A stretch of DNA of 64,000 bases from Candidatus Makaraimicrobium thalassicum. GTDB taxonomy: Bacteria; Omnitrophota; Gorgyraeia; Tantalellales; Tantalellaceae. The DNA is taken from positions 4,414 to 68,413 of the forward strand of contig QNCM01000002.1 of the NCBI GenBank assembly GCA_003644505.1, in the 5' to 3' direction. Below are positions 1 through 64,000 of this stretch, piece after piece. Below the pieces are notes generated by a model that was given only the letters and a program-made list of their open reading frames with translations, made no database searches and was not told the DNA's origin. How positions within the stretch are numbered: position 1 is the first letter of the stretch; each line of letters begins with the position of its first letter. The position numbers were made by a program, and so were the translations under genes.

Positions 1-3000
1 AGCATCTCTATGCTCTGGCAGGGAGTGGTATGGGCGGAACCTGATGCTTTTTCTAAACATACTCTCCAGCCCCAGACGTTATTTACCCGGCCCGGCCTGC
101 AGGACACCTTTCTCATGCTCGCGAGCGGCTATCTCGGGGTTTATCTCAACGGCATAGAAAACGATCCCCGCAACCAGAATGTCGCGAGGATAAGATCTCT
201 GGTCAATTCCGCATTAGCGCAAATACGGGATTCGGAAGATATCCCCCCTGAATTCAAGAAAACGATCCCGCATAACGTAAAATTGCGTCAGCAAAAATCC
301 GCGGTCATAATGGATATGGGTCAGTATAAGATCCGGTATTTTAACCACCGGATCCCCGGGAGCGAGATCCCTTCGACGGAAGAGTCCGGCATTTCTTATG
401 AGGTGCTCCAAACCTATGTCGGTCGGTATCTTTCCAGACAGATCCTTATTCAGAAAGCGTTGTCATCGCCGCCCCACTCTGATGTTTCAGGAAAAGCTGT
501 TGTTGGAACCACGCCTGAACCGGAGGAGATACCGGAGGAGATAGTTGAAACGGTTCAAGAACCGGAAGGGGACTTATCAAAAAGCCCTGAAGATTCGGAA
601 GCATTAAGAGAGATATCAGATAAAAAATGGAAGCGTGCGTTGCGCTGGAACGGTATTTATCTGGCATGTTATTGCTTTATCCAATTAGGAATTATTTTAT
701 CGGGCTGGGCTGGCGCTGAGATAGTTTCTCAGCCAGTCCTTGGATCCAGCGAGGGATATATCAGTGGAGCCTTGGCGCTTACTTCCCTTGGTCTATGGAT
801 GTGGGCGCGTTCTTATCACCCCTGGAGGGAAACTGCCGGGGTGACTCCTCAAATTCTGGTTGTGAGCGGGCCCTACAGGTATTTAAGGCATCCTGTTTAT
901 TCGGCGATGCTCATGATTTCGGCGAGTTGCAGTGTGTTTGTGTATGGTCAGCTCGGCATTATAGTGTCAGCTCCGCTGTTTGTTCTTAACGGCGTTGTTT
1001 TTGTATTATTCAACTCTCTCGCGCGTTCCGAAGAAGAAGAACTGACTGTCCGGTTCGGGGAAGAATATCGCCGGATCCTCCGGCGCACTTATAGCTGGCT
1101 GCCAAGGCTGTTTCCTCAGGCGCATCCGGGATCTGGCCCGTCGGCAGGGACGGGGTATTCCGAAAAAGACTTTATTTCTGATGATGAGAAGAAAGAGAGA
1201 GGGGCAGGGGAACAGCGGACAGGCCGGATCGAAAAATTTGATCTTGTATCCGGCCTGAAAGAACTTTCCGGATCGGTCGCAAATCTGTTACAGGAGAAAG
1301 AGCTCGTTGTTATTGCCATGACCGGTAATCGCGGGGCAGGGAAGACGACCGTTTCAAAGTTACTGGGACAGGGTTTTGCCGGCGCGCGCAAGGAAGAGAT
1401 ACTTGTTATAGAGCAGGATGCTATACACAACTTGCGGAAGATCGCGGAAGAGAGGCAGGAGGTATTTAATGACGGGGTCAAACGGGATGGGGCGGGAAAG
1501 AAGATAATAATCGTCGAAGGATTCTACGCTTCCGAGAATTTCGGTCCGAAAAGCGTCCTCAAAACTCCGGATGTGCTCGTAATTTTAGAGGCTGATGAAA
1601 AAATACGCCAGAGGCGGGTCGCCGAAAGAATAGGCAGCAAAGCGTGGCTGGCTCAGCTCGCTACAGTGATAATGGACGGCGATAAAGAACCCGTTTACCC
1701 CGAGGCTGAGTATCAATTGAACATAACAAACAATATACCACTGCAGATCATAAAGGATGATATTGAGAATGTCCTGAGGCCCGGGTGGGCAAAAAAGGAC
1801 GTTTCCGTTTCAGAGCCTGAGGACAGGTGGTACTCTATTTTTCCCAAGATATATAAAAAATTATCAGGATTGATACGAAGGAACCTGATGCCCCTGTATG
1901 CAGAGGCGGATTATGCCATAGAGTATCTGGAAAAATATGGCTGGTCTGTTCCCGCGTTCTCAAATCCGGCGTCTGTTTCTTCTGCTGAACATGGTCTTGT
2001 TTTATTATCCCTGGCCCTGTGCGCGGGCGCCATAAAGACGGTCGGCAGAAGGCCGCAGCTGGAGAAGGCGAGAAGGCTGTTAAATGAACAAAAATATGAC
2101 GAGGTCAAACAGATATGCGGCCGGCTCAGGGAACCCCTGAAAAGAAAGAAAAATAAAGAGGATTACGTGGAATGCCTTAATCTTCTGGGGTTCGCTTATA
2201 ACGGGAATAAAGAGTTTTCCAAAGCAGGCGAGATTTTTAAAGAAGCGATCGCAGAGGGGGTAAAGGCCCGCGTCGGACAGGCGACAATAAGTATTTTCTT
2301 CAGGCAAAACATATACAGTAAGGCGATGAGTCTCTTCTACGAGAAAGGGGACGTTCAGGGGGCTGTTTCAGTCCTGGAGCAGGGCAAAAAGGATATGCCT
2401 TACGATACTACATTGTCTTCCCTGCTGGGTGAGATGTATTACGAGGCGGGGGATATGGCTTCCGCGGAAGAGATACTCCTCAAAGTACTGGATGAGTTGC
2501 CCGAAGATGAGAAGGATCAGAGAGGGGTCGCTTATTACAGACTGGGGATGGTCTCCTTAGAAAACGGGGACGTTCGGCAGGCAGAGGAAAGGTTTTATCT
2601 GGCGCTTGAGAGGCGGCCTGATTCCGCTGACGTCTATCACATGCTGGGCTGGTGCGAGTCCATGCGGGGTGAGTATGAGGCGGCGAGAACGGAGTTCCAA
2701 AGAGCAAGGGAATTAGGTGTTTCAGCCGGGAGAACAGCACAGGGGTTTATGGTAGCCTGCATACAGGAGGAGAAATTCGGGGAGGCGATCGATGAATTAA
2801 GGCGGGCGCTGGAGGCCGACGCGGAAGATCCGAACATATACCGGTTACTACTTAATAATTTACCCGGGAAGGAAAGGTTAAAACAGGCTTTTGGCGTGAT
2901 TTTTTCCCTTTCAGACAATGAACTGTTCAAAACAGCGATGAAAGGCCTGAAGGCGTATTATCAGAACCCGAAAACGGGGGAAGACATAACGGCCGTGTTA

Positions 3001-6000
3001 GCGGAGGTCCTGCGGGAGCTGCGGGGCTCTGCGGATGATGTTGTGGCTTCAAGGGCCTCTTCAGCCTGCGCGGAATTAGACGCGGGTTTATCCGACAGGC
3101 TTGCCATCCTGGCTATTGAGGCGGCGAATAAAGGGGATCTGGCCGCGGCTGAGAGGTACTTTGATAAAGCCGAAGGATCGGATCCGCGGAATGTCAATGT
3201 TCTTCATCCCCTCGGCGATTTTTTGATCAGCATAGAAAGATACGAAGAAGGTATCAAAAGGCTGGAACAGGCGAAGGGCCTTATAGAAGATGTCAATACG
3301 CCTTACGGCCTGGATCTGGTCCGTGACCTTAGAGACGCGTATGTCAGATACGAAAAGAACCTTCTGAAAAATGGGAAGATCATCCAGGCAGGCTCCTTGT
3401 TCAGGAAAGCCCTGATCACAGCTATAGAGATCGACAAAAGGAAGGACAAAGAAGGGGAAGATTCCAAAGAGTTGTATGAATTCCTGATAGATTTCGTGGC
3501 TACTCTGGAGGGGTCCCCTGAAGGAATAGAACAGGGGGTCGCTGTCTTGAAAGAATTACTGCCTATAGCGGCGGAAAAGAGTTTAAGCGCGGATCTGATC
3601 AATTTCGGACTGGGTAAACTCTATTATGAAAAAAGCAAAATGGAGGAAGTTTTCGGAAATCCGGAAACTCTCGTGCATCTGGACCAAGCGGTACAGGCTA
3701 CTGGTAAAAAGGATGAATACGCGGCACTGGCAGCCTTTCATATCCGACGCCAGCGGGGATATATCTACTTAAGCAGTTATGATTATCGCAGGGCTAAACA
3801 GGATTTCGACATATGCCTCCAGCAGCAGAAGGTTTCAGAGGAGATGATGGCGCCTGTCAGGATAGTCGCCAGTGTGATCGATGAAGCATCGGGGAATCAT
3901 TCAGGCGTTATTAAAAGACTGAACGACGTTGATGAAGACCTGATTCCGGCTTCTCACCAGGTTATTCTGAACAAACTCTTAGGTGATGCTTATTACGGGA
4001 TAGGTGATCTGGACCGGGCACTGAAGTTTTACCAGGAAGCGTTATCAAAAGAGAGGACCCTTTTCAACCCGGTTATCCGGGTACGTCTGGGCAGGGTGTA
4101 TCGGGATATAGGAGAACCGGAAAAAGCCGTGGAATCGTGCGAACTCGCGCTTAAAGAAGCCATGGAGGACATGGACATGGTCCCGGCTAAAGGCCGCGAA
4201 GACATAGAAAGCTGGATACAGAACCTGGGATCGAACAGGGACAGGATCCCTGTATTTAACATACAGCCGCTGAGTGAAGTTCTTATCTCCATGGGGGCCC
4301 TGGATGTTTTTTCGGAAAAAGAGATATCCGGCAAAAGCCTCTTTGATATGGGCGTTGAATTAGGCAGGCAAGAGGTGGAAGCGAGAAAAGCTTTCAGCAA
4401 TAAAGTGCCGGATGCGGATATAGATCTCTTTGCCGGCATTAGAAAGGAAGTGCTGCTGGCGCTGGCCGGTGAAGCGCTTCAGAGTGAAAATCACGCTTTC
4501 TGGGGAGAGATCATCGAGGCGCTCGGGAAAACCGGAGGCGAAGACATAGTGGATTATCTGCTGGATAAACTGGAGCTGCCTTTCCTGAAAGGGGAGAAAG
4601 GGTTGGAGCCCTTGCAGAACTTCCTTCGCGCCCTTCTCTGGACAAGGGAGAGCCGCGCCTGGGAGCAGGTTGACCGTGTAATGGCGGGGCAGGATAAAAG
4701 ATCAAGAAAAAAGATCGCCAAGGCTATCACCAGACTGAAGAAAGAGCTCGGCAGGGACGAGGAGAGATCAAGGAAAGCGGAGGAAGCGGAGAAGGCACGG
4801 AAAGCAAGAGAAGCGGAAGAAGCCGAGAGACTGAGGAAGGAAAGAGAAGAGAAAAAAGCGGAGAAGGCACGGGAGGCGAAGGAAAAGAAAGCCAGGCAGA
4901 AGGCTTATCGCGCGGTTCCGCCGGCTGTTATGGAGATACTGGGGCCAGAACAGGTAGACGCGATCATCGATGAAGCGATACAACAGGGTGAATCGGAAGA
5001 GACAGATGTAACTCTCACGATAATGGCAGTCGACGCGTTGTCAGACAGGTATATCAAATATCACCGTTTAATAGGGGAACAGCGGGATGAATTGGCAGAG
5101 AGATTGAGACGGGAACGTATATCATTGCCGGAGTTTCTAAGGACGTTGGATGACGAGGCGCCCGCTACCGGATGGAAACAGACAGTTGAGGTTTCAGCCG
5201 GGGAGTTATATCTGGTTGAGTTCGGTACCTGGAAAAAATATGAGGGTCTTGGGTCTGAGGGTTTTGAGCCGGAAGTAATTTTAGAGGTAAGGAGCCCGGA
5301 GATAGACAGGGAATCTTTGAGCGCATATCAGGAACGTCTTAAAGAAGCCCTTGTTGAGAGCGGGATCTACCGGAGATGGAGCGAAGCTGAGCTCGAAACG
5401 CTGGGCGGCAATCTTTACCCCGGGACAGAGGAAGATCAGGGAGCTTACGACGACAGGTGGGATGGGATCATGGACTTTTTTGCGGGGCTGTTCACGGAGA
5501 TATCTACCGAAATTGAAGTCAAAGAAAAGGATACGCCGACTGCGCCGGAAAAAACCACCATGAAAGCGCCCGGTTCTTTATCAATGGATGAGGATCGGCG
5601 CATCGATAAACAATATATTACGGGGCTCGTCTCAAAGGCCACGGAGAGGACATGGGAAGTCAATATTCCGGCGGCGGCGGATTATATTAACCGGCACGCC
5701 CCGCCGCTCAAGACCGCGCATGTTGAACCCGGCGGCATACGGATATTTACCGTTGACAGCCTCGGGGATAAGCTGGGCATCCCGCGGTTCAAGGGCGCGG
5801 AAAAAGCGCCTGATCTTGTTTACGCGTACGGAGTATTTGATGAAGAGGAAGATGACCTGAAGATATACGCAACCGAAGCCTATTTTGATGCGCATTTAAA
5901 AGATGATATTTTAGCTCTGGCCGAGATCATAGACCATGAATATACGGAAAATGTTCTGGGCTATTCCCACCGCGCGGCAGCGTCACGTTCCCGCAAATTC

Positions 6001-9000
6001 GTTCCAGAAGGCGGTTTCTTGAGTCCTTTCCATTATTTTTATATCAACCGGATAATAGAAGAAGGCGATTATTTATTGGCGGGATCGCTGGTTCCGGAGA
6101 GGGATGCCTCCGATGATATCGTAGAGGCCAATAAAGGGGATAAAGATGCGGCCGGGAAAATACAGTCATACGAAAAGCTGTTTTTCAGTTACCTGCGTCT
6201 CCTGGAATGGCTTAGTAAAGCGGATAAAGAAAAAAATCATGACGTACTGGCCGAATACGCGCTAAGGGCTTATAAAATACTGGAAAGATATCCGGAGATA
6301 ATATTGACCGAAGGACAAAAAGAGATATATCAAAGGATATCTCCCGAAAGGTTTTACATCCATGAATATGAAAGCGCGAAAAAGGTATCCATGCCGTTAT
6401 CTGAATTCCCGTTCGACGAATTTGAACATTACGGTGAAAACACGGTATTTTTGGGGAGCAAATTCGGTTCAAGAGGCGGGCTGTATTGTAAAGGCAAAAA
6501 GAAGCCTCTTATACGCATAACTGAGCATCCCGGCAGAAAGATAGCTTTTAACCTCAAGAACGGGGATATTTACCGCATATGGATCCTGGATGACGGGGAT
6601 AACGTGATAGATTTCCGGCAGATGGGGCAGATATACGAGACTGACGGCAGGTTCCGGAAAAGGTTTTACTATAAAATCACGCGATCACAGTTCAACGAAC
6701 TGGGAGATTGTATCATAAAGGAACACCGGCTGGATGCGGCCGGCACCTTGCATATAGGCGGCAGGGTCGTGAGATTCGGCGCGTATTACGCTAATTGCAA
6801 AGTTGAAATAAAAGTCAGGTCAGGGCAGATAGACAGCGTATGGATATTCGATGAACACGGCCTGCCGGTTAAGAAAGCTGATTTTGTTCTTATATTTGAT
6901 TGTAACGGAATTTCAAAAGCTGGCACAAATCAGATCCCTCGATTCGCTTCGCTCACTCGGGATGACAGAAAGTTGTCATCCCGAGCGAGGGAGCCGGAGG
7001 CGACCGAGTCGAGAGATCTAAGTTCTAAAAGAGGTTGGTTAAAAGGTTCTTTTTACCGTAATCTTACCCGGAATGAGCTTGAGAAACTTGATAATGTGAC
7101 TTTAAAACGGCTCAGGTTGAATTCAAGAGGCGCACGCTATCTCGGCGGCAGCAAAGACCCTGTACCGTATTTTCCCCGGCATCCAAACGCGGAAGTAGAG
7201 ATAGATATGATACAGGGACATATAGATAAAGTCAGGATACTCGGCTCTGATGGAGAGGTTGTAGAAGAACATATCTTCAAGCTGGTGTATGACGAGGAAG
7301 GCAGGATAACATGTTCGTTCCATAAGGATATGGCCGAAGATGATTTTGAAAAGATAACAGGAAGGATCACAAGGTTAAAGACCGGTGGCGGCGGCCATCT
7401 TAGAGCCGGCACTGCGGCCCTGGGCACGTTTACCGGGCACAAAAATTGCCCGGCTGAAGCGGAAATCGAACGCGGTATTCCAAAGGTGATCAGGTTTTAT
7501 GAGGACATGGAAACCCGGAAACCGGCCGGCAAACCCGTGCGGTACAGCCTTATTTACGATGCCGGAGGCAGGCTCATAGATTCGTTCAGAAAACAATATT
7601 CAAAGGCGGCGGGAGAAAGATTAAAGAAAGCCACGGTAAAGGAATTTTATCTCAATAAGGGCGCGTCTCTGAAATTCGGCGAACGGTACTGGGCGACTTT
7701 TGACAGAAAGGAATACGGCGGGCGTAAGATCGAGTTTGACGTTACTGACGGTATAGTGACAGAGGTCCGGATATTTGACAGGCAGGGGGAGAACATAGAG
7801 AAGACGTGTCCTTTTTCGCTTGTATACGAGATCGGCGGAAAAGGAAAGGAAAAACTCGTTGATAGTTTCTGGACAGCTTACGGCCCGGAGAAATTCGAAA
7901 AACTGACAAACCATGTGATTAGAACTTTGAAACTCAGCAAATATGGGGCGCTTGATATCGGAGGCAGGGTAGGAAGGAATAAGAACATGCCCCGCGCGAA
8001 GTTTCCCGGTAACCCCGGCGCTGAAGTCGTTGTATATGTGAAAGAGGGCGAAGTTATAAGAGTGACCGATATTGCCGGAGATGAGTTGGAAGGAACGTAT
8101 TTTGGCAGGGATAAAACAGGCGCAAGTGGAGAGAGTAATCTTGACCGGCGTTACGGGCAAGGCCCCCTGGCAGCCGGGACTGTTGACCGGTCTGCTTACC
8201 GTATGCCTAAAAAACCGTTTGAGATACTCAAGGAAAAAATAAAAGAGGCTGTCTCTAAAGGAGAGATCCCCGATGGAGACCATGAACGGTTCTTAAGCCA
8301 CGGACTGGCATGGACGGACAAAGGGGCAAGGGTGCATTTTATAAGAAATTCTAAGATTTATACACTTGCCATGGAAGCCATGAACACGGGTTCAGGTGCG
8401 GGTGATCAAATAAAAGATTACCATGACCTGATGGGATACATCAATCTTTATTTAAGGACGAAATATATTATTAAAAGGTTTAGAAGGGAATATAAATATG
8501 ACATCGTAAAACAGGTAATATTACGGCTTAAGGATTATCCCCGGTATATCCGTCTTCTTGAGTTTTACCGGGATCAATACGGAAAATTCGCGGGTGAGGA
8601 CAGAAAAGGAGACGAAGAGGCTCTGCTTGAGGACATGATCAGCCGTTTTGTCGCAAGCAGGGCCCTGGGCGGAGGAGCGGTTGAACTTTTGGACGAAAAG
8701 GGCATGAACAGAAGCCTGGATGATTTTTGGCCGCTTGCTTCGTGTGTTATTAAGGATGGGCTGTGGATGTTTGAGAATGAGCTTGATAAGATCAAAGATA
8801 TAATTTTTAAGGAGAACGCACAACTTAAAGATGAATATAAAACGGCAAAAGAAAAGCAGGAACGGCTTAAAAAGCGGATATTCCAGCTCTTGAACGAAGC
8901 CTCTCCTACAGTGAAACAACTGATAGAGATCATACGTATTTTAGACCCGCAAGCCGAAGCCCGTTCAAGGGCACAAGAGGACGCATCCGCGTTTGAAGGA

Positions 9001-12000
9001 TACTTAAAAGAAGATATGGTAATTATAGCCGGATATTTAAGATCATCCGGCTACGACGTTCTTGACCAGGCTGTCCTGAAAAAGGCGTTTGTTTCTCTTA
9101 AAGGTAAGCTTATGGTGATAGACTCTTTTGATATGTTCGTAAGGGCCGTCGGAGGTCTTGACCGCAGAAATATGATCGATGCCGTTTTTGAGGGGAGCAT
9201 AAATTTTGAAAGCGCCCTTGTTTCCCATATGCGTGGTTTGAACGGAACAAGAAATATGGGAAGCAGGCTGAGGAGTTTGACTGCAGCCAGCGGCCTGTCT
9301 TCAGATCAGGCAGCGGAAGAGATCGGTTGTTCGCCTTCTACGATGCGTGCATGGAGAACTGATGAAAGTGACCCTTTACCCGGATATCCGCCTAAAATAG
9401 CGGACGTGTTCAGCAGGCGATTGGGCGAGCCGGTATCGACTTCACTGCTGGTATACGGCCAACCCCTGAACGATGTGTTGCAAAAGACGGCTACTTTTGG
9501 CGAACGGCTGTTCATACTGGCACGGCTTTCCGGCCTGGATGCGGATGAAACAGGCAAAATGATCGGACGTGACGGTCAGACTATAGGATCGTGGACGCGC
9601 GAGTTTAATACACCGCAGCAAGAACTGGATTATCTTAAATTAGCCGGGATATTCAGTAAACGTTTAAAAGAGAAGATCGAGGTTACGACCCTGATGTCCG
9701 GAATAAGCCTGGATGAATTTCTGTGCAGCGAGAAAGTAAAGGCTCCGAATGGCGGCGGGGAGATCCAGGTTACTCCGGGGCTCAGGATCAGGGTTTTAAG
9801 GTTGTCATGCGGCCTTACGACGACGGAGCTTGCCGAGAAGGCCGGTGTCCCGCACGGGACGAGAAGCCTGGTGAATAAATGGGAAAGAGAAGGAGTATTA
9901 CCCCGGGTAGATCGTTTATTAAAACTGAGCAGGATCTTTGGAAAAGTAAAAAAAGATATAGAGGTTACGCATATACTTTATGGGAAGTCTCTTGTCAAGT
10001 TTTTATCAAAGTCGGACAGTTTCGGGGAAAGGGTGGAATCCATAAGACTGGCTTTAGGATTGGAACTAAAGCAGATGGCGGAAGCGATGGGGATTCACCT
10101 TGCTACTTTACGTGTGTGGAGAAAAAGGGTGGATCCTCCCGCAAACGACAAGCCGATAACATTATTAGATGTGTATCACAGGGAAACCGGTAAATATCTG
10201 GATGGATGCCTGCTTTTTTACGGAAAGACCTTGAATACGCTTTTGGACGAACTTGACAGGTCAAAAGCTCCTGAGATCATCAAATATTTCAGGATCTCCG
10301 CGGGATTGAGCAGAAAAGAAGTAAGTGATAAATTAGGCGTTGATGAGAACACCGTATGGCAGTGGGAATCGGGGGTAACACTGCCTCATAGAAGCAACAT
10401 GGTTGCTTTAACCGGAATGTTCAAAGAACTTTTTGCCTCCAGGGATAATGGTATAAGCGTAAGGATAGTAGCTGAGCATCTTGTGCCGTTATTGTTAATT
10501 CCGCCTGGACATACTGATAGGGGCCCGGCGCTTTTTGTCGATCCGGCAACCGGGGACGTAAGAGCGTTGAAAGGGGAGCCCGATGCCCCCGGCATGATAT
10601 CAGAGCATAAAGCGATCAACCTGGTATGTGACGAACTGGTGTTCAAACGGCAGAGGCCGCCGCTGGCCGCGGGAGATCCCCTGTATGATTTTGTCAGTGA
10701 AGTCGCTCCTGAAACGGACATATATGTTATAGATGACGCCGCGCTCAAACAGGGATTAGAGAAACTTGCCAGAAAAAATAATCAGCCCGGCCTTGCCGGG
10801 CTCGCGGGAGGCCTTATAACCCATGCCGGCACCTGGCGTGACCCTGAGACGGGCCGGATCAGGGCCTTAAATATGTTTATCCCGGCATCCGTTTATGAGC
10901 TTCTGCTGGGATTCCTGCAAAGAAGGCACCTGATGGAACAGGTCGTCCCGTTACTTGGGTTCTGGAGAGCTCACGAAATAGGGCATCTTATAGACCGCGA
11001 ATACGATCTTGACGATGAGCTGCCCGAAGGTGCAGAAGACATGGCAAGGCTCATACTTCTATTGAGTAAAGCACAATGGGCTATGGAAAAGGGCAGGCTG
11101 AAGCAGGCACAGAAATATGCGGATACAGCCCTGGAGCTTCACCCCGGGTTCGATTTCACGCTTGATCTACGGTTGCGTATAGAGGAGAGCGGCTACGGGA
11201 TGTCAGGCGTTAGAGTGAGCATGATGGCCGTTCTAGACGCAAATATGCGGGATAAAGCGATGATAATAAGGCGCCATCCACCGGAAGATAATGTCCTGGA
11301 TACACTCGCGGGTAAGGCAGGAAAGGATTCAAAACGTCTTTCCCAGGTTATACAGGTCATATTGCAGCAAGCATTCGAAACGATCAAGAGGGGTGGTCCG
11401 GCTCTGGCGGAGTTTTTAGATGATCTGAAGATAAGAGGAGCCGGGATAGAGCAGGGTTTGTCGGATCCGGAAGAAGAGATCGCATTAGAGAGGGGTATAG
11501 CAGAGGGGGGAATGCAGGATATCGGGGATTATGTTGTCCTGCCTGTTGTGTGCAGGTATATAACACGCGCGCTGGAACAGAGTCCGAAACTGACATGGCA
11601 GATGAGCGTTGTCGAGAAATTGATGGATCTGGCAGGGAAAGGAAGAATAGGAAGTAAAACAGAAGTCTATCATGAGGAATCCGGGTACCGCACCAGTCTC
11701 CTATCCTATATATATTATCTCGGAGCGCGGGCGTACATGGCCGCGAACCTTAACAAGGCAGTGATGTACTTCGAAAAATCGACGCAGCAGGACAGGCCTA
11801 TGCCCGTATCATTTACAGGGCTTGCTCTTTCCCTCGTTGAGAGCGACAGGACAGAGGGGTCTTTTGAACGGGCGTATCAGGTGTTGGGCCAGGCCAGGGA
11901 CAATTTCGGAGATCTGGCTGTTATCGCTGAGGCAGAGGGTATCCTGCACGCGGAGCAGGAAAAGACGGCCCTGGCGTTGAGAGAAGCGCGTGAACTCTTT

Positions 12001-15000
12001 AAGAGCGGTAATTATGTCGCCTGCAGACAGAGGATAGAAGAAGAGACAAAGAGGCTGCATAGCACATCTCTTTTCCCTTCTTTCAAGAAATTCGAGGGAA
12101 AAGGAGGATTAGGCAGACTGGTGAGCGGCCGCACGGGCAGTGCCGCGGTCAGCCCGCTTCTGACAGAGTTAAACGCAAGGAATGAAACTCTCCTCAGGCT
12201 GAAATACAGAGCAAGACAGAATTTAAGTATGGGAGATTATGACCAGGCGGAAAGGCGTTTCAGGGAGGTACTGGACCAGAACCCTTCAGACAGTGAGATT
12301 GAACAGCTGTTGCTGGATATCTCGCGCAAGAGAGAAGAGGCACAGGAAAAAAGGACAGCGGAGGAACTGGGGCTTTTTGCTGAGTGCCTGAAAAAGGCCG
12401 AAGGACAACTGTCCTCCGGGGACCGGGAGGTATCTGACGGCCGGCTGGAAAGCGCCGAAGAGTATTATAAAAAGGCCCTGCTTGAGCTTGAACGCGCCCC
12501 GCAGGTTGAGATGTCCGCTGTGCGGGTTGATGAAAAGATGAGGGAAGCGATCCGGAGAATAGACAGTATCGGGAAGGAAATAGCCGAAAAGATAAGAGAT
12601 ATACAAGCCGAAAGGCAAAGCCGGGCAGGGGAAACCGGAGTGATCTTTTCCGGTGATGTTGCCGGCGCATTCGACAAAGCGCTTTACCCCCCGGAGGGAA
12701 AGATTACAGTGCCGCCCATACCGGGGAGCGCTCAAAGGATCATACTGGAGGCTGTCAGGAAGGTATCAGAAGGTGACGAAAGGGATGTCAGGGACATACC
12801 CAGCCGCGGGGATGTATGGGTATGCCTCGCCGGCATCTACAGGATAGTTTTTACCCTTACCGACAGCGGGGATATATTTGTTGTCTGGGTCGGCAGCAAG
12901 GACACGGCAAAATACAAAAAAGTGCTCGCGCCTCTTCCCGAAGGCTTTGACCCCGAAAAAATGCTGGACCGGGCCGTGAGAATAGAGGACATTGGATCAG
13001 GCGCGCCAGCCCGGCCTGTTCGCGCTCAAGCAAAGAACAAACCCGGCGGCCCGGCGCTTTTTGTCGATCCGGTGACCCGGCAGATGAGGGCATTGAAGGA
13101 TGAACCCGATGCCGCCGGTATGATATCAGAGCACGAAGCGGTTAACATGGTATGTGACGAACTGGTGTTCAAACAGAAGAGACAGCCGCTGTCCGCGGGA
13201 GATCCCTTGTATGATTTTTTCAGTGAGCTCGTTCCTGATACGGACATATACGTGATTGATGATGCCGCGCTCAAACAGGCATTAGAGAGACTTGCGAAAA
13301 AGAACAGTCAACCCGGCCTCGCCAGTCTCGCAGAAGGCCTTATAACCCATGTCGGCACCTGGCGCGACCCTGCCACGGGCCGACAGAGGGCCCAGAACAT
13401 GTTTATACCGGATTCTGTCTACGGATTTTTGGTGAAGCTTCTGAAAAAAAGGGACTGGTTCCCGGATGCCGGTATACTGCTTGAATTCTGGAGGCTTCAC
13501 GAGAGAATACATTTTTTGTTACGGGAAATTGATATTGACGGGATGATAGCTTCCGGGGAATCGCAGGAAATGGCGGAACTTGTTCTTCTGCTGAGCAGGG
13601 CGGAACGCGCGCTGGAGAAAGGCATGCTGGAAGAGGCTTCGGAATACGCGAAAAAGGCCATTGAGGTCAACACGAACCTTGCGGTTACGCTTGAATTAAA
13701 TGGGCGCATAAGTGAGGTCAGGAAAGACTGGGACGAGGCATTTCAGGATTATTTGATAGCCCTGGCAGCGGCAAATTTACAGAGCAAAGAGATAACCATA
13801 GGGCATCCGCTGGAGAGCAGGGTGCTGAATATGCTTAAAAAAATTACCACAGCCAGCCCCAAGAAAGTCTTCAGGGGCGTCATGGATCAAGTAGAGTTCC
13901 TGAAAAGTCTGGGGCAGACTTCTCCGGTATCAGATGAAGACAGGGAAAGACATATAATCACTTATTTCGGCATTCTGCCTGTCACGTGCAGATACGCGAC
14001 CCCGCCATTACAGATAAAGCCGGCTCAATGGGATCTGACGATGACACGGTTCCAGGTAGCCGTTGCTGACAGGTTATTGGAACTGCTCAAAGAAGGAAAG
14101 ATCGTTGATCCGATGGACGGCGGGGAATCCGGCAGGCTTTTATCTTACATTTATTATCTTGCCGGCGAAGCGAGCCGGTCGGCAGGGGATATTGATCAGG
14201 CTGTCGCGTATTTCAGGGAATCGGTCCGTTATGATGAGCCCTTTTCAAGGTCGCCGGCGGCACTGGCTGTTTCTCTGGCGCACAGGGACGGGACCCCGGG
14301 ATCTGTTGAAGAGGCATATCAGGTCCTTTCCTCGGCCGAGGAACAATTCGGCCCCCTGGATGTGTTCAGTTCGGCGAGAGAATACGTCCGGGAAACGGAA
14401 GAATGGATCCTGGTTCATGAAGAGGCCCTTGAACTGTTCAGGCGGTGCGATTATGAGGCTTGCCAACGCTGTATAACAGAGGCGAGGAGAAAGAAAGGCG
14501 AAACAGCCCTCCCTGCTCCTTTGAGCGTTTCTTTGGAAAACCTGCGGAAAAGCGCCCGTTTAGCGGACAGGTTAAAGAACAGGGGGATAGAAAGTTTCAA
14601 GAATCAGGATTATATGGCGGCTGAGAAGTGTTTTGAAGCGGTATTAGAGGAGAACCCTGCTGATGAGGAAGTGATGGGATTACGCGCCCGGATCCGGGAA
14701 ATCAAAGAGGAAAGACAAAAGAAAACAACGGCTGCGGATACCGCGGATAAACGTGATCAGGCAACGGAAAAATGCTACCTTGCGGTGCAAAAATTCCGTC
14801 TTATTGCCGAAAGGCAGGAAAATGCCGGACGGTTAAGCAGGGCCAGTAAGAATTACAGAAAGGCACTGGCCGAGCTTGAAGAAGTGCCGCCTTTTTATAC
14901 CGCAATCGGACAGATTCGGAGGCAAATAGAAAAGAAACTGGCCGCCATAAAGGGCCTGCCCGATAAAACGGTAAGGAAAGGCGAAAAATCCGGACCGCAA

Positions 15001-20406: not shown

Positions 20407-23400
20407 ATGAGGATTCATCATGTGTATTCCAGACGCACGAAGAAAATGAACCGTATTATCACAGTGGTGATAATTACCTGTTTTGCCGCATGTGATATTG
20501 CGCGGGCGTACCCGGCCGGCATGCGGGCCGGTAGCGGCAGTCTCGTGCAGCAAACCTTATTCACCTCTCCGGATAAAGCCGGATCTCTTGCCAGGGCGGC
20601 AGCCAAATATCTTGAAGCGAGTATGGCGAAAGCCTTTGCCGGAATACCGCTCGCGGATGTCCAGGCCACGCTTGAATATATCAGGGAGACCGCGTTTTCC
20701 AGCTTGCGGATCGACGGCAGAAGATTTAATGTAACAGGCGGCGCCGAAGAAGGACAGGTCTTTGTAACAATATCAGAAAGCTGTGTTTTACGGTATTTCA
20801 ATCCTAAAATGCCCGCGCTCCCTCTTCCCGCAGATAACCTTACAGTATCCTGGGAATATCCCATCAATGAGTATCTTGGGTTCCAGCTGTTAAAAACCAA
20901 ACCGGCCGGTTCAACCCAGCCTGTTGAAAGTTCTGCCCTGGAAGCCGGGCAGGAGGATATGTTCCGCCGTCTTGGCATGAACAGCGAGGTTTTTCTGCAT
21001 GAGATAGTCAATATACAGTATGTTTTCAGCACAGTTTTGGAAATAGGGGAATTACGGTTGGAAAGAGACGGGGAAGGAACTACCCCTAAGTTCGCCGGGC
21101 TACTTGAATTGAATCAGCAGATGAAAGTGACCATTAACGGCTTAAAGGAACTAAGCAGATTGTTTGTATCTGGCAGATTGACGAAGGAATATCTGAACCA
21201 GACCCAGGGCTGTAGAGAATGGAGAGGGAAGGATCTTACGGAATATTTCTTTGAAGAAGTGGAAAAATTACACGATATGCTTGAATGTGTGAAAAACTAT
21301 CATCTGAACAGATATGTGCCGGTCTTTTCCCAGGAGCATAAGGCGTCAATAAAAATAGCGTCTCAGCTGATGCCGTTCGCATGTTCAAAAATAGCCGCCT
21401 TTTTTCGCTCAAAAGGCGGGTTAGACGCAATAGGACGTCAGCAGGAAATGGACGTGAATTCGGTTATCGAAATGGCGGCCGTCAGTTTTTTCCGCAAAGA
21501 TAAAAATATCATCTTATCTTTAAACGATGTTCCTCCGGTAATGGGGGATAAATTGTTGTTTATGGAAGTGTTGTACAACCTTATTAAAAATGGATTTGAA
21601 GCGGCAGATAAAGAAGGATTTGTCCGTGTGGGCACTTTTCTGGACAGCCAGTCAAATGAAGTTGTTGTTACCGTTGAAGACAACGGGAGAGGGATCGCGC
21701 CGCAGGATAAGGACCGTATTTATGAGATGTTTTTTACCACTAAGGGTGAATTGGGTACGGGGGTAGGGGTTGCCTTTTCAAAAGAAATAGTCGAAAACGC
21801 GGGCGGAACGATCACTTTTGATTCGGAATACGGAAAAGGCACGACGTTCACGATACGATTGCCGGCTTCCGCAGGGATTGATACAACCGGAAATCCCGGG
21901 GGCATTTTGGGTTATTTTAAGGCTTTGGACAAACAGGGAGATAATGCCGTGATCGCGGGCGTCAACCTCGCTGATCTTGAGAACGAATCGGATCTGACCG
22001 CTTATTTGAATGATTACTGTGTGGTTCAGGAAAAGGAGGTATTGAAGGATCTGTTGCAGAACAGGCTCAAAGGCGGAGAAAGGGCATTGTTCGATTCGGT
22101 TTTTAATCCCAGAGCAAGACTTGCGGAAAGGGTCAAAGGAGAGGGAAGACCGCCGCTTAAGGTAGTCCATGTCCGCGGCGGCAGAGGCGCCGCTAAGGTG
22201 ACTGAGGAACTGTCGGCACTGGCGCGGGAAGGTTTCGTGGATCTGACCATTATCCCCGGTGCAGTGGATGACGGAAGAAGCTGGGCCGATATGGCCTATT
22301 ACCTCAATACCACGGGGGTCCCTGACATGGGTAAGGGATATTCCGATATGGGCTCTGATACCGATGCGGTGGGTTTCGCGGTATCCAGGCTGGTGGAAGG
22401 GGATACCCCCTGTTCCAAACAAGAAGCATTCGAGTTGCTTGGAGAAGCGATCAGGGGTTTTAAAAACAAGTATCACAAAGCCGCGAACGCGGATGTTCGA
22501 AGATTGGTCAGGCAGTTTGAGGTTCTGGATAGAGAGAAAAGGGAGAGAGTACTGCCCTGTATCATCGAATTTTACGAAAGAATAAAGCTGGAACAGAGGA
22601 AGAACAACCTTTATATGGATATCAGAAGAATCCCCATGAGAAGCGTTATTATCGTCGGCGCCAGGGAGATATTCGGATCATGGCAGGGAGCGATAGATTT
22701 CTTCGGTGAGTTTGTGGATTCCGCGGGAAGGGTGTTGCTTCCTACCGAAGACAGATTATACGCGATGGCCTTACTGGAGGACGGCACGTTCCTGCCCACG
22801 GAGAACGCGCTGAACGAAGCCGGCAAGGACAGCGGCTATCTATATTTTACCGTGGGGCCCGGATCTTTTGCAAGTAAGGAGGTGTTTGAGGAGATATTTT
22901 ATGCGTCCATGGGAAGGCCGCCTCAGGAGCGCGAGAAAAGGATAATCGAGCTCCTCCGTATGTCTGAATATGACAGGTTAAAAGGTGAATCCATAAATTT
23001 ACTGAGAAATATGTCAAAGCCGGAGATAAAAAATTTCATAGGCTTCATAGAAAAAACTTTTTCCTACCTGTCCTCCGGCATAATGATCCAGCCTTCCGCG
23101 GCAGAGGCCGTAAGCGAGGCTGACATGATCATCTATGGGCCTACGGATATAGAGTCCAATATCGCTTCTGCCGTCATCTATGACGATATAAGAGAGGCCA
23201 TTGAGAGGAACAGGTCCGCTGTAAAGATACTTATAGGCAATTCCAGGGATGAGCATCATATCGAACCGCCCGGGACAACGATAAGCTCGCAGATGGAAAG
23301 GTTATACCGCTATTTGTCGGATCAGCAGCGGTACAGGGTAGATGAATGTGATTGGGGGAGGCTTACTGATTTTGTAACGCATGTCATAGGCAGAAAATAT

Positions 23401-24393
23401 GACGATCCGGAGCTCAGGGATTATATCCCTTTTGACGCGGACTTATTGAGGAAAACAGGAGTTGCCCCCGTAGGTCTGGATCTTGAGATGCTGAACCTGG
23501 GGCAGGACCGCACAGGGGCATACGGAGCAGAATACCGTCAGACGCGGGACGGCCGATACAATAGTTCTCTTATGGTTGACGTTATGCTTTCGCTTTCCAT
23601 GATGAATGAGCTCGGATATCCGTTAGAGCTTTCCGAGGAGAAAAAAACTGTGGATCCGTTGTCTAACCGTTCCGCGGGAAGAACGGTCATGGCAGGAGTG
23701 GAAAAGACAGTCCCACGCCTGGTAAACGCGCTTGTCACAGCCAGCCGCAGGGTCTCACCCGCCCGTGCTAGAGCCATGGTCCAGGCCGGAGACGCGGAAA
23801 CTGCCTCAGAAAAAGAGGAAAGAAGGATCGGTATTTTTATCGATGAAAGGCTCGGCAGCGGAAAGACGGAGGAGATAATGGAAGTTCTGGAAAAGCTGAC
23901 CCACAGGGAGGGGCTCTTAGGCCGGTTGTTAAGGAACGCTGCGATTAAGTACGGTGATATAAATGATATCAGGGAAGGCCCCGCATATCTGGAAACAAGA
24001 AAGAACGTGCGCAAAGAAGACATGGTAATTATAACGCGTAATGAGGAGCTTGAATGTTTAAGGCCTTATGAAGGAAGCTCTGTCATAACCAAGGTGGATG
24101 ATGCTGACCTGGGATCAGATTCTTATTATCCTATCCTGGAGATAATTCTTTTTTCGCTCGCCCGCGCAAGTATCCTTGAATATAGGAAAGACGACCTCAT
24201 CGGATTTTATGGATCAATCCCCAATGTTGAGAGACTCGACGCGGACGCAATAGTTGATCTATGCTGGGATGAAAACATGAACAGATGTAAAAGCACGATC
24301 ATCCTCAAACTGGGGATCCCGGATGCCGGACAGATAACCGGCGAGTCGGAATTATACAAAAGCATCGCAGAATACCTCGCCCGCAACGCCTAA
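20407..24393 (+). CDS. Large secreted or membrane-anchored protein combining a GHKL/histidine-kinase-like ATPase domain with a CofD/YvcK-like (UPF0052) domain. The true start may be the internal Met at 20446.
   Basis: A 1,328-aa ORF begins 19 nt after the giant CDS stop. A signal-peptide-like N-terminus MNRIITVVIITCFAAC (possible lipobox AAC) starts at 20446. The HATPase_c motifs (N, G1, G2 boxes) and the CofD/YvcK-like block are detailed in the sub-features. Confidence 0.75.
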   Translation: MRIHHVYSRRTKKMNRIITVVIITCFAACDIARAYPAGMRAGSGSLVQQTLFTSPDKAGSLARAAAKYLEASMAKAFAGIPLADVQATLEYIRETAFSSLRIDGRRFNVTGGAEEGQVFVTISESCVLRYFNPKMPALPLPADNLTVSWEYPINEYLGFQLLKTKPAGSTQPVESSALEAGQEDMFRRLGMNSEVFLHEIVNIQYVFSTVLEIGELRLERDGEGTTPKFAGLLELNQQMKVTINGLKELSRLFVSGRLTKEYLNQTQGCREWRGKDLTEYFFEEVEKLHDMLECVKNYHLNRYVPVFSQEHKASIKIASQLMPFACSKIAAFFRSKGGLDAIGRQQEMDVNSVIEMAAVSFFRKDKNIILSLNDVPPVMGDKLLFMEVLYNLIKNGFEAADKEGFVRVGTFLDSQSNEVVVTVEDNGRGIAPQDKDRIYEMFFTTKGELGTGVGVAFSKEIVENAGGTITFDSEYGKGTTFTIRLPASAGIDTTGNPGGILGYFKALDKQGDNAVIAGVNLADLENESDLTAYLNDYCVVQEKEVLKDLLQNRLKGGERALFDSVFNPRARLAERVKGEGRPPLKVVHVRGGRGAAKVTEELSALAREGFVDLTIIPGAVDDGRSWADMAYYLNTTGVPDMGKGYSDMGSDTDAVGFAVSRLVEGDTPCSKQEAFELLGEAIRGFKNKYHKAANADVRRLVRQFEVLDREKRERVLPCIIEFYERIKLEQRKNNLYMDIRRIPMRSVIIVGAREIFGSWQGAIDFFGEFVDSAGRVLLPTEDRLYAMALLEDGTFLPTENALNEAGKDSGYLYFTVGPGSFASKEVFEEIFYASMGRPPQEREKRIIELLRMSEYDRLKGESINLLRNMSKPEIKNFIGFIEKTFSYLSSGIMIQPSAAEAVSEADMIIYGPTDIESNIASAVIYDDIREAIERNRSAVKILIGNSRDEHHIEPPGTTISSQMERLYRYLSDQQRYRVDECDWGRLTDFVTHVIGRKYDDPELRDYIPFDADLLRKTGVAPVGLDLEMLNLGQDRTGAYGAEYRQTRDGRYNSSLMVDVMLSLSMMNELGYPLELSEEKKTVDPLSNRSAGRTVMAGVEKTVPRLVNALVTASRRVSPARARAMVQAGDAETASEKEERRIGIFIDERLGSGKTEEIMEVLEKLTHREGLLGRLLRNAAIKYGDINDIREGPAYLETRKNVRKEDMVIITRNEELECLRPYEGSSVITKVDDADLGSDSYYPILEIILFSLARASILEYRKDDLIGFYGSIPNVERLDADAIVDLCWDENMNRCKSTIILKLGIPDAGQITGESELYKSIAEYLARNA
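21490..21880 (+). other. HATPase_c (GHKL ATPase) domain of the downstream protein
   Basis: N box is LYNLIKNGFEA. G1 is VEDNGRGI and G2 is GTGVGVAFSKEIVENAGGTITFDSEYGKGTTFTIRLP. No canonical HisKA H-box (HE[LI]RTPL) is visible upstream. Confidence 0.7.
22150..23330 (+). other. CofD/YvcK (UPF0052, 2-phospho-L-lactate transferase / gluconeogenesis-factor)-like domain, divergent
   Basis: The N-terminal motif KVVHVRGGRGAAK...DLTIIPGAVDDGRS parallels YvcK's KIVVIGGGTGLS...ITAIVTVADDGGSSG. The distal motif ADMIIYGPTDIESNIASAVIYDDIREAIERNRSAVKILIGNSRDEHHIEPPGTT parallels ADLIVLGPGSLYTSIIPNLLV...AI..S.A.KVYVCNLMTQPGET. Confidence 0.4.
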
Positions 24394-24436
24394 CGTAGAC
24401 GCTTTACGTAACCCCCTGTAAAACAAAGAGATATAA

Positions 24437-24511
24437 CATAAATATGGGTATTGTTTGAATACGCGATTCACACACCCGGAATGTGAATAAATCACAATAC
24501 CCATATTTATG
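24437..24511. repeat. Perfect 18-bp inverted repeat with a 39-nt spacer and a nested 7-bp inverted repeat, in the intergenic region after the GHKL/CofD gene
   Basis: CATAAATATGGGTATTGT at 24437-24454 pairs with ACAATACCCATATTTATG at 24494-24511. The nested pair is ATTCACA (24466-24472) and TGTGAAT (24482-24488). No U-tract follows. Confidence 0.7.
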
Positions 24512-24577
24512 CTGGAAGTGTCGATGATAGAAAGAGTTAAATAAAGCGTCTGTTCAAATGACTTCGCTTGCGTTATA

Positions 24578-25084
24578 ATGTTTTTTATGAAAACTGGGAG
24601 AAGAACTCTTCGGAAAAGTGAACCTCTGGAACTGAAGATCGCGGGGGTTCTTAAAAAGAAAAAAAAGACCCTGGCTGTGGCGGAATCCTGTACCGGAGGA
24701 CTGGTATCTCACAGCATAACCAATATCCCGGGCAGTTCCGTTTATTTTCTCGGAGGGGTCGTGGCTTATTCCAACAGGATCAAGGTATCAGTCCTGGCTG
24801 TTCCCCCAGTGACAATAAAAAGACACGGCGCGGTCAGCTGTCAGACCGTCAGGGCCATGGCAGAAGGTGTTAAGCGCCTTTTTAAGGCGGATATAGCGGC
24901 AGCAGTCACGGGTATCGCCGGCCCGGGCGGCGGCACAGCGGTAAAACCCGCGGGTCTGGTTTATATGGCATTCGTCTCCGGAAGAGTTAAAAAGACCAGG
25001 AAAGTTATTTTCAGAGGTGACCGTATTTCGGTCAAGAAACAGTTTTCCCGGGCAGTGTTGAAATTGATCCTGGAGAATATCTAA
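24578..25084 (+). CDS. pncC: CinA C-terminal domain protein / nicotinamide-nucleotide amidohydrolase (PncC-like)
   Basis: LAVAESCTGGLVSHSITNIPGSSVYFLGGVVAYSNRIK...VTGIAGPGGGTAVKPAGLVYMAF is the CinA_C signature. The start may be the downstream Met at 24587. Confidence 0.7.
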   Translation: MFFMKTGRRTLRKSEPLELKIAGVLKKKKKTLAVAESCTGGLVSHSITNIPGSSVYFLGGVVAYSNRIKVSVLAVPPVTIKRHGAVSCQTVRAMAEGVKRLFKADIAAAVTGIAGPGGGTAVKPAGLVYMAFVSGRVKKTRKVIFRGDRISVKKQFSRAVLKLILENI

Positions 25085-25686
25085 TGGCGGAAGATACGCG
25101 GCAAGCAACCCATAATACGCATAACGCGATTAGGAGCTTTATCGCGCTGGAACTTTCGGGTGAAGCCAGGGCCGAACTTTCGAGGATAACAGGGGTTTTA
25201 AAAGGAGCGGACGCTGATGTCAAATGGATCGCCCCGGGATCCGTGCATCTCACGTTAAAGTTTCTCGGCTATGTTCCGGAGGGAAAGATCCCGCGGATCG
25301 CGGAGAGATTAAAAGCGATAGCGGCGGCAGTGCCGCCGTTCAAAATAACACTTGGCAGTATCGGTGTTTTTCCCTGCTGGAGCCGCGCCAGAGTGGTGTG
25401 GGTAGGCGTGGGAGAGGGGAGAGATCACGTAGAAGACCTTGCCGGCCGGGCAGAAGAAGCCATGGCCGAAGAGGGATTCGAGAAGCAGCAGCGCGCTTTC
25501 AGCTCGCATCTTACTGTCGGGAGGATAAAAAGAGCGAGGAATAGAAACAGATTGAAAAAAACGGCCGGTTCCATAACGGTCAAGCCGGCTCCCAGTCATA
25601 TCTCGAGAATAGTCCTTTTTAAATCCGTTCTTACCCCCAAAGGCGCTTTATATACTCCTCTGGATATCGTCGATCTTAAAGGATAA
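25084..25686 (+). CDS. thpR: RNA 2',3'-cyclic phosphodiesterase / 2'-5' RNA ligase (2H family)
   Basis: Two H-x-T-x motifs are present: HLTLKFLG and HLTVGRIK. The length is 200 aa. It overlaps the previous stop (TAATGG). Confidence 0.7.
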   Translation: MAEDTRQATHNTHNAIRSFIALELSGEARAELSRITGVLKGADADVKWIAPGSVHLTLKFLGYVPEGKIPRIAERLKAIAAAVPPFKITLGSIGVFPCWSRARVVWVGVGEGRDHVEDLAGRAEEAMAEEGFEKQQRAFSSHLTVGRIKRARNRNRLKKTAGSITVKPAPSHISRIVLFKSVLTPKGALYTPLDIVDLKG

Positions 25687-25721
25687 GATATCGGCGACGT
25701 ATAGCCCCCGATCCATAGTTC

Positions 25722-25768
25722 CCGATCCCGCATCGGAACTTGTTCCGATGCGGGATCGGATTGTTTTT
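25722..25768 (+). terminator. Rho-independent terminator after thpR
   Basis: A 17-bp perfect stem, CCGATCCCGCATCGGAA (25722-25738) and TTCCGATGCGGGATCGG (25743-25759), has a CTTG loop. ATTGTTTTTG follows it. Confidence 0.75.
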
Positions 25769-25900
25769 GCCCGTTATGAAAAAAAATGAAAGAAAAATGT
25801 TTTAAATTGTGTCTTATTTATAGTGGGAGTCTGGAACAGACAGCGAGTTGCTCCGGACTCAAACGAGGTCTTAATATAGAATAATATTTAATAAAAGACT

Positions 25901-25929
25901 TTGCAAAAAACAAAGCATATTTGTATAAT
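25901..25929 (+). promoter_or_regulatory. Sigma70-like promoter upstream of recA
   Basis: TTGCAA (25901-25906), a 17-nt spacer, then TATAAT (25924-25929). The -10 hexamer is ~45 nt upstream of the recA ATG, and GGGGGT serves as RBS. Confidence 0.55.
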
Positions 25930-25971
25930 AAGTCAATTAATATTGATTCTTAAAAAGACAGGGGGTAGATC

Positions 25972-27027
25972 ATGGTAAAAAAAGACAGGAGCAAATCCAG
26001 CGAAAAAAAGACTGCCGCTGAAGGAACAGCGGCGAAGGATACAGCCAGAAAGAAGGCACTGGAACTGGCGCTCAGCAGGATCCAGAAGGATTTCGGTGAA
26101 GGCGCGATAATGAAGATGGGGGAAGGATATAAAGTGAAGGTAGAGGCCATATCGACCGGTTCGATCGGTCTGGATCTGGCGCTGGGGGTAAACGGCGTGC
26201 CGCGCGGAAGGGTCGTCGAAATATTCGGTCCTGAATCAAGCGGGAAAACCACGCTTACTTTAAATATCCTTGCCAACGCGCAGAAAGCCGGGGGTGAGGC
26301 GGCTTTTATAGACGCTGAGCACGCGTTTGATCCGGCTTACGCCAGAAAGATCGGGATTAATCTGGACAGCCTGTTGATATCCCAACCGGATAACGGGGAA
26401 CAGGCTCTGGAGATTACTGAGGCCCTGGTCCGGAGCAACGCTATTGATGTTATAGCCATAGACTCGGTAGCTGCCCTGACACCGAGGAAGGAGATCGAGG
26501 GCGAGATGGGGGATTCCCATGTAGGATTACAGGCCCGCCTTATGAGCCAGGCTCTCAGGAAGCTGACAGGCGCCATAAGCAAGTCAAAAACCTGTGTTAT
26601 TTTCATCAACCAGATCAGGATGAAGATAGGCGTGATGTTCGGTAATCCTGAGACCACCACAGGCGGTAGAGCCCTGAAATTCTATTCATCGGTACGGATC
26701 GACCTGAGGCGCATCGCGTCCCTGAAAAAGAGCGACAAGGTCATAGGCAGCCGCGTCAGAGCGAAAGTCGTCAAAAATAAGATGGCTCCGCCGTTCAGGC
26801 AGTCGGAATTTGACATCATGTTTGATGAAGGGATATCCCGGTCCTCAAGCATCATTGATATGGCGGAAGAAGCCGGGGTGATCAAAAAGAGCGGAACCTG
26901 GCTTTCCTTCGGCGATGAGAAGATCGGGCAGGGAAAAGAGAACGCGCGGATGTACCTCAAGGAAAACGCCCGGATGCTGAACAGGATCGAAGGTGAAGTC
27001 AGGAAGGCCTTGCGCACAGCGCACTGA
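25972..27027 (+). CDS. recA: Recombinase RecA
   Basis: [12 protein letters not shown] is the Walker A motif. Also present are [36 protein letters not shown] and the C-terminal [11 protein letters not shown]. Confidence 0.95.
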
Positions 27028-27147
27028 TATGCGGTTCCGGAGTAACTGTTCAGTGCGGGGGAACGCGGAATAAAAAGCTCCTTACGATGAGGAAAGGGGA
27101 TTTTTTTTGATTTTCCCCGGTTCCTGCCGGCCGGACGATCAGGACTT

Positions 27148-27636
27148 ATGAATAAGGCACGGGACAAAGAGTTGAAAAATGGGAAGAGTTACTGTATGCG
27201 TTTACTGTCCCTGCGGCCCAGAAGCGAACATGAGATAGATGACCGGCTGGAAGGCCGGGGATACGATGACCGGGCGCGAAAATGTATACTGGAGTCACTT
27301 AAGATCAGCGGTCTTGTGGATGACCTGAAGTTCGCGAGGGAGTGGATCGATTCCCGGGTTCGGTCAAATCCCCGCGGGATAAAGATCCTCAGGGGCGAGT
27401 TGAGAAAAAAGCAGGTTCCGGAGAGCATCATTGAGGAAGCGGTGAGAGAGCGTGCGGCGGAACTGGATGACCGGGCGGTCGCGGACGCGTTGGTCAGAAA
27501 AAGACTGCGCGCTGCAAAGGACCCTTCCCATATAAATACAGAACTAAAGGGAAAGTTGTTCCGGTTCCTTGTCGGGAAAGGAGTTGATATGGAGGTCGCC
27601 GAGGAGGCGGTAAACAGGGGGTTGGGAGGAACCTAG
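27148..27636 (+). CDS. recX: Recombination regulator RecX
   Basis: Position directly after recA is typical. Helical repeat protein: CMRLLSLRPRSEHEIDDRLEGRGYDD..., ...VADALVRKRL. Start may be the internal Met at 27196. Confidence 0.6.
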   Translation: MNKARDKELKNGKSYCMRLLSLRPRSEHEIDDRLEGRGYDDRARKCILESLKISGLVDDLKFAREWIDSRVRSNPRGIKILRGELRKKQVPESIIEEAVRERAAELDDRAVADALVRKRLRAAKDPSHINTELKGKLFRFLVGKGVDMEVAEEAVNRGLGGT

Positions 27637-27645
27637 AGAATAGCC

Positions 27646-30360
27646 ATGATATCCGGGGAGATACGGAAAAGGTTTCTTGATTTTTTTAAGGATAGAGGAC
27701 ACACTGTCGTGCGAAGTGATCTTCTAGTCCCCAAAAGTGATCCGACATTGCTGTTCACGGGCGCCGGCATGAACCAGTTCAAGGAACAGTTCATGGGAAA
27801 GAACATTACCTTCAAACGGGCGGTCTCGTGTCAGAAGTGTCTGCGGACAGCCGACCTGGAGAATGTGGGCAGGACGCCGCAGCATCACACCTTTTTCGAG
27901 ATGCTGGGAAACTTTTCCTTTGGGGACTATTTCAAGAAAGAGGCCATTCAATGGGCCTGGGAGTTCATGACGAAAGAGATGGGGCTTCCCGAAGAACGGT
28001 TGTGGGTATCCGTTTATGAGGAGGACGAGGAATCATATTCTATCTGGCTTGACAGTATAAAAGTTCCCGCGGACAGGATCGTCAAACTCGGTCCGGATGA
28101 CAATTTCTGGCCGGCGAACGCTCCCGCAAAAGGCCCGAACGGCCCGTGCGGCCCGTGTTCCGAGATCTTTTATGACCGGGGCAGGGATACAGGGTGCGGG
28201 AGCCGCTCATGCGGGCCTTCATGCGACTGCGGCAGGTTCGTGGAAGTGTGGAATCTTGTGTTCACCGAATTCGAAAGGAAGGACGACGGCGCCCTGGAGC
28301 CGTTGCCGAACAGGAACATAGATACCGGCATGGGGCTGGAGCGTATCGCTTCGCTTCTGCAGGGGGTAAAGACGAATTTCCATACCGATATTTTCAGGCC
28401 GATCATCGAGCAGATAAAGAAGCTGCTGGGGGATGAGGCAAAGACAATGCCGGTTGAGGATTTTTACCTAATAGCCGATCATCTCCGGGCGGCGGCATTT
28501 GCCATAGGGGACGGGGTCTCGCCGTCCAATGAGAGACGGGGATATGTCGTGAGAAAACTCATCAGGAGAGCCTATTTGAAAGGCGGGTGCAAGGGGCCGT
28601 TCTTATATAATCTTGTCCCCGGGGTGACAGGCCTTACAAGAGAGGTTTATCCTGAAATAGAGGAGAAAAGGGAGCATATCAGCGCGATCATAGAAGAAGA
28701 AGAGAAGAGGTTCGGCGATACTCTGAGTGCGGCCGCGCCTGTCCTTGACAGCATGATATCCGGCAGTGCCGGAACGCTGGAGGGCGGACAGATATTTAAG
28801 ATGGTAGATACTTACGGGCTTCCTCTTGACGTGATCGCGCAGGAGGCGGGTAAAAAGGGGGTTTCTCTCGATGTTCAGGGGTTTGAGCATCTTATGGCGG
28901 AGAGAAGAGAGCAATCCCGCAAAGGCAGCGATATGTCCGGTGATTTTATTTTCCAGCCGGATCTCTTTGTCCGCGCTCCCAGGCCTTCCTATTCGGAAGA
29001 TCTGCCGTTGGAAGCGGGTCTGGAGTTCATCATTAAAAAGGATGAACTTTCGGATGAGATACGTGAAGGGGAATACGCGGAGATAATAATTTCTCCTCAG
29101 AGCAGCAGATTTTACGCTGAAGCCGGCGGTCAGGTCGGCGATGCGGGGAGTATCGCCAAAGAGGGCGGGTGGATGGATGTCATAAATACCTTTGAGGTCA
29201 GCGGCAGGAAGGTCTTTGGTGTCCGTGTAAAAAAAGGATGTTTTAGAAAAAATGACAGGGTCATCCTTAACCTTGACGAGGACAGGAAGGCCAGGACCGC
29301 GAGGAACCATACTGCCACGCATCTTCTGCAGGCCGCGCTTCGCCGTGTGCTGGGAGAACAGGTAAAACAGTCGGGCTCTTTTGTGGACGACAAAAGGTTA
29401 AGGTTCGATTTTACTCATATGAAAAAACTGTCGTCCAGGGAACTGGCGAAGGTTGAGGAAATGGTCAACGGCTGGATAGAAGAGGGCATTTCCGTAACCA
29501 GCCGCACAAAGACGCTGAAAGAGGCGGAGGAGGAAGGGGCCCTTTCCTTCTTCGGTGAAAAATACGGCGATACCGTTCGTGTCGTGGGCATAGGTGACCG
29601 GTCGAAAGAGCTTTGCGGCGGCACCCATGTGGACAACACGGCCGATATAGAGATAATAAAGATCATCAGTGAAAGCTCTGTGGCCAGCGGGATCAGGCGT
29701 ATAGAGGCACTGACCGGCGAGAATGCCGCGAACTGGATCAGGAAGACCGTGGCGGTTTTTCTGCATGAGTTCAGCGCGGCTTCTCACGGCACCAGTGATC
29801 TTGAGCTGGAAAAAGGCATAAAAAGTTATGCCGATGACATAACCAGCGGCAGGATCAAGATAGACAGGAACGTAATGCATGATTTTGAGGTAAGGATCAA
29901 ACCCGCGTTCCTGAAAGCGCGTGAACTGCTGAAAAGAACCGCGAAGAAACGTCAGAAGGATAAAGAAGCCGGCGTCTTTAACAGGGCGAAAGAGAAGATG
30001 GACGGGATCGCCGCTCATCCGGCCGTGTTCGGCGGGATAAATCTTGTTTCAGGTATCCTGGAAGGCCTGGAAATGCCGCTGCTCCGAAAAGCCGCGGGTT
30101 ATCTTGAAAAGAAAGTGGGGTCAGCCGTAATATTGCTGGGCAGCAGTAAGGGCGATAAGGCGTATCTGGTCTGTGCCGTGACATCCGATCTTACGGACAG
30201 AGGCATAGACGCAGGGGAGATCATAAAGGGTATAGCCGCAAGCATCGGCGGCAACGGCGGCGGAAGAGCGGCGTTCGCCCAGGCCGGAGGCGGGAAGCCG
30301 GATGGCCTGCCCTCCGCTGTGGAAGAGGCCGGACATCTCATCGGGCGGATAAGTGCGTGA
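27646..30360 (+). CDS. alaS: Alanine--tRNA ligase
   Basis: MISGEIRKRFLDFFKDRGHTVVRSDLLVPKSDPTLLFTGAGMNQFK and WNLVFTEFER are class II AlaRS catalytic motifs. Editing-domain HxxxH (HTATHLL) and the C-terminal DHHA1 block (GGGRAAFAQAGG) are present. Confidence 0.95.
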   Translation: MISGEIRKRFLDFFKDRGHTVVRSDLLVPKSDPTLLFTGAGMNQFKEQFMGKNITFKRAVSCQKCLRTADLENVGRTPQHHTFFEMLGNFSFGDYFKKEAIQWAWEFMTKEMGLPEERLWVSVYEEDEESYSIWLDSIKVPADRIVKLGPDDNFWPANAPAKGPNGPCGPCSEIFYDRGRDTGCGSRSCGPSCDCGRFVEVWNLVFTEFERKDDGALEPLPNRNIDTGMGLERIASLLQGVKTNFHTDIFRPIIEQIKKLLGDEAKTMPVEDFYLIADHLRAAAFAIGDGVSPSNERRGYVVRKLIRRAYLKGGCKGPFLYNLVPGVTGLTREVYPEIEEKREHISAIIEEEEKRFGDTLSAAAPVLDSMISGSAGTLEGGQIFKMVDTYGLPLDVIAQEAGKKGVSLDVQGFEHLMAERREQSRKGSDMSGDFIFQPDLFVRAPRPSYSEDLPLEAGLEFIIKKDELSDEIREGEYAEIIISPQSSRFYAEAGGQVGDAGSIAKEGGWMDVINTFEVSGRKVFGVRVKKGCFRKNDRVILNLDEDRKARTARNHTATHLLQAALRRVLGEQVKQSGSFVDDKRLRFDFTHMKKLSSRELAKVEEMVNGWIEEGISVTSRTKTLKEAEEEGALSFFGEKYGDTVRVVGIGDRSKELCGGTHVDNTADIEIIKIISESSVASGIRRIEALTGENAANWIRKTVAVFLHEFSAASHGTSDLELEKGIKSYADDITSGRIKIDRNVMHDFEVRIKPAFLKARELLKRTAKKRQKDKEAGVFNRAKEKMDGIAAHPAVFGGINLVSGILEGLEMPLLRKAAGYLEKKVGSAVILLGSSKGDKAYLVCAVTSDLTDRGIDAGEIIKGIAASIGGNGGGRAAFAQAGGGKPDGLPSAVEEAGHLIGRISA

Positions 30361-30383
30361 TCAACAGAAGATAAGGGGTTGTT

Positions 30384-31607
30384 ATGCGAAGCGTCAAAGT
30401 GGGCAGTAAGGTGTTCGGCAATCTGGTCAACAGGGGTGGCTGTGGAAGGGTACGCCTCCAGAAAAAAGTCAGCAGCATAATCGAGAAGGTGCGCAGTGAA
30501 GGGGACAGCGCCCTGATCAGATATACGACTAAATTCGACAAGATAAACATGAAGAAAAAGGACCTCCGCGTTACCGAGGCGGAGATCAGCGGCGCTTATC
30601 AGGATATAAAACCCGAGATTATCAATACGCTGAAAGAGATCATAGGGAACATAAACAAGTTTTATACGAACCAGGTCCCTAAGTCCTGGTCGATCCGGCA
30701 GGAATCCGGTATCGAACTTGGAGAGAAATTCGCGCCTATCGAGAAGGTCGGAGTATATGTCCCCAGCGGGACGGTCCCTCTGGTATCAAGTGTTTATATG
30801 ACTGTCCTGCCCGCGAGGATCGCCGGCGTGAAAAAGATCGTTATGATGTCCCCTCCGAACAGATATAAGAGCATCGACCCTCATATCCTCGTGGTGGCGA
30901 ACCTTTTCAAGGTCGATGAGATATACAAAGTCGGGGGGGCACAGGCGGTCGCGGCCATGGCGTTCGGCACGAAGAGCATACCGAAAGTGGACAAGATCGT
31001 CGGGCCGGGTAACGAGTATGTTACCGAGGCAAAACGCCAGGTCTTCGGGTATTGCGATATAGACATGCTTGCCGGGCCGAGCGAGGTGCTGATAATAGCC
31101 AACCATTACGCGAACATCGATTATCTCAGGAAGGACCTTATGTCCCAGGCAGAGCACCATAAGGGGTTATCCATTCTTGTTACACCGTCGAAGAAGGTGT
31201 TTAACGCCCTGTATAAGGATCCGGACATAAAGGGATACCTTATCAAGGTCAAGAACCTTGAGGAGGCGGCGGAAGTAAGTAATATGATCGCGCCGGAACA
31301 CCTGCAGCTTATGGTGAAATCCCCGAAAAGGGTATTGAAGAATATCACTAACGCAGGGGCTATTTTCCTCGGGCAGTATACGCCTGTGGCCATAGGGGAC
31401 TACATCGCCGGCCCCAGCCATGTCCTGCCGACCGGCGGGACAGCGCGGTATTCGTCCGGGCTGAACCTGAGAAGTTTCATCAAGAGCTCGCATATTATTT
31501 CTTATTCCCGCAGGGCTCTTTGCGGGTCAGCCGGCTGGGTGCGGGGGCTCACGGAGCTGGAAAATCTGGAAAAACACTGGGAATCGCTCAGTGTGAGGTG
31601 TGAGTGA
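30384..31607 (+). CDS. hisD: Histidinol dehydrogenase
   Basis: [50 protein letters not shown] and QAEHH are all conserved HisD motifs. Confidence 0.9.
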
Positions 31608-32253
31608 GAACGGAGGGCTAATGAACCTATTCAGAAGAACAAAGAATAAAGAGAGGGTTACCGCATACGAAAGAAGGTCCAAAGAGACGCAGATCGAAAT
31701 ACCGCTGCTGAATATTGACGGTTCGGGGAAAAGTGAAATATCCACGTCAATAGGTTTTCTCGACCACATGCTTACGCTACTGGCGTATCACGGTTATTTT
31801 GACCTGAAGATCAAGGCCAGCGGCGACACACAGGTGGACAACCATCATCTCAACGAAGACATAGGGATAGCTCTCGGCGAAGCTTTCAAAAAAGCCCTTG
31901 GCGATTGCAAAGGCATAGCAAGAACAGCTTCAGCGGAAGTGTCCATGGATATGGCAAGCGCGAAGGTCCTGGTGGATCTGTCCAACCGGGCCGCGTTTAA
32001 GTTTAAACTGGCAGGGATTCTAGAGGTGTCAATATCGGACACGGAGGGATATTCGGTCGATCTCGGCAAAGATCTACTGGAGAGTTTCGCGAAAAAGCTT
32101 TGCATGAACCTCCATATAGAAATAGCGGGGGAGGGAGACATGCATCACTATCTTGAGGCGGCCTTCAAGGCCCTGGGCATAGCCCTGGATAAAGCTACCC
32201 GTATCGATCCCCGCAGGGCCGGTGAGGTCCCGTCGAGCAAGGGAATACTTTAG
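31600..32253 (+). CDS. hisB: Imidazoleglycerol-phosphate dehydratase
   Basis: RRSKETQIEIPLLNIDGSGKSEISTSIGFLDHMLTLLAYHGYFDLKIKASGDTQVDNHHLNEDIGIALGEAF is the IGPD signature. It overlaps the hisD stop. The start may be Met at 31621. Confidence 0.9.
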   Translation: MSENGGLMNLFRRTKNKERVTAYERRSKETQIEIPLLNIDGSGKSEISTSIGFLDHMLTLLAYHGYFDLKIKASGDTQVDNHHLNEDIGIALGEAFKKALGDCKGIARTASAEVSMDMASAKVLVDLSNRAAFKFKLAGILEVSISDTEGYSVDLGKDLLESFAKKLCMNLHIEIAGEGDMHHYLEAAFKALGIALDKATRIDPRRAGEVPSSKGIL

Positions 32254-32273
32254 TGAATAGTGAAAGGTGAATA

Positions 32274-32882
32274 GTGATTGGAATTATTGATTACGGTTCC
32301 GGGAATCTGCGGAGCGTTGTTAGCGCTTTCCGCTATCTCAAACAGGATGTTGAGGTGTGTGAAGACCCCCGCGCCCTGGCGCGCGCCCGCAGGATCGTGC
32401 TTCCCGGAGTCGGGTCGTCGGCGGGCGCGATGAAAGGGCTCCGCCAGAGAGGTCTTGTAGAGCCGTTGCTGGAACATATAAGCAGCGGCAGGCCTTTTCT
32501 GGGGATATGCCTCGGGCTTCAGCTTCTCTTTACCCGGAGCTCCGAGGGCGGCGGATGCGATTGCCTGGATGTGGTCCGCGGGGAAGTGAAACTCTTTCCC
32601 GGCGATGCGGGGTTGAAGGTCCCGCAGATAGGATGGAACACGGTCAAGATCAGCGGCAAAAACTGCCCCATTTTTGAAGGCATAGAAGACGAGACTTACT
32701 TTTACTTTGTGCATTCGTATTATTGTGATAACGGTGAACCGGAATGTACCGCCGGCGTGACGGAATACGGCGTTCTATATACTTCCGTGTTGTGGCGGGC
32801 TAATGTTTTCGCCGTGCAGTTTCACCCGGAAAGGTCGCAGTCCAGCGGCCTGAAAATGCTGGAGAATTTTACGCGGTTATGA
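32274..32882 (+). CDS. hisH: Imidazole glycerol phosphate synthase glutaminase subunit
   Basis: MIGIIDYGSGNLRSV, GICLGLQLLF (catalytic Cys) and FAVQFHPERS (His/Glu) are present. Confidence 0.9.
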   Translation: MIGIIDYGSGNLRSVVSAFRYLKQDVEVCEDPRALARARRIVLPGVGSSAGAMKGLRQRGLVEPLLEHISSGRPFLGICLGLQLLFTRSSEGGGCDCLDVVRGEVKLFPGDAGLKVPQIGWNTVKISGKNCPIFEGIEDETYFYFVHSYYCDNGEPECTAGVTEYGVLYTSVLWRANVFAVQFHPERSQSSGLKMLENFTRL

Positions 32883-33619
32883 AAGTTATTCCTGCGATAG
32901 ACTTGATGGATGAAAAGACCGTAAGGCTGGAACAGGGGCAGTATGAGCGCAGGTTGAGTTATGAGATCGGCCCGGTTGATGCCGCGCGCAGGTGGGAGGC
33001 CATGGGGGCCGAGATGATCCATATCGTGGATCTGGACGGAGCAAGGCAGGGCCGGCCCGTCAACCTTCCGGTCGTCGGGAAGATCGCAGGGACGGTCAGT
33101 ATTCCCGTTGAGGCGGGCGGCGGTTTTCGGACGGAAGAGGATATACAAAAGGCGCTTGATAGCGGAGTATGGAGAGTGGTTGTGGGGTCCAGGGCTCTTG
33201 AAGATCTTGCCTTTGCCCGGAAATGCATGGAAAATTTCGGCGAGCGGATGATAATAAGCATAGACGTAAAGGACCATGTCCCCAGTGTCCAGGGGTGGAA
33301 GAAGACCGTTAACGTGGATCTATTCACGGTTCTGGAATGGTTTTCCGGTTTTGGGGCCGGTGAGATAATTTATACGGACATAAAAAAGGACGGGACGCTC
33401 TCCGGGCCTGATATCGACAACCTCGAGCGGATATTAAGCAGAATAAAAATGAGCATGATATCCGCCGGCGGGGTCAGGACACTGGATCATATAAAACAGT
33501 TGAAGACACTGGAATCGCAGGGCCTGACCGGGGTCATAGTCGGCCGGGCCCTTTATGAAGGAACACTGGACCTGAAGGAGGCCATCGATGCTGGCAAAGC
33601 GGATAATCCCGTGTCTTGA
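32879..33619 (+). CDS. hisA: Phosphoribosylformimino-5-aminoimidazole carboxamide ribotide isomerase
   Basis: [29 protein letters not shown] and [16 protein letters not shown] mark a (beta/alpha)8 HisA protein. Confidence 0.9.
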
Positions 33620-34343
33620 CGTAAAAGACGGACGTGTAGTAAAGGGTGTGAATTTCGTGGACCTGCGAGACGCCGGAGATCCGGTAGAAAATGCCGGGAT
33701 CTACAACGATGAAGGCGCTGATGAGCTTGTATTCCTGGATATAACCGCCAGCCACGAAAAACGGAAGACAATGGTAGACGTTGTCCGGCGTGTCGCGGAA
33801 CAGGTGTTTATGCCGTTTACTGTCGGCGGAGGGATCTCCACTAATGAGGATATACGCGGGCTTTTGAACGCAGGATGCGATAAGGTGTCGATAAATACCG
33901 CGGCTGTTGAGAATCCGGATTTCGTCAAAGAAGCCGGTGAAAAGTTCGGTTCGCAGTGTATTGTCGTTGCGATCGACGCGAAGCGGAGGACGAACGGGTC
34001 ATGGGAGGTTTACGTGAAAGGCGGCCGTGTTGCGACCGGGATCGACGCCCTGGAATGGGCCCGTAAGGCGGAAAGACTGGGGGCCGGGGAGATACTGCTG
34101 ACAAGTATGGACCGCGACGGCACGAAAGACGGATATGACGTGGAATTGACGCGGGTAGTAAGCGAGGCGGTGCGTATACCCGTAATAGCCTCCGGGGGAT
34201 GCGGAAATCTGGACCATTTTGTGGAGGTTCTCACGAAAGGCAAGGCGGATGCGGCTTTAGCCGCCTCTGTCTTTCATTTTAAGGAATTTTCGATATCACA
34301 AGTTAAAGAGTATTTGCGGGAACGCGGAGTGCCGGTCAGATAA
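33588..34343 (+). CDS. hisF: Imidazole glycerol phosphate synthase cyclase subunit
   Basis: [55 protein letters not shown] and VIASGGCG are present. Confidence 0.95.
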
Positions 34344-34757
34344 ATGACAAAATTCAAATGGCAAAAGGAAATGTATATGGAATTTATCAAGAAACTTAAT
34401 TTTGACGAAAATGGACTGATCCCGGCGGTCATACAGGACGAAAGATCATCCCGGGTCCTGACGTTGTGCTATATGAATAAAGAAGCGCTTGAAAAGACCT
34501 TGAAGGAGAAGCAGATCTACGTTTTTCGCCGGTCAAAAGGGCGCATAATGCTTAAGGGCGAGACTTCCGGATGCGTGCAGTCCGTGCGGCAGATGTTCGT
34601 TGACTGCGGGGATAATTCCCTTCTTTTCAAGGTGGGACAGACCCGCGCTGCCTGCCATAAAGGGTATTTCAGCTGTTATTTCAGGAGAGTGAACAAAAGA
34701 GGCGAGATAGTAGTTGAGGAAGATCGGATATTTGATCCCGGGGAAGTGTACAAATAG
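34344..34757 (+). CDS. hisI: Phosphoribosyl-AMP cyclohydrolase (monofunctional HisI)
   Basis: LIPAVIQDERSSRVLTLCYMNKEALEKTLKEKQIYVFRRSKGRIMLKGETSGCVQSV...DCGDNSLLFKV...CH.GYFSCYF is present. No HisE (pyrophosphohydrolase) part is attached. The start is probably Met at 34377. Confidence 0.85.
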   Translation: MTKFKWQKEMYMEFIKKLNFDENGLIPAVIQDERSSRVLTLCYMNKEALEKTLKEKQIYVFRRSKGRIMLKGETSGCVQSVRQMFVDCGDNSLLFKVGQTRAACHKGYFSCYFRRVNKRGEIVVEEDRIFDPGEVYK

Positions 34758-34766
34758 GGGCGAGAT

Positions 34767-36242
34767 ATGTATTATCCAGGCAAACAAAAATTTATGGAAC
34801 TGGCTGAAAAGGGCAATGTCATACCCGTTTATCGGGAGATACTGGCGGATTTCAGCACGCCTTTATCCGCTTTTTTAAAGATCGACAAAGGGGAGTTTTC
34901 CTATCTGCTTGAATCCGCCGAAGGCGGGGAACATATGGGCAGGTATTCTTTCCTGGGGAGTGATCCGTCGCTTATCCTCGAAAGTAGAGGTAAAGTCGTC
35001 AGCGTAAAGCGGGGCGACGAGGTCGAAACATATACGGTCAGGGAAGATCCCATCAGCGAAATAAAATCGATCATGGATAAGTTCCGGTTCGTCAAGGTGG
35101 ACGGCCTGCCCAGGTTTTGCGGTGGACTGGTGGGGTACATAGGTTATGACATGGTCCGTTTTATTGAGAACATACCTGATGAGAATGTCGAGGATTTCGA
35201 TATCCCGGATATGCAGCTCGTTCTTACGGATACCATCCTTATCTTCGACCACGTGGACCATAAGATAAAGGTGGTCTCAAACGCCATGATCAGCGGCGAT
35301 GCCGGAGAGGCCTATGACACCGCCTGCGGAAAGATAGACAGGATCATAGGAAGGCTTAAAACCGGCGCGCCAAGGTCAGAAAAGATAGAGGCCAGACCGG
35401 CCCCGGCGAAAGCGGAGTCGAATTTTTCGGAAGAAGAATTTTGCGGGATCGTTGACCGGGCCAAAGAATATATACGCGCCGGCGAGGTGATCCAGATTGT
35501 ACTTTCTCAAAGGCTGAAAAGGCGCACGGGAATGGATGCGTTTTCGATATACAGGGCGCTCAGGTCGATAAATCCTTCACCTTACATGTATTATCTTCAA
35601 TTCGGCGAATACAGGATAGTAGGTTCATCGCCCGAGATCCTGGTGAGATGTGATGAGGAGCTGGTTGAAGTCAGGCCCATAGCCGGGACCCGCAAACGGG
35701 GGGAGGACGAAGAAGAGGACCTGCGGATGGAAAAGGAGCTTCTGGCAGACCCCAAAGAAAGGGCCGAGCATATTATGCTTGTCGATCTGGGGCGCAACGA
35801 TATCGGCCGGGTATGCGATTATGCCACTGTTAAGGCGCGGGAGATAATGCGGATCGAGAAGTATTCGCACGTGATGCATATAGTCAGCGATGTCGTGGGC
35901 AGACTCAGGAAAGATAAGGATATATATGATCTCATGAGAGCTACATTCCCCGCGGGCACTGTGACCGGTGCGCCGAAAGTCAGGGCTATGGAGCTTATCG
36001 ATGAACTGGAGAATATAAGGCGCGGACCATATGCGGGTTGTGTGGGGTATATAAGTTTTTCAGGGAACATAGATATGTGTATCACTATCAGGACGATCGT
36101 GATGAGCGGGGATACCGCCTATATCCAGGCCGGCGCGGGTATTGTCCTGGATTCGGAACCGGCAAGGGAGTACCAGGAGACCATGAACAAGGCCATGGCC
36201 ATGATCAAGGCTATTGAGTTCGCTGAGAGAGGGCTGGAATGA
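34767..36242 (+). CDS. trpE: Anthranilate synthase component I
   Basis: LLESAEGGEHMGRYSFLG, IAGTRKRG, RGPYAGCVGYISFSGNIDMCITIRT and GAGIVLDSEPAREYQET are present. It starts 9 nt after the hisI stop. Confidence 0.9.
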   Translation: MYYPGKQKFMELAEKGNVIPVYREILADFSTPLSAFLKIDKGEFSYLLESAEGGEHMGRYSFLGSDPSLILESRGKVVSVKRGDEVETYTVREDPISEIKSIMDKFRFVKVDGLPRFCGGLVGYIGYDMVRFIENIPDENVEDFDIPDMQLVLTDTILIFDHVDHKIKVVSNAMISGDAGEAYDTACGKIDRIIGRLKTGAPRSEKIEARPAPAKAESNFSEEEFCGIVDRAKEYIRAGEVIQIVLSQRLKRRTGMDAFSIYRALRSINPSPYMYYLQFGEYRIVGSSPEILVRCDEELVEVRPIAGTRKRGEDEEEDLRMEKELLADPKERAEHIMLVDLGRNDIGRVCDYATVKAREIMRIEKYSHVMHIVSDVVGRLRKDKDIYDLMRATFPAGTVTGAPKVRAMELIDELENIRRGPYAGCVGYISFSGNIDMCITIRTIVMSGDTAYIQAGAGIVLDSEPAREYQETMNKAMAMIKAIEFAERGLE

Positions 36243-36802
36243 CTTTTGTTATAGACAATTATGATTCGTTCACATATAATCTCGTCCAATATTTAGGGGA
36301 GCTCGGGGAAGAGGTGGTCGTCTGCCGTAATGATAAGATTACGCCGGAGGGAATAGAATCTCTTTCTCCCGAAAGGATAATTATCTCGCCGGGACCGGGC
36401 CGGCCGGCCGATGCGGGAATATCGAAAAGTGTGATCCGGAAGTTCCGCGACAGGGTCCCAATACTTGGCGTATGCCTGGGGCACCAGTGTATAGCTGAGG
36501 TTTACAACGCCAGAGTCGTGGGGAGCAGCCGCATAATGCACGGAAAGGTGAGCCCTATCCATCATAACGGAGAAGGCATCTTCAAGGGTATACCTTCTCC
36601 GTTTACAGCCACGCGGTACCATTCCCTGATCGTCGAGCCGGGCAGTCTTAAACATCCCTTGAAGCTGACCGCCTGGACGGAAGAGAAAGAGGTTATGGGG
36701 ATCTGTCACGTGGATAAGCCGATATGGGGTGTTCAGTTCCATCCGGAATCCATACTGACAACGGAGGGAATGAATATTCTCAGGAACTTTATAAACAGTT
36801 AA
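36239..36802 (+). CDS. trpG: Anthranilate synthase component II (glutamine amidotransferase)
   Basis: MTFVIDNYDSFTYNLVQY, ILGVCLGHQCI and GVQFHPES are present. It overlaps trpE in an ATGA arrangement. Confidence 0.9.
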   Translation: MTFVIDNYDSFTYNLVQYLGELGEEVVVCRNDKITPEGIESLSPERIIISPGPGRPADAGISKSVIRKFRDRVPILGVCLGHQCIAEVYNARVVGSSRIMHGKVSPIHHNGEGIFKGIPSPFTATRYHSLIVEPGSLKHPLKLTAWTEEKEVMGICHVDKPIWGVQFHPESILTTEGMNILRNFINS

Positions 36803-36806
36803 ATTT

Positions 36807-36846
36807 CCGATCCCGCACCGGGAAGCGGTTCCTTTTGCGGGATCGA
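36807..36846. repeat. Hairpin / palindromic element between trpG and trpD
   Basis: CGATCCCGCA (36808-36817) and TGCGGGATCG (36836-36845) form a 10-bp stem with an 18-nt loop. No U-tract follows. The core is the same as the arms of the thpR terminator. Confidence 0.6.
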
Positions 36847-36852
36847 AAGTAA

Positions 36853-37896
36853 ATGAAAAGCAGAAAGAGTAACATGGACATTAAAAAGGCGATCGAGAAA
36901 GTTGTCTGTTTCAGGGGCCTGACGGAAAAAGAGACACATTCGGTCTTTAGCGGGATTATGAGCGGCAGGGCCACCGCGTCCCAGATCAGCGCGTTCATAA
37001 CAGCACTCCGCATGAAGGGCGAAACAGTAGATGAGATAACCGGTGCGGCAAGGGTGATGAGGGAAAAAGCCGTCAGGATAAAAACCAGCGCCAGGACGGT
37101 CCTTGATACATGCGGGACCGGCGGGACAGGGACGGGCGCTTTTAACATTTCCACTGCCGTTGCCTTTGTCCTTGCGGGATGCGGAGTGAAAGTCGCCAAA
37201 CATGGGAACAGGACGGCATCCAGCAGGTGCGGCAGCGCGGATGTTCTGGAAGAGCTGGGAGTGAAACTTGATGTGCCTGTCCAGGTGACGGAGAGATGCA
37301 TCAGGACCATCAATATAGGTTTCCTGTTCGCTCCGGTCTTCCACAGCGCCATGCGCTATGCCGTTACCCCGCGGAAGGAAATAGGACTGCGGACGATATT
37401 CAACATTCTGGGGCCTCTGTCCAACCCGGCTTCGGCCACATGTCAGGTCCTGGGGGTATATGAGGGAGGCCTGACCGTGACGATGGCGAAGGTCCTCAGG
37501 AAGCTGGGGACAAAACGGGCCTATGTCGTGCATGGCAGGGATACACTTGATGAGGTTACCATAACCGATAGAACGATGATCGCTGAATTAAGGAACGGAA
37601 GGATAAAGTCTTATTCCGTGAGCCCGGGGACCTTCGGGTTTAAAAAAGCGGCCCTTAAGGATATCAAAGGCGGATCAGCAAAAAAGAACGCGGAAATAAT
37701 CCGGAACGTTTTGTCGGGGCAAAAGGGGCCCAGGCGGGATATAGTCCTGATGAATTCCAGTGTGGCGCTCATGGCCGCGGGAAAGGTAAAGGATCTTAAA
37801 AAGGGAGTCCGGTTCGCCGCGGCGGCTGTTGATTCCGGGGAAGCGCTGGAGAGACTGGAGGAGTTGATCAGGGTCACGAACGAAGGAGTTTCATGA
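36853..37896 (+). CDS. trpD: Anthranilate phosphoribosyltransferase
   Basis: LDTCGTGGTGTGAFNISTAVAFVLAGCGVKVAKHGNR, NILGPLSNP and VVHGRDTLDE are present. Confidence 0.9.
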   Translation: MKSRKSNMDIKKAIEKVVCFRGLTEKETHSVFSGIMSGRATASQISAFITALRMKGETVDEITGAARVMREKAVRIKTSARTVLDTCGTGGTGTGAFNISTAVAFVLAGCGVKVAKHGNRTASSRCGSADVLEELGVKLDVPVQVTERCIRTINIGFLFAPVFHSAMRYAVTPRKEIGLRTIFNILGPLSNPASATCQVLGVYEGGLTVTMAKVLRKLGTKRAYVVHGRDTLDEVTITDRTMIAELRNGRIKSYSVSPGTFGFKKAALKDIKGGSAKKNAEIIRNVLSGQKGPRRDIVLMNSSVALMAAGKVKDLKKGVRFAAAAVDSGEALERLEELIRVTNEGVS

Positions 37897-38669
37897 TATT
37901 ACCCAAGATCATAGAGGAAAAAAAACGCGAAGTCGACAGGGCACAAAAAAGTTTTTTTTTGAACGATCTTAAAAAAGAAGCGGAATCCATGTACATCCGG
38001 AGCATGTTCAAGAAGAACATATCCCGGAAGGGTCATATTAACCTCATAGCGGAGATAAAAAAAAGTTCTCCTTTGCGGGGTATGCTGCGCGCTGATTTTG
38101 AGCCCGTTAAGATCGCGCTTACCTATCAGGTAGCCGGCGCCAGCGCCATCAGTATCCTGACCGATGAGCGTTTTTTTGACGGAAAAATGGAATACCTTAA
38201 AATAGTGAAGGAGAGGGTAACTATACCGATTCTCCGGAAAGATTTTATCATAGACGAGTATCAGATATATGAATCCGCGGTAAGAGGCGCGGACGCAATC
38301 CTTCTGATTTCGCATATTCTTACGCAGGAAGAACTGAACCGGTATCTGGGCATCGCCAAAGGACTGGGCATGGATGTGCTTGTCGAAGTGCACAATGAAG
38401 AGGAAGTCGAAAAAGCCCTGAAAAGCCACGCATCGATGATAGGGATAAACAACCGGGATCTTATGGATTTCGGGGTCGATATCGCCGTCACGCAGAGGCT
38501 GATCCGCCTTATTCCCGAGAACAAGGTGATTGTTTCCGAAAGCGGCATAGAGAGTTATGAACAGGTGATGTTCCTGAAAAGCCTCGGGGTTAACGCCGTT
38601 TTGATCGGGGAAGCTTTTATGCGTGCCGGGAATATAGGGGAAAAGGTCAGAGAGTTGATGAAGGAATAG
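37893..38669 (+). CDS. trpC: Indole-3-glycerol phosphate synthase
   Basis: LIAEIKKSSP, ILRKDFIIDEYQIYE, LLIS, IGINNRDL and VSESGI are present. Confidence 0.9.
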   Translation: MILPKIIEEKKREVDRAQKSFFLNDLKKEAESMYIRSMFKKNISRKGHINLIAEIKKSSPLRGMLRADFEPVKIALTYQVAGASAISILTDERFFDGKMEYLKIVKERVTIPILRKDFIIDEYQIYESAVRGADAILLISHILTQEELNRYLGIAKGLGMDVLVEVHNEEEVEKALKSHASMIGINNRDLMDFGVDIAVTQRLIRLIPENKVIVSESGIESYEQVMFLKSLGVNAVLIGEAFMRAGNIGEKVRELMKE

Positions 38670-38675
38670 GAATAA

Positions 38676-39353
38676 ATGGTAAAAGTCAAGATATGCGGTT
38701 TGACGAACGTGAAAGACGCTTCAAGGGCTTGTGATTACGGGGCTGATCTTCTGGGGTTCATCTTTGTCAAGGGTACCCCGCGTTACGTGGAAAATATCAG
38801 AGATATAATATCAGATCTGCCGCCGGAGGTGAAGAATAAAACGGGGAGGGTGGGACTGTTTAAGGACGAGGAACTGGAAGAAGTCGCCAGGACCGTTGCC
38901 GGCTGTGATCTGGATTACGTCCAGCTGCATGGGGAAGAGCGGCCTGATTATTGCCGCGCGCTTAAGAATATCCTGCGGGACAGGCACAATTTGTCCGCGA
39001 AGATCATCAAGACCTTCAAGATCAGAGACAGGATCCTGCCCCAGGGGCAGTACAGCCCCTGCGACTATGAGCAGGCGGACTATTTTGTTTTTGACACGTT
39101 TCATCCTGAGATTTCCGGCGGGACAGGCAGAAGGTTTGACTGGCAGGTCCTGATAAAAGAGAGGGAGCGGATAAAAAAGCCATTTTTTATCGCCGGAGGG
39201 CTTACTCCGGAGAACGTCGCGTCCGCGGTTAAGACCGTTCGTCCTTACGGAGTTGATGTCTCAAGCGGAGTGGAGGATCTTCCCGGGGAAAAGGACGAAA
39301 ACCTATTAAAGGAGTTTATCGAAAATGCGAAGAAAGCCCAGACTGCCCGATAA
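38676..39353 (+). CDS. trpF: N-(5'-phosphoribosyl)anthranilate isomerase
   Basis: [37 protein letters not shown] and [11 protein letters not shown] are present. Confidence 0.85.
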
Positions 39354-40515
39354 CAGAGGATATTTCGGCATATTCGGGGGAGAATACGTTCCCGAGACCC
39401 TTATGCCTGCTTTAAAAGAACTTACCACAGCGTATAAAAAGATAGGCCGCTCAGCTCCCTTCAGAAAAAAGCTGAGATACTTTCTGAAAGAATATGCCGG
39501 AAGGCCCACTCCGTTGTATTTCGCGGGGAAACTTACGGAGAAGCTCGGCGGTGCAAAGATATACCTGAAACGGGAAGATCTTCTGCATACCGGCGCGCAC
39601 AAGATCAACAATACCATAGGACAGGCGCTCCTGGCGGTGGCGATGGGCAAGAAGCGCCTGGTCGCGGAGACCGGCGCCGGACAACACGGGGTGGCGACCG
39701 CTACTGTGGCGGCCCTGTTTGATCTTAAATGCGACGTATATATGGGAACCGAGGATATCGAGAGGCAGAACCTGAATGTATTCCGCATGAAGCTTATGGG
39801 CGCGAGGGTCATTCCCGTGCAGAGCGGGTCCTGCACGCTTAAGGATGCCACCAACGAGGCAATAAGGGACTGGGTTACCAATGTGCGGGATACGTATTAC
39901 GTCCTGGGGTCCGTTGTCGGCCCCCATCCTTATCCCATGATGGTCCGGGAGTTCCAGACTGTCATAGGCAAAGAAGTGCGCAGGGATATAATCCGCAGAG
40001 AGGGAAAGCTGCCCGGGTATCTCGTGGCGTGTGTCGGAGGCGGAAGTAATTCCATCGGGCTTTTTCATCCGTTTTTCAGGGACAGGAAAGTGGCGTTTAT
40101 CGGCGTTGAGGCGGCGGGATTCGGGATAAAGACCGGCCGTCACGCTGCCGCGCTTATGAAAGGCAGAGTCGGCGTATTGCACGGAAGCAAGAGTTTTCTG
40201 CTGGAGGATGATGACGGCCAGGTGAAACTCGCTCATTCCATCTCAGCAGGTCTGGATTACCCGGGGGTCGGCCCCGAACATTCATATTATAAACAGACCG
40301 GAAGGGCCGAGTATGTATCGGTGAATGACAGAGAAGCCCTTGAAGGAGTGAAGCTTCTTTCGCGGACAGAAGGTATCATTCCCGCGCTGGAGACCGCTCA
40401 CGCAGTATATTACCTTAAAAAACTGGTGAAGAGAACGGGAAAGAAAGACATAATCGTCCTGTGCTTATCCGGCCGCGGGGATAAAGATATCGATATAATC
40501 AAGAAACATATGTAG
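39325..40515 (+). CDS. trpB: Tryptophan synthase beta chain
   Basis: [24 protein letters not shown] (PLP Lys), [22 protein letters not shown] and [11 protein letters not shown] are present. Confidence 0.95.
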
Positions 40516-40560
40516 GGAATAGTCTTCACTAACCACTAAAATGCAGCAAAAAGGGAGAAG

Positions 40561-41364
40561 ATGAACAGGATCGATGAAACGTTCAAAAAATTAAGAGCGG
40601 ATAATAAAAAAGCTTTTATTCCGTACGTGGCTGCCGGAGACCCCGATATAAAGACAACCAAAAAAATAGTCTCTGTTCTGGCGGCAGCTGGCGCGGATAT
40701 CGTGGAACTGGGCATACCTTTTTCGGATCCCCTGGCGGACGGGCCGACAATACAGAAAGCCATTCAACGTTCGCTTTCTGCCGGCTGTTCGGTAAGAAAA
40801 GTCCTGGATATGGTCAAAGAACTGCGAGGCAAGGTGGGGATACCTCTGGTTTTCATGACCTATTACAATATTATCTTCAACTATGGCGCCGGCCGTTTCA
40901 TAAAGGACGCTAAGGCCTGCGGCGCGGACGGCGTTATAGTGCCGGATCTTCCGATGGAGGAATCCGGCGGACTGGCGGATATAGCGGATAAAGAGGATTT
41001 TTACGTTATTATGCTTGCCGCGCCCACGACACCTCCGGCGAGATTCAGGAAGATCGCGGACCGTTCCAGGGGATTTATTTATTATGTGTCACTGACAGGG
41101 GTAACCGGGGCAAGGAAGGCGCTTTCCGCGAAGCTGAACAGCGAGGTCAAAGAGCTGAAGAAGATGACGGCAAAACCCGTATGTGTGGGCTTCGGCATAT
41201 CCAATCCCGCCCAGGCCAGCGGTATAGCGAGCGCGTCTGACGGCGTGATCGTCGGAAGCGCCATAATCAAGGTAATAGAGAAGAACCTGGATGACAGGAG
41301 CAGGATGATCGCGAAGGTCGAAGCGTTCGCCGGCTCTATCGCTAGGGCGATTCACGGAGTTTAA
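40561..41364 (+). CDS. trpA: Tryptophan synthase alpha chain
   Basis: FIPYVAAGDPD, ADIVELGIPFSDPLADGPTIQ, DGVIVPDLP and YYVSLTGVTG are present. Confidence 0.9.
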   Translation: MNRIDETFKKLRADNKKAFIPYVAAGDPDIKTTKKIVSVLAAAGADIVELGIPFSDPLADGPTIQKAIQRSLSAGCSVRKVLDMVKELRGKVGIPLVFMTYYNIIFNYGAGRFIKDAKACGADGVIVPDLPMEESGGLADIADKEDFYVIMLAAPTTPPARFRKIADRSRGFIYYVSLTGVTGARKALSAKLNSEVKELKKMTAKPVCVGFGISNPAQASGIASASDGVIVGSAIIKVIEKNLDDRSRMIAKVEAFAGSIARAIHGV

Positions 41365-41382
41365 GAGATATGGAGTCGCGGT

Positions 41383-41805
41383 ATGCGGGTGATGGCGCTG
41401 GATATCGGCACGAAGAACATAGGGGTAGCAGTAAGCGATGAGACCGGCATACTCGCGCAGGCAAAGGGACCCGTCCGGAGGACAAGCACTGCGCGGGCTG
41501 TAACACGGATCAGGGAACTAGTCGAGCAATTTAACGTCGGAGAGATCGTTGTGGGATTACCGCTTAATATGAACGGTACGATGGGCAGGCGCGCTGAAGA
41601 CAGCGTGAAATTCGCCGGGATACTGAAACAGCGGACTTCTCTGCCGGTGAAATTATGGGATGAACGCTTAAGCACCAGAGAAGCGGAAGCTGTCATGATA
41701 GAGGCCTCTGTTACGCGGAAAAAGAGAAAAAAAACAGTGGATGGTCTCGCCGCGCAGATCATATTACAGGGGTACCTCGATAGTTTAGAGACGGAAAGAG
41801 GGTAA
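41383..41805 (+). CDS. ruvX: Putative pre-16S rRNA nuclease / Holliday-junction resolvase-like YqgF
   Basis: MRVMALDIGTKNIGVAVSD, IVVGLPLNMNGT and LWDERLSTREAE are present. Confidence 0.85.
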   Translation: MRVMALDIGTKNIGVAVSDETGILAQAKGPVRRTSTARAVTRIRELVEQFNVGEIVVGLPLNMNGTMGRRAEDSVKFAGILKQRTSLPVKLWDERLSTREAEAVMIEASVTRKKRKKTVDGLAAQIILQGYLDSLETERG

Positions 41806-41809
41806 AAAT

Positions 41810-43081
41810 ATGTACAAAAAGCTGCAGGGAAAGAACGGTCTTACTGTGATAGTATCGCCGATGCCGCAGATGGCCTCGGTCTCTCTTGGAATATGGATCG
41901 GCGTAGGAGGGCGTTACGAATCTGAAAAACAGAGCGGTATAAGCCATCTCGTGGAGCACATGTTGTTCAAGGGGACGCATAGCCGGACAGCTAAAGATCT
42001 CAAAGAATCCATCGAGGGAATAGGGGGGGCGTTCAACGGTTTTACCTCCGACGAGGTAACGTGTTACATGGTGAAAGTCCCGGCAAAATATCTGGAACTG
42101 GGGATAGATATCCTGGCGGACATGGTATTGAACGCCAGGTTTGACGAGCAGGATCTCACGAGGGAGAGATTTGTCGTTTGCGAAGAGATAAAGATGTACC
42201 GCGATCAGCCGGCCGACCATGTCATGGATCTGCTGGGAGAAATAATGTGGCCGCAAAACGCCCTCGGGCGTCCGCTGACGGGCAGTATCAGTAATGTAAA
42301 AGGTTTCAGCGCGGATGAGCTGATAAGGTTCAAAGAGAATAACTACCACCCGGCTAATATCGCTGTTGTAGCGGCTGGAAGGGCCGATCCTGAAAAAGTT
42401 TTAAGTTATGCGGCACAGAGGTTCGCGGCGAAAAAAAAGAGGAAGACCCCGTCGTTCGAGACGCCAAAGGTTACCCAGAAAAGCTCCTCCATGAAGGTGT
42501 GCCGCGGGGATACAAAGCAGACGCATATCGCGATGGGGTTTCATGCCACGGACCGCAACATCCGTGAAAGGTTCGCGCTTAAGCTGATGAACGTGATCTT
42601 CGGGGGGAACATGTCATCCCGCCTTTTCGAAGAACTGCGCGAAAAATACGGCCTTTGCTATGATATATCCTCATCATACAAAAGGCACAGTGATGTGGGG
42701 GAGGTCCATATACACGCCGGAGTGGATAATAAAAAGGCTCCCCGGTCTGTCATTGCCATCCTGGATGAAGTGAAGAAATTAAGGGATCTGGGAATAACCG
42801 AAGATGAACTTGCCCGGGCGAAAGAATATGCCAAGGGACAGTTCCTTATCGCGATGGAAGGCACAGCGACCAGAATGATGTGGCTCGGGGACAAATTCAT
42901 GGTGCAGCGGCATATACCCGGGGTAAAAGATGTCTTGAGAGAGATAGACGGCGTAACGTCAGCTGAGATACACAAAGTCTGCGAAAGGATTTTCAGGGCT
43001 TCATCGGTTAACCTGGCTATGGTAGGCAGGTTGAGGGATAAAGATAAGAGTAAGATAAAAGAAGAGCTGAACAGATTATGA
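41810..43081 (+). CDS. M16 family zinc peptidase (pitrilysin-like)
   Basis: The inverted zinc motif HLVEHMLFKGT (HxxEH) is present, followed by the downstream E of the EN..E motif. There are two M16 halves. Confidence 0.8.
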   Translation: MYKKLQGKNGLTVIVSPMPQMASVSLGIWIGVGGRYESEKQSGISHLVEHMLFKGTHSRTAKDLKESIEGIGGAFNGFTSDEVTCYMVKVPAKYLELGIDILADMVLNARFDEQDLTRERFVVCEEIKMYRDQPADHVMDLLGEIMWPQNALGRPLTGSISNVKGFSADELIRFKENNYHPANIAVVAAGRADPEKVLSYAAQRFAAKKKRKTPSFETPKVTQKSSSMKVCRGDTKQTHIAMGFHATDRNIRERFALKLMNVIFGGNMSSRLFEELREKYGLCYDISSSYKRHSDVGEVHIHAGVDNKKAPRSVIAILDEVKKLRDLGITEDELARAKEYAKGQFLIAMEGTATRMMWLGDKFMVQRHIPGVKDVLREIDGVTSAEIHKVCERIFRASSVNLAMVGRLRDKDKSKIKEELNRL

Positions 43082-44151
43082 AAGGGACTTTCCGCCTGGT
43101 CAGGGTCATGGGGATCAACATAGACATACACAGCACATTCTTGCTGCTTCTGGCTTTCTTCTTTCTGGTTATGGGGGTCAGGGGGCTTATACTTATCCTG
43201 GGTGTATTTTTCTTTGTGACGATCCACGAACTTTGTCATAGCCTGGTTGCGGCACGTTTCGGAATAAAAGTAAAGCACATAACACTTCTGCCCATAGGCG
43301 GCGTGGCATCAATGCCGGAGGCGCCGCGGGTGCCGTATCAGGAACTCCTTATATCTCTTGCGGGCCCGCTGTCGAATATGCTCATCCTGGTCATTTTTTA
43401 TTATCCTCTTCTCGCTCTTCTGGGAAAGGAAACACTGATCTATCCGCTGCGGGTCATGACGGGTCAGGTTAAGTATACCGGACAGCTCAATATCCTGGCG
43501 CATATCTACTGGATCAACCTGGTCCTGGCTGTTTTCAATATGCTGCCGTCGTTCCCCATGGACGGAGGACGGGTCCTGCGCGCGATACTGTCCTACCGCA
43601 TCGGCTATAGGGAAGCTACGGCTGTGGCTGTCAGGCTCGGGCATATATTCGCGCTGCTGTTCGCCTATCTCGGCATAGTGCACGGTCATATCTTTCTTTT
43701 GATCGTTGCGGTATTTGTTTATATGGCGGCTTCCAGCGAAGGTTTTCAGGTGGAGGTGACCGAGACTATCAAGAATTATTCCGTGCGGGATATACTGGCC
43801 AGGGATTTTATACATGTAAGGCCGGATACTCCCCTCTCAAAGGTCCTGGAGCTCATATTCCGCACACATCAGGAAGATTATCCGGTGATCGAGGACGGCC
43901 ACTTGAGGGGATTTATCACCCGGAGGGAGATTATCCGGGGGATACATGAGAAGGGTAAGGAGGCAAAGGTGGAGAAGGTGATGCGCGGGGATATACCCGC
44001 GGTCGAGATGTCTGCCGGATTGCACCTTGTCCAGAAACTCATGCAGAAATATAATACAAACGCCATGCCCGTGAAGAAAAGAGGCAATATAGTCGGTGTG
44101 GTCACCAAGGATGATATAAACAGGGTGTATCTTATGATGAGTGAACATTAA
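43078..44151 (+). CDS. M50 (site-2 protease-like) membrane metalloprotease with a C-terminal CBS pair
   Basis: Several TM helices are present. HELCHSLVA is the HExxH motif and MLPSFPMDGGRVLRA is LDG-like. The C-terminal CBS domains read VRDILARDFIHVRPD...MPVKKRGNIVGVVTKDDI. Confidence 0.75.
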   Translation: MKGTFRLVRVMGINIDIHSTFLLLLAFFFLVMGVRGLILILGVFFFVTIHELCHSLVAARFGIKVKHITLLPIGGVASMPEAPRVPYQELLISLAGPLSNMLILVIFYYPLLALLGKETLIYPLRVMTGQVKYTGQLNILAHIYWINLVLAVFNMLPSFPMDGGRVLRAILSYRIGYREATAVAVRLGHIFALLFAYLGIVHGHIFLLIVAVFVYMAASSEGFQVEVTETIKNYSVRDILARDFIHVRPDTPLSKVLELIFRTHQEDYPVIEDGHLRGFITRREIIRGIHEKGKEAKVEKVMRGDIPAVEMSAGLHLVQKLMQKYNTNAMPVKKRGNIVGVVTKDDINRVYLMMSEH

Positions 44152-44183
44152 CGCGCCTAAATAGGGATATAGAAAGGACAGGA

Positions 44184-44840
44184 ATGGGCACTGATAAGGT
44201 CTTGATCGCCCCGAGTATTCTGTCAGCGGATTTCAGCAGGCTGGGAGAGGAGATTAGGTCGATAGAAAAGGGAGGAGCTGACTGGGTTCATATTGATGTA
44301 ATGGACGGGGTCTTTGTCCCCAATATAACGATAGGCCCGCTTATTGTCAGGTCAGTGAGGCCGGTAACCGGCCTGCCCCTTGATGTACATCTCATGGTTG
44401 ACAATCCCGCGAAATATATCGACCAGTTTGCCGATGCGGGAAGCGACTTGATCACGTTTCATATGGAAGCCTGTGAATCGCCGGAGAACGGCATTAAGAA
44501 GATAAAAGATAAAGGCAAAAAGGCAGGTGTTTCCATAAAGCCCGGGACGGATATTTCGATCCTTGACGGTATTCTGGGGCAGGTCGATATGGTATTGATC
44601 ATGACAGTGGAGCCGGGCTTCGGAGGGCAGTCTTTTATGGAGGGCATGCTGGATAAAGTAAGGGACATAAGGCCCCGGTTTGACGGGTACATACAGGTCG
44701 ACGGCGGAATAAACAGGGAAACAGCCCTGAAAGCGGTGGATGCCGGTGTGGATGTTCTTGTGGCAGGCACAGCGGTTTTCGGGCAGGAAGATTACGGGAA
44801 GGCGATAGAAGAACTGAGATCAGGGGCCCGTCGCCCGTGA
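44184..44840 (+). CDS. rpe: Ribulose-phosphate 3-epimerase
   Basis: IAPSILSADFSRLGEEI, WVHIDVMDG, DVHLMV, MTVEPGFGGQSF and QVDGGI are present. Confidence 0.9.
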   Translation: MGTDKVLIAPSILSADFSRLGEEIRSIEKGGADWVHIDVMDGVFVPNITIGPLIVRSVRPVTGLPLDVHLMVDNPAKYIDQFADAGSDLITFHMEACESPENGIKKIKDKGKKAGVSIKPGTDISILDGILGQVDMVLIMTVEPGFGGQSFMEGMLDKVRDIRPRFDGYIQVDGGINRETALKAVDAGVDVLVAGTAVFGQEDYGKAIEELRSGARRP

Positions 44841-44892
44841 CTCGTATACGAGCCACGAGTCACGAGCTACGAGAAATGATTGGAGGAAATAA

Positions 44893-46317
44893 ATGGCCAG
44901 GATAAAATTCGGTACAGACGGGTGGAGAGCGGTCATCAGTGACGATTTCACCTTTGAGAACGTGAGGGTTGTAGGGCAGGCGGTCGCGGACTTCGTTAGA
45001 TCACGCAAAGAACCGGTCTACAGGAAGAAAAAGTTTGTTGTGGGGTATGACACACGTTTCCTTTCCGACAGGTATGCCGAGATAGTATCCGCTGTGCTGG
45101 CCGGCAACGGGATAAAGGTCATTCTGTCCGACAGGCCGAATCCGACCCCGGCGATATGCGTTTGTATAAAGGATAAAAAACTGACAGGCGGGATCATGGT
45201 GACCGCCAGTCACAACCCGCCGCATTATAACGGCATCAAGTATAAAGGGTTTTTCGGCGGTTCCGCCGGAAGTGACATTATCGATGGGATCGAGAAGAGG
45301 CTTCATAGATCGCATGTGAAATCCATGGTCTTTGATGAGGCGTTAAGAAGAGGGAAGATAATCAAACAGGATATCGTGGGGGTACAGCTTCGACGCATTA
45401 AAAAATACGCTGACATGAAGAAGCTCAAAACAGCCGGGTTAAAGGTGCTGGTGGACTCGATGAACGGAACAGGAGGCACGTATTTTCGACAGATACTGAA
45501 GAATACCGGGATAAAAATGGATTTCATACATGCGGGAACAAACCCGGGTTTCGGCGGCAGGGCGCCCGAGCCCAATGAGAAAAACCTCAAAGAGCTCATG
45601 AAGGGCGTGAAAAAAGGAAGGTATGATCTGGGCCTTGCCACGGACGGAGACGCTGACCGTATCGGTGTCGTGGATGAAAAAGGAAATATGCTGTCAGGTC
45701 ACAAGGTAATGGCGCTGCTGCTATTGCATTTCCTCAGGAACAGAAACGCTACAGGAGGCGTTGTTCAGACTATTTGCGGGACAGCCCTGATAGACAGGAT
45801 CTGCGAGAAATACGGACTGCGGATATATGAGACCCCGGTAGGGTTCAAATATATCTGCGATATAATGACAAAGAATGACATACTCATCGGCGGTGAGGAG
45901 ACAGGCGGTGTGGGTTTTAAGAACTATATCCCCGAGCGGGACGGTTTTCTGACAGCACTTTTGATCATGGAGCTTATGATCTCGGAGAAAAAGCCCCTGG
46001 GACGGATAGTGGCTGACATGAACAGAGAGTACGGGAATTATGTCTATGAGAGAGAGGATATGATCTTTCCTGAGTCCAGCAGGAAAAAGCTGATGAACGG
46101 TTTGAGAAAAAAACCACTCAAGAAGGTATTGAACAAGCCGGTCAGAGAGGTCCGGGACTATGACGGGTCAAAGTTCATATGCGAGGACGGCAGCTGGCTT
46201 CTGCTGAGGCTCTCGGGCACTGAACCGAAACTCAGGGTTTACAGCGAGACGCGGTCCGGAAAAGAATCGCTGAAATATCTGAAATTCGGGAAAAAATACG
46301 CGCTTTCGCTGATGTAA
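44893..46317 (+). CDS. Phosphoglucomutase/phosphomannomutase family protein
   Basis: GTDGWRAV precedes the active-site loop TASHNPPHYNGIKY (phospho-Ser). The metal loop is DGDADR and the sugar loop is GEETGG. Confidence 0.85.
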   Translation: MARIKFGTDGWRAVISDDFTFENVRVVGQAVADFVRSRKEPVYRKKKFVVGYDTRFLSDRYAEIVSAVLAGNGIKVILSDRPNPTPAICVCIKDKKLTGGIMVTASHNPPHYNGIKYKGFFGGSAGSDIIDGIEKRLHRSHVKSMVFDEALRRGKIIKQDIVGVQLRRIKKYADMKKLKTAGLKVLVDSMNGTGGTYFRQILKNTGIKMDFIHAGTNPGFGGRAPEPNEKNLKELMKGVKKGRYDLGLATDGDADRIGVVDEKGNMLSGHKVMALLLLHFLRNRNATGGVVQTICGTALIDRICEKYGLRIYETPVGFKYICDIMTKNDILIGGEETGGVGFKNYIPERDGFLTALLIMELMISEKKPLGRIVADMNREYGNYVYEREDMIFPESSRKKLMNGLRKKPLKKVLNKPVREVRDYDGSKFICEDGSWLLLRLSGTEPKLRVYSETRSGKESLKYLKFGKKYALSLM

Positions 46318-46331
46318 GGCTTTTCAAATTC

Positions 46332-48131
46332 ATGAAAAAACTCGAGAAGATCAGGAATTTTTGTATTATTGCCCATGTTGACCACGGTAAATCGACCCTG
46401 GCCGACAGGATAATCCAGGTTACTGATACCGTGAAGAGGAGGGAGTTCAGGGATCAGTTTCTGGACAATATGGACCTGGAAAGAGAAAGAGGCATAACCA
46501 TTAAATCCAGCGCGGTCAGGATAAAATACAGGGCTAAGGACGATAGGACCTATTTGCTGAATCTTATCGATACACCGGGGCATGTCGATTTTTCATATGA
46601 GGTATCCAAGAGTATAGCGGCGTGTGAGGGCGCACTCCTGCTGGTAGATGCCGTGCAGGGTGTTGAGGCGCAGACGATCGCCAATCTTTATCTGGCAATG
46701 GAACATGATCTGCAGATAATCCCGATCATAAACAAGATCGATCTTAAAAACGCGCGAATAAAAGAGATAAAGAGGCAGATGAAAGATATCCTGGGTGTTG
46801 ACGATAGTGATATCATCCTCATAAGCGCGAAAGAGGATATCGGTACTGAGGATGTCCTTGAGGGGATCGTGAAGAGGATACCCCCGCCTTCGGGCAGCCG
46901 GAAACAGCCGTTACAGGCGCTGATATTCGATTCCACCTATGATACTTACAGGGGGGTGATCGTTTATGTCCGTGTTGTGAGCGGTTATCTGAGAGCCGGT
47001 ATGCGCGTCGAGATGATGAACAGGCACACCAGGTATGAGGTCAAGGAGGTCGGGGTGTTCACACCTGCTGAACAGACAATGGATGAGCTGGAGTGCGGGC
47101 AGGTAGGATATATCGTCTGTAACATCAAGGAAGCGAAAGAAGTGGTTGTGGGCGATACCATAACTGACCTGGCCAACCCCGCGGAAGAACCCCTCCCGGG
47201 GTATAAGCGGGTGAAACCAATGGTTTACAGCGGAATGTATCCTGTAAGCAATGAGGATTATGAGGATCTCAAGGACGCTATGGAGAAAATGCGGCTCTCG
47301 GACCCTTCTTTCATTTATGAGCCCGAAACGTCGGCAGCGCTGGGGTTTGGTTTCCGGTGCGGCTTTTTAGGGCTCCTGCATATGGAGATAATCCAGGAAC
47401 GACTGGAGCGTGAGTTCGGCCTGGATCTGATCGTTTCCTCACCGAGCGTGAATTACAAAGTGAAACTGCTTCACGGAGAGCTTCTGGAGATCGACAACCC
47501 GACCAAATATCCGGACGGGGAGAGGATCGAGTATGTAGATGAGCCGTTCGTAAAATGTTATATTATCGCACCGTCGGAATCCATCGGCGCCATCATGAAA
47601 CTGTGCGAGAACAGGAGAGGGGAGTTCGTCAGCACACAGTACCTGGATCCCGGGAAGGCCCAGTTGACCTACAACTTACCGCTGTCGGAGATAATAGTCA
47701 ATTTTTACGATAAGATCAAGTCCTCGACCAAGGGGTACGGCTCTCTTGATTATGAACTTATCGGCTACAGAAAATCCGATATAGTCAAGCTGGAGATACT
47801 GATCAACGGCGTTCCCTGCGACGCGCTTTCCTGTATCGTGTACAGGGGGAAAGCCAGAAAAAAAGGGATGGAGCTGGTGAAAAAACTGCGGGAGACTATC
47901 CCCAGGCACATGTTCAAGATAGCGGTGCAGGCTGCTGTCGGAGGGAACGTGCTTGCCAGAGAGGACATTTCAGCGTTGAAAAAGCATGTTACCGGAAAGT
48001 GTTACGGTGGTGATATTACGAGGAAAAGAAAACTGTGGGAAAAACAGAAGGAAGGGAAGAAGAAGATGCGCAGAATAGGTAAAGTGGATGTTCCCAAAGA
48101 AGCGTTTTTAAAAGCTATGAGGGTAGCATGA
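46332..48131 (+). CDS. lepA: Elongation factor 4
   Basis: NFCIIAHVDHGKSTL, DTPGHVDF, NKIDL and the LepA-specific C-terminal domain are present. The length is 599 aa. Confidence 0.95.
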   Translation: MKKLEKIRNFCIIAHVDHGKSTLADRIIQVTDTVKRREFRDQFLDNMDLERERGITIKSSAVRIKYRAKDDRTYLLNLIDTPGHVDFSYEVSKSIAACEGALLLVDAVQGVEAQTIANLYLAMEHDLQIIPIINKIDLKNARIKEIKRQMKDILGVDDSDIILISAKEDIGTEDVLEGIVKRIPPPSGSRKQPLQALIFDSTYDTYRGVIVYVRVVSGYLRAGMRVEMMNRHTRYEVKEVGVFTPAEQTMDELECGQVGYIVCNIKEAKEVVVGDTITDLANPAEEPLPGYKRVKPMVYSGMYPVSNEDYEDLKDAMEKMRLSDPSFIYEPETSAALGFGFRCGFLGLLHMEIIQERLEREFGLDLIVSSPSVNYKVKLLHGELLEIDNPTKYPDGERIEYVDEPFVKCYIIAPSESIGAIMKLCENRRGEFVSTQYLDPGKAQLTYNLPLSEIIVNFYDKIKSSTKGYGSLDYELIGYRKSDIVKLEILINGVPCDALSCIVYRGKARKKGMELVKKLRETIPRHMFKIAVQAAVGGNVLAREDISALKKHVTGKCYGGDITRKRKLWEKQKEGKKKMRRIGKVDVPKEAFLKAMRVA

Positions 48132-48721
48132 AGTTTAACAGAAGTTCATGGGATTACCTCTGGGCAGAATGGATAAAGCCGATACTGATCGCGGCGGTTC
48201 TTGCTTTTTTTATAAGAACGTTTGTTACGCAGCCCTTTAAGATACCGTCGAGTTCCATGTATCCCACGTTAAGGCCCGGAGACAGGATATTTGTGAACAA
48301 ATTCATCCACGGGGTCAGGTTGCCTCTTACCGGCATCAGATTGCCCGCGATAAGGCCTCCCATGCTCGGGGATATTGTCGTATTTATATCTCCTGTAGAG
48401 AAAAAGAAATATCTTGTAAAGCGGTTCATCGCAGGTGGAGGAGAATCCGTACAGATAAAAGGCGGAGAACTTTTTGTGGACGGTAAGAGGATCGATGGCA
48501 ACCCTTTCAAACGCTTTTTCTATTATAACCGCGGAAAATACGGCGCCGAGGACGAGGTCATCCACGTCCCTGAAGGTTGTTTTTATGCATTGGGGGATAA
48601 CAGCGCCAATTCCCTGGATTCGAGGTACTGGGGGTTTGTCCCGGATAAAAATCTTGTCGGGAACGCCTTCCTTATTCATTGGCCGATAAAGCGGATACAG
48701 CTTATTCGGAAGGGAGATTAA
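48128..48721 (+). CDS. lepB: Signal peptidase I
   Basis: An N-terminal TM helix is followed by SSMYPTL (catalytic Ser) and KRFIAGGGE (Lys box). GDNSANSLDSRYWGFV (box E) is also present. Confidence 0.9.
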   Translation: MKFNRSSWDYLWAEWIKPILIAAVLAFFIRTFVTQPFKIPSSSMYPTLRPGDRIFVNKFIHGVRLPLTGIRLPAIRPPMLGDIVVFISPVEKKKYLVKRFIAGGGESVQIKGGELFVDGKRIDGNPFKRFFYYNRGKYGAEDEVIHVPEGCFYALGDNSANSLDSRYWGFVPDKNLVGNAFLIHWPIKRIQLIRKGD

Positions 48722-48740
48722 CAGGGAATAGTCGGAAATT

Positions 48741-49274
48741 ATGAATTGGGCCAATCGATTGACTATCTGCAGGATAATACTGGTTCCGGTTTTCATCACG
48801 GCTGTTTTCTATCACAGGCTGAATCTCGCTTTTATAGTGTTTATACTCGCCACTATAACGGATGGACTGGATGGTTACATAGCACGGACGCGTAAAGAGA
48901 AAACCAAGTTCGGCGCCATAATGGATCCGATCGCGGATAAGATGCTTATCGGAAGCGCATTCATAAGTTTCAGCCTTGTGAGCGGGCTGCCAGATCACCT
49001 CAAAATGCCGGTGTATGTCCCGATAATTGTTGTCAGCAGGGATGTAATTATTTTACTGTGGGCGCTGATCATGTACCTGCTCGCAGGTAACATAGAGGTA
49101 CGGCCTTCGATTATCGGGAAAGTGACGACATTCTGCCAGATGCTTACGATCATTTGCGTGCTTTTACATTTTGTCTATTCAAACTGGATATGGAACATCG
49201 CAATAGCGCTTACCGTCATTTCCGGTCTGGATTACATCAGAATATGGTCCGGTCAGATCAATGGAAAATTATAG
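48741..49274 (+). CDS. CDP-alcohol phosphatidyltransferase family protein (PgsA-like)
   Basis: TITDGLDGYIARTRKEKTKFGAIMDPIADK matches the D-G-x2-A-R-x8-G-x3-D-x3-D motif. It is polytopic. Confidence 0.8.
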   Translation: MNWANRLTICRIILVPVFITAVFYHRLNLAFIVFILATITDGLDGYIARTRKEKTKFGAIMDPIADKMLIGSAFISFSLVSGLPDHLKMPVYVPIIVVSRDVIILLWALIMYLLAGNIEVRPSIIGKVTTFCQMLTIICVLLHFVYSNWIWNIAIALTVISGLDYIRIWSGQINGKL

Positions 49275-50616
49275 TTGCATTCCCGCCGTATGTATCGTAG
49301 GCAGGCCGAACGTCGGGAAGTCGTCCCTTTTCAACTGCCTGCTGGGAGAGAGACGGGCCGTGGTCGTCGAGCAATCCGGGACTACCCGGGACAGGCTTGA
49401 AACGGTTATCCGCATGGGAGGAGCCGATGTCAAGCTTGTGGATACAGGCGGCTATACCCCCGGGGGCAGTGACGAACTTTCTTTGCAGGTCAAAGACCAG
49501 ATACACAGGGCGATGGAGGAGGCCGCCATCATACTCATGGTGACTGATACCATGGCCGGTGTTTCACCTTTTGATAAAGAAGTGGCGTCCCTTCTAAGAA
49601 GATTCGATAAACCTGTTATCCTGGTGGCGAACAAGACCGATAATGATAAACTCCGGAACGATACGCTTGAGTTCTATCAGCTGGGATTCGGAGAGCCCGA
49701 GGCAGTTTCCTGCCTGCACAGAAGGGGAATAGGCGGGCTGAGAAAACGCGTACAGGTATCCATCAGGGAGATCACCGGAGGCAGAGGGACACGCGGAAAG
49801 GAAGAACAGGTTCCCAGAAAAATAGCGGTTGTGGGCAGGCCGAACGTCGGAAAATCATCTTTCGTGAACAATTTACTGGAACACAAGCGTGTTATAGTAA
49901 GTGATATCCCCGGGACCACAAGGGATTCCATCGATACGTATTTCAACTGCGGGGGAGATAAATATATACTGATCGATACTGCCGGTATCCGTCACAGGCG
50001 GAAGGTCAAGGTCGCAGTCGATACCTACAGCATAATGAGGGCCAGGGAATCCATCAAAAGGGCGGATGTGGTGATCCTGTTGCTTGATGCCGCGGACGGG
50101 GTGACCAGAGATGATATATCTATACTGAATTTTATCGAGGCCAGCGGTAAAGCATGTCTTATACTTGTAAACAAATGGGATCTGGCCGAGGAGACCGGCG
50201 GTATTTCGGTTGAGGATTACCAGCGCCATCTTGTTTATGCCTCTAATGAACTCAGCAAGTTCCCGATATCGTTTGTCTCTTCGAAAACCGGGAAAAATGT
50301 GATGAGCAGCCTTTCCATGGTCAAGGTCCTGGATTCGAATCTCGATCTTAAGGTTTCCACACCGTTCTTGAACAGGATATTCGAGAAGAAAAATCCCTCA
50401 AGGATCCCGGTTCCCAGAAGAAAAAAAAGGCCCAATTTTCTTTACATAATCCAGAGCAGACACAGACCTGTGGAGTTTAAGTTTTTTGTAAGCGACCCGT
50501 CAAATGTTCTTCCTTCTCATATCAGCGCCATAGAGAATCAGTTGCGGGCTAACCTGCCGCTTTCAGGGATCCCTGTGAAAATAGTGACAACGAAGTCAAG
50601 AAAGGTGAAAAAGTGA
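49261..50616 (+). CDS. der: Ribosome-biogenesis GTPase Der (EngA)
   Basis: There are two tandem G domains. The first has GRPNVGKSSLFN, DTGG and NKTD. The second has GRPNVGKSSFVN, DTAG and NKWD. A KH-like C-terminus follows. Confidence 0.9.
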   Translation: MENYSCIPAVCIVGRPNVGKSSLFNCLLGERRAVVVEQSGTTRDRLETVIRMGGADVKLVDTGGYTPGGSDELSLQVKDQIHRAMEEAAIILMVTDTMAGVSPFDKEVASLLRRFDKPVILVANKTDNDKLRNDTLEFYQLGFGEPEAVSCLHRRGIGGLRKRVQVSIREITGGRGTRGKEEQVPRKIAVVGRPNVGKSSFVNNLLEHKRVIVSDIPGTTRDSIDTYFNCGGDKYILIDTAGIRHRRKVKVAVDTYSIMRARESIKRADVVILLLDAADGVTRDDISILNFIEASGKACLILVNKWDLAEETGGISVEDYQRHLVYASNELSKFPISFVSSKTGKNVMSSLSMVKVLDSNLDLKVSTPFLNRIFEKKNPSRIPVPRRKKRPNFLYIIQSRHRPVEFKFFVSDPSNVLPSHISAIENQLRANLPLSGIPVKIVTTKSRKVKK

Positions 50617-51245
50617 TATATATCGCGCTTTCGATTATTACCGCATACCTTGTCGGGGCGATCCCGACGGCGTATATTTTCGGCAGAATATTGAAGGGTA
50701 TTGATATCAGGGAGTATGGCAGCGGTAATGTCGGGGCTACAAACGTGGTCCGGGCTGTGGGGAAGATTCCCGGGATTATCGTGCTTGCTATTGATTTTTT
50801 GAAAGGAGTAGCGGTAGTTACTGTAATACCCCCGAATATCCAGAGGTTTTTCCCTGAAGCAGCGGGATCTCAGGCCTACGGGTTTATTTACATTTTAGCG
50901 GGCGCGGCAGCCATAGCAGGACATATCTGGCCGGTTTTTTTGAAGTTTAAAGGCGGCAAAGGCGTAGCGACTTCAGCAGGGGTAATGGCAGGGCTTTCTC
51001 CCTGGATTCTCCTGGCAGGTCTTGGGATATGGGCAGTTGTATTCTCGATCTGGAAATATGTTTCGCTGGCATCGGTCGTTGCCGCGGTTGCATTACCTGT
51101 TCTTGCGGTCCTGGCAGGGAAAAAACTGGACTTCATTATTTTTTGTGCGGTCTTGTGTCTGGTGGGGGTTTGTACCCACAGATCCAATATTAAAAGGTTG
51201 ATTCAGGGGACAGAAGGAAGGATAGTTAAGGTAAAAAAAAGTTAG
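50613..51245 (+). CDS. plsY: Glycerol-3-phosphate acyltransferase PlsY
   Basis: GSGNVGATNV, FLKGVA and KGGKGVATSAG are present in a polytopic protein. Confidence 0.9.
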   Translation: MIYIALSIITAYLVGAIPTAYIFGRILKGIDIREYGSGNVGATNVVRAVGKIPGIIVLAIDFLKGVAVVTVIPPNIQRFFPEAAGSQAYGFIYILAGAAAIAGHIWPVFLKFKGGKGVATSAGVMAGLSPWILLAGLGIWAVVFSIWKYVSLASVVAAVALPVLAVLAGKKLDFIIFCAVLCLVGVCTHRSNIKRLIQGTEGRIVKVKKS

Positions 51246-51255
51246 TAGGTATTTC

Positions 51256-51284
51256 TTGCAAACGGGAATGAAAAAGAGTATACT
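51256..51284 (+). promoter_or_regulatory. Sigma70-like promoter for the small orphan ORF
   Basis: TTGCAA (51256-51261), a 17-nt spacer, then TATACT (51279-51284). The ORF has an AAGGA RBS 7 nt before its ATG. Confidence 0.5.
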
Positions 51285-51366
51285 CATAATGATTGAGCAA
51301 TAGGGGATGAGTTTTTTTTTGTAACTTATTAAACATATTTAAAAAGTTTAAAAAATAAGGACGGAC

Positions 51367-51741
51367 ATGAGAAAAGTTGTTTACCGCAGTATACTGGGGA
51401 ATAATCCACGAAAACGCGAGGTTTCCATCGAAGAGATCAGCAATAAGCCAAAAAACCGGGTTGCCAGGAAGTGGATATGCAAGTATTTTTTAAACGAAAA
51501 ACACAGCTCCGAAAGATTGAAAGATCTCGAAAACTGGATACAAACAAAAAAGAATGCCGGTAACCATAAGCGTTGTCATATTTTGAGACGGTTTGATGCA
51601 CGGACCGGCGAAAATAAGATTGTCTGCAAAGTGCTTGGGGATCTCTTTGTTGTTTTTGGAAACACTGCTTACAAAATTTTATATATCAACGAACTCAGGA
51701 TACAGGTCGATACTGCCGGAAAAATGAAAAAAGGGGCGTAA
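51367..51741 (+). CDS. Hypothetical small basic protein (124 aa) in an AT-rich islet
   Basis: It has its own consensus-like promoter and RBS. The local GC content is far below the flanks, by eye. No motif I recognise is present. The sequence is K/R-rich. Confidence 0.4.
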   Translation: MRKVVYRSILGNNPRKREVSIEEISNKPKNRVARKWICKYFLNEKHSSERLKDLENWIQTKKNAGNHKRCHILRRFDARTGENKIVCKVLGDLFVVFGNTAYKILYINELRIQVDTAGKMKKGA

Positions 51742-51898
51742 GATGAATACTCCATTGCACAAAATGGCACATCTTACTGTATTTATGGCGGCTTTATGGA
51801 AGCTTGCCATGATCAAATACCGGATGTTTTTGATCGAAAAGACAATACGAAAGTAATCCCAGGAGCTGCATATACATGCGGCCCTTGCCTCCGCACCT

Positions 51899-51998
51899 GC
51901 ACCCCCGGGGAGCAACTAGGTTGCACCCGGGGGTGCATATCCTAACATTAACACTTTTAAGTTTTAAACTCATAGTCACATTGAAAAACTTAAAAGTG
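51899..51998. repeat. Two consecutive perfect hairpins in the plsY-gpsA intergenic region
   Basis: TGCACCCCCGGG (51899-51910) pairs with CCCGGGGGTGCA (51926-51937). CACTTTTAAGTTTT (51953-51966) pairs with AAAACTTAAAAGTG (51985-51998). Confidence 0.65.
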
Positions 51999-52124
51999 CA
52001 GGCCTGACCCCGTTGCTTTTATATTCCGATTCCGCATCGGAAATCTACTGTATAATGTGTAGAACATCCCCCTTTTATCTCATTGACTATCAAAATTATA
52101 TATGCTACACTTTTGTGAGTTATT

Positions 52125-53111
52125 ATGAGTAAAGTAAGCGTCATAGGAGACGGTGGCTGGGGGACTGCATTGGCCATTTTGCTGCATGCCAAGGGCATTG
52201 ATACTGTTCTTTGGAGTGTTTCCCCGGAATATGCCGAGAATCTGAGAAAAAAGAGAGAAAACACTAAATTTCTTAAGGGGATATCTCTACCGTGCGATCT
52301 GGAAATAACATCCGACGATTCCCTGATCAAAAATTCGGAATACGCTTTTTTTGTCGTTCCATGTGAATATTTACGTTCGGTTGCCGAGAGGTTCAGCGGC
52401 GCGGACTTTACTTATATTGTCAGCGCTACCAAAGGGATAGAGAACAGCTCTTTAAAACGGGCCTCGGAAATACTGGCCGAGTATTTCCCGGCTGAGAGGA
52501 TCAGTGTTTTATCCGGGCCGAGCATATCATTTGAGGTCGCGCAGAACATGCCTACAACAGTGGTCATTGCCTCTCGCAGCGCGGACAAGAAGGAGGTCCG
52601 GGATCTGCTGAGAACCGAACGTTTTCGCGTGTATACTTCCGCTGACGTCACGGGTGTGGAGATAGGCGGTGCTTTAAAAAACATCATTGCGATAGCCGCC
52701 GGTGTTTCTGACGGCCTGGGTTTTGGGACCAATTCCAAAGCTGCGATCCTGACCAGAGGGCTTGCCGAGATAACGCGTCTTGGAGTGAAGATGGGATCCG
52801 AGCGGTCGACATTCAGCGGCTTGAGCGGTATGGGCGATCTGGCAACCACCTGCATCAGCCCTTACAGCAGGAACCGGCGGTTTGGGGAACAGATCGGCAA
52901 GGGCAGGAGCATCGATGAGGCCCTGAGTGAAACCGAAATGGTCGTAGAGGGCATGGCTACCTGTAGATCGGCCTATGCGCTCGCGAAAGAATACAGCGTC
53001 GAGATGCCGATAACTCAGAAGGTGTATGAAGTCCTTTATGAGGGTACGGATCCAGGCGTTGCTGTCAGAGAGTTGATGACGCGTGATCCTAAGGAAGAGG
53101 ATTACGAATAA
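52125..53111 (+). CDS. gpsA: NAD(P)H-dependent glycerol-3-phosphate dehydrogenase
   Basis: MSKVSVIGDGGWGTALA (Rossmann), GALKNIIAIAAGVSDGLGFG and EGMATC are present. Confidence 0.9.
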   Translation: MSKVSVIGDGGWGTALAILLHAKGIDTVLWSVSPEYAENLRKKRENTKFLKGISLPCDLEITSDDSLIKNSEYAFFVVPCEYLRSVAERFSGADFTYIVSATKGIENSSLKRASEILAEYFPAERISVLSGPSISFEVAQNMPTTVVIASRSADKKEVRDLLRTERFRVYTSADVTGVEIGGALKNIIAIAAGVSDGLGFGTNSKAAILTRGLAEITRLGVKMGSERSTFSGLSGMGDLATTCISPYSRNRRFGEQIGKGRSIDEALSETEMVVEGMATCRSAYALAKEYSVEMPITQKVYEVLYEGTDPGVAVRELMTRDPKEEDYE

Positions 53112-53139
53112 ATCGCGGCTCACGAGTCGCGAAGAACAT

Positions 53140-53217
53140 CGGGACGTAGCGCAGTCTGGTTAGCGTACTAGTCTGGGGGACTAGGGGTCGCCGGTTCGAA
53201 TCCGGCCGTCCCGACCA
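53140..53217 (+). tRNA. tRNA-Pro (anticodon GGG)
   Basis: Manual fold: acceptor CGGGACG/CGTCCCG, D-arm GCGC-AGTCTGGTTA-GCGT, anticodon stem CTAGT/ACTAG with loop CTGGGGG (anticodon GGG), 5-nt variable loop, T-arm GCCGG-TTCGAAT-CCGGC. Discriminator A and encoded CCA follow. Confidence 0.85.
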
Positions 53218-53265
53218 GTATTTTGATCTCTTTGGGTTTGATCCGCGCAGCTTGTTGCGAGGTAG

Positions 53266-53309
53266 ACCACCAGATACTGGTGGTGTTTCTTCGCGGGAGA
53301 ACGAAGAAA
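53266..53309 (+). promoter_or_regulatory. Two adjacent hairpins between tRNA-Pro and hom (likely tRNA 3' terminator and/or hom leader structure)
   Basis: ACCACCAG-ATA-CTGGTGGT (53266-53284) is followed by GTTTCTT. TTTCTTCG-CGGGAGAA-CGAAGAAA spans 53286-53309. Confidence 0.4.
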
Positions 53310-53324
53310 AACAAAGAGGATAAC

Positions 53325-54632
53325 ATGAAATCAGTAAGCGTAGGACTGATAGGCCTTGGGACCATAGGCAAAGGCGTATATGATGCCATTGCACGCAACG
53401 GCCGGATGATCGCCCGGCGGACGGGCATTTCTCTTACTGTCAAAGGTGTATGTGATAAGGATAAAAAAGCACTGGACAGTATCAATGACGAAAAGTGCCC
53501 TGTCAAGATAAAGACGGCAGCCGCAGAGGACCTCGTCAATGACAGGGATATCGACATTATCGTCGAACTCATCGGCGGGCTGGACCCGGCCAGGGATATT
53601 ATATTAAGCGCTCTGCGGAATAAAAAGCACGTTGTTACCGCGAATAAAGCGCTGCTTTCCAGTCACTGGAAGGAAATTTTTGGCACTGCGTCTGAAAACA
53701 GGGTATTTGTGAAGTTTGAGGCCAGTGTGGGCGGGGCTATCCCCATTATCAGGACCTTGCGCGCGAGTCTTGCGGCGGATAACATAGATGTCATCTACGG
53801 TATTTTGAACGGGACGACGAATTTTATATTGAGCGAGATGTCGGAGAACGGCTGTTCCTTCGACAGGGCACTCGGGATAGCGCAGGAGAAGGGTATCGCT
53901 GAAAGAGATCCGGAGCTCGATATAAGCGGACGGGACAGTGCCCATAAACTGGCGATACTTTCGCTGCTCGGTTTTGGCCTGGATGTTTCTCCTGAGGATA
54001 TTTATACGGAAGGCATCGCGGATATAGCCCCGCAGGACATCCGAAACGCGGCCAGGTGGGGTTACAGCGTCAAGCTTCTCGCTATCGCGAAAAATACGCC
54101 CGAAGGGCTGCAGCTGAGGGTCCATCCCACGCTGCTCCCGTCGTCATATCTTCTTTCGGATGTCAGAGGGGCGGATAACGCTATTTTTGTCAAGGGGGAT
54201 CTTGCCGGAGAGTCTCTTCTTTTCGGTAAGGGCGCTGGAAGAAAACCCACTTCGAGTTCGGTCACCGGCGACATTGTTGAGATAGCCAGGCACGTTGCGT
54301 TTGCCGGCAAAGAGAACCCGTTCCCTTATAATTTGAATTATGCTTCCGGGGATAAAAGCATCAGCCGGATCGAGGAGTTATCTGTTTCATTTTATTTGAG
54401 GTTTTCCGTCATTGATGAACCCGGCGTCCTGGCAGGCATATCATCGGTCCTCGCGGAAAACAACATCAGTATTGCCAATGTCTCACAGGAAGAGCGGAGG
54501 GAGGGGGAGACGGTCCCTGTGATAATACTGACCCACAGGGCTGAAGAAGGCAGCATGCGCAAAGCTATTGCTGTGATAGACGGGCTGGACTATGTAAGTG
54601 ATAAGACGGTAGTTCTCAGGATCGAGGAATAA
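53325..54632 (+). CDS. hom: Homoserine dehydrogenase
   Basis: MKSVSVGLIGLGTIGKGV (NAD fold) follows an AGAGGA RBS. ASVGGAIPII, NGTTNFIL and a C-terminal ACT domain (FYLRFSVIDEPGVLAGISSVLAENNISIANV) are present. The upstream part of the ORF in the six-frame track (53223..54632, from 53223) overlaps no motif and lacks an RBS. Confidence 0.9.
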   Translation: MKSVSVGLIGLGTIGKGVYDAIARNGRMIARRTGISLTVKGVCDKDKKALDSINDEKCPVKIKTAAAEDLVNDRDIDIIVELIGGLDPARDIILSALRNKKHVVTANKALLSSHWKEIFGTASENRVFVKFEASVGGAIPIIRTLRASLAADNIDVIYGILNGTTNFILSEMSENGCSFDRALGIAQEKGIAERDPELDISGRDSAHKLAILSLLGFGLDVSPEDIYTEGIADIAPQDIRNAARWGYSVKLLAIAKNTPEGLQLRVHPTLLPSSYLLSDVRGADNAIFVKGDLAGESLLFGKGAGRKPTSSSVTGDIVEIARHVAFAGKENPFPYNLNYASGDKSISRIEELSVSFYLRFSVIDEPGVLAGISSVLAENNISIANVSQEERREGETVPVIILTHRAEEGSMRKAIAVIDGLDYVSDKTVVLRIEE

Positions 54633-54633
54633 C

Positions 54634-55698
54634 ATGGGAGTTATAGAACAATACAGGGAATATCTTCCGATTAATCAAAACACGCCGATTATAAGTCTGG
54701 AAGAAGGCAATACCCCGCTTATTAAGGCTGACCCTATTGCGGAGACCATAGGCCCCGGCTATAACGTATGGCTGAAATACGAGGGGCTTAATCCGACAGG
54801 CAGTTTTAAGGACAGGGGGATGACGGTTGCCGTCTCCAAGGCAGTGGAAGAAGGCGTCCATGCCGTTGCCTGCGCTTCTACGGGAAACACCTCCGCTTCA
54901 GCGGCGGCATACTCGGTACGGGCGAAGATAAAGTGTATTGTAGTTATCCCTGAGGGGGCGATAGCCCTCGGCAAACTGGCTCAGGCGCTTATACACGGAG
55001 CCTGTGTGATAGCCGTAAGAGGAAATTTTGATGAGGCGCTGAGTATAGTTCTGGAGTTAACCGGCAAATACCCGGTAACCCTTGTTAACTCGATCAATCC
55101 TTACAGGATAGAAGGGCAGAAGACGGCTTCTTTCGAGATATGTGACCGCCTGGGGCACGCGCCTGATTATCATGCCCTGCCCGTGGGTAATGCCGGGAAC
55201 ATCACGGCTTACTGGAAAGGGTACAGCGAATATAAGGAGCGGGGCAGGATAGACACGCGGCCGAAGATGCTCGGTTTTCAGGCAGCCGGTTCGGCGCCCA
55301 TAGTGGAGAAACGCGTTATAAAAGATCCCAAGACACTGGCTACCGCGATAAAAATAGGCAACCCGGCAAGCTGGAAGCAGGCCGAGGAGGCCCGGGATCG
55401 ATCCGGAGGGGTTATTGAAAAGGTCACTGATGATGAGATCATCGAGGCATACAAGCTGCTGGCCGACAAGGTGGGTGTGTTTGTCGAGCCGGCGTCAGCG
55501 GCCAGTGTGGCGGGTATCCTGAAAAAAGCGAAAGAGGGATATTTTCCCCCGAATGCTCCGTCTTCCCCGGAAAAGGACATTGTTTGTGTGCTGACCGGAC
55601 ATGGGCTGAAGGATCCTGAAAGGGCCATAAAATGTCTGGAGCATCCTGTGGTCGTGGATGCGAATCTGGAAGACGTGGTCAGGGAGGCAGGTCTGTAG
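54634..55698 (+). CDS. thrC: Threonine synthase
   Basis: EGNTPLI, the PLP lysine loop EGLNPTGSFKDRGMT, CASTGNTSAS and HALPVGNAGN are present. Confidence 0.9.
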   Translation: MGVIEQYREYLPINQNTPIISLEEGNTPLIKADPIAETIGPGYNVWLKYEGLNPTGSFKDRGMTVAVSKAVEEGVHAVACASTGNTSASAAAYSVRAKIKCIVVIPEGAIALGKLAQALIHGACVIAVRGNFDEALSIVLELTGKYPVTLVNSINPYRIEGQKTASFEICDRLGHAPDYHALPVGNAGNITAYWKGYSEYKERGRIDTRPKMLGFQAAGSAPIVEKRVIKDPKTLATAIKIGNPASWKQAEEARDRSGGVIEKVTDDEIIEAYKLLADKVGVFVEPASAASVAGILKKAKEGYFPPNAPSSPEKDIVCVLTGHGLKDPERAIKCLEHPVVVDANLEDVVREAGL

Positions 55699-55701
55699 GA
55701 T

Positions 55702-56907
55702 ATGAAGTACATTGTGCTTGTGCCTGACGGGATGGCGGATACTCCCCTTAAGGAGCTTAATGACCGCACCTGTATGGAGGCGGCTAACGCGCCCAATATG
55801 GACATGATCGCGAGGAAGGGTGTCGTTGGTATGGTCAAGAACATTCCCAGGGGGATGACACCTGCCAGTGATGTTGCAAACCTTTCCATACTGGGATACG
55901 CGCCGCAGGAATATTATTGCGGACGCGGACCCCTGGAAGCCGCCAATCTCGGCGTGGATCTTACTGAGAGCGATGTGGCTTTCCGGTTTAATACGGTGAC
56001 AGTGGCCGCCGACAGGATGGTCGATTACAGCGCAGGCCATATCACGACGAAAGAGACGTCCATCCTGGTGGACCAGCTGGACAGGGAACTCGGTAACGAA
56101 ATGTACCGGTTCTATGCCGGGACGAGTTACCGTAACCTGCTGGTGGCGCATTGCGATTCTCCGGAAGAAGCGGACCGGCTGTCAAAGGTGCGATGTTACC
56201 CTCCGCACGATATACTGGATAAGTCGGTTTCCAGGCATCTGCCGAAGCACCGCGGGCTGGTCGGATTGATGGAACGTTCAAAAGGCATACTGGAGGGTCA
56301 TGATATCAACAGGGTGCGGATCGATCTGGGGCAGAATCCCGCTAACATGATATGGATCTGGGGCCAGGGGAAGAAACCCGACATGCCCGGATTTGAGGAC
56401 GCTTACGGGATCTCCGGCGGCATGATATCCGCGGTGGACCTGCTTAAGGGATTGGGGCATATACTCGGGCTTGAGGTTGGCGAAGTCCCCGGCGCGACAG
56501 GGTATTACGATACAGATTATGAAGGCAAGGCCCGGGCGGCCCTGGATATACTTCAGCGAAGAGACATGGTCTTTGTTCATGTTGAGGCCCCTGACGAGGC
56601 GGGGCACAACGGCGAGGTCATGGAGAAAATAAAGGCGATAGAAAATTTTGACAGGAAGATCACGGGCAGGATCATCGGGGAACTTTCTGAAAGGAAATGC
56701 GATTACAGGGTATTGATCCTGCCGGATCATCCTACGCCGGTAAAGAAGAGGACCCATACATCCGATCCGGTGCCCTTTGCGATCGCCGGTAAAGGAGTCG
56801 TCCCCGATAATGTCACAGTATTCACTGAAAAAGCGGCAAAGGCAGGGAGTATGGCGGTGAATCAGGGATCGGAGCTGATGAGGTTCCTGCTGACGCTCGA
56901 GGCATAG
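55702..56907 (+). CDS. apgM: Cofactor-independent phosphoglycerate mutase, archaeal-type (ApgM family)
   Basis: MKYIVLVPDGMADTP, HVEAPDEAGH and LILPDHPTP are metal-binding motifs of the ApgM/phosphopentomutase-like fold. Confidence 0.8.
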   Translation: MKYIVLVPDGMADTPLKELNDRTCMEAANAPNMDMIARKGVVGMVKNIPRGMTPASDVANLSILGYAPQEYYCGRGPLEAANLGVDLTESDVAFRFNTVTVAADRMVDYSAGHITTKETSILVDQLDRELGNEMYRFYAGTSYRNLLVAHCDSPEEADRLSKVRCYPPHDILDKSVSRHLPKHRGLVGLMERSKGILEGHDINRVRIDLGQNPANMIWIWGQGKKPDMPGFEDAYGISGGMISAVDLLKGLGHILGLEVGEVPGATGYYDTDYEGKARAALDILQRRDMVFVHVEAPDEAGHNGEVMEKIKAIENFDRKITGRIIGELSERKCDYRVLILPDHPTPVKKRTHTSDPVPFAIAGKGVVPDNVTVFTEKAAKAGSMAVNQGSELMRFLLTLEA

Positions 56908-56923
56908 CAGGCTGTGAGGAGTA

Positions 56924-58171
56924 ATGGCTAAAAAAGGTATCATAGTGCAAAAATACGGCGGGACCAGTGTGGCTAACCCGAAGAGGATCATGGGAGTGGC
57001 CGGGAGGGTTGCCGCATGTAAAAAGAAGGGGTACGACGTAGTTGTCGTGGTTTCAGCCCTCGGGGATACGACTAACGAGCTGCTGGATTTGGCCTCTCAG
57101 ATCAGCAGGAGGCCGCCGGAAAGGGAACTTGATGTGCTTATGTCGACCGGTGAGCAGGTTTCAGTGGCACTTCTGGCCATGGCTCTGGATAAACTCGGGG
57201 AAGAGGCCATTTCCTTCACCGGTGCCCAGGTGGGTATTGTTACTGATTCGTCTCACACGAAAGCGAAGATTCTGGATGTCAGCACGGGCAGGATCAAAAA
57301 ACAGCTGAAAAACGGCAGGATAGTCATTATTGCCGGATTCCAGGGGGTCAATCTGGATCAGGAGATCACGACTCTTGGAAGAGGAGGGTCGGATATGACA
57401 GCCGTGGCCCTGGCAAAGGTTTTAAAAGCAGAGATGTGTGAGATATATACGGATGTTAAAGGCATTTATACGGCTGATCCCGGGGTAGTCCGGGATGCCC
57501 GTAAACTTGACAGCATAAGTTATGAGGAGATGCTGGAAATGGCATCTCTCGGAGCTCAGGTTATTCAGGCAAGAAGCATGGAGGTCGCCGGTAAATTTAA
57601 TATCCCGGTGCATGTGCGTTCAAGCTTTTCTTATGACAAAGGGACTCTGATAACCAAGGAGGTCAGGGACATGGAAGATGTCTTGGTGTGCGGCGTTACC
57701 GCGAACAAGAATGAGGCGAAAGTTACCGTGTGTGACGTTCCGGACAAACCGGGAGAAGCCAGCAGGATATTCGAACGGCTGGCCAAAGCTGATGTCAACA
57801 TAGACATGATCATACAGAATGTATCCCGCACAAAATTAACGGATATCTCTTTTACCGTGGAGAAAGATGACCTGTACAAAACCCAGGATGTGGTAAAAAA
57901 GATCGCCGGGGAGATCGGCGCCAGGGGCGTCAGGTATGACAAGGACATAGCCAAGGTATCGGTTGTCGGGATAGGCATGCGCAGTCATTCGGGTGTCGCG
58001 GCAAAGATGTTCGGCGTGCTTGCGTCGGAAAAGATCAACATAGAGATGATCTCTACAAGCGAGATCAAGATATCCTGTGTTGTTGAAAAAAAGCGCGCCG
58101 ATAAGGCCGTAAGGGCGCTTCACAGGGCGTTCGGTTTGGGGAAAAAGGTGAAGAAAAAGAGGTCAGGATGA
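56924..58171 (+). CDS. lysC: Aspartate kinase
   Basis: IVQKYGGTSV, VVVVSALGDTTNEL and TLGRGGSDMTAVALA are present. Two C-terminal ACT domains are present. Confidence 0.9.
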   Translation: MAKKGIIVQKYGGTSVANPKRIMGVAGRVAACKKKGYDVVVVVSALGDTTNELLDLASQISRRPPERELDVLMSTGEQVSVALLAMALDKLGEEAISFTGAQVGIVTDSSHTKAKILDVSTGRIKKQLKNGRIVIIAGFQGVNLDQEITTLGRGGSDMTAVALAKVLKAEMCEIYTDVKGIYTADPGVVRDARKLDSISYEEMLEMASLGAQVIQARSMEVAGKFNIPVHVRSSFSYDKGTLITKEVRDMEDVLVCGVTANKNEAKVTVCDVPDKPGEASRIFERLAKADVNIDMIIQNVSRTKLTDISFTVEKDDLYKTQDVVKKIAGEIGARGVRYDKDIAKVSVVGIGMRSHSGVAAKMFGVLASEKINIEMISTSEIKISCVVEKKRADKAVRALHRAFGLGKKVKKKRSG

Positions 58172-59748
58172 AAAAAGTCTATATTTACGATACCACGCTG
58201 AGGGACGGTGCCCAGTCCGAAGGGATATCTTTTTCAGTAAAAGACAAGATACGGATCGCGCAAAGGCTTGATGAACTCGGTGTAGATTTTGTCGAGGGCG
58301 GCTGGCCGGGATCAAACCCAAAGGATGACGAATTTTTCAGGGAGGCTCCCCTGCAGCTGAAGATGAAAAAGGCCAAACTTGTGGCGTTCGGCAGCACGCG
58401 AAGGGCCGGTAGAAAGACAGCTTCGGATCCGGTCATCAAGGGTCTGCTCAATGCCCGGACGAAATATTTGACGATATTCGGGAAGAGCTGGGATCTGCAT
58501 GTAAAAGCGGTTTTAAGGACGACACTCAAGGAAAATCTCAGGATGATCGAAGATTCCGTCAGGTATCTTAAAAAAAGAGGGCGCCGGGTGATCTTTGATG
58601 CCGAGCATTTCTTCGACGGATACAGAGAAAACGCGGGATACGCCATGGATACGCTGAAAGCGGCATGTGACGGCGGGGCGGAGGTTGTAGTGCTCTGCGA
58701 TACGAACGGAGGCGCCCTTACAGACCAGGTTTTTGAGATTGTCGAGGAAACAGCCGGAAAAGTCAAAATTCCTCTGGGTATCCACGTCCACAATGACGCC
58801 GATATGGCGGTAGCCAACTCCATCGCGGCGGTGCAGGCAGGCTGCAACCATGTCCAGGGAACATTCAACGGGTATGGGGAGAGATGCGGGAACGCAAACC
58901 TCGTATCCATCATGCCCACGCTGAAATTCAAGCTGGGAATGGACTGTCTTCCCGAATTCGCGTTCAAGGAATTGACGGAAGCATCCAGGTATATAGCGGA
59001 GATCTCGAACGTCAGGCAGCTGGACGCGCAGCCGTACGTCGGCAAAAGCGCCTTTGCCCATAAAGCGGGTGTCCATGTGAACGCTATCCTGAAGAACAGC
59101 AGGACATATGAGCATATAGCTCCGGAAAAGGTCGGCAACATGCGGAGGATGATTATTTCCGAACTTTCCGGCAAGTCGAGCATAATGAAGAGGGCCGGAG
59201 ACCTGGGATACAGGATAAAAAAAACATCCGAAAAAGCCGGAAAGATACTGTCACACGTGCAGGATCTGGAAAAAAAAGGATACCAGTTCGAGCTGGCAGA
59301 AGCATCGCTTTCGCTTTTGATGCGCAGAGCCTCCGAAGTCTTTAAAAAATATTTTGAGATGAAAGAGTTCAGGGTCATTGTCGAAAAACGGGGCGACGGT
59401 CCGGTCATCTCAGAAGCTACGATAAAAGTTGAGATCGGCGGTAAATCCAGGCATACTGTTTCACTCGGGGACGGTCCTGTCCATGCCCTTGACCGGGCAC
59501 TCCGGAAGTCCCTGATAGGACTATATCCGTCTTTAAAGGAAATGCACCTTTCGGATTTCAGGGTCCGGGTGCTTGACGAAAAGGCAGCTACCGCGGCCAG
59601 GGTCCGGGTCCTTATCCAGTCCCAGGATAAGAGCGATTCGTGGTGGACTGTCGGTGTTTCCGAGAACATCATAGAAGCAAGCTGGCTGGCCCTCAAGGAT
59701 TCTTTCGAATACAAATTCGTGAAAGACCAGAAGAAGAAGCGGAAATGA
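58168..59748 (+). CDS. cimA: (R)-citramalate synthase (LeuA-family, CimA-type)
   Basis: YIYDTTLRDGAQSEGISFSVKDKIRIAQRLDELGVDFVEGGWPGSNPKD and HVHNDADMAVANS are present. A C-terminal regulatory LeuA_dimer-like domain is present. The 526-aa length is CimA-like. Confidence 0.8.
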   Translation: MKKVYIYDTTLRDGAQSEGISFSVKDKIRIAQRLDELGVDFVEGGWPGSNPKDDEFFREAPLQLKMKKAKLVAFGSTRRAGRKTASDPVIKGLLNARTKYLTIFGKSWDLHVKAVLRTTLKENLRMIEDSVRYLKKRGRRVIFDAEHFFDGYRENAGYAMDTLKAACDGGAEVVVLCDTNGGALTDQVFEIVEETAGKVKIPLGIHVHNDADMAVANSIAAVQAGCNHVQGTFNGYGERCGNANLVSIMPTLKFKLGMDCLPEFAFKELTEASRYIAEISNVRQLDAQPYVGKSAFAHKAGVHVNAILKNSRTYEHIAPEKVGNMRRMIISELSGKSSIMKRAGDLGYRIKKTSEKAGKILSHVQDLEKKGYQFELAEASLSLLMRRASEVFKKYFEMKEFRVIVEKRGDGPVISEATIKVEIGGKSRHTVSLGDGPVHALDRALRKSLIGLYPSLKEMHLSDFRVRVLDEKAATAARVRVLIQSQDKSDSWWTVGVSENIIEASWLALKDSFEYKFVKDQKKKRK

Positions 59749-62435
59749 AAGATATCCCTATCCGGTATGATCCCCAGAAAAAAGAGGAGGAGATCTACGC
59801 TGCATGGTCCCGGGAAAACCTTTTCCATGCCGATGAAGACACCGCCCGCACGCCCTACGCTATTGTGATCCCCCCTCCCAATATAACGGGGATCCTCCAT
59901 ATGGGGCACGCCCTTAATAACACTATACAGGACATACTTATCCGGTGGAAACGTATGGAAGGCTTTGAAACGCTCTGGATGCCGGGCACGGATCACGCCG
60001 GTATAGCGACCCAGAATGTCGTTGAACGCGAACTCGCGGGAGAGGGGCTGAAGAGAGAGGAGATAGGCCGGGAGAAATTCCTGGAGAAGATCTGGCAGTG
60101 GAAAGAGGAGTACGGCAGTACCATTATTCGCCAGTTGAAGCGGCTGGGATGTTCCTGTGACTGGGAACGGACGCGTTTTACCATGGATGGAGGCCTTTCC
60201 ATGGCGGTCAGAGAGGTCTTTGGGCGTTTATACAGTGACGGGCTTATCTATAAAGGGGGCTATATCATCAACTGGTGCCCGCGCTGCGCCACAGCCCTCA
60301 GCGATGAGGAAGCCGAGCACCGCGAAGTCGAAGGGATGCTCTATTATATAAAGTATCCGGTCATGGGCAGGGATAAGCTGGAGAAGGAGAACGAAGACTA
60401 TCTTGTGGTGGCAACCACCCGTCCCGAGACCATGCTGGGAGATGTGGCCGTGGCAGTTAATCCCAAAGATCCGCGCTATTCGGGTCTTGAGGGCAAGACG
60501 CTGGTCCTGCCCATTATTAAGAGGGAGTTGAGGATAATATTTGACGAGGATGTGGATCCGGAGTTCGGGACAGGGGCGCTCAAGGTCACGCCTGCCCATG
60601 ACCCCGTGGATTTTGAACTCGGCGCCAGGCACGGGCTGGAAAGTATAAACGTAATGCATCCTGACGGGAGGATAAACGCTCTCGGCGGTGATTACAAAGG
60701 GATGGACCGGTTCGAATGCCGTGAGGCGATAGTCGAGGACCTGAAACAGAGAAAGCTTTTCATAAAGACGGAAAAACATGTTCATGCGGTCGGACACTGT
60801 TACCGTTGTCACACTGTCGTGGAACCCCGCCTTTCCAAACAATGGTTCGTGAAGATGAAACCGCTGGCGATAGAGGCGATCAAGGTAGTCAAAGAGGGAA
60901 GGATCACGTTTTATCCTTCCCGCTGGACAAAGGTATACCTGAACTGGATGGAGAATATCCGCCCCTGGTGTATCTCCCGCCAGATATGGTGGGGGCATCG
61001 TATCCCTGTATGGTATTGCAGGGATTGCCTGAAGTATGAGAATGTCCGCGATGTAGATGTAAAGGGCCCGGGGAAACGCGGCGTCTGTGTCAGCATGGAA
61101 AAACCGGATAAGTGTCCTGTGTGCGGGGGGACGGATATGGAACAGGATCCGGACGTGCTGGACACATGGTTCAGTTCCTGGCTGTGGCCTTTTTCCACTT
61201 TAGGCTGGCCTGAAGATACCGGAGAGTTGAGGACGTTCTATCCCACGGACGCGCTGGTCACCGCGCAGGAGATCATATTTTTCTGGGTCGCCAGGATGAT
61301 AATGGCAGGTTTGAGATTCCGGGAGGACATACCCTTCAGGGATGTCTATATCCACGGGACGGTGCGCGACACGACAGGGACCAAGATGTCGAAATCACTT
61401 GGTAACGTCATAGATCCACTTGACATCATACGGGAGGTAGGCAGCGACGCTCTGCGTTTCAGTATCATCTCGATAACTTCCCAGGGACAGGACGTCTTTT
61501 TGTCTAAAGAAAAATTCGAACTGGGACGGAATTTTGCGAATAAGTTATGGAACGCTTCACGGTATGTCCTGATGAACTTAGAAGGATCCGCCCCGGATGA
61601 AGAGATCAGTGAAGGCGACCTGACCCTTGCCGACCGCTGGATACTGAGCTCTTTTAACAGGACGGCGGAAAAGGTCACAAAAAGCCTCAAGGCATACAGG
61701 TTCAACGATGCCGCCTCCGCGCTGTATGATTTTATATGGCATAAATACTGCGATTGGTATCTGGAGCTCTCCAAGTTTTCCGGCAGTAAAGGGGCCACAC
61801 AGAAGATACTGGTGAAGGTCCTTAAGGGCTTCCTGCGTCTCCTGCATCCGTTCATGCCCTTTATAACCGAGGAGATATGGCAGAAGATACCGGGAGAAAA
61901 GCACAAATGGATAATGACGGCAAGCTGGCCGGGACCCGAGAAAAAATACGATAACGCCAAAGCGGCCGGTGACATGGAAAAGCTGATCGGAGTTATTACC
62001 GCTGTCCGCAATGTCAGGGCATTCTGGAATATCGGACACGCCGCGGGGATCGACGTTCTGTTAAACGTGAAGGGGCGGGAGGATAGAGAACTGCTGGAGG
62101 AAAACGTCCGTTATATCGAGCAGATGGCCCGCTGCAGCGTCCGGGGCATAGAGAAGGACATCCCCAGGCCTGACCGCTCTGTCGCGGCGCTGGTCGAGGG
62201 GATAAGATTGTTTGTGCCTCTGGGCGGAGCCGTGGATATAGAAAAGGAAAGAACGCGTGTAAACAAAAAGATCGAAGATTTACAGCGCTATCTTAACGGT
62301 ATTGATAAAAAGCTCAAGAACAAGGCATTCGTGGAAAAAGCGCCCGAAGATGTCGTCCGGAAGGAAGAAGCGAGGAGACAGAAATTCGATGAACAGGTGA
62401 AGACCCTGAAGGATAACCTGGGTGCGCTTAAATGA
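59745..62435 (+). CDS. valS: Valine--tRNA ligase
   Basis: The start MKDIPIRYDPQKKEEEIYAAW overlaps the cimA stop (ATGA). PPPNITGILHMGHALN (HIGH), the CP1 editing domain and KMSKSLGN are present. A C-terminal coiled coil is present. The upstream part of the ORF in the six-frame track (59640..62435, from 59640) is inside cimA. Confidence 0.95.
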   Translation: MKDIPIRYDPQKKEEEIYAAWSRENLFHADEDTARTPYAIVIPPPNITGILHMGHALNNTIQDILIRWKRMEGFETLWMPGTDHAGIATQNVVERELAGEGLKREEIGREKFLEKIWQWKEEYGSTIIRQLKRLGCSCDWERTRFTMDGGLSMAVREVFGRLYSDGLIYKGGYIINWCPRCATALSDEEAEHREVEGMLYYIKYPVMGRDKLEKENEDYLVVATTRPETMLGDVAVAVNPKDPRYSGLEGKTLVLPIIKRELRIIFDEDVDPEFGTGALKVTPAHDPVDFELGARHGLESINVMHPDGRINALGGDYKGMDRFECREAIVEDLKQRKLFIKTEKHVHAVGHCYRCHTVVEPRLSKQWFVKMKPLAIEAIKVVKEGRITFYPSRWTKVYLNWMENIRPWCISRQIWWGHRIPVWYCRDCLKYENVRDVDVKGPGKRGVCVSMEKPDKCPVCGGTDMEQDPDVLDTWFSSWLWPFSTLGWPEDTGELRTFYPTDALVTAQEIIFFWVARMIMAGLRFREDIPFRDVYIHGTVRDTTGTKMSKSLGNVIDPLDIIREVGSDALRFSIISITSQGQDVFLSKEKFELGRNFANKLWNASRYVLMNLEGSAPDEEISEGDLTLADRWILSSFNRTAEKVTKSLKAYRFNDAASALYDFIWHKYCDWYLELSKFSGSKGATQKILVKVLKGFLRLLHPFMPFITEEIWQKIPGEKHKWIMTASWPGPEKKYDNAKAAGDMEKLIGVITAVRNVRAFWNIGHAAGIDVLLNVKGREDRELLEENVRYIEQMARCSVRGIEKDIPRPDRSVAALVEGIRLFVPLGGAVDIEKERTRVNKKIEDLQRYLNGIDKKLKNKAFVEKAPEDVVRKEEARRQKFDEQVKTLKDNLGALK

Positions 62436-63151
62436 CGGCAACGACAAAGAGGCTTCAGTCGATCCTGGCCCATGCGGGTGTGGCCAGCAGGAGGCACGCG
62501 GCAGAATTTATTGCCAACGGAAGGGTCAAGGTGGACGGCCGTTCCGTTACCGAGAAGGGGCTCAGGATCGATCCTGCAAAGCACGAAATACTGGTTGACG
62601 GCCGCGCTCTTCCAAAGGAAGAAAAAAAATATTACTTTCTTTTCAACAAACCCGGGAATGTTATTTCCACCGTCAGAGATACCCACGGTCGAAAAAAAGT
62701 AACTGATTATTTTAAAGAGATAAACGCCCGCCTTTATCCCGTGGGCCGTCTGGATAAGGATACCACGGGCGCGCTGATAATGACGAATGACGGAAAACTG
62801 GCGCACAGACTTGCTCACCCCGGGTTTGAGATAGAAAAAGAATACAGGGTGACGGTCAGCCGTTGCGTCAGCCGGGATGATATCCGGAAGATCGGGAAGG
62901 GTATCGAAGTCGAAGGGAAGATTACCGCTCCGTGCGAAATAAAACTGGTGAAGAAAGACCTGAAAGCCGCGGTATACAGAGTAAAACTGCACGAAGGCCG
63001 GAAAAGACAGGTCCGGCGGATGTTCGAGGCCGCAGGCGCCGTAGTTACAGGGCTTAAACGCAGCAGGTATGCGGGCCTGACCCTCAGGGGCCTGAAACAA
63101 GGCGAGTTCAGGCCCCTTACTGAAAAAGAAGTGGCGAGATTGAGAGGTTGA
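62432..63151 (+). CDS. rluB: Ribosomal large-subunit pseudouridine synthase (RsuA/RluB family)
   Basis: An N-terminal S4 domain (RLQSILAHAGVASRRHAAEFIANGRVKVDG) is present. The catalytic Asp is in YPVGRLDKDTTGALIMTNDG. Confidence 0.85.
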   Translation: MTATTKRLQSILAHAGVASRRHAAEFIANGRVKVDGRSVTEKGLRIDPAKHEILVDGRALPKEEKKYYFLFNKPGNVISTVRDTHGRKKVTDYFKEINARLYPVGRLDKDTTGALIMTNDGKLAHRLAHPGFEIEKEYRVTVSRCVSRDDIRKIGKGIEVEGKITAPCEIKLVKKDLKAAVYRVKLHEGRKRQVRRMFEAAGAVVTGLKRSRYAGLTLRGLKQGEFRPLTEKEVARLRG

Positions 63152-63157
63152 AGCATC

Positions 63158-64000
63158 ATGATGAGTCTGGACAAGAAGCGGGTCGATACGATAGTCCGGT
63201 CCGCGTTGAAAGAGGATATAGGGACCGGGGATATCACCTCGCAGTCAGTTCTTGAGGGGTTTTTGAACATAGACGCGGTCATCGTATCGCGTGAAAAGGG
63301 CGTGGTCTGCGGTATGGACGTTGTCGAAAGGGTTTTCGCCGCTGTGGAGCCCAGCCTGAAATTCCGCCCCGTCGTAAAAGACGGCGATCATATCGCGGCA
63401 GGCCAGGAGATAGCGTTCATTGAAGGCAAAGCGCAGGCGGTATTAAAGGCGGAGAGGACGGCGTTGAATTTTCTGGGGATGTTAAGCGGCGTGGCTACGC
63501 GGACGCGGGAAATGGTTGACCTTCTCAGGGGTACCGGCGTCAAAATATATGATACGCGGAAAACGATCCCCCTTCACAGGTATCTTCAGAAATACGCGGT
63601 TACTGTCGGCGGCGGCTGCAACCACAGAAAAGGGCTGTGGGACATGGTCCTGATAAAGGATAATCATATAAGGGCGCTCGGCATACAGATGAAGGCCGCC
63701 AGCGGCGGGATCGTCATAAAAGAGATCATCGGACGCGCCAGAGGCTCCGTGCAGAAGAACATCAGGGTCGAAATAGAGGTGGAAACGCTTAAGGAGTGCG
63801 GATACGCCCTCGAAGAGAAACCGGACGTTGTCATGCTGGACAATATGCCGCCCGATATGGTAAAGGAAGCGGTCGCTCTGCGCAGGGACAGGGGCCTGGA
63901 AAAGAGAGTGCTTTTTGAGGTTTCAGGCGGCGTTAACCGGGATAATATCGGCGATTATGGCGGAACGGGCGTGGAGATCATCTCTATCGGGGCGATCACA
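63158..64000 (+). CDS. nadC: Nicotinate-nucleotide pyrophosphorylase [carboxylating], 3'-truncated by the window edge
   Basis: ALKEDIGTGDITS, TRKTIPLHRYLQKYAV, LWDMVLIKDNHI, VEVETL and MLDNM are present. The frame stays open to nt 64000. Confidence 0.85.
   Translation, partial: MMSLDKKRVDTIVRSALKEDIGTGDITSQSVLEGFLNIDAVIVSREKGVVCGMDVVERVFAAVEPSLKFRPVVKDGDHIAAGQEIAFIEGKAQAVLKAERTALNFLGMLSGVATRTREMVDLLRGTGVKIYDTRKTIPLHRYLQKYAVTVGGGCNHRKGLWDMVLIKDNHIRALGIQMKAASGGIVIKEIIGRARGSVQKNIRVEIEVETLKECGYALEEKPDVVMLDNMPPDMVKEAVALRRDRGLEKRVLFEVSGGVNRDNIGDYGGTGVEIISIGAIT

Follow-up and report, generated by a model that had tools for sequence, protein, structure and literature searches.

A giant mosaic gene and its neighbour in Omnitrophota, read as members of one unannotated end-domain family

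The window, by which we mean the whole analysed stretch of 64,000 nucleotides, begins within a giant gene that is followed on the same strand by a second one, the partner. Our overall reading, which we consider probably correct, is that the two are neighbouring, distant paralogues of one unannotated family with cargo shuffled between conserved end-domains. That both belong to a single family defined by these end-domains is very likely, and both are almost certainly real genes. The features of the locus are collected in Table 1.

The giant open frame and its junction with the partner

Frame 1 of the plus strand is stop-free from base 1 to a TAA at 20386-20388; the chance of such a stop-free frame is ln P ~ -326. 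The earlier note had described a single frame of 20,388 nt continuing past the 5' edge and had proposed the upstream contig as the place to find its true start. The frame is indeed uninterrupted, and in the source contig (ENA ERZ27227322 k141_1246129, 114,909 bp) the called gene yields the full product, of which only 19 codons lie beyond the window. By family alignment these 19 residues are the n- and h-regions of the predicted signal peptide. An artefact, in which ordinary separate genes were joined by mis-assembly or sequencing error, or in which a pseudogene is decaying, is highly improbable. It would draw on the large internal repeats of the giant and on the contig name, from which we judged the source to be a short-read metagenome and also took the assembly k-mer (k141). 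However, the internal duplicates share only 75-83% nucleotide identity, and repeat-driven mis-assembly is unlikely because the longest exact repeat (<50 nt) is shorter than that k-mer. The 6,795 codons without a stop also argue against it, as do relatives of 2,187-4,027 aa that are collinear with the giant over several module boundaries and have both ends in common, and a copy of the partner in a JGI data set (99% coverage, 100% identity).

The two genes are adjacent and co-oriented, with a tight junction: the partner ORF has the 1,328 aa and the strand given previously, and the spacer measures 18 nt and not 19. It contains a ribosome-binding site, and a consensus scan found no terminator-like site between the genes. 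The first strong hairpin downstream, detected by the same kind of scan, comes after cinA and ligT, and may mark where a giant-partner-cinA-ligT transcription unit ends.

Table 1. Features of the giant gene, the partner gene and their junction (window positions; aa, residue numbers of the respective protein).
Feature	Position	Strand	Remarks
Giant gene	1..20388	+	6,795 codons in window; full product 6,814 aa, start 57 nt upstream of base 1
Signal-peptide tail and family N-domain	1..510	+	…MLWQGVVWA/EPD; N-domain aa ~10-165; TLQPQTLFTRP, IRYFNHRIPG, GRYLSRQIL motifs
ICMT/PEMT-like membrane domain	640..1125	+	TM-like segments aa 219-341; RHPVY at aa 296
P-loop kinase-like domain	1297..1635	+	AAA_18/PRK, weak Zeta_toxin; Walker A GNRGAGKT at aa 442
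TPR-rich region	2068..4200	+	strong TPR matches
K/E/R-rich stretch	4699..4908	+	aa 1567-1636; presumed coiled coil, read from sequence
Module A, copy 1	5503..6402	+	invariant DHE[YF]xE…G..H…LSPFH; unannotated cargo
Module R	6436..8100	+	about five diverged ~110-aa repeats; after module A here and in relatives
Module B, copy 1	8116..10500	+	unannotated ~370-aa part and 5 XRE-type HTH units (aa 3085-3494)
Super-module C, copy 1	10522..13035	+	HExxH domain aa 3508-3735 (GPALFVDP…THAGT…W..HEIGH), TPR-like region, RelE/ParE-like unit aa 4235-4345
Super-module C, copy 2	13048..15435	+	HERIH at aa 4500; RelE/ParE-like unit aa 5059-5145
Module A, copy 2	15415..16317	+	75% aa, 83% nt identity to copy 1
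Module B, copy 2	16315..18789	+	5 further HTH units (aa 5818-6209); 75% nt identity to copy 1
Class-I SAM methyltransferase	19096..19416	+	VGVGTG motif at aa 6373
Family C-domain of giant	19681..20385	+	ends …ILTKA-stop
Shine-Dalgarno-like site	20399..20404	+	GAGGAG in the 18-nt spacer, 2 nt before partner ATG
Partner gene	20407..24393	+	ORF, 1,328 aa; second member of the same family
Partner signal peptide and family N-domain	20407..20931	+	basic n-region, h-region IITVVIITCFAAC, ARA/YP
Histidine-kinase-like core	20998..21867	+	H-box-like FLH198EIVN, long insert, HATPase_c aa 380-487 (N, G1, G2 boxes)
CofD/YvcK (UPF0052)-like block	22162..23328	+	large insertions; recurs as cargo in P0172
Family C-domain of partner	23641..24390	+	ends …LARNA-stop
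Terminator-like hairpin	25722..25759	+	17-bp stem; first strong one downstream, after cinA and ligT; consensus scan only

Shared end-domains and the family they define

Giant and partner share a predicted Sec-type signal peptide, an N-domain of ~140 aa and a C-domain of ~220 aa, and within the window the two domains are borne by these genes only. Outside it, both recur in every detectable relative. Identity between the two proteins is just 21% in the N-domain and 25% in the C-domain. The partner, which carries the giant's own N- and C-domains, is its distant paralogue, and we reject the view of it as a separate GHKL/CofD accessory enzyme. Both N-termini have the features of an envelope-targeting signal, and that of the partner resembles a signal peptide, as previously proposed. 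In the family at large the predicted leaders combine a basic n-region, a short h-region (12-15 aa) and a small-x-small site, with the conserved c-region WQxVVWA/xPD.

An exhaustive HMMER profile search of 1.84 billion representatives found the C-domain in 307 protein clusters at E<=1e-3 (71 at E<=1e-30). In all of the best 150 of these 307 matches it lies at the very C-terminal end; these proteins range from about 250 to 6,400 aa (largest 6,377). Alanine is the last residue in 145 of 151 members. The giant, at 6,814 aa, is the largest member observed. A small HMM placed the N-domain at the N-terminus of 78 of the 107 complete members longer than 600 aa. All 12 members that bear an organism name are from Omnitrophota, most matches being anonymous metagenome sequences, and so far the family is thus found only in this phylum; several MAGs contain more than one paralogue. 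Neither end-domain matched Pfam or NCBIfam, and the PDB offered no specific structural relative for either. The N-domain is of alpha+beta type; the C-domain folds as a generic alpha/beta sandwich. Across 61 proteins the N- and C-domain distances are correlated (Spearman 0.62, Mantel p ~0.001). This correlation may reflect common descent only. We propose the name "bookended" proteins for the family.

Cargo between the ends, and the locus in related contigs

Pfam matches bear out the earlier description of the giant as a catalytic and regulatory mosaic and not an adhesin-repeat protein. The TPR region, the ten XRE-HTH-like units (five and five) and the class-I SAM methyltransferase (Methyltransf_11, 3e-10) were all recovered, the last as a module that also precedes the C-domain in several relatives. 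The proposed uridine-kinase-like kinase returned as a P-loop kinase-like domain with scores just over the cut-offs (AAA_18 30.4 bits, PRK 24.4 bits), and the K/E-rich stretch behind the presumed coiled coil is present. Two other assignments stood in part. The ICMT-type domain is marginal (Pfam 23.8 bits against a cut-off of 24; NCBIfam isopcys_mtase E 1e-7, far under its cut-off; a weak PDB match to the ICMT-family structure 4a2n), though the RHPxY motif is present and its TM-like segments are the only ones outside the leaders of the two proteins. The two RelE/ParE-like folds are recognised weakly but consistently: of 9 homologous copies of the unit, 4 match ParE_toxin, and RelE-family toxins are the best PDB profile matches, at E 0.1-0.8. 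Module A matched nothing in Pfam or the PDB. Amino-acid identities between the giant's duplicates are 75% for A1/A2, 53-69% for B1/B2 and 30-77% for C1/C2, and segmental duplication within the giant, of cassettes A-B and C, very probably accounts for its size.

The cargo of other members is likewise mosaic and comprises HD, PAS, methyltransferase, HATPase_c, Pkinase and CofD domains as well as enolase, PGK, iPGM, PTA, GH130 and others. Standard cassettes of the family are the methyltransferase, histidine-kinase core, CofD/YvcK-like block, P-loop kinase, XRE-HTH and TPR; specific to the family are module A with beta-repeats, and the HExxH domain with TPR and a RelE/ParE-like unit. The partner's CofD block shares 45% identity with cargo of the otherwise unrelated member P0172, and modules A/R, C/TPR/RelE and the methyltransferase differ in order and copy number between members. 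Modules thus move between members. A part of this repertoire (XRE-HTH, RelE/ParE, GHKL ATPase, methyltransferase) overlaps with defence systems, and PADLOC gave weak matches to RmrA, CapH and Mad2. An anti-phage defence or toxin-antitoxin island is nevertheless very unlikely: the matches are restricted to generic HTH or methyltransferase cores, PADLOC was blank for the partner and three of four giant segments, the domains are fused within proteins that bear predicted signal peptides, and the surrounding genes are conserved and of housekeeping type, mobile-element genes being absent from the window.

In the partner, the GHKL ATPase and YvcK/CofD-like fold proposed earlier were both confirmed by Pfam (HATPase_c 2.6e-23; CofD 2.5e-12, above the gathering score). 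The core resembles sensor histidine kinases in its N, G1 and G2 boxes and in an F-x-H-E-I-x-N motif ~180 aa upstream, which is kept in relatives. It differs from them in lacking a Pfam HisKA match, in the unusually wide spacing between H-box and N-box, in having no response regulator nearby, and in its position after a signal peptide with no further TM-like segment. The CofD block finds the UPF0052/YvcK-like proteins 2q7x, 2o2z and 2hzb as best PDB matches (E ~0.004-0.006). Unlike these, it is a single cassette inside a larger protein, and large insertions spread its match to profile positions 1-241 of 290 over 389 residues. No F420-pathway genes were found among the window ORFs scanned.

It had been suggested that the giant and a specific GHKL-ATPase/CofD accessory form a dedicated two-gene module acting as an envelope complex. 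The tight same-strand junction is consistent with this, and so is the gene order in related contigs. In four contigs the gene immediately upstream of cinA encodes a HATPase_c-bearing member, and in contig L008, also from Omnitrophota, a large, giant-like, collinear member (P0243) and a HATPase_c member (P0246) are again followed by cinA-ligT-recA. The pair thus recurs in one other contig. The giant's closest relatives, P0121 and P0123, are instead followed by polyprenyl synthase and LytB genes with no GHKL protein. In L007 one member of 4,986 aa fills the slot, and GGDEF and SMC genes lie upstream of it. The proposed conservation of the GHKL-CofD combination did not hold: in precomputed Pfam listings the positional counterparts P0246, P0182 and P0159 have HATPase_c and no CofD, which is found elsewhere as cargo. 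With the supposed accessory also bearing the giant's own end-domains, a dedicated module is unlikely. The 1,328-aa protein is instead the positionally conserved, histidine-kinase-like member of the locus, immediately upstream of cinA.

Known systems and a possible role for the end-domains

The statement that no such system had been described was too strong. Long mosaic multi-enzyme proteins with signal-peptide and TM topology are already known from Omnitrophota, as described in reports on the 'Archaeovorin'-type giants (West-Roberts et al. 2023, bioRxiv 10.1101/2023.11.21.568195) and on a 'multi-enzyme' class with a methyltransferase + HATPase_c + GNAT + HAD + HD module (Nielsen & Lui 2026, bioRxiv 10.64898/2026.06.07.730766). 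The likeness extends to the phylum (here taken from the relatives), numerous catalytic and regulatory Pfam domains of unrelated kinds on each polypeptide, TPR/HEAT scaffolding, a signal peptide that may or may not be joined by TM topology, internal repeats whose nucleotide sequences have diverged, and extreme sequence uniqueness. Our two proteins are smaller (6.8 and 1.3 kaa against catalogued classes of at least 10 and at least 30 kaa), and type II/type IV secretion and pilZ genes are absent from the 44 kb downstream. The available text of the two reports does not mention the conserved N-domain or the C-domain with its terminal Ala.

MARTX toxins also have conserved terminal regions around mosaic enzymatic cargo. 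A comparable reading makes the family secreted effector polyproteins, MARTX- or polymorphic-toxin-like, that deliver enzymes, toxins and DNA-binding modules into host or prey, with the ends serving translocation. Predicted Sec-type leaders on all members, exchangeable cargo between conserved ends and toxin-like cargo types would suit it, as would the fact that ATP- and SAM-dependent cargo would miss its cofactors outside a cytoplasm. Published accounts moreover portray Omnitrophota as predators or as dependent on hosts, and implicate giant proteins in this way of life. However, Pfam found no RTX/glycine-rich or pore-forming repeats and no autoprocessing protease (CPD, C39, S8), no secretion genes, of type I or otherwise, turned up in the 44 kb downstream, and housekeeping-type enzymes (enolase, PGK, iPGM, PTA) are among the relatives' cargo. 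The conserved ends are globular, with a generic sandwich fold in the C-domain, and an N-terminal Sec-type leader takes the place of the C-terminal secretion signal of MARTX. Polymorphic toxins vary at the C-terminal end, which in this family is the most conserved part. We consider effector polyproteins, in which the weakly matching RelE/ParE-like units, the zeta-like kinase and the putative HExxH protease would be the toxins, to be unlikely.

The cargo is cytoplasmic-looking and cofactor-dependent (intact Walker A and SAM motifs, a histidine-kinase core with an H-box-like His, HTH arrays), as are the relatives' glycolytic enzymes in appearance. Export therefore fits poorly, unless the leader has no role in it or the cargo works inside a different cell. 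In a further reading the hydrophobic N-terminus would only anchor a membrane-tethered scaffold with its bulk in the producer's cytoplasm. The cytoplasmic type of the cargo and the housekeeping neighbours would agree with this, and the catalytic C-terminal part of ICMT-type domains faces the cytoplasm. Leader features nonetheless predict an N-in orientation and export of the downstream part, and the lack of both a second TM-like segment in the partner and a nearby response regulator also counts against retention. We regard such a scaffold, which would serve as a hub for signalling or regulation (histidine kinase, HTH, methyltransferase, kinase) and in the giant be anchored by the ICMT-like helices as well, as improbable. 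With the ICMT-like segment, the remainder of the giant could lie on either face of the membrane.

We return to the reading of two paralogues with shuffled cargo. Members consist of a predicted Sec-type signal peptide, the N-domain, cargo that varies from 0.3 to 6.4 kaa, and a C-domain ending almost always in Ala. The signal peptide would send the chain to the Sec translocon, and the end-domains, which diverge together while the cargo varies, may serve all members alike as handling modules in export, anchoring or head-to-tail assembly. Docking-domain and dockerin-cohesin systems (PKS/NRPS, cellulosomes), in which standard terminal modules mediate serial or scaffold assembly, offer a possible analogy by inference, with no sequence or fold similarity to the end-domains found. 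That the end-domains handle or assemble exported proteins is a tentative suggestion from sequence features. The cargo would supply the activity, either at the envelope or within the cell of a host or prey. Common to members of widely differing length, the end-domains unite them in one family.

Two adjacent genes with common end-domains

The giant, the gene that runs past the 5' edge of the window, was read in frame 1 of the + strand without a stop from the first base to a TAA at 20386-20388. At a stop frequency of approximately 3/64, the chance of these 6,795 sense codons remaining open is approximately e^-326. The giant's gene call, on the reverse strand of ENA ERZ27227322 contig k141_1246129 (114,909 bp), yields a product of 6,814 aa, and the window therefore lacks only 19 of its codons. 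Exact and wobble-masked scans of metagenome contigs returned no match to the 5' end, so that the true start and the upstream flank rest on the ENA call. The downstream partner follows after an 18-nt spacer containing GAGGAG, and a consensus scan revealed no terminator-like site at this junction. These are two real genes, tightly joined. The identical copy of the partner in JGI data (P0001) was called as 1,315 aa, starting at Met14 (20446). The longer form, from the ATG at 20407, seems more likely because GAGGAG lies just upstream and because it provides the basic n-region typical of signal peptides.

The genes cinA and ligT/thpR come after the partner, again with no terminator-like site between, and the features flanking them downstream are listed in the Table. 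Giant, partner, cinA, and ligT may form one transcription unit. The remaining genes of the window are all housekeeping genes on the + strand: cinA, ligT/thpR, recA, recX, alaS, the his and trp operons, ruvX, lepA, der, gpsA, tRNA-Pro, hom, and valS. All credible genes of the 64-kb window share this strand. GC skew was positive in every 2-kb bin (+0.11 to +0.22). Taken with the shared strand, this suggests a long run of co-oriented genes within a single replichore. The window is bacterial chromosome.

Table. Coordinates of features in the window and of related genes on other contig loci (L003-L010)
Feature	Location	Strand	Remark
Giant	1-20388	+	Open at 5' edge
Leader c-region, giant	10-45	+
Terminal Ala codon, giant	20383-20385	+
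Partner, 1,328 aa	20407-24393	+	Upstream of cinA
Leader c-region, partner	20446-20520	+
Terminal Ala codon, partner	24388-24390	+
cinA and ligT/thpR	within 24578-25759	+
Strong hairpin, 17-bp stem and T-run	25722-25759	+	First one downstream; after cinA and ligT
Promoter-like TTGCAA-17-TATAAT	within 25900-25972		Just before recA
Phosphoglycerate mutase, free-standing	55702-56907
P0182, 4,986 aa	L007 10001-24961		Upstream of cinA; slot holds one gene only
P0246, 2,607 aa	L008 10001-17824		Upstream of cinA; P0243 before it
P0159, 2,041 aa	L010 239-6364		Upstream of cinA
Very long ORF, 3,677 aa called	L003 23344-30629		Also L004, L005; runs off locus end
Secretin gene and 1,863-aa fusion	L009 1-1249 and 4323-9914		Beside P0127; secretin on opposite strand

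When 5.8 billion proteins were searched with the giant's central 2,501 aa, only four relatives were found (P0121, P0122, P0123, and P0124), one of them annotated as Candidatus Omnitrophota. The first search with the partner was dominated by HATPase_c matches. Apart from the identical JGI copy, only P0002 outscored ordinary histidine kinases, over the HATPase_c region alone, and it was the sole informative relative. The giant, the partner, and the relatives found all have the same start domain and the same end domain. The start is a signal peptide followed by an N-domain of approximately 140 aa (motifs TLQxxTLFT, IRYFNP, and GxYLxRQ), and the C-domain that closes each protein measures approximately 220 aa (motifs IPxLVxAM, VLLLD, NIIVVT, YxPLxExxLF, YxxIPN, LIPDA, and a terminal A). 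Profile HMMs matched the N-domain at 1.5e-92 in the giant and 7.3e-69 in the partner, and the C-domain at 7.6e-114 and 2.1e-82, respectively. Within the window both domains were confined to these two genes, which are 21% identical in the N-domain and 25% in the C-domain. As the only two genes in the window that carry both domains, they are, judged by homology, distant paralogues. Described in the earlier note as a GHKL-ATPase/CofD-like fusion coupled to the giant, the partner is not a separate accessory enzyme, since it has the giant's own end-domains.

The N-domain was aligned over 38 sequences; the window does not include the initial 19 aa of the leader in the giant. AlphaFold2 predicted two long helices on a five-stranded antiparallel sheet (pLDDT 85) for the N-domain, and an alpha/beta fold with four strands (pLDDT 74, pTM 0.77) for the C-domain. 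The best-conserved residues of the latter are D6615, T6680, Y6710-x-P, E6715, F6719, Y6736, IPN, LxPxA, and the terminal Ala. These residues fail to match the catalytic pattern of HAD or receiver domains, since the D+2 position varies.

The partner's leader is signal-peptide-like, with a basic n-region, a 13-aa h-region, and ARA followed by YP. Throughout the family the leader c-region is unusually conserved (WQxVVWA, then xPD and TLQPxTLFT). As this conservation exceeds what an ordinary Sec signal peptide needs, it hints at a specialised step of processing or sorting. At the other end, the last residue is Ala in 145 of 151 members, including giant and partner, and the usual ending is polar/basic-K/N/R-A. 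That a free C-terminal residue is conserved suggests that some machinery recognises it, for example a protease, a docking partner, or a PDZ-like domain.

Family size and cargo

The proteins that share these ends are here called the bookended family. The C-domain profile, run exhaustively with HMMER against 1.84 billion representative proteins, gave 307 matches at E≤1e-3, 166 at E≤1e-10, and 71 at E≤1e-30. The C-domain was C-terminal in all 150 matches listed, ending at most approximately 45 residues from the last residue, and the host proteins of the matches listed ranged from approximately 250 to 6,377 aa, with evident fragments set aside. A small HMM also placed the N-domain at the N-terminus of 78 of the 107 complete members longer than 600 aa. 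Short members that start with Met and lack the N-domain were considered as stand-alone C-domain proteins; they look like truncated gene calls. All named members were Omnitrophota, including Candidatus Tantalella remota, with only 12 named. Individual MAGs contain several paralogues, at loci unrelated to one another. With the 38-sequence N-domain profile, a word-indexed search yielded one protein only, and a genome-contig scan with low-complexity patterns from a 3-sequence alignment confirmed one locus. The 6,814-aa giant was itself absent from the matches in the 5.8-billion-protein search, despite the presence of its contig in the gene index, and very long proteins may be under-represented in the protein set, so that the census probably undercounts the largest members.

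The interior of these proteins is a mosaic. A Pfam survey of 68 members identified HD, PAS, SAM methyltransferase, HATPase_c, Ser/Thr kinase, CofD, and TPR/HEAT domains, together with enolase, PGK, iPGM, PTA, glucosamine-6-P isomerase-like, GH130, amylase, carbamoyltransferase, and cytidine deaminase domains; some members, such as P0126, had no Pfam match at all. The window holds a free-standing cofactor-independent phosphoglycerate mutase (PhosphMutase/Metalloenzyme), and iPGM, enolase, or PGK are embedded cargo in some relatives. Residues 218-815 of P0172 are 45% identical to the partner's CofD-like block, and P0246 is collinear with its N-domain and kinase block. Of the giant's cargo modules (A, R, B, and C, with numerals for copies), the A and R pair, a triplet of HExxH, TPR, and RelE-like units, and the methyltransferase vary in order and copy number between members, and, among the members compared, module B and its HTH array were unique to this giant. 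Divergence of the N-domain correlated with that of the C-domain over 61 proteins (Spearman 0.62, Mantel p ~0.001), which argues that the ends descend together while the interior turns over.

Cargo of the giant and of its partner

Nearly all domains that the earlier note had assigned to the giant were recovered in Pfam, NCBIfam, and PDB sequence searches. The ICMT/PEMT-like segment contains, at aa 219-341, the only TM-like helices by hydropathy. Its match is marginal (Pfam ICMT, 23.8 bits against a cut-off of 24; NCBIfam isopcys_mtase, 31.8 against 160) and spans only the C-terminal half of the model, with RHPVY present. The giant further contains a P-loop kinase-like domain whose Walker A motif is intact, a long TPR region, a K/E-rich stretch, a class-I SAM methyltransferase, two blocks of five XRE-type HTH units each, and two weakly supported RelE/ParE-like units. 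For the first of these two (aa 4235-4345) the best Pfam match was Gp49, at an E-value of only 0.08-0.14. ParE_toxin matched four of nine homologous copies of the unit (best 5.8e-4), and four of its five PDB profile matches were RelE-family toxins or toxin-like proteins (E 0.12-0.83).

Self-comparison gave the cargo order A1-R-B1-C1-C2-A2-B2, followed by the methyltransferase. Amino acid identity is 75-80% between A1 and A2, 53-69% between B1 and B2, each with five HTH units, and 30-77% between C1 and C2. By this comparison the giant has been largely built by segmental duplication. Its repeat copies are 75-83% identical at the nucleotide level and the longest exact repeat is below 50 nt, so that assembly collapse or chimerism through the repeats is unlikely. 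Module A, with the invariant pattern DHE[YF]xE…G..H…LSPFH, matched neither Pfam nor, in profile searches, the PDB; likewise no Pfam or PDB sequence relative was found for the R repeats of approximately 110 aa or for the beginning of module B. The HExxH domain at the start of module C (GPALFVDP…THAGT…W..HExxH) had no Pfam relative and only chance-level PDB profile matches. An ImmA/IrrE-like identity, considered for this module near the HTH arrays, found no supporting profile.

In the histidine-kinase-like core of the partner, the HATPase_c domain was identified by Pfam at 2.6e-23, with N, G1, and G2 boxes NLIKNG, DNGRGI, and GTGVGV. Approximately 180 residues before HATPase_c lies the motif FLH198EIVN, for which the alignment of four relatives shows FNHEINN, YRHEIAG, and FGHG; Pfam detected no HisKA. 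The boxes are shared with sensor histidine kinases, but no response regulator was present among the window ORFs scanned. The CofD/YvcK-like block (PF01933) scored 47 bits against a cut-off of 30, over profile positions 1-241 of 290 and with large insertions, and its PDB matches were UPF0052 proteins (E ~0.004-0.006). The same ORFs included no cofC/E/G/H-type genes that would point to an F420 context.

Locus conservation, known systems, and possible function

Immediately upstream of cinA, each of four independent Omnitrophota contigs has a HATPase_c member, 1.3 to 5 kaa in length (Table), and this comparison makes the kinase-type member beside cinA the conserved element. The pairing of a large and a kinase-type member recurs once, in L008, where P0243 (4,027 aa) is collinear with the giant at 25-38% identity (N-domain, HExxH module, A-R, A, A, methyltransferase, C-domain). 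Elsewhere it did not hold: L007 has a single gene, and P0121 and P0123, the giant's closest relatives, are located at other sites, followed by polyprenyl synthase and LytB. The CofD block is not conserved. The locus, compared across these contigs, is thus conserved in part.

Two neighbourhoods of relatives held other long proteins. The very long ORF downstream of P0123, polyprenyl synthase, and LytB lacks the N-domain and may represent another type of long protein. The fusion beside P0127 joins radical-SAM, ARMT1-like, and adenosine-deaminase domains and has neither end-domain.

PADLOC returned nothing specific to an anti-phage system, only generic HTH or methyltransferase sub-matches. The closest analogues in architecture are MARTX toxins, in which conserved ends flank exchangeable cargo. 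Their defining elements were not detected: giant, partner, and neighbours contained no Pfam match to RTX-type repeats, an autoprocessing protease, or a type I or other secretion partner.

The claim that this domain combination is unprecedented was too strong, because West-Roberts et al. 2023 (bioRxiv 10.1101/2023.11.21.568195) and Nielsen & Lui 2026 (bioRxiv 10.64898/2026.06.07.730766) already describe long mosaic multi-enzyme proteins of Omnitrophota, with signal peptide with or without TM helices. A module in which methyltransferase, HATPase_c, GNAT, HAD, and HD domains co-occur is also reported in the latter (bioRxiv 10.64898/2026.06.07.730766). The giant shares with these Archaeovorin-type proteins many distinct enzymatic Pfam families, none dominating, and helical-repeat scaffolding; their signal peptide and/or TM helices are matched by its leader features and hydropathy, and, indirectly, their Omnitrophota origin by the 12 of 12 named relatives. 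At 6,814 and 1,328 aa, however, giant and partner fall below the size classes catalogued in these two studies (>10,000 aa, giants ≥30,000 aa; bioRxiv 10.1101/2023.11.21.568195; 10.64898/2026.06.07.730766). Archaeovorin-type giants are reported to be flanked by a type II/type IV pilus-like secretion locus upstream and pilZ downstream; no such genes were present in the 44 kb downstream of our pair. The end-domain pair, the terminal-Ala rule, and the uniting of proteins from below 1 to 6.8 kaa are absent from the portions of the published descriptions of Omnitrophota giants that were consulted. What appears new is the family defined by its end-domains; the long mosaic multi-enzyme kind was already known in the phylum.

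Taken by its basic n-region, short h-region, small-x-small site, and conserved c-region (WQxVVWA followed by xPD), the leader would direct Sec export. The end-domains could be general handling modules that serve export, anchoring, or assembly, in which case the activity would come from the cargo. ATP- and SAM-dependent enzymes, even a histidine-kinase core, behind a Sec-type leader constitute a paradox that the family sharpens; published work on the larger Omnitrophota proteins notes the same tension. Because the cargo is cytoplasm-type and cofactor-dependent, two readings are favoured. Action as effectors inside another cell is a tentative proposal that we consider rather improbable. Retention on the cytoplasmic side as scaffolds, despite the leader, we consider unlikely. 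Speculatively, and with low confidence, the N-domain and the Ala-terminated C-domain might be recognition and assembly handles of an undescribed Omnitrophota cargo-handling pathway. Such a pathway would carry cytoplasm-type cargo of any sort (enzymes, kinases, toxins, and DNA-binding arrays) through the envelope, perhaps as far as host or prey cells, or link it head-to-tail in extracellular multi-enzyme chains.

The very long mosaic proteins of Omnitrophota have so far been treated as sequence-unique singletons. The locus suggests a defined family, at least 307 clusters in size, whose listed members span approximately 250 aa to 6.8 kaa and in which two compact, conserved, and structurally confident end-domains stay constant while cargo is swapped. 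The two HMMs and the terminal-Ala rule provide a sequence handle with which such proteins can be identified and classified even where metagenomes are fragmented, and the end-domains are small enough for expression, localisation, mutual-binding, or secretion-recognition tests. Cargo swaps and duplications offer a natural series for studying how giant proteins grow. If the end-domains are ordinary structural caps, the finding is a useful family annotation and nothing more. If they are handles of a cargo-handling pathway, the family would be a natural modular chassis, of which the much larger Omnitrophota giants would be an extreme elaboration.

Follow-up and report, generated by a model that had tools for sequence, protein, structure and literature searches.

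How did two kinds of repeated segment come to stand in the apparently nested order A1-B1-B2-A2 inside a bacterial coding region, and why has the DNA at the start of each copy stayed so alike while the remainder has drifted apart? We addressed these questions in a window of 64,000 nt (the whole stretch of DNA that was analysed), using self-comparison of DNA and protein, profile searches and comparison with related genomes.

One giant gene with repeated modules

The repeats occupy the central part of a very long gene from an uncultivated Omnitrophota bacterium. A single open reading frame (ORF) extends over 6792 aa within the window with no internal stop; on the source metagenome contig, k141_1246129 of ENA assembly ERZ27227322, it is called as 6814 aa, with ~22 codons preceding the window start. 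The repeat region (5503-18789) falls entirely inside this ORF, and every repeat lies on the forward strand. The encoded protein carries, in this order, an ICMT-like domain, a P-loop kinase, TPR, the modules A1, B1, B2 and A2, a SAM methyltransferase and a conserved C-terminal domain. Its transmembrane helices are confined to aa 216-339 and a signal peptide is absent; the protein is anchored via these N-terminal helices, with all else on one side of the membrane, probably in the cytoplasm. The gene adjoining the giant ORF encodes HATPase_c, and recA is found in the window at 25972-27027, which shows only that recombination machinery exists. The features of the locus are as follows:

10-20388, forward strand: giant single ORF
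5503-6402, forward strand: A1 head (aa 1832-2131), an uncharacterised domain
5554-6168, forward strand: putative gene-conversion tract in the A1 head, from dS and diagnostic sites
6403-8115, forward strand: A1-only stretch (aa 2132-2702, 571 aa)
8116-10521, forward strand: A1 tail (aa 2703-3504), with ~5 XRE-type HTH units
10522-13047, forward strand: B1 (aa 3505-4346), with an HExxH head, TPR-rich centre and RelE/ParE-like C-terminal part
10522-10885, forward strand: island of the B1 head (83% identity with 13048-13411)
12712-12999, forward strand: RelE/ParE-like segment closing B1 (aa 4235-4330), a sub-threshold assignment
12994-13047, forward strand: B1/B2 junction linker (aa 4329-4346), IGSGAPARPVRAQAKNKPG
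13048-15414, forward strand: B2 (aa 4347-5135), with an HExxH head, TPR and a RelE/ParE-like end
13048-13411, forward strand: B2 head island, from the blastn self-match and orthologue comparison
15145-15429, forward strand: RelE/ParE-like end of B2, part of B2
15415-16317, forward strand: A2 head (aa 5136-5436)
16318-18789, forward strand: A2 tail (aa 5437-6260), with ~5 XRE-type HTH units

Self-comparison of both DNA and protein bears out the order and copy sizes given in a preliminary description of this DNA, namely A1 (5.0 kb), B1 (2.5 kb), B2 (2.4 kb) and A2 (3.4 kb). By blastn the A heads (5540-6385 versus 15448-16300) are 83.4% identical over 853 nt, the A tails (8124-10494 versus 16323-18687) 74.9% over 2385 nt, and the B heads (10522-10885 versus 13048-13411) 83.2% over 364 nt; outside its head island the DNA identity of B is only ~50%. 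A DNA repeat search gave 92% for 5547-5846 against 15459-15758. The similar islands had been described as 0.6-0.8 kb long at 85-90% identity, but the B island measures only ~0.36 kb, and the A island stands at 83% overall, reaching ~91% DNA identity only in a core of ~460 nt. At the protein level aa 1832-2131 matches aa 5136-5436 (A head, ~77%), aa 2703-3527 matches aa 5436-6260 (A tail, about 60-62%) and aa 3505-4328 matches aa 4347-5142 (B, 77% at the head, dropping to 25-35%). These comparisons confirm that the repeats are true protein-module duplications inside a single gene. A recent duplication, which had been offered as one explanation of the pattern, is the wrong one in the case of B: between B1 and B2, dS is saturated and overall aa identity is 40%.

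All six antisense ORFs named in the preliminary description were found at their coordinates. They are by-products, as stated there, and such ORFs are to be expected on the pyrimidine-rich complement, the coding strand being strongly purine-skewed (GC skew ~+0.2, AT skew ~+0.1 to +0.2).

Domain content of the modules

The A head carries a near-invariant motif, LGIPRF..IYVT..IDHEYxE..SH..LSPFH (HExxE..H), and the B head, a candidate zincin-type metallopeptidase, an invariant HExxH, which reads HEIGH in B1 and HERIH in B2. A Pfam scan of both heads at E<=1 returned noise only. Profiles of the A head, built from 6 and 30 sequences, had no significant match among PDB sequences, and the B-head profile found nothing significant there either; the best PDB hint for the B head, LdcB/DacB at E ~0.6, was disregarded. 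A conserved Met opens every A head, which might point to translation starting internally or to the fossil of a gene fusion; both ideas were rejected, with an SD-like motif upstream in 3-4/7 copies against a background of 21%, which is not significant.

Homology searches of proteins with the A1 head and the B1 head as queries found none, and a metagenome-contig scan with an A-head alignment gave no relatives. An exhaustive HMMER search recovered the family, which the simpler protein search had missed. The A-head and B-head domains are rare: of 1.84 billion representatives, only a few dozen proteins have them.

Against the Pfam XRE HTH families the A1 region scored 74 bits for HTH_3 (PF01381; cut-off 23) and 65 bits for HTH_31 (PF13560; cut-off 27), and the A2 region 58 and 38 bits, both over the gathering threshold. 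At the end of B the best matches were Gp49 (E=1.7e-4) and ParE_toxin (0.03), both short of the Pfam cut-offs; a profile of this segment matched the 'toxin-like protein' of PDB entry 2khe (E=0.024), with the motif G..W..RVG.YR.I..I aligned, and IMG annotates relatives as RelE. The A1-only stretch consists of ~5 diverged repeats, each ~105 aa, with a mutual identity of 23-33%. These repeats are missing from A2, where head and tail are joined directly, and from A', the additional A unit of the related genomes described below; in distant family members they follow the first A head.

Copy number and order in related genomes

Among 185,579 species representatives, the sole genome relatives are two Candidatus Omnitrophota metagenome-assembled genomes (MAGs), MAG020 and CSMAG_1412, at 73-82% aa identity, and the Omnitrophota affiliation of the window rests on them. 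Both have the order A1-B1-A'-B2-A2, with an A unit between B1 and B2 that the window lacks, and in more distant family members the count is 1-3 for A heads and 0-1 for B heads detected. The suggestion that copy number varies between strains, which the preliminary description proposed to check against related genomes, is upheld by this difference. Its word 'nested' fits less well: the repeats are real, but their order is probably that of a decayed tandem (A-B) array minus one A. Head-to-tail A-B repetition is seen in the relatives and the window itself reads A-B-B-A, so we infer the tandem origin via the relatives and the B1/B2 junction linker. In its first part this linker shows homology to the B->A linker found in the other copies (AVRIED..ARP), and its remainder bears a faint resemblance to the start of the A head; to judge from these residues, the linker is likely the scar of a lost A' unit.

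The polarity could be the reverse, with an A-B-B-A ancestor and a gain of A' in the lineage of MAG020 and CSMAG_1412 by copying of A2 into the B1/B2 junction. Denoting copies of the window, MAG020 and CSMAG_1412 by W, M and C, we found that M_A' is closest to M_A2 (head dS 0.08-0.16, tail 0.43), and that W_A2 (tail 0.51) is not closer to M_A2 than M_A' is. This closeness of the M_A' and M_A2 tails fits a gain of A' as well as it fits conversion between A' and A2. However, the tail value of 0.43 is above the W-M orthologue baseline of 0.30, and simple tandem duplication can yield A-B-A-B-A and not A-B-B-A. The end of B1 in the window also retains a linker of the B->A type, followed by residues like those that start an A head, and insertion of a 3.2-kb copy at a non-adjacent site should be rarer than deletion. 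We hold a gain of A' to be rather unlikely and consider loss of A' in the lineage of the window the most likely course.

An assembly artefact would offer another way to the same order, if copies had been collapsed or mis-joined (for example, with a real middle A skipped) or if head reads had been mixed. The source contig comes from a k141 short-read metagenome assembly, both relatives have the extra A unit, and one of them is broken exactly at A heads (both ends of CSMAG_1412 contig L005 lie inside them). Collapse is nevertheless unlikely: exact repeats within 1-21000 reach at most 40 nt, far under k=141 or the read length. The B1/B2 linker is unique, with B1- and B2-specific sequence on its sides within 141 nt, and from the workings of the assembler a de Bruijn contig should hold only k-mers present in the reads. 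In addition, the frame is intact over 20 kb, the orthologue dN/dS is ~0.3-0.55, and the heads are likewise homogenised in the independently assembled MAG020. An artefact of any of these kinds is thus very improbable; the warning that such repeats are a source of assembly trouble applies to the relative and not to the window.

Evidence for gene conversion at the module starts

The difference between module starts and the adjoining sequence is pronounced at synonymous sites. In a sliding Nei-Gojobori calculation, dS between the A1 and A2 heads is 0.11-0.29 over aa 1850-2000 and then 1.4-1.8 just downstream, and between the B1 and B2 heads it is 0.30-0.44, then >1.5 or saturated. Synonymous divergence in the islands is 5-10 times below that of the adjoining sequence (Fisher test of synonymous differences, island versus neighbour: p=2.7e-9 for A, 1.7e-5 for B). 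The synonymous divergence of the A1 tail from the A2 tail is mosaic.

Within the core of the A head, paralogues differ less than orthologues do: dS is 0.18 for W_A1-W_A2 and 0.08 for M_A'-M_A2, against 0.72 for W_A1-M_A1 and 0.44 for W_A1-C_A1. The pattern is reversed in the distal part adjoining the core, where orthologues differ by 0.35-0.47 and paralogues by 0.8-2.5. The A2-head core (~nt 15466-15924) is homogenised with A1. Among 88 diagnostic sites, copy-specific states are kept in the flanks; at aa 1849-2001 the A1 and A2 of the window carry one common mosaic, mostly A2-type, and at aa 2033-2053 both are A1-type, with the A2-type reference states drawn from a single lineage (M/C), such that part of the W states counted as conversions may be ancestral.

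The B heads show a related pattern on an ancient background, with a B1-B2 dS of 1.5-1.9 versus an orthologue difference of ~0.30. Over the first ~75-100 codons of the head, paralogue pS (0.26-0.36) is equal to or lower than orthologue pS (0.32-0.41 for B1, 0.17-0.45 for B2); just downstream, orthologue pS goes down to 0.03-0.2 and paralogue pS up to 0.6-0.8. Run tests on concordant sites gave modest p values both for A (0.033 with all positions, 0.0026 with third positions) and for B (0.034 and 0.022). With three genomes compared, tract boundaries, direction and event number are approximate. The low island dS, the closeness of paralogues in the A-head core and the mosaic tract support gene conversion, as the preliminary description had proposed, as the process that keeps the module starts alike.

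Could the heads instead be the most constrained domains, similar since one old duplication and with no conversion between them? Their dN is the lowest in the modules (0.05-0.10), and they hold the invariant HExxH and HExxE..H motifs. Yet protein constraint does not cut synonymous divergence 5-10 fold, and constraint on the synonymous sites themselves is excluded because head orthologues are not low in dS: the A1 core stands at 0.44-0.72, and the B1 head has the higher orthologue pS given above compared with its downstream sequence. With A-head core paralogues closer than orthologues, constraint alone is largely refuted, and we give it very little chance. The head similarity might also stem from exchange with a co-occurring divergent strain, by allelic recombination or in a chimeric contig. 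The head core of M_A1 stands apart from all other copies (dS 0.51-0.72, and 0.53 even to C_A1), which suggests some imported sequence in that lineage; but the site-by-site mosaic common to both window copies requires exchange between A1 and A2, and a second strain of the locus was not found in any collection searched. We consider such an origin of the similarity highly improbable.

Discussion

We are fairly confident in an account that combines an A-B array, loss of the middle A and gene conversion of the heads within one giant gene. An A-B pair would have been multiplied in tandem in ancient times to A-B-A-B-A, the order retained in the two related genomes. The middle A was then most likely lost in this lineage by an in-frame linker-to-linker deletion, giving the apparently nested A1-B1-B2-A2. 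The copies then diverged over most of their length. Only the opening 0.35-0.6 kb of each module escaped this, and there gene conversion, in the form of recurrent non-reciprocal homologous recombination from copy to copy, probably keeps the sequences matched; the heads are under stronger protein constraint, which probably leaves enough identity for recombination to continue.

We see in the locus a well-documented case of something already known, and no new kind of system. Concerted evolution is known for repeats in large bacterial proteins and for catalytic domains of modular PKS/NRPS megasynthase genes. The present gene resembles these in having multi-kb modules in one ORF, with apparent partial homogenisation by intragenic recombination, copy number that shifts between relatives, and short-read assembly trouble. 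Unlike surface-protein repeats, its copies are old and diverged (40% aa for B), homogenisation is confined to the module starts, and a cytoplasmic location of the modules is probable. A modular synthase of the PKS/NRPS type was rejected, such domains being absent from the Pfam scan, as was a surface antigenic-variation cassette, given the transmembrane helices at aa 216-339 only and the cytoplasmic-type domain content.

Long and giant multi-domain proteins of Omnitrophota have been described, with classes of >=10 kaa ('long') and >=30 kaa ('giant'), by West-Roberts et al. 2023 (bioRxiv 10.1101/2023.11.21.568195) and Nielsen & Lui 2026 (bioRxiv 10.64898/2026.06.07.730766), the latter with 176 complete Omnitrophota genomes; internal domain repetition is termed 'the rule' there, and nucleotide-level repeats are mostly dissolved. 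Our locus is like these in its nearest relatives, which are Omnitrophota MAGs, in its huge ORF, in its transmembrane helices without a signal peptide, and in its methyltransferase, TPR and kinase-type content, with HATPase_c in the neighbour gene. It differs in that its 6814 aa are under both thresholds, in that multi-kb composite modules are repeated and nucleotide islands persist, and in that evidence for gene conversion is joined here to a module presence/absence difference between relatives. A term search of both papers did not find 'gene conversion' in either. The Pfam scan of the whole protein showed no archaeovorin/dockerin-type features (HEAT, glycosyltransferase, dockerin, TSP3).

The succession of RelE/ParE-like B ends and XRE-HTH-rich A modules recalls HigB/RelE toxin and XRE-HTH antitoxin pairs; unlike those, all parts are fused in one polypeptide, the HTH units form arrays of ~5, and the toxin-like match is below the Pfam threshold. 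The biochemical functions of all modules are putative. A speculative reading, which we consider unlikely, is that the A head and B head are two undescribed metal-dependent enzyme domains, multiplied along with the RelE/ParE-like and XRE-HTH units to form a membrane-anchored cytoplasmic 'poly-toxin-antitoxin-like' regulatory hub, conversion being maintained since the catalytic heads have to remain interchangeable. If this were true, module gain and loss would tune the regulatory capacity of host-dependent Omnitrophota.

The locus flags two unannotated conserved domains, the A head and the B head. Loci of this type fragment MAG assemblies made from short reads, CSMAG_1412 being an example, and orthology trees based on the heads would mislead. 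As to how the longest bacterial genes are built and remodelled, the present locus offers a clear and quantified case: composite 2.4-5 kb modules probably arose by tandem duplication, entire modules have come or gone at linkers, and similarity is maintained at their starts alone, probably by gene conversion. It thereby qualifies the recent claim that repeat architectures in long proteins of Omnitrophota are nothing more than old and decayed.

Architecture of the giant reading frame

The repeats lie within a single giant ORF whose translation contains no stop codons. In the ENA metagenome contig ERZ27227322:k141_1246129 (114,909 bp), retrieved through an exact-sequence match of the neighbouring RecA, this gene is called as 6814 aa, so that the window clips about 22 of its codons. 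The main features are:

10..20388, + strand: giant ORF, 6792 aa in the window, containing the entire flagged interval (5557-18690)
5695-6100 (in A1) and 15607-16010 (in A2): A-head core, from an uncharacterised domain family in which G, P, Y, T, E, H-E-x-x-E, H and F are near-invariant
12712-12999 and 15145-15429: RelE/ParE (HigB/Gp49)-like segment, the last ~95 residues of each B (sub-threshold matches)
20407-24393: next gene, 1328 aa, with a histidine-kinase ATPase domain (HATPase_c) and a CofD-like domain

DNA self-comparison revealed direct repeats between 5540-6385 and 15448-16300 (83.4% over 853 nt, with 92% identity in the best 300-nt stretch, 5547-5846 against 15459-15758), between 8124-10494 and 16323-18687 (74.9% over 2385 nt), and between 10522-10885 and 13048-13411 (83.2% over 364 nt). 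At the protein level, the A1 head (module start, aa 1832-2131) is the counterpart of the A2 head (aa 5136-5436), the A1 tail (aa 2703-3527) of the A2 tail (aa 5436-6260), and B1 (aa 3505-4328) of B2 (aa 4347-5142). Both comparisons agree with the A1-B1-B2-A2 order, sizes and coordinates of the preliminary description, which had overestimated the B island, measured here at 0.36 kb. A1 has 571 extra residues (aa 2132-2702, nt 6403-8115), comprising about five diverged, beta-rich ~105-aa repeats (23-33% identity) that in the window follow the A1 head only. The same stretch is also present after the first A head of distant family members (P0001, P0003, P0004, P0008 and P0009), so it is probably ancestral to A1 rather than inserted.

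Upstream of A1, the giant ORF contains a Lys/Glu/Arg-rich low-complexity stretch at 4770-4891 (AEEAEKARKAREAEEAERLRKEREEKKAEKAREAKEKKA) with 9/27-nt periodicity. The gap to the next gene is 18 nt, and every substantial gene in 1-64000 is on the + strand, including the giant ORF, recA, recX, alaS, his genes, trpEGDCBA and tRNA-Pro. Over this range both GC skew and AT skew stay positive throughout, with cumulative GC skew climbing monotonically, which accounts for the many stop-free antisense frames. The six antisense ORFs reported earlier are present, and arise because a strongly purine-skewed coding strand produces such frames on its complement.

Module order and copy number in relatives

A scan of 185,579 species representatives found the A head in just two genomes, both Candidatus Omnitrophota MAGs. 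We derived module order by mapping these two relatives, MAG020 and CSMAG_1412, onto the window protein. MAG020 reads A1(head+repeats+tail)-B1-A'(head+tail)-B2-A2-methyltransferase-C-terminus, and the 5.7-kb CSMAG_1412 contig L005 spans, in one open frame, part of an A' head, the A' tail, B2 and part of the A2 head. In both relatives, therefore, B1 and B2 are separated by a third A unit, forming a regular A-B-A-B-A array, and the predicted copy-number variation between related genomes is realised in this extra unit. The predicted assembly breakage is seen as well: both ends of L005 lie inside A heads, where the short-read assembly of CSMAG_1412 broke at the homogenised islands.

The relatives differ from the window elsewhere too. 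MAG020 has a ~590-aa insert (contig L003 nt ~720-2545; partial-ORF aa 241-848) with TM helices, an HExxH motif (HEVVH) and a GGDEF diguanylate-cyclase domain. The insert stops precisely where the A1 head begins with 'TMKAPGS', a position at which the window has nothing. CSMAG_1412 has a second copy of the ICMT-like membrane region (contig L002, protein aa ~600-1000), matching window aa 182-395.

An exhaustive HMMER search of 1.84 billion representatives yielded an A-head family of 46 proteins, many of them of 1-4.6 kaa with two or three A heads. Most are long and multi-module; a few are of 190-550 aa, some with signal-peptide-like N-termini. Architectures range from Nterm-A-Cterm (1298 aa) up to Nterm-B-A-A-A-MTase-Cterm, and in several proteins the best match of each A head is another A head of the same protein. 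The varied module counts and architectures indicate that module gain and loss is a trait of this family.

Origin of the A1-B1-B2-A2 order

Tandem duplication gives A-B-A-B-A, not A-B-B-A. All B-to-A junctions read AVRIEDLxKKPxxRxExx followed by TMKAPGSLS. In the window, B1 ends in AVRIEDIGSGAPARP, followed by VRAQAKNKPG and then the B2 head GPALFVDP; the B-to-A type linker is still there, and the residues after it faintly resemble an A-head start. The B1-B2 join carries a short CCCGGC/GGCCCGGCG microhomology. The dS (synonymous divergence) between the A' and A2 tails, 0.43, exceeds the baseline of 0.30 for orthologues of the window and MAG020. The linker, the logic of tandem duplication and the tail dS favour loss of A' in the window lineage: an A-B-A-B-A array would have arisen by tandem duplication, and in-frame deletion of A' would have left A1-B1-B2-A2. 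Gain of A' in the relatives' lineage would agree equally well with the MAG020 A' being nearer to the MAG020 A2 than the window A2 is. For this reason our confidence in the deletion is moderate. The order, initially regarded as nested, is probably better described as a tandem array minus one unit.

We also considered whether the structure is an assembly artefact. The longest exact repeat in 1-21000 is 40 nt, far under k=141, and a de Bruijn contig should hold only k-mers present in reads. The B1-B2 junction is unique sequence with copy-specific sequence close by on both sides, and the reading frame is intact with an orthologue dN/dS of ~0.3-0.55, which implies purifying selection. These observations all argue against an artefact.

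Probable gene conversion between module copies

Sliding Nei-Gojobori estimates between the window copies gave a dS of 0.11-0.29 in the A head core (aa 1850-2000), climbing to 1.4-1.8 by aa 2030-2130, and of 0.30-0.44 in the B head, with the rest of B above 1.5 or saturated. Islands and their neighbours differed significantly at synonymous sites in both modules (Fisher p=2.7e-9 for A, p=1.7e-5 for B), and the A1 and A2 tails are mosaic (dS 0.16-1.25). The recent duplication initially offered as an explanation fails for B: a B1-B2 dS of 1.5-1.9 with 40% aa identity, against ~0.30 for window-MAG020 orthologues, indicates that this duplication is ancient.

In the A-head core, paralogues within a genome (dS 0.18 between A1 and A2 of the window, 0.08 between A' and A2 of MAG020) are closer than orthologues (window A1 to A1 of MAG020, 0.72, and of CSMAG_1412, 0.44). 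The adjacent distal A head is reversed and keeps orthology, with orthologues at 0.35-0.47 and paralogues at 0.8-2.5. At 88 diagnostic sites separating A1-type from A2/A'-type references, both window A copies retain their own type in the flanks, share a single, mostly A2-type mosaic at aa 1849-2000, and are both A1-type at aa 2033-2053. Concordant polymorphic sites gave a modestly significant run test (p=0.0026-0.034).

In the first ~75-100 codons of B, pS between paralogues (0.26-0.36) equals or falls below that between orthologues (B1 0.32-0.41; B2 0.17-0.45), whereas directly downstream the orthologues have a pS of 0.03-0.2 and the paralogues one of 0.6-0.8. Constraint on synonymous sites is ruled out as the source of the islands, since the heads show raised, not lowered, synonymous divergence between orthologues. 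The dS contrast, the closeness of paralogues in the A-head core and the mosaic sites support gene conversion between module copies, as the preliminary description had proposed from sequence.

In the window, another A1-to-A2 tract appears to lie at the start of the A tail (aa 2703-2783), with pS of 0.30-0.34 between the window copies against 0.38-0.55 between the window and MAG020 A2. The window A2 tail (16318-18789) is about equidistant from all other A tails, including its positional orthologue in MAG020 (contig L004), at dS 0.51-0.65 and dN 0.24-0.29; the orthologue dS baseline elsewhere is lower, 0.30. Candidate explanations are multiple conversion tracts, non-orthology through copy birth and death, and faster evolution.

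Domain content of the modules

Pfam places an ICMT/PEMT-like membrane region, a P-loop kinase and many TPRs in the N-terminal part, XRE-type HTH units well above threshold in both A tails, TPRs in both B units, and a SAM methyltransferase after A2. Hydrophobic helices are confined to aa 216-339, so all repeated modules lie on the same side of the membrane, probably the cytoplasmic side to judge from the domain content.

Each of the two DNA islands falls on an unannotated domain, the A head or the B head, and neither domain matched Pfam or PDB sequences. In the A head, an H-E-x-x-E...H inside the motif LGIPRF..IYVT..IDHEYxE..SH..LSPFH is near-invariant; in the B head, an HExxH is invariant across the five copies compared, which come from three genomes. 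An AF2 model of moderate quality (pLDDT 66) for the B head matched generic helical folds only; the A-head model was not usable. Every A head opens with an invariant Met (TMKAPGSLS, ..ACC ATG AAA GCG CC..; 5554-5556, 15466-15468 and equivalents in contigs L002-L005 of the relatives), which could be a fossil of once-separate genes, or chance. A purine-rich SD-like motif precedes this Met in 3-4 of 7 copies; with a background of 21%, this is not a significant excess.

The RelE/ParE-like matches at the B ends are sub-threshold (profile match to PDB 2khe, E=0.024; best Pfam Gp49, E=1.7e-4), and relatives carry the IMG annotation 'TPR repeat protein/mRNA-degrading endonuclease RelE'. An A module with five XRE-HTH units comes directly after this segment in the relatives, an arrangement reminiscent of higBA.

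Discussion

Very long proteins with many domains are a hallmark of Omnitrophota, and domain repetition inside them is reported to be the rule, with nucleotide repeats mostly dissolved (West-Roberts et al. 2023, bioRxiv 10.1101/2023.11.21.568195; Nielsen & Lui 2026, bioRxiv 10.64898/2026.06.07.730766). A search of both papers for the term 'gene conversion' returned no occurrence. The window protein falls below their length thresholds and lacks the HEAT/dockerin architectures. With its methyltransferase, TPRs and kinase it suits the 'signal-transduction/regulatory' content class. In general, it is well known that repeats within a gene, and the modules of megasynthase genes, can evolve in concert, and the case described here is therefore a well-characterised further example.

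Follow-up and report, generated by a model that had tools for sequence, protein, structure and literature searches.

Helix-turn-helix arrays and RelE/ParE-fold domains reiterated within one giant protein of a Candidatus Omnitrophota bacterium

The window, that is, the whole stretch of 64,000 nucleotides that was analysed, opens with a single giant ORF on the forward strand (10..20388), which is free of stop codons for 20.4 kb and encodes 6,792 amino acids in the window. The same giant gene is present on ENA contig ERZ27227322:k141_1246129, where it is called as 6,814 aa, which places its 5' end just outside the window, by about 22 codons. The region 9250-18600, for which an earlier note had described toxin-antitoxin building blocks domesticated inside one polypeptide, is the middle of this gene, whose giant product, at least 6,792 aa long, belongs to a Candidatus Omnitrophota bacterium. 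That reading was right in its assignment of an XRE helix-turn-helix (HTH) and a RelE/ParE fold, both covalently contained in one giant protein, and went astray over the HigA type of the HTH units; a pairing of these units with the RelE-like domains was not supported either. The giant protein consists of three kinds of duplicated cassettes (A, B and C) and Pro/Lys-rich linkers, in the order C1, beta-rich repeats, A1, B1, B2, C2 and A2. A membrane anchor, a P-loop kinase and TPRs are located N-terminal to the cassettes, and a SAM methyltransferase followed by a family-specific domain C-terminal to them. The next gene encodes a 1,328-aa HATPase_c+CofD protein, and the genes downstream of the giant ORF are housekeeping genes.

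The membrane anchor (649..1107, forward strand, as are all features below) contains about four transmembrane helices and an ICMT/PEMT-like methyltransferase motif (RHPxY...EE..L..FG..Y), with matches to Pfam ICMT (E=4.7e-4) and NCBIfam isopcys_mtase (E=4.9e-8, sub-threshold). Hydropathy peaks at residues 216-236 and 301-333, and the sole further hydrophobic peak past residue 340 is borderline (residues 661-679); this topology is based on a crude scan of hydropathy and on what is known of the family, with the true N-terminus outside the window. At the other end, a class I SAM-dependent methyltransferase domain (19096..19404; Methyltransf_11 7e-11, Methyltransf_25 1.2e-10) precedes a conserved C-terminal domain (19711..20385) that is shared with the relatives P0001, P0003 and P0009. 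From the ICMT-like motif, the near absence of hydrophobic peaks past the anchor, and the kinase and methyltransferase domains, whose dependence on nucleotides and SAM implies a cytoplasmic location, we infer that the chain beyond the anchor is cytoplasmic.

The duplications of the A, B and C cassettes are recent. Self-BLAST aligned A1 (residues 2703-3527) with A2 (5436-6260) at 60% identity, B1 (3505-4340) with B2 (4347-5150) at 40% and C1 (1832-2131) with C2 (5136-5436) at 77-80%, and traces of the A and C duplications and of the start of B persist in the DNA at 75-83% identity. The C cassette is about 285 aa long (C1, 5557..6402; C2, its duplicate, 15469..16317; 83% DNA identity) and carries the invariant 'IDHEYTENVLGYSHR'. 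Cassette A, about 825 aa, consists of a helical part, recognised by self-comparison (A1, 8116..9258, without a family match; A2, 16315..17448), and five Cro/C1-XRE HTH units. Cassette B, about 820 aa, consists of an HExxH domain, a TPR-rich region and a RelE/ParE-fold domain that carries a conserved tail of 30 aa. The helical/TPR region matches Pfam TPR_2 (1.4e-8) and TPR_14 (7e-8) in B1 (11029..12630) and TPR_2 (8e-12), TPR_8 and TPR_1 in B2 (13555..15093). Pfam, NCBIfam and PDB comparisons gave no relative for the C cassette, the N-terminal part of A, the beta-rich repeats or the C-terminal domain.

The A1 array (9259..10518) is made up of units at 9259-9495, 9496-9774, 9775-10020, 10021-10269 and 10270-10518, and the A2 array (17449..18708) of units at 17449-17685, 17686-17964, 17965-18210, 18211-18462 and 18463-18708, both delimited by Pfam matches and internal alignment. 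All ten units could be aligned, with G-L, W and L invariant, so that the previous count of five per A module stands; the units are 79-93 aa long (mean about 84) rather than the proposed ~87 aa, and an end at 18600 would truncate the last unit, which extends to 18708. Both arrays belong to the Cro/C1 (XRE) HTH domains, above the Pfam gathering cut-off. In a scan of 800-aa pieces of the giant protein, the piece over most of the A1 array matched HTH_3 (PF01381) with E=1e-21 and 77.2 bits (cut-off 23) and HTH_31 (PF13560) with 9e-19 and 67.9 bits (cut-off 27), while the piece over most of the A2 array matched HTH_31 with 3e-11 and 43.7 bits. The profile search that had been suggested for the single unit was less uniform than for the arrays: units 3, 5 and 10 exceeded the HTH_3 cut-off (33.9, 31.4 and 27.5 bits) and the other seven did not, five of them having sub-threshold HTH-type matches and unit 2 of each array being detectable solely through the internal alignment.

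The HTH units had been described as HigA-type, for which the comparisons with PDB and NCBIfam gave no match. Run against PDB, a profile of the units recovered the repressors PbsX/Xre, ImmR, 434 and P22 C2 (E=1e-6 to 7e-4), and the best PDB and NCBIfam matches together were PbsX/Xre, ImmR, 434/P22 C2, RstR and DicA; the antitoxin models MqsA, spr1629 and Y4mF matched at sub-threshold scores only. PADLOC matches were confined to the methyltransferase and, among RmrA/capH-type models, to their generic HTH ends. Judged by these similarities, the units are generic Cro/C1-XRE domains, closest to the repressors of phages and ICEs and not specifically HigA.

Between A1 and A2 units, helices 2-3, which include the recognition helix, evolve fastest (49% identity, against 82% for helix 1), and the net charge per unit spans -2 to +9, a pattern that would fit either a diversified DNA specificity or a loss of DNA binding. 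The protein could be a membrane-tethered DNA organiser or regulator, in which the ten units truly bind DNA, in a sequence-specific or multivalent manner, and thereby hold or compact the chromosome at the membrane or sequester a transcription factor activity, with the RelE-like and TPR parts playing an accessory role. The genuine Cro/C1 signatures, the strongly basic charge of some units (+9), the presumed cytoplasmic location of the chain and the covalently multimeric nature of the array, given that free XRE proteins function as dimers, all speak for this. We nevertheless consider it unlikely, since the majority of units have a nearly neutral or acidic charge, the paralogous arrays differ most in their recognition helices, two of the ten units lack an HTH family match, and the existence of HTH-free family members indicates that DNA binding is not the core function of the family.

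The B cassettes begin with a domain of minimal zincin/gluzincin-like metallopeptidase fold in B1 (10522..11028; HEIGH at nt 10972) and B2 (13048..13554; HERIH at nt 13498), the two copies being 83% identical in DNA over 364 nt. The HExxH motif lies on an active-site helix inside the predicted zincin core fold, H...HExxH is invariant, and as candidates for the third metal ligand the alignment offers H101 and E189, both invariant, and E160, which is nearly so. This domain is the most constrained part of the protein and is probably an active metallopeptidase. The minigluzincins (proabylysin, projannalysin and selecase) are related to the catalytic cores of M48/M56 HtpX/BlaR1; the HExxH domain differs from them in having no sequence-level relationship and extra N-terminal elements. 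As in ImmR/ImmA, DdrO/IrrE and COG2856-Xre switches, an XRE HTH is directly followed by HExxH at each A-to-B junction, and ImmR as well as the HTH end of spr1629/RmrA-type models are among the matches of the HTH units. An identity of the HExxH domain as an ImmA/IrrE (Peptidase_M78, COG2856) partner of the XRE units was rejected, since similarity to M78 was not supported.

The RelE/ParE-fold domain ends each B cassette, together with the conserved tail (..P.GFD....L..AVRIEDIG). It was delimited in B1 (12631..12996) by homology to the B2 copy and in B2 (15094..15438) by homology to the B1 copy and by predicted structure; the two are 31% identical (BLAST E=2e-9). The fold model, made for B2 only from a 2-sequence alignment (pLDDT 74.7), predicts an N-terminal strand, helices and an antiparallel beta-sheet of 3-4 strands, as in the RelE/ParE (BECR) fold. 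Neither copy exceeds the gathering cut-off of a Pfam toxin family: B1 gave Gp49 (PF05973; E=0.11, 13.0 bits, cut-off 23.9) and ParE_toxin (PF05016; E=0.23, 12.5 bits, cut-off 23) and nothing else, and B2 gave no Pfam toxin-family match. ParE_toxin was matched by 3 of 11 family copies (best E 9.8e-4), and hhalign aligned the family to an 88-aa Pfam ParE_toxin member with a probability of 93.8%; this member was the sole small protein that an exhaustive HMMER search found among 1.84 billion representatives. The best match of the family in PDB was 2khe RelE (E 0.02), and hhalign to E. coli RelE itself covered 25 columns with a probability of 4%, so that a close alignment to RelE, as claimed before, was an overstatement. 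The kinship to RelE is at the level of superfamily and fold, via ParE_toxin-type relatives, and descent of the domains from a toxin of a toxin-antitoxin system is plausible from these similarities. A word-indexed homologue search with the two copies returned nothing, and a phmmer search of PDB with the B2 domain yielded noise only (TRIM58, ATM). Nine other hits of the HMMER search were rejected: P0002, P0004, P0010 and P0012 consist of Bact_surface_Ig-like repeats and match in the beta-hairpin columns alone, and P0006-8, P0011 and P0014 were discarded as spurious on a similar multi-stretch pattern alone.

The earlier note had proposed conservation of R61, R81 and Y87 as a check, and the residues at these positions are R, K and Y in B1 and N, L and H in B2. 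At the positions of the full set K52/K54/R61/R81/Y87, taken from the verified sequence of E. coli RelE, B1 carries V/L/R/K/Y and B2 carries S/K/N/L/H, an approximate correspondence because the register of the beta2-beta3 hairpin was taken from the 2khe and P0013 alignments. The catalytic constellation of a RelE-type ribosome-dependent mRNase is incomplete in both, most of it having been lost, and P0009 and the third copy of P0005 keep all five residues (R,K,R,R,Y). Across the 11 family copies the sole invariant column is a hydrophobic Phe. Members of the RelE superfamily differ widely in their active sites, and ParE does without one; since B1 keeps R61 and Y87 and has Lys at R81, residual toxin activity is conceivable. 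The domains do look domesticated, as had been suggested: the catalytic equivalents are degenerate, yet dN/dS for B1 against the orthologous domain of another MAG is 0.34.

The frame of this ortholog (L002) encodes 5,966 aa without interruption across 17.9 kb and runs off both ends, and two further loci (L003 and L004) have uninterrupted orthologous frames. Every cassette part is under purifying selection (dN/dS 0.17-0.41, about 0.3 overall; 0.32 for the A1 HTH array against L002). The locus might be dismissed as a chance resemblance of motifs, an assembly chimera or a decaying pseudogene, given that no Pfam RelE/ParE family scores above threshold in the giant protein and that the RelE-like alignment found nothing in the word-indexed protein search, but the intact reading frame, the fold, the HTH profiles, the orthologs and the selection refute this and leave it scarcely credible. 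The relatives stem from Candidatus Omnitrophota, to which the family so far appears to be confined, and are annotated as "hypothetical". The complete A and B cassettes, used as queries, recovered P0015 alone, a fragment of an ortholog, and among JGI metagenome contigs the HExxH-domain scan found nothing and the scan with the C-terminal domain one short contig.

The RelE-like domain always terminates an HExxH-TPR cassette. It occurs without a detectable HTH in P0009, a complete protein of 1,177 aa, and in P0005, P0001 and P0003, which indicates that it is coupled to the HExxH and TPR parts and not to the HTH. In the giant protein about 670 residues separate it from the nearest downstream HTH array. 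A toxin-antitoxin pairing finds no evidence in the giant protein or its relatives. RelE/ParE toxins and XRE antitoxins or repressors are usually small, free-standing proteins. Unlike the small bicistronic operons of type II systems (RelBE, HigBA, ParDE, YefM-YoeB), the domains here are internal and reiterated in a 6.8-kaa protein encoded by one 20.4-kb ORF, with degenerate catalytic residues, no evident HTH/RelE pairing and HTH units that are not specifically HigA-like. Multidomain BECR proteins are exemplified by ToxM and by Cami1, a CARF-RelE fusion (PDB 8phb). Fused single-gene toxin-antitoxin proteins include 69 of gp49-HTH, 27 of HigB-HigA and 7 of RelE-YiaG type (Gerdes 2025, PMC11980606). 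Such fusions are small, with two or three domains and the toxin adjoining the antitoxin, whereas the giant protein has its HTH arrays and RelE-like domains in separate, duplicated cassettes hundreds of residues apart. A polymorphic toxin was rejected because the RelE-like domains are internal, cofactor-dependent cytoplasmic domains are present and an adjacent immunity gene is absent; the C-terminus, being a methyltransferase and a family-specific domain, is not a toxin tip.

Alternatively, the chain could be a latent polyprotein or fused toxin-antitoxin-like device, in which the HExxH peptidase domains cut the linkers upon a signal, for example phage infection, stress or prey contact. The cuts would release XRE regulators together with toxin domains, either an RNase of RelE type or a toxin of ParE type, which had been silenced beforehand by the HTH arrays or the conserved tail. 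XRE HTH, HExxH peptidase and RelE/ParE domains all recur in toxin-antitoxin and ImmR/ImmA-type switches, fused single-gene systems exist (PMC11980606), HTH unit 5 directly adjoins the HExxH domain, and the RelE-like catalytic set is full in P0009 and P0005 and represented by R61, K(81) and Y87 in B1. Self-cleavage of Omnitrophota giants by embedded peptidases has moreover been raised by West-Roberts et al. (bioRxiv 10.1101/2023.11.21.568195). We hold this to be quite improbable. A still bolder idea, which we regard as a long shot, is that each C-A-B cassette is a self-contained, covalently fused conflict or regulatory switch of multivalent XRE array, zincin protease and latent RelE-type toxin, which upon a trigger cuts itself and frees an active RNase and a regulator, or that HTH units of one chain bind RelE-like domains of its neighbours in antitoxin-toxin fashion to form a membrane-attached lattice; if true, both versions would put the interaction surfaces of toxin-antitoxin systems to a new use, as the construction principle of a giant protein.

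For this undescribed architecture we infer, with a rough probability of 0.6, the function of a cytoplasmic, membrane-tethered modular scaffold that employs folds derived from toxin-antitoxin systems as binding modules. Protein-protein docking, the use that the earlier note had given as an example, is likewise a hypothesis. The ICMT-like anchor would place the remaining chain in the cytoplasm, where it may act as a beads-on-a-string scaffold or regulatory hub tethered to the membrane. The HTH arrays would provide multivalent binding to DNA or partner proteins, and the HExxH domain, a putative metallopeptidase, may act on partners or linkers. The RelE/ParE-fold domains, with most of the catalytic constellation lost, would be non-cleaving modules that bind a protein, RNA or the ribosome, and would descend from a toxin of toxin-antitoxin type that still looks catalytically competent in shorter relatives.

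Omnitrophota is a phylum noted for giant genes without assigned function, among which a 'membrane-anchored cytoplasmic-domain' class that contains methyltransferase, HATPase_c and GNAT domains has been delineated (bioRxiv 10.64898/2026.06.07.730766). The giant protein fits this class, being membrane-anchored and multi-domain, with TPRs and a methyltransferase (PF08241), and the HATPase_c domain in the neighbouring gene and the GNAT domains in a relative recall the 'signal-transduction/regulatory' module. At 6.8 kaa it falls under the threshold of at least 10 kaa in the catalogues of such giants, and SecA-DEAD or carbohydrate-active domains were not found here. HTH or RelE domains are unmentioned in the texts of bioRxiv 10.1101/2023.11.21.568195 and 10.64898/2026.06.07.730766. 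The HTH arrays, the peptidase-like HExxH domain and the RelE-like domain offer three handles on the role of these giants, in a protein where toxin-antitoxin folds, normally free-standing, are reiterated as internal domains of a membrane-tethered chain. Spanning shorter members with the full catalytic set and giants in which the set has decayed and the domain is still under selection, the family provides a concrete case, open to testing, in which a toxin fold is being turned into a module for structure or binding. The number of cassettes also varies among close relatives, the order in L002 being C-A-B-C-A-B-C-A, as expected of additive scaffold modules.

The giant gene spans window 10..20388 (+) as a single ORF of 6,792 codons, with no rival long ORF in other frames across the same interval. 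The gene is called at 6,814 aa on the ENA metagenome contig ERZ27227322:k141_1246129 (114.9 kb), which was matched through an identical neighbouring protein. This gene call places about 22 codons just upstream of the window, and these probably encode a signal or transmembrane segment, as in the relative P0009. On its 3' side follow, all on the same strand, a 1,328-aa HATPase_c and CofD/YvcK-like protein (20407-24393), CinA, LigT, RecA, RecX, AlaRS and his and trp enzymes, a set of neighbours that identifies the setting as an ordinary bacterial chromosome and excludes a mobile element. The 1,328-aa gene starts 18 nt past the stop codon of the giant, and the two are probably co-transcribed. The named relatives all come from Candidatus Omnitrophota MAGs, where these proteins are labelled 'hypothetical' or 'helix-turn-helix domain-containing'.

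Using BLAST of the giant's fragments against itself, we defined three duplicated cassettes: C (aa 1832-2131 and 5136-5436, 77% protein identity), A (aa 2703-3527 and 5436-6260, 60%) and B (aa 3505-4340 and 4347-5150, 40%). The duplications are still traceable at the DNA level in A, C and the start of B (75-83% identity). Within the N-terminal region lie a four-helix, ICMT-like membrane domain, a P-loop kinase and TPRs. This region is followed by C1, by about six repeats that are rich in beta structure and roughly 90 aa long (window 6436-8109; '..V.IFD..G..V....F.L.YD..G....SF..'), without relatives in Pfam, NCBIfam or PDB, and then by A1, B1, B2, C2 and A2. A SAM methyltransferase comes next, and the protein ends with a conserved domain of about 225 aa (19711-20385; 'IPWLVQAMID..E...VVLLLD..LAEL...IVKGKG...ENIIVVTKSSN') that matched no known family and is common to every family member seen (P0001, P0003, P0009 and locus L007). 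Both C cassettes (5557-6402 and 15469-16317) open with the identical 15-aa string TMKAPGSLSMDEDRR and contain an invariant, HExxE-like 'IDHEYTENVLGYSHR' motif; their sole match, to T4_Rnl1_C, was sub-threshold (E = 0.0017). The ortholog locus L002 (JAYEOV010000006.1, 1-17900) is open over 17.9 kb and at both ends, and has the order C-A-B-C-A-B-C-A, with an extra C-A pair between its two B cassettes. Cassette number thus differs between close relatives, and gain and loss by recombination between repeats seem to be frequent.

Each A cassette ends in five HTH units of 79-93 aa (nt 9259-10518 in A1, 17449-18708 in A2). In the alignment of all ten, G-L, W and L are invariant and P nearly so, which confirms the 'GLS..LA..GV...T...WE.G..P' pattern of the earlier note. 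In Pfam, the 800-aa piece holding most of the A1 array matched HTH_3 at E = 1e-21 and HTH_31 at E = 9e-19, and the piece with most of the A2 array matched HTH_31 at E = 3e-11. Searched singly, three of the ten units exceeded the HTH_3 cut-off and five more gave sub-threshold HTH-type matches, while unit 2 of either array was identifiable solely through the internal alignment. A ten-unit profile matched PbsX/Xre regulators, ImmR and the 434 and P22 C2 repressors in PDB, and the best NCBIfam models were RstR and DicA, with the antitoxin models MqsA and spr1629 sub-threshold only. These matches and the alignment establish ten genuine Cro/C1-XRE domains, five per A cassette as had been proposed, and carry no mark specific to HigA, the type to which the units had been assigned. 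Identity between the arrays is 82% in helix 1, 49% in the helix 2-3 recognition part and 61% in the C-terminal half, and net charge per unit ranges from -2 to +9. We consider a membrane-tethered organiser of DNA to be an unlikely role for the protein.

The final 115-122 residues of the B cassettes (nt 12631-12996 in B1, 15094-15438 in B2) are 31% identical to each other. From single copies, the sequence evidence for RelE/ParE membership is weak: B1 matched only Gp49 (E = 0.11) and ParE_toxin (E = 0.23) in Pfam, and B2 matched nothing there. Three independent lines settled the membership, among them an exhaustive search and a family profile. A HMMER search of 1.84 billion representatives recovered the domain in P0001, P0003, P0005 and P0009, all four of them large proteins with TPRs, and in one 88-aa protein, P0013 (E = 8e-4), itself a Pfam ParE_toxin member. 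The profile of 11 family copies aligned to P0013 with an hhalign probability of 93.8% over 70 columns, its best PDB sequence match was T. thermophilus RelE (E = 0.02), and three of the 11 copies matched ParE_toxin (best E = 9.8e-4). Direct alignment to E. coli RelE covered 25 columns only, at low probability, which makes the close core alignment of the earlier note an overstatement; the kinship is at the superfamily level. Chance resemblance or artefact was excluded as an explanation.

Equivalents of E. coli RelE K52, K54, R61, R81 and Y87 were read from alignments to P0013, 2khe and the verified E. coli sequence. They are V, L, R, K and Y in B1 and S, K, N, L and H in B2, so that of the R61, R81 and Y87 positions singled out by the earlier note B1 has R, K and Y. 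Both P0009 and the third copy in P0005 have R, K, R, R and Y. These intact sets, together with layout analogies, speak for a self-cleaving polyprotein that would release a latent toxin or regulator, which we nevertheless regard as improbable. Across the family the sole invariant column is a core Phe, and the tail behind the fold (P-E-x-F-D ... A-V-R-I-E-D) is more conserved than the putative active site. The catalytic set is degenerate in B1 and B2, yet the comparison with the L002 ortholog gave dN/dS values of 0.34 (RelE-like domain), 0.32 (HTH array) and 0.17 (HExxH domain), indicating maintenance and not decay. We infer from this the domestication of a toxin fold of the toxin-antitoxin type, a step made tentative by the variation of active sites among RelE-superfamily toxins and by ParE-type toxins requiring none. 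A RelE domain is functional inside a larger protein in Cami1.

Nothing indicates that the HTH and RelE-like domains are partners of the toxin-antitoxin type, as two relatives have the latter and no detectable HTH. One of them, P0009, is complete at 1,177 aa and looks like a minimal family member, with a signal-like N-terminus, an N-domain that the giant also has, a single B cassette and then the family C-terminal domain; in the other, P0005, there are three RelE-like domains and two of the HExxH type. The HTH arrays are therefore a later gain in the giant lineage. The P0009 gene (locus L006) adjoins a divergent GAF-histidine kinase and a response regulator. In the partial relative P0003 (MFH1665220.1, 2,544 aa), a RelE-like domain and a C cassette are followed by several GNAT acetyltransferase-like repeats, with the family C-terminal domain last; the family swaps enzymatic cassettes.

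Hydrophobic helices occur only between aa 214 and 340, where they are part of the ICMT/PEMT-like methyltransferase domain; the one exception is a borderline peak at aa 661-679. The methyltransferase-like domain (RHPVY at nt 886) and a P-loop domain resembling nucleoside/nucleotide kinases (GAGKT near nt 1330) both lie within window 649-1653, with all matches below curated cut-offs. In the ICMT/PEMT family, the RHPxY and C-terminal Glu-rich motifs are on the cytoplasmic side. From this orientation, the helix distribution and the kinase and SAM methyltransferase domains C-terminal to the membrane domain, we infer that the giant is cytoplasmic and membrane-tethered from about residue 370 to its end. 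The same layout has been described for a class of Omnitrophota giants (bioRxiv 10.64898/2026.06.07.730766). Our main reading, at a confidence of about 0.6, is that the protein is a membrane-tethered scaffold or regulatory hub of modular build. Its folds of toxin-antitoxin origin would act as binding modules, and each B cassette would carry a probably active HExxH metallopeptidase domain.

Known fused single-gene toxin-antitoxin proteins are small (PMC11980606), whereas the giant combines HTH arrays and RelE-like domains in duplicated cassettes; multidomain BECR proteins were mostly left aside by Gerdes 2025 (PMC11980606). Two papers on Omnitrophota giant proteins (bioRxiv 10.1101/2023.11.21.568195 and 10.64898/2026.06.07.730766) make no mention of HTH or RelE domains. 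The part of the literature covered yielded no account of XRE arrays with five tandem units, nor of this cassette. Two further segments were also seen: a low-complexity Lys/Glu/Arg/Ala-rich stretch upstream of C1 (RKAEEAEKARKAREAEEAERLRKEREEKKAEKAREAKEKKARQKA; window about 4750-4990), a probable coiled coil, and a poly-Lys tract, ERKKKKKRKRAAAAE, in the B2 cassette directly before its RelE-like domain.

Follow-up and report, generated by a model that had tools for sequence, protein, structure and literature searches.

A histidine–tryptophan gene block of Omnitrophota without a recognisable leader and without visible boundaries

Genes for histidine and tryptophan biosynthesis share one neighbourhood in Actinomycetota, in the context of priA, and for M. 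tuberculosis we take the order to be hisD-C-B-H-A-(impA)-F-I, followed a few genes on by trpE-C-B-A. In the B. subtilis supraoperon aroFBH-trpEDCFBA-hisC-tyrA-aroE, a complete trp operon lies among genes of other pathways and is reached by read-through from upstream. Other trp operons are controlled by leaders, such as the trpL attenuator of E. coli or the Trp T-box of Firmicutes. Mixed-pathway clusters as such are already known, and PMC1173090 discusses the idea of the supraoperon; the gene order described here is a new variant among them.

The analysed stretch of 64,000 nucleotides (the window) belongs to a Candidatus Omnitrophota metagenome contig, for which independent gene calls are public (ENA ERZ27227322, k141_1246129, 114,909 bp, the source contig). 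All 13 his and trp ORFs were assigned to the expected families by profile matches, and the public calls gave the same genes. The features are as follows.

25722..25759, + strand: sister copy of the palindrome with a T-run (terminator-like), 3' of thpR; inverted repeat I2
25901..25929, + strand: promoter-like TTGCAA-17-TATAAT, 43 nt 5' of recA; 10/12 consensus match
27646..30360, + strand: alaS, upstream flank; TIGR00344, 6.4e-247; same place in L001, L003, L006, L007 and L068
30384..31607, + strand: hisD, histidinol dehydrogenase; TIGR00069, 3.7e-140, above cut-off
31621..32253 (likely start), + strand: hisB, imidazoleglycerol-phosphate dehydratase; NF002116, 3.9e-64
32274..32882, + strand: hisH, IGP synthase glutaminase subunit; TIGR01855, 2.2e-60
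32879..33619, + strand: hisA, ProFAR isomerase; TIGR00007, 242.7 bits against a cut-off of 228.95
33588..34343, + strand: hisF, IGP synthase cyclase subunit; TIGR00735, 1e-120; strong GGAGG motif 5'
34344..34757, + strand: hisI, PR-AMP cyclohydrolase; NF000768, 2.9e-36; PF01502
34758..34766, + strand: hisI/trpE junction, 9 nt (GGGCGAGAT)
34767..36242, + strand: trpE, anthranilate synthase I; TIGR00564, 4e-175
36239..36802, + strand: trpG, anthranilate synthase II; TIGR00566, 2.4e-73
36805..36848 (hairpin 36807-36846), no strand: palindromic repeat in the trpG/trpD spacer (CCGATCCCGCA ... TGCGGGATCG); inverted repeat I4
36853..37896, + strand: trpD, anthranilate phosphoribosyltransferase; TIGR01245, 6.5e-124
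37893..38669, + strand: trpC, indole-3-glycerol-phosphate synthase; NF001377, 8.9e-99
38676..39353, + strand: trpF, PRA isomerase; NF002298, 2.8e-62; PF00697
39325..40515, + strand: trpB, tryptophan synthase beta; TIGR00263, 1.1e-185
40561..41364, + strand: trpA, tryptophan synthase alpha; TIGR00262, 2.8e-91
41383..41805, + strand: ruvX (yqgF), downstream flank; TIGR00250, 2e-41; same place in L002, L003, L004, L006, L007 and L068

The trp set is complete with all seven of E, G, D, C, F, B and A. The his set is incomplete, as genes for hisG, hisZ, hisC, hisE and histidinol-phosphatase are absent from the whole 64 kb, and hisI encodes the cyclohydrolase alone, without a HisE domain. A bifunctional hisA-trpF was considered for hisA and rejected (TIGR01919, 177 bits, below the cut-off of 306); by profile, the gene is monofunctional. 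In contrast to Actinomycetota, the window encodes hisA and trpF as two genes, as the TIGR00007 and TIGR01919 scores and the trpF match show. Its complete trp set directly abuts hisI and hisC is missing, whereas the actinobacterial clusters are broken up by other genes and lack trpF. As in the B. subtilis supraoperon, a complete trp set stands co-directionally amid genes of other pathways, including his-related ones. However, the partners upstream are hisDBHAFI instead of aro genes, the Bacillus cluster includes only hisC, and its trp segment retains a promoter of its own together with a leader whose (G/U)AG repeats bind TRAP, for which the window holds neither spacer nor repeats. With the leader-controlled trp operons, the window shares the order trpE-G-D-C-F-B-A and the overlapping stop and start codons that suggest translational coupling, but a leader ORF, a terminator/antiterminator and a T-box are all missing from it.

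The genes hisDBHAFI and trpEGDCFBA are co-directional, with neighbours that overlap by up to 32 nt or lie up to 50 nt apart. Within the his half, hisD and hisB overlap by 8 nt (a gap of 13 nt with the hisB start at ATG 31621), hisB/hisH are 20 nt apart, hisH/hisA share a 4-nt ATGA overlap, hisA/hisF overlap by 32 nt, which is kept in 8/8 Omnitrophota loci, and hisF/hisI have a gap of 0 nt (33 nt if hisI starts at a possible alternative site, 34377). After the 9-nt gap between hisI and trpE, the trp junctions are a 4-nt overlap (trpE/trpG), a 50-nt gap (trpG/trpD), a 4-nt overlap (trpD/trpC), a 6-nt gap (trpC/trpF), a 29-nt overlap (trpF/trpB) and a 45-nt gap (trpB/trpA). The longest hisB ORF begins at GTG 31600, and ATG 31621 is the likelier start, with GGAGGG 3 nt 5' and a public call of 210 aa; the corrections for hisB and hisI leave the overall picture unchanged. 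These measurements bear out the first-pass annotation, which had described 13 genes running in one direction, spaced by at most 50 nt or overlapping, with hisDBHAFI ending 9 nt before trpE. It had overlooked the similarly short junctions to the flanking genes, the gaps in the his set and the second copy of the hairpin.

Its view of the block as an 11-kb super-operon was not supported, because equally short junctions link hisD to alaS (23 nt upstream) and trpA to ruvX (18 nt downstream), and the pattern carries on through M16, M50/CBS, rpe, pgm, lepA, lepB, pgsA, der and plsY. From recX to plsY (27148-51245), every gap among 25 genes is at most 52 nt. Window-wide, 34 of the 39 junctions are at or below 52 nt, with a median of 6 nt and a coding fraction of 96.4%, and the median gap of −2 nt inside his-trp is not significantly different from the 14 nt of the other gaps in the window (Mann-Whitney p = 0.12). 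Tight packing is a general habit of this genome and not special to his-trp, and the boundaries of the 11-kb unit are not visible.

A recognisable leader is absent from the his-trp array, in agreement with the earlier observation that there is no room for a leader peptide, T-box or TRAP-type attenuator upstream of trpE. The covariance-model search that had been suggested alongside that observation returned no T-box or riboswitch: at Rfam gathering thresholds, the window yielded one tRNA alone and eight relatives yielded nothing, and relaxing the threshold to E 10 over 27000-45000 gave noise alone. As a positive control, the same scan detected a T-box immediately 5' of trpE in a Clostridium locus (L059, 9661-9931). 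Neither small ORFs with tandem Trp or His codons nor TRAP-type triplet runs were found, and the hisI/trpE junction is unstructured (fold of 34720-34800, z = +0.64, no better than shuffled). Terminator-like matches on the + strand of the array fall in coding sequence and have weak stems, mostly of 5-6 pairs; their count is not above that of shuffles. The best promoter-like match (36252-36280) was discarded because it merely reflects the codons for the invariant IDNYDSFTYNL of TrpG. From another site, at 34747-34775, transcription would begin within trpE. The nearest intergenic promoter candidate 5' of the array is TTGCAA-17-TATAAT ahead of recA, by consensus match alone.

Gene order was also compared with relatives, as had been proposed. 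The order recA-(recX)-alaS-hisDBHAFI-trpEGDCFBA-ruvX-M16-M50/CBS-rpe-pgm recurs in independent Omnitrophota MAGs, with 70-80% TrpE identity to eight MAG loci, and is thus not due to chance. Two loci (L003, L006) are identical to the window from recA to pgm; two others (L007, L068) differ solely in that recX was undetected, and L068 additionally lacks M50/CBS. Three more (L001, L002, L005) agree up to their contig ends. Outside the phylum, three loci also carry hisF-hisI-trpE, namely L008 (Auribacterota), L009 (UBP4) and L012 (Kiritimatiellia); the remaining 66 loci compared lack it. The TrpEs of the loci with this arrangement share one neighbourhood in a rough NJ tree. The hisI/trpE junction spans −1 to 16 nt in L002, L003, L006, L068, L009 and L012, and its conservation marks it as a genuine lineage feature. 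The his-trp block, placed between alaS and ruvX, thus belongs to the conserved gene order of Omnitrophota and lies within a far longer series of same-strand genes that have hardly any spacers.

Taken as a whole, the locus is probably best explained by long polycistronic transcripts, translational coupling and control at the enzyme level, with the trpG/trpD hairpin as a stray repeat. The transcripts that cover the his-trp block would begin at recA/recX or further upstream, or else from weak promoters within coding regions. Neighbouring cistrons would be tied by coupling at the ATGA overlaps and at the 32-nt hisA/hisF and 29-nt trpF/trpB overlaps, and no RNA leader would respond specifically to His or to Trp. 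Control of trp would then most likely be post-transcriptional, with Trp flux set mainly through feedback inhibition of TrpE by Trp, and His flux would be set at HisG, which is encoded elsewhere. In TrpE, the motifs LLES (residue 47) and NPSPYM (residue 269) are intact and align identically with mycobacterial TrpE (7bvd and 5cwa), mycobacterial enzymes being the best solved-structure matches. We take these motifs to form the Trp-inhibition site, as established for enteric and mycobacterial TrpE.

A possible, though rather unlikely, alternative is that his, trp and the flanks are separate transcription units, each read from a promoter embedded in the 3'-terminal part of the gene before it, the spacing reflecting compaction only; a protein regulator might then act, and a repressor may have its operators inside coding sequence. 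A single 25-gene operon is indeed implausible as one regulatory unit, since alaS and ruvX are functionally unrelated, and promoter-like hexamers in coding sequence number 28 against 18.7 ± 4.4 expected. Yet upstream of trpE or hisD, zero promoter-like sites are both well placed and conserved in a scan for the sigma-70 consensus, which may miss Omnitrophota promoters. Synonymous-site identity peaks at two dual-coding overlaps (0.86 and 0.74) and is at background (mean 0.45, sd 0.07) over the final 50 codons of each of alaS, hisI and trpG, in a comparison of 6-9 genomes with low power for an element of 6-30 nt. One hisI stretch (34665-34700) stands slightly above background (0.63, z = 2.4) and lies under the 99th percentile of 0.66. 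In L004, a foreign AT-rich island with an Mrr-type nuclease gene lies immediately 5' of trpE, so the trp half is evidently expressible without adjoining upstream his genes. L009 shows where its operon begins: after a divergent tRNA and a nuclease come a 157-nt spacer and then hisF-hisI-trpEGDCFBA. The sole visible promoter region here (TTGACA...TGgTAAGTT, 28 nt 5' of the hisF ATG) precedes hisF and not trpE, the hisI/trpE gap is 8 nt, and Rfam matches are absent. The 9 nt between hisI and trpE in the window, and −1 to 4 nt in L002, L003, L006 and L068, resemble coupling and not a start site.

Far less probable is a trp-specific switch at the trpG/trpD hairpin (CGATCCCGCA), which would sense Trp, tRNA-Trp or a protein and gate trpDCFBA. 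The hairpin noted in the first-pass annotation is real, with a 10-bp outer and a 5-bp inner stem (−26.6 kcal/mol, z = −4.4; 0/200 shuffles fold equally well). It is the sole strong structure within the block, its 3' arm covers the positions 8-17 nt ahead of the trpD ATG, and of the 13 genes trpD shows the weakest Shine-Dalgarno-like pairing (duplex −4.1 kcal/mol). Some palindrome also occupies this junction in three genomes (the window, L002 and L005). However, the hairpin is missing in L003, L004, L006, L007 and L068, where the junction measures −4 to 14 nt, the window palindrome was found in 0/78 related loci, and the elements in L002 and L005 are unrelated to it in sequence and are themselves repeats elsewhere in their own loci. 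The spacers of relatives are likewise copies of dispersed repeats, present at several junctions per genome. In the window, a sister copy lies far from the trp genes, between thpR and recA (17-bp stem, −34.6 kcal/mol, z = −6.4), and the palindrome 10-mer occurs 6 times against 0.28 expected. The hairpin has no Rfam match, and the lack of a T-run after it rules out an intrinsic terminator. A switch at this point would also exert no control over trpE and trpG and hence over the committed step. The comparison with relatives largely refutes the trp-control reading: the hairpin appears to be one copy of a dispersed palindromic repeat and not a Trp switch, the term repeat family resting on a small sample, as two full copies alone are visible in 64 kb. 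Of the two options given earlier for trp regulation, the absence of amino-acid-specific leader control is favoured and the hairpin route is not.

Enterobacterial REP/BIME elements and cyanobacterial heptamer repeats (STRR) offer a parallel that is drawn from sequence features, as stable palindromes or heptamer arrays at several intergenic sites per genome that are absent from orthologous sites in relatives and tolerated inside co-directional arrays; the window palindrome has no sequence similarity to them and only two full copies in the window. REP hairpins can stabilise upstream mRNA. Under the preferred reading of long coupled transcripts, the repeat would have landed in a permissive trpG/trpD junction, with at most a non-specific effect, e.g. 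as an mRNA stability barrier, or by masking the weak ribosome site of trpD as long as the hairpin has not been melted by the ribosome that completes trpG.

The reading of the fusion as an assembly or binning artefact is refuted, and a recent island, gained by horizontal transfer and placed between alaS and ruvX, is very unlikely: although the source is a metagenome contig, and the block looks inserted in view of the recA-recX-alaS neighbourhood presumably conserved in E. coli and the presumed proximity of alaS to ruvX in Bacillus, independent assemblies from separate studies share this gene order, GC content and GC skew are uniform over block and flanks, no relatives with alaS directly adjoining ruvX were seen, and any insertion would be older than the divergence of Omnitrophota lineages with TrpE merely 70% identical.

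Elsewhere in the window, a second compact array consists of hom, thrC, an apgM-like gene, ask, cimA and valS, with gaps of 1-16 nt.

The his-trp block comprises 13 open reading frames between 30384 and 41364, each of which matched its expected family in a profile search:

30384-31607, + strand: hisD, family match
up to 34757 (end of hisI), + strand: hisB, hisH, hisA, hisF and hisI, family matches
34767 (start of trpE) to 41364 (end of trpA), + strand: trpE, trpG, trpD, trpC, trpF, trpB and trpA, family matches

The same genes appear in the public calls for the source contig (ENA ERZ27227322, k141_1246129, 114.9 kb). The junction lengths of the first-pass annotation proved correct on re-measurement, with gaps of 9 nt between hisI and trpE, 50 nt between trpG and trpD and 45 nt between trpB and trpA, and with overlaps of 32 nt (hisA/hisF) and 29 nt (trpF/trpB) in addition to three ATGA overlaps. 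Two starts were placed later than those of the longest reading frames: hisB probably begins at the ATG at 31621, with GGAGGG in front of it, and hisI possibly at 34377, and these shifts leave the overall picture unchanged. The trp set is complete in the window; the his set is partial, as hisG, hisZ, hisC, hisE and a histidinol-phosphatase gene were not found across the 64 kb. The hisA product passed the cut-off of TIGR00007 (242.7 against 228.95) and failed that of the bifunctional TIGR01919 (177.3 against 306.45), and trpF is a separate gene (NF002298, 2.8e-62; PF00697). With regard to composition, only 4 Trp residues fall within the 2,171 aa of the seven Trp enzymes, with none in TrpE, TrpD, TrpC and TrpA, and 12 within the 1,460 aa of the six His enzymes; the His content of both sets is equal.

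A scan with TrpE, using one genome per species, returned 78 loci. Closest are eight Candidatus Omnitrophota MAGs (L001 to L007 and L068; 70-80% identity), which come from different studies. Mapping the window proteins onto them gave a common order of recA-(recX)-alaS-hisD-B-H-A-F-I-trpE-G-D-C-F-B-A-ruvX-M16-M50/CBS-rpe-pgm. The full order from recA to pgm was present in L003 and L006; L007 and L068 showed the same order with recX undetected, L068 additionally without M50/CBS, and L001, L002 and L005 agreed up to their contig limits. As the same order recurs in independent Omnitrophota MAGs, the fusion of his and trp is neither an artefact nor chance. A composition check revealed no foreign-island signature, GC content and skew being uniform. 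The hisA/hisF overlap (33588-33619) measured 32 nt in all eight Omnitrophota loci; the trpF/trpB overlap (39325-39353) is variable, at about 17-29 nt in most loci. Outside the phylum, hisF-hisI-trpE was found in an Auribacterota MAG (L008), in UBP4 (L009) and in a Kiritimatiellia MAG (L012), and in 0 of the 66 remaining loci (Chloroflexota, Desulfobacterota, Nitrospirota, Firmicutes, Planctomycetota and others). The his-linked TrpEs group together in a rough NJ tree.

The first-pass annotation had described this block as an 11-kb super-operon. What stands of this is a co-directional, tight and conserved array: from hisD to trpA, all genes lie on one strand, the junctions are short or overlapping, and the order is kept across genomes. 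Its edges are not visible, and the proposed boundaries are arbitrary. The ends of the block, 23 nt from alaS to hisD and 18 nt from trpA to the ruvX start, carry no promoter-like or terminator-like site, and the closest upstream intergenic candidates are located before recA (terminator-like 25722-25759, promoter-like 25901-25929). All genes of the window are on the + strand with a coding fraction of 96.4%, 34 of the 39 junctions are 52 nt or shorter (median 6 nt), and 25 genes of unrelated functions from recX (27148) to plsY (51245) follow each other with no gap above 52 nt. Gap lengths within the block did not differ significantly from those in the rest of the window (p = 0.12). With tight junctions being near-universal here, tight spacing is the style of this genome and not the mark of a dedicated 11-kb unit, and spacing alone is no basis for the term "operon" where nearly all junctions are tight.

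The claim that there is no room for a leader between his and trp was borne out by the 9-nt gap and by all leader searches. At gathering thresholds, the only Rfam match in the window was a tRNA-Pro, and nothing was matched in the eight Omnitrophota relatives. A permissive Rfam scan (E up to 10) of 27000-45000 returned three matches, all noise; among the candidates discarded was an RNase P-like partial match at 30361-30447 (E = 0.18; 16 bits, where the gathering score is 100). No T-box (RF00230) was found before trpE or hisD, neither at the gathering score nor at E up to 10, and none in the eight Omnitrophota relatives, while the positive control, the Clostridium acetireducens locus (L059), gave a T-box of 109.3 bits immediately upstream of trpE (9661-9931). 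Likewise, the long hisI/trpE spacers of L001 (154 nt) and L005 (189 nt) had no Rfam matches. A trpL-type leader reading frame with tandem Trp codons is missing from 34450-34950, where two or more Trp occur only in a single out-of-frame ORF (34714-34878; TTG-start forms of 55 and 49 aa), which has four Trp at scattered positions; the same leader-peptide search found no small reading frame with tandem His codons. Terminator or antiterminator hairpins before trpE were not found (34720-34800, fold z = +0.64 against shuffles), the alaS/hisD and hisI/trpE junctions fold no better than shuffled sequence, and the his-trp block holds no intergenic terminator-like sites. A TRAP leader carries 9-11 (G/U)AG triplets at 2-3 nt spacing near the trpE start. 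The + strand of the window contains no run of six or more such triplets, and there is none of four or more near 34300-35000 or 36700-36900; mtrB, encoding TRAP, had no match among the ORFs scanned in the 64-kb window. A leader is thus absent from the his-trp block. In the UBP4 locus, where the operon start is visible, a divergent tRNA and nuclease gene are followed by a 157-nt spacer and by hisF-hisI-trpEGDCFBA. The spacer contains TTGACA...TGgTAAGTT at 28 nt from the hisF ATG, and this locus also leaves no room for a trp leader.

Signals embedded in coding sequence were sought by codon identity at identical amino acids in 6-9 orthologues, a scan of limited power with so few genomes. Against a synonymous-site background of 0.45 +/- 0.07, the peaks within the block were the dual-coding overlaps hisA/hisF (0.86, ranked first) and trpF/trpB (0.74, third), with a site in alaS at about 27769 (0.83) ranked second. 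The 3' ends of alaS, hisI and trpG were at background in these 6-9 orthologues, and a mild rise at 34665-34700 (0.63) stayed under the 99th percentile. The promoter-like sequence at 36252-36280 (TAGACA-17-TATAAT, 11/12) was rejected because it falls within trpG and results from the codons of the invariant IDNYDSFTYNL motif; relatives do not keep its -35 part.

The main rival to a joint his-trp transcript would be separate units served by embedded promoters, perhaps with a repressor. It draws on L004, where the trp half is able to stand alone: hisF and hisI are absent from the 1.8 kb upstream of trpE, where the contig ends, and an AT-rich island (L004 1-1793) abuts trpE on the upstream side. 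Two reading frames lie on this island, one for a 383-aa protein that carries an Mrr_cat restriction-endonuclease domain (6.8e-30), the other of 154 aa and without family match, and the position of the island directly before trpE indicates that the hisI/trpE junction is breakable. We consider separate units rather unlikely.

We favor a reading in which long polycistronic read-through RNAs would cover the block, with weak promoters inside coding sequence possibly adding to them, and in which, judging from the conserved overlaps, adjacent cistrons would be coupled in translation. Trp supply would be set at the enzyme level, and His flux at HisG, encoded elsewhere; we infer all four steps. In enteric and mycobacterial TrpE, the site of Trp feedback is known to be made up of LLES and NPSPYM; the TrpE of the window keeps both motifs, identical in alignment to the solved mycobacterial TrpE.

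The one internal element that had been named as a candidate for trp control was the palindrome in the 50-nt trpG/trpD spacer. Its outer stem has 10 bp and its inner stem 5 bp (-26.6 kcal/mol, z = -4.4), and no T-run follows it. It was found in 0 of the 78 related loci, and in being unconserved at the orthologous site it resembles REP-like repeats. The trpG/trpD junction measures only -4 to 14 nt in L003, L004, L006, L007 and L068, and unrelated elements occupy it in L002 and L005. Two full copies of the palindrome are present in the 64-kb window:

25722-25759: sister copy between thpR and recA, same stem CCGATCCCGCA...TGCGGGATCGG, followed by a T-run
36805-36848: copy in the trpG/trpD spacer

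The exact hairpin 10-mer occurs six times in the window against 0.28 expected; this excess includes two isolated exact copies of the half-site CGATCCCGCA in coding sequence, at 263-272 (+) in a giant ORF and at 35442-35451 (-) in trpE. A metagenome scan with CGATCCCGCA-N(8-30)-TGCGGGATCG returned at least 118 contigs, and blastn (E < 1e-10) found no kinship to the window among those listed, which implies that the bare 10-bp GC-rich palindrome is too generic for tracing a repeat family. Relatives carry repeat families of their own (heptamer arrays and palindromes) at different junctions in each genome, with one element recurring at several junctions within the same locus. A 150-nt element is present four times in L068 (6495-6644, 9422-9571, 15743-15892 and 19349-19498), one repeat family is common to the hisI/trpE and alaS/hisD spacers of L001, and L006 is nearly spacer-free. 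The long hisI/trpE spacers of L001 and L005 are heptamer-array repeat copies, also seen at other junctions of the same locus. Being unconserved, having a sister copy elsewhere and behaving like the relatives' own repeats, the hairpin is most plausibly one copy of a dispersed palindromic repeat that sits in a permissive junction. As a trp regulator, tempting as it was, it is the wrong candidate and is eliminated. Taken together, the observation of the first-pass annotation and its absence of a leader are confirmed, whereas its candidate hairpin regulator and its operon boundaries are not. A non-specific side effect of the stem is conceivable from its position: its 3' arm ends 8 nt from the trpD ATG and the Shine-Dalgarno-like pairing of trpD is the weakest of the block, so trpD translation may depend on a ribosome finishing trpG; a role of the stem as an mRNA stability barrier is another option.

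Further observations concern the spacer repeats of the Omnitrophota relatives. Many of these repeats are tandem heptamers (such as TAGGTTA, TTCGTAG and CGAACCA), arranged as inverted arrays with a core between them, and they resemble the STRR heptamer repeats of cyanobacteria. The rpe/pgm spacer of the window (44841-44892) contains (C/T)ACGAG heptamers. Insertion of the spacer repeats leaves the gene order undisturbed. In L002, a 51-nt palindromic element in the trpG/trpD spacer has its reverse complement (88% complementary) in the trpA/ruvX spacer, and the motif GTCATCC(T/C)GAGCGAAGCGAAGGATCTC, which recurs in spacers of several Omnitrophota genomes, may be a small repeat of wider distribution.

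L001 5097-5197: spacer repeat
L001 9318-9372: spacer repeat
L001 9844-9988: spacer repeat
L001 12039-12079: spacer repeat
L005 2258-2297: spacer repeat
L005 4811-4948: spacer repeat
L002 4641-4691 and 9226-9276: pair of the 51-nt element, exactly bracketing trpDCFBA
L001 hisF/hisI, L004 rpe/pgm, L005 hisI/trpE and L068 M16/rpe spacers: sites of GTCATCC(T/C)GAGCGAAGCGAAGGATCTC

The gene order is new, and mixed-pathway clusters are already known. In Actinomycetota, PriA is a single isomerase for both pathways and trpF is missing. Their his-trp linkage places priA among his and trp genes (PMC13055916). The window is alike in that hisDBHAFI is directly and co-directionally followed by trpEGDCFBA, but differs in having hisA and trpF separately, with a hisA that fails the bifunctional model. 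The aromatic supraoperon of B. subtilis embeds trp among other pathways, with aroF/B/H upstream and hisC-tyrA-aroE downstream, and keeps its TRAP leader, whereas the window has hisI and alaS upstream and ruvX and an M16 peptidase gene downstream. Classical trp operons share the E-G-D-C-F-B-A order; leaders are theirs, and the window has none. This array is a conserved and clean case of two amino-acid pathways joined gene to gene without an RNA leader in an uncultured lineage, and its sequence gives no hint of a new mechanism.

A stronger reading holds that the hisF-hisI-trpE-trpG junction, shared by Omnitrophota, Auribacterota, UBP4 and Kiritimatiellia, is selected and not kept by inertia, and that the His and Trp pathways are expressed as one leaderless unit under a shared signal and enzyme feedback; we regard this as unlikely. 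Candidates for the shared signal are the stringent response and the PRPP or energy state. Both pathways draw on PRPP, and in C. glutamicum Trp, Arg and His rank as the top three amino acids in ATP cost (PMC3896937); these facts offer background to a possible selective his-trp link, which is itself speculative. For 176 complete Omnitrophota genomes, the Trp, His and Arg pathways are reported to be complete and serine biosynthesis to be incomplete (preprint 10.64898/2026.06.07.730766). Were the junction selected, it would suggest that the His and Trp pathways, both consumers of PRPP and glutamine, are controlled jointly. This would be a distinct mode of control for two of the most expensive amino acids, in small cells that depend in part on a host; a junction that is not selected would reflect ordinary genome compaction and conserved synteny.

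Elsewhere in the window, a second compact array mixes amino-acid biosynthesis with unrelated genes at gaps of 1-16 nt:

52125-63151: gpsA, tRNA-Pro, hom, thrC, an apgM-like 'proposed homoserine kinase', aspartate kinase (ask), cimA (citramalate synthase), valS and a pseudouridine synthase gene

Here, the tRNA-Pro lies 5 nt before hom, and cimA and valS overlap by 109 nt, which probably reflects a later valS start. The 120-nt recA/recX spacer (27028-27147) contains a modest hairpin followed by an eight-T run (fold z = -1.9, not significantly beyond shuffles), which may be a leaky terminator that makes recX and the genes after it less expressed than recA. At the left end of the window, a gap of 18 nt separates a 6,792-aa ORF (10-20388) from a 1,328-aa ORF (20407-24393) with a histidine-kinase ATPase region, which fits the giant proteins known from Omnitrophota (preprint 10.64898/2026.06.07.730766).
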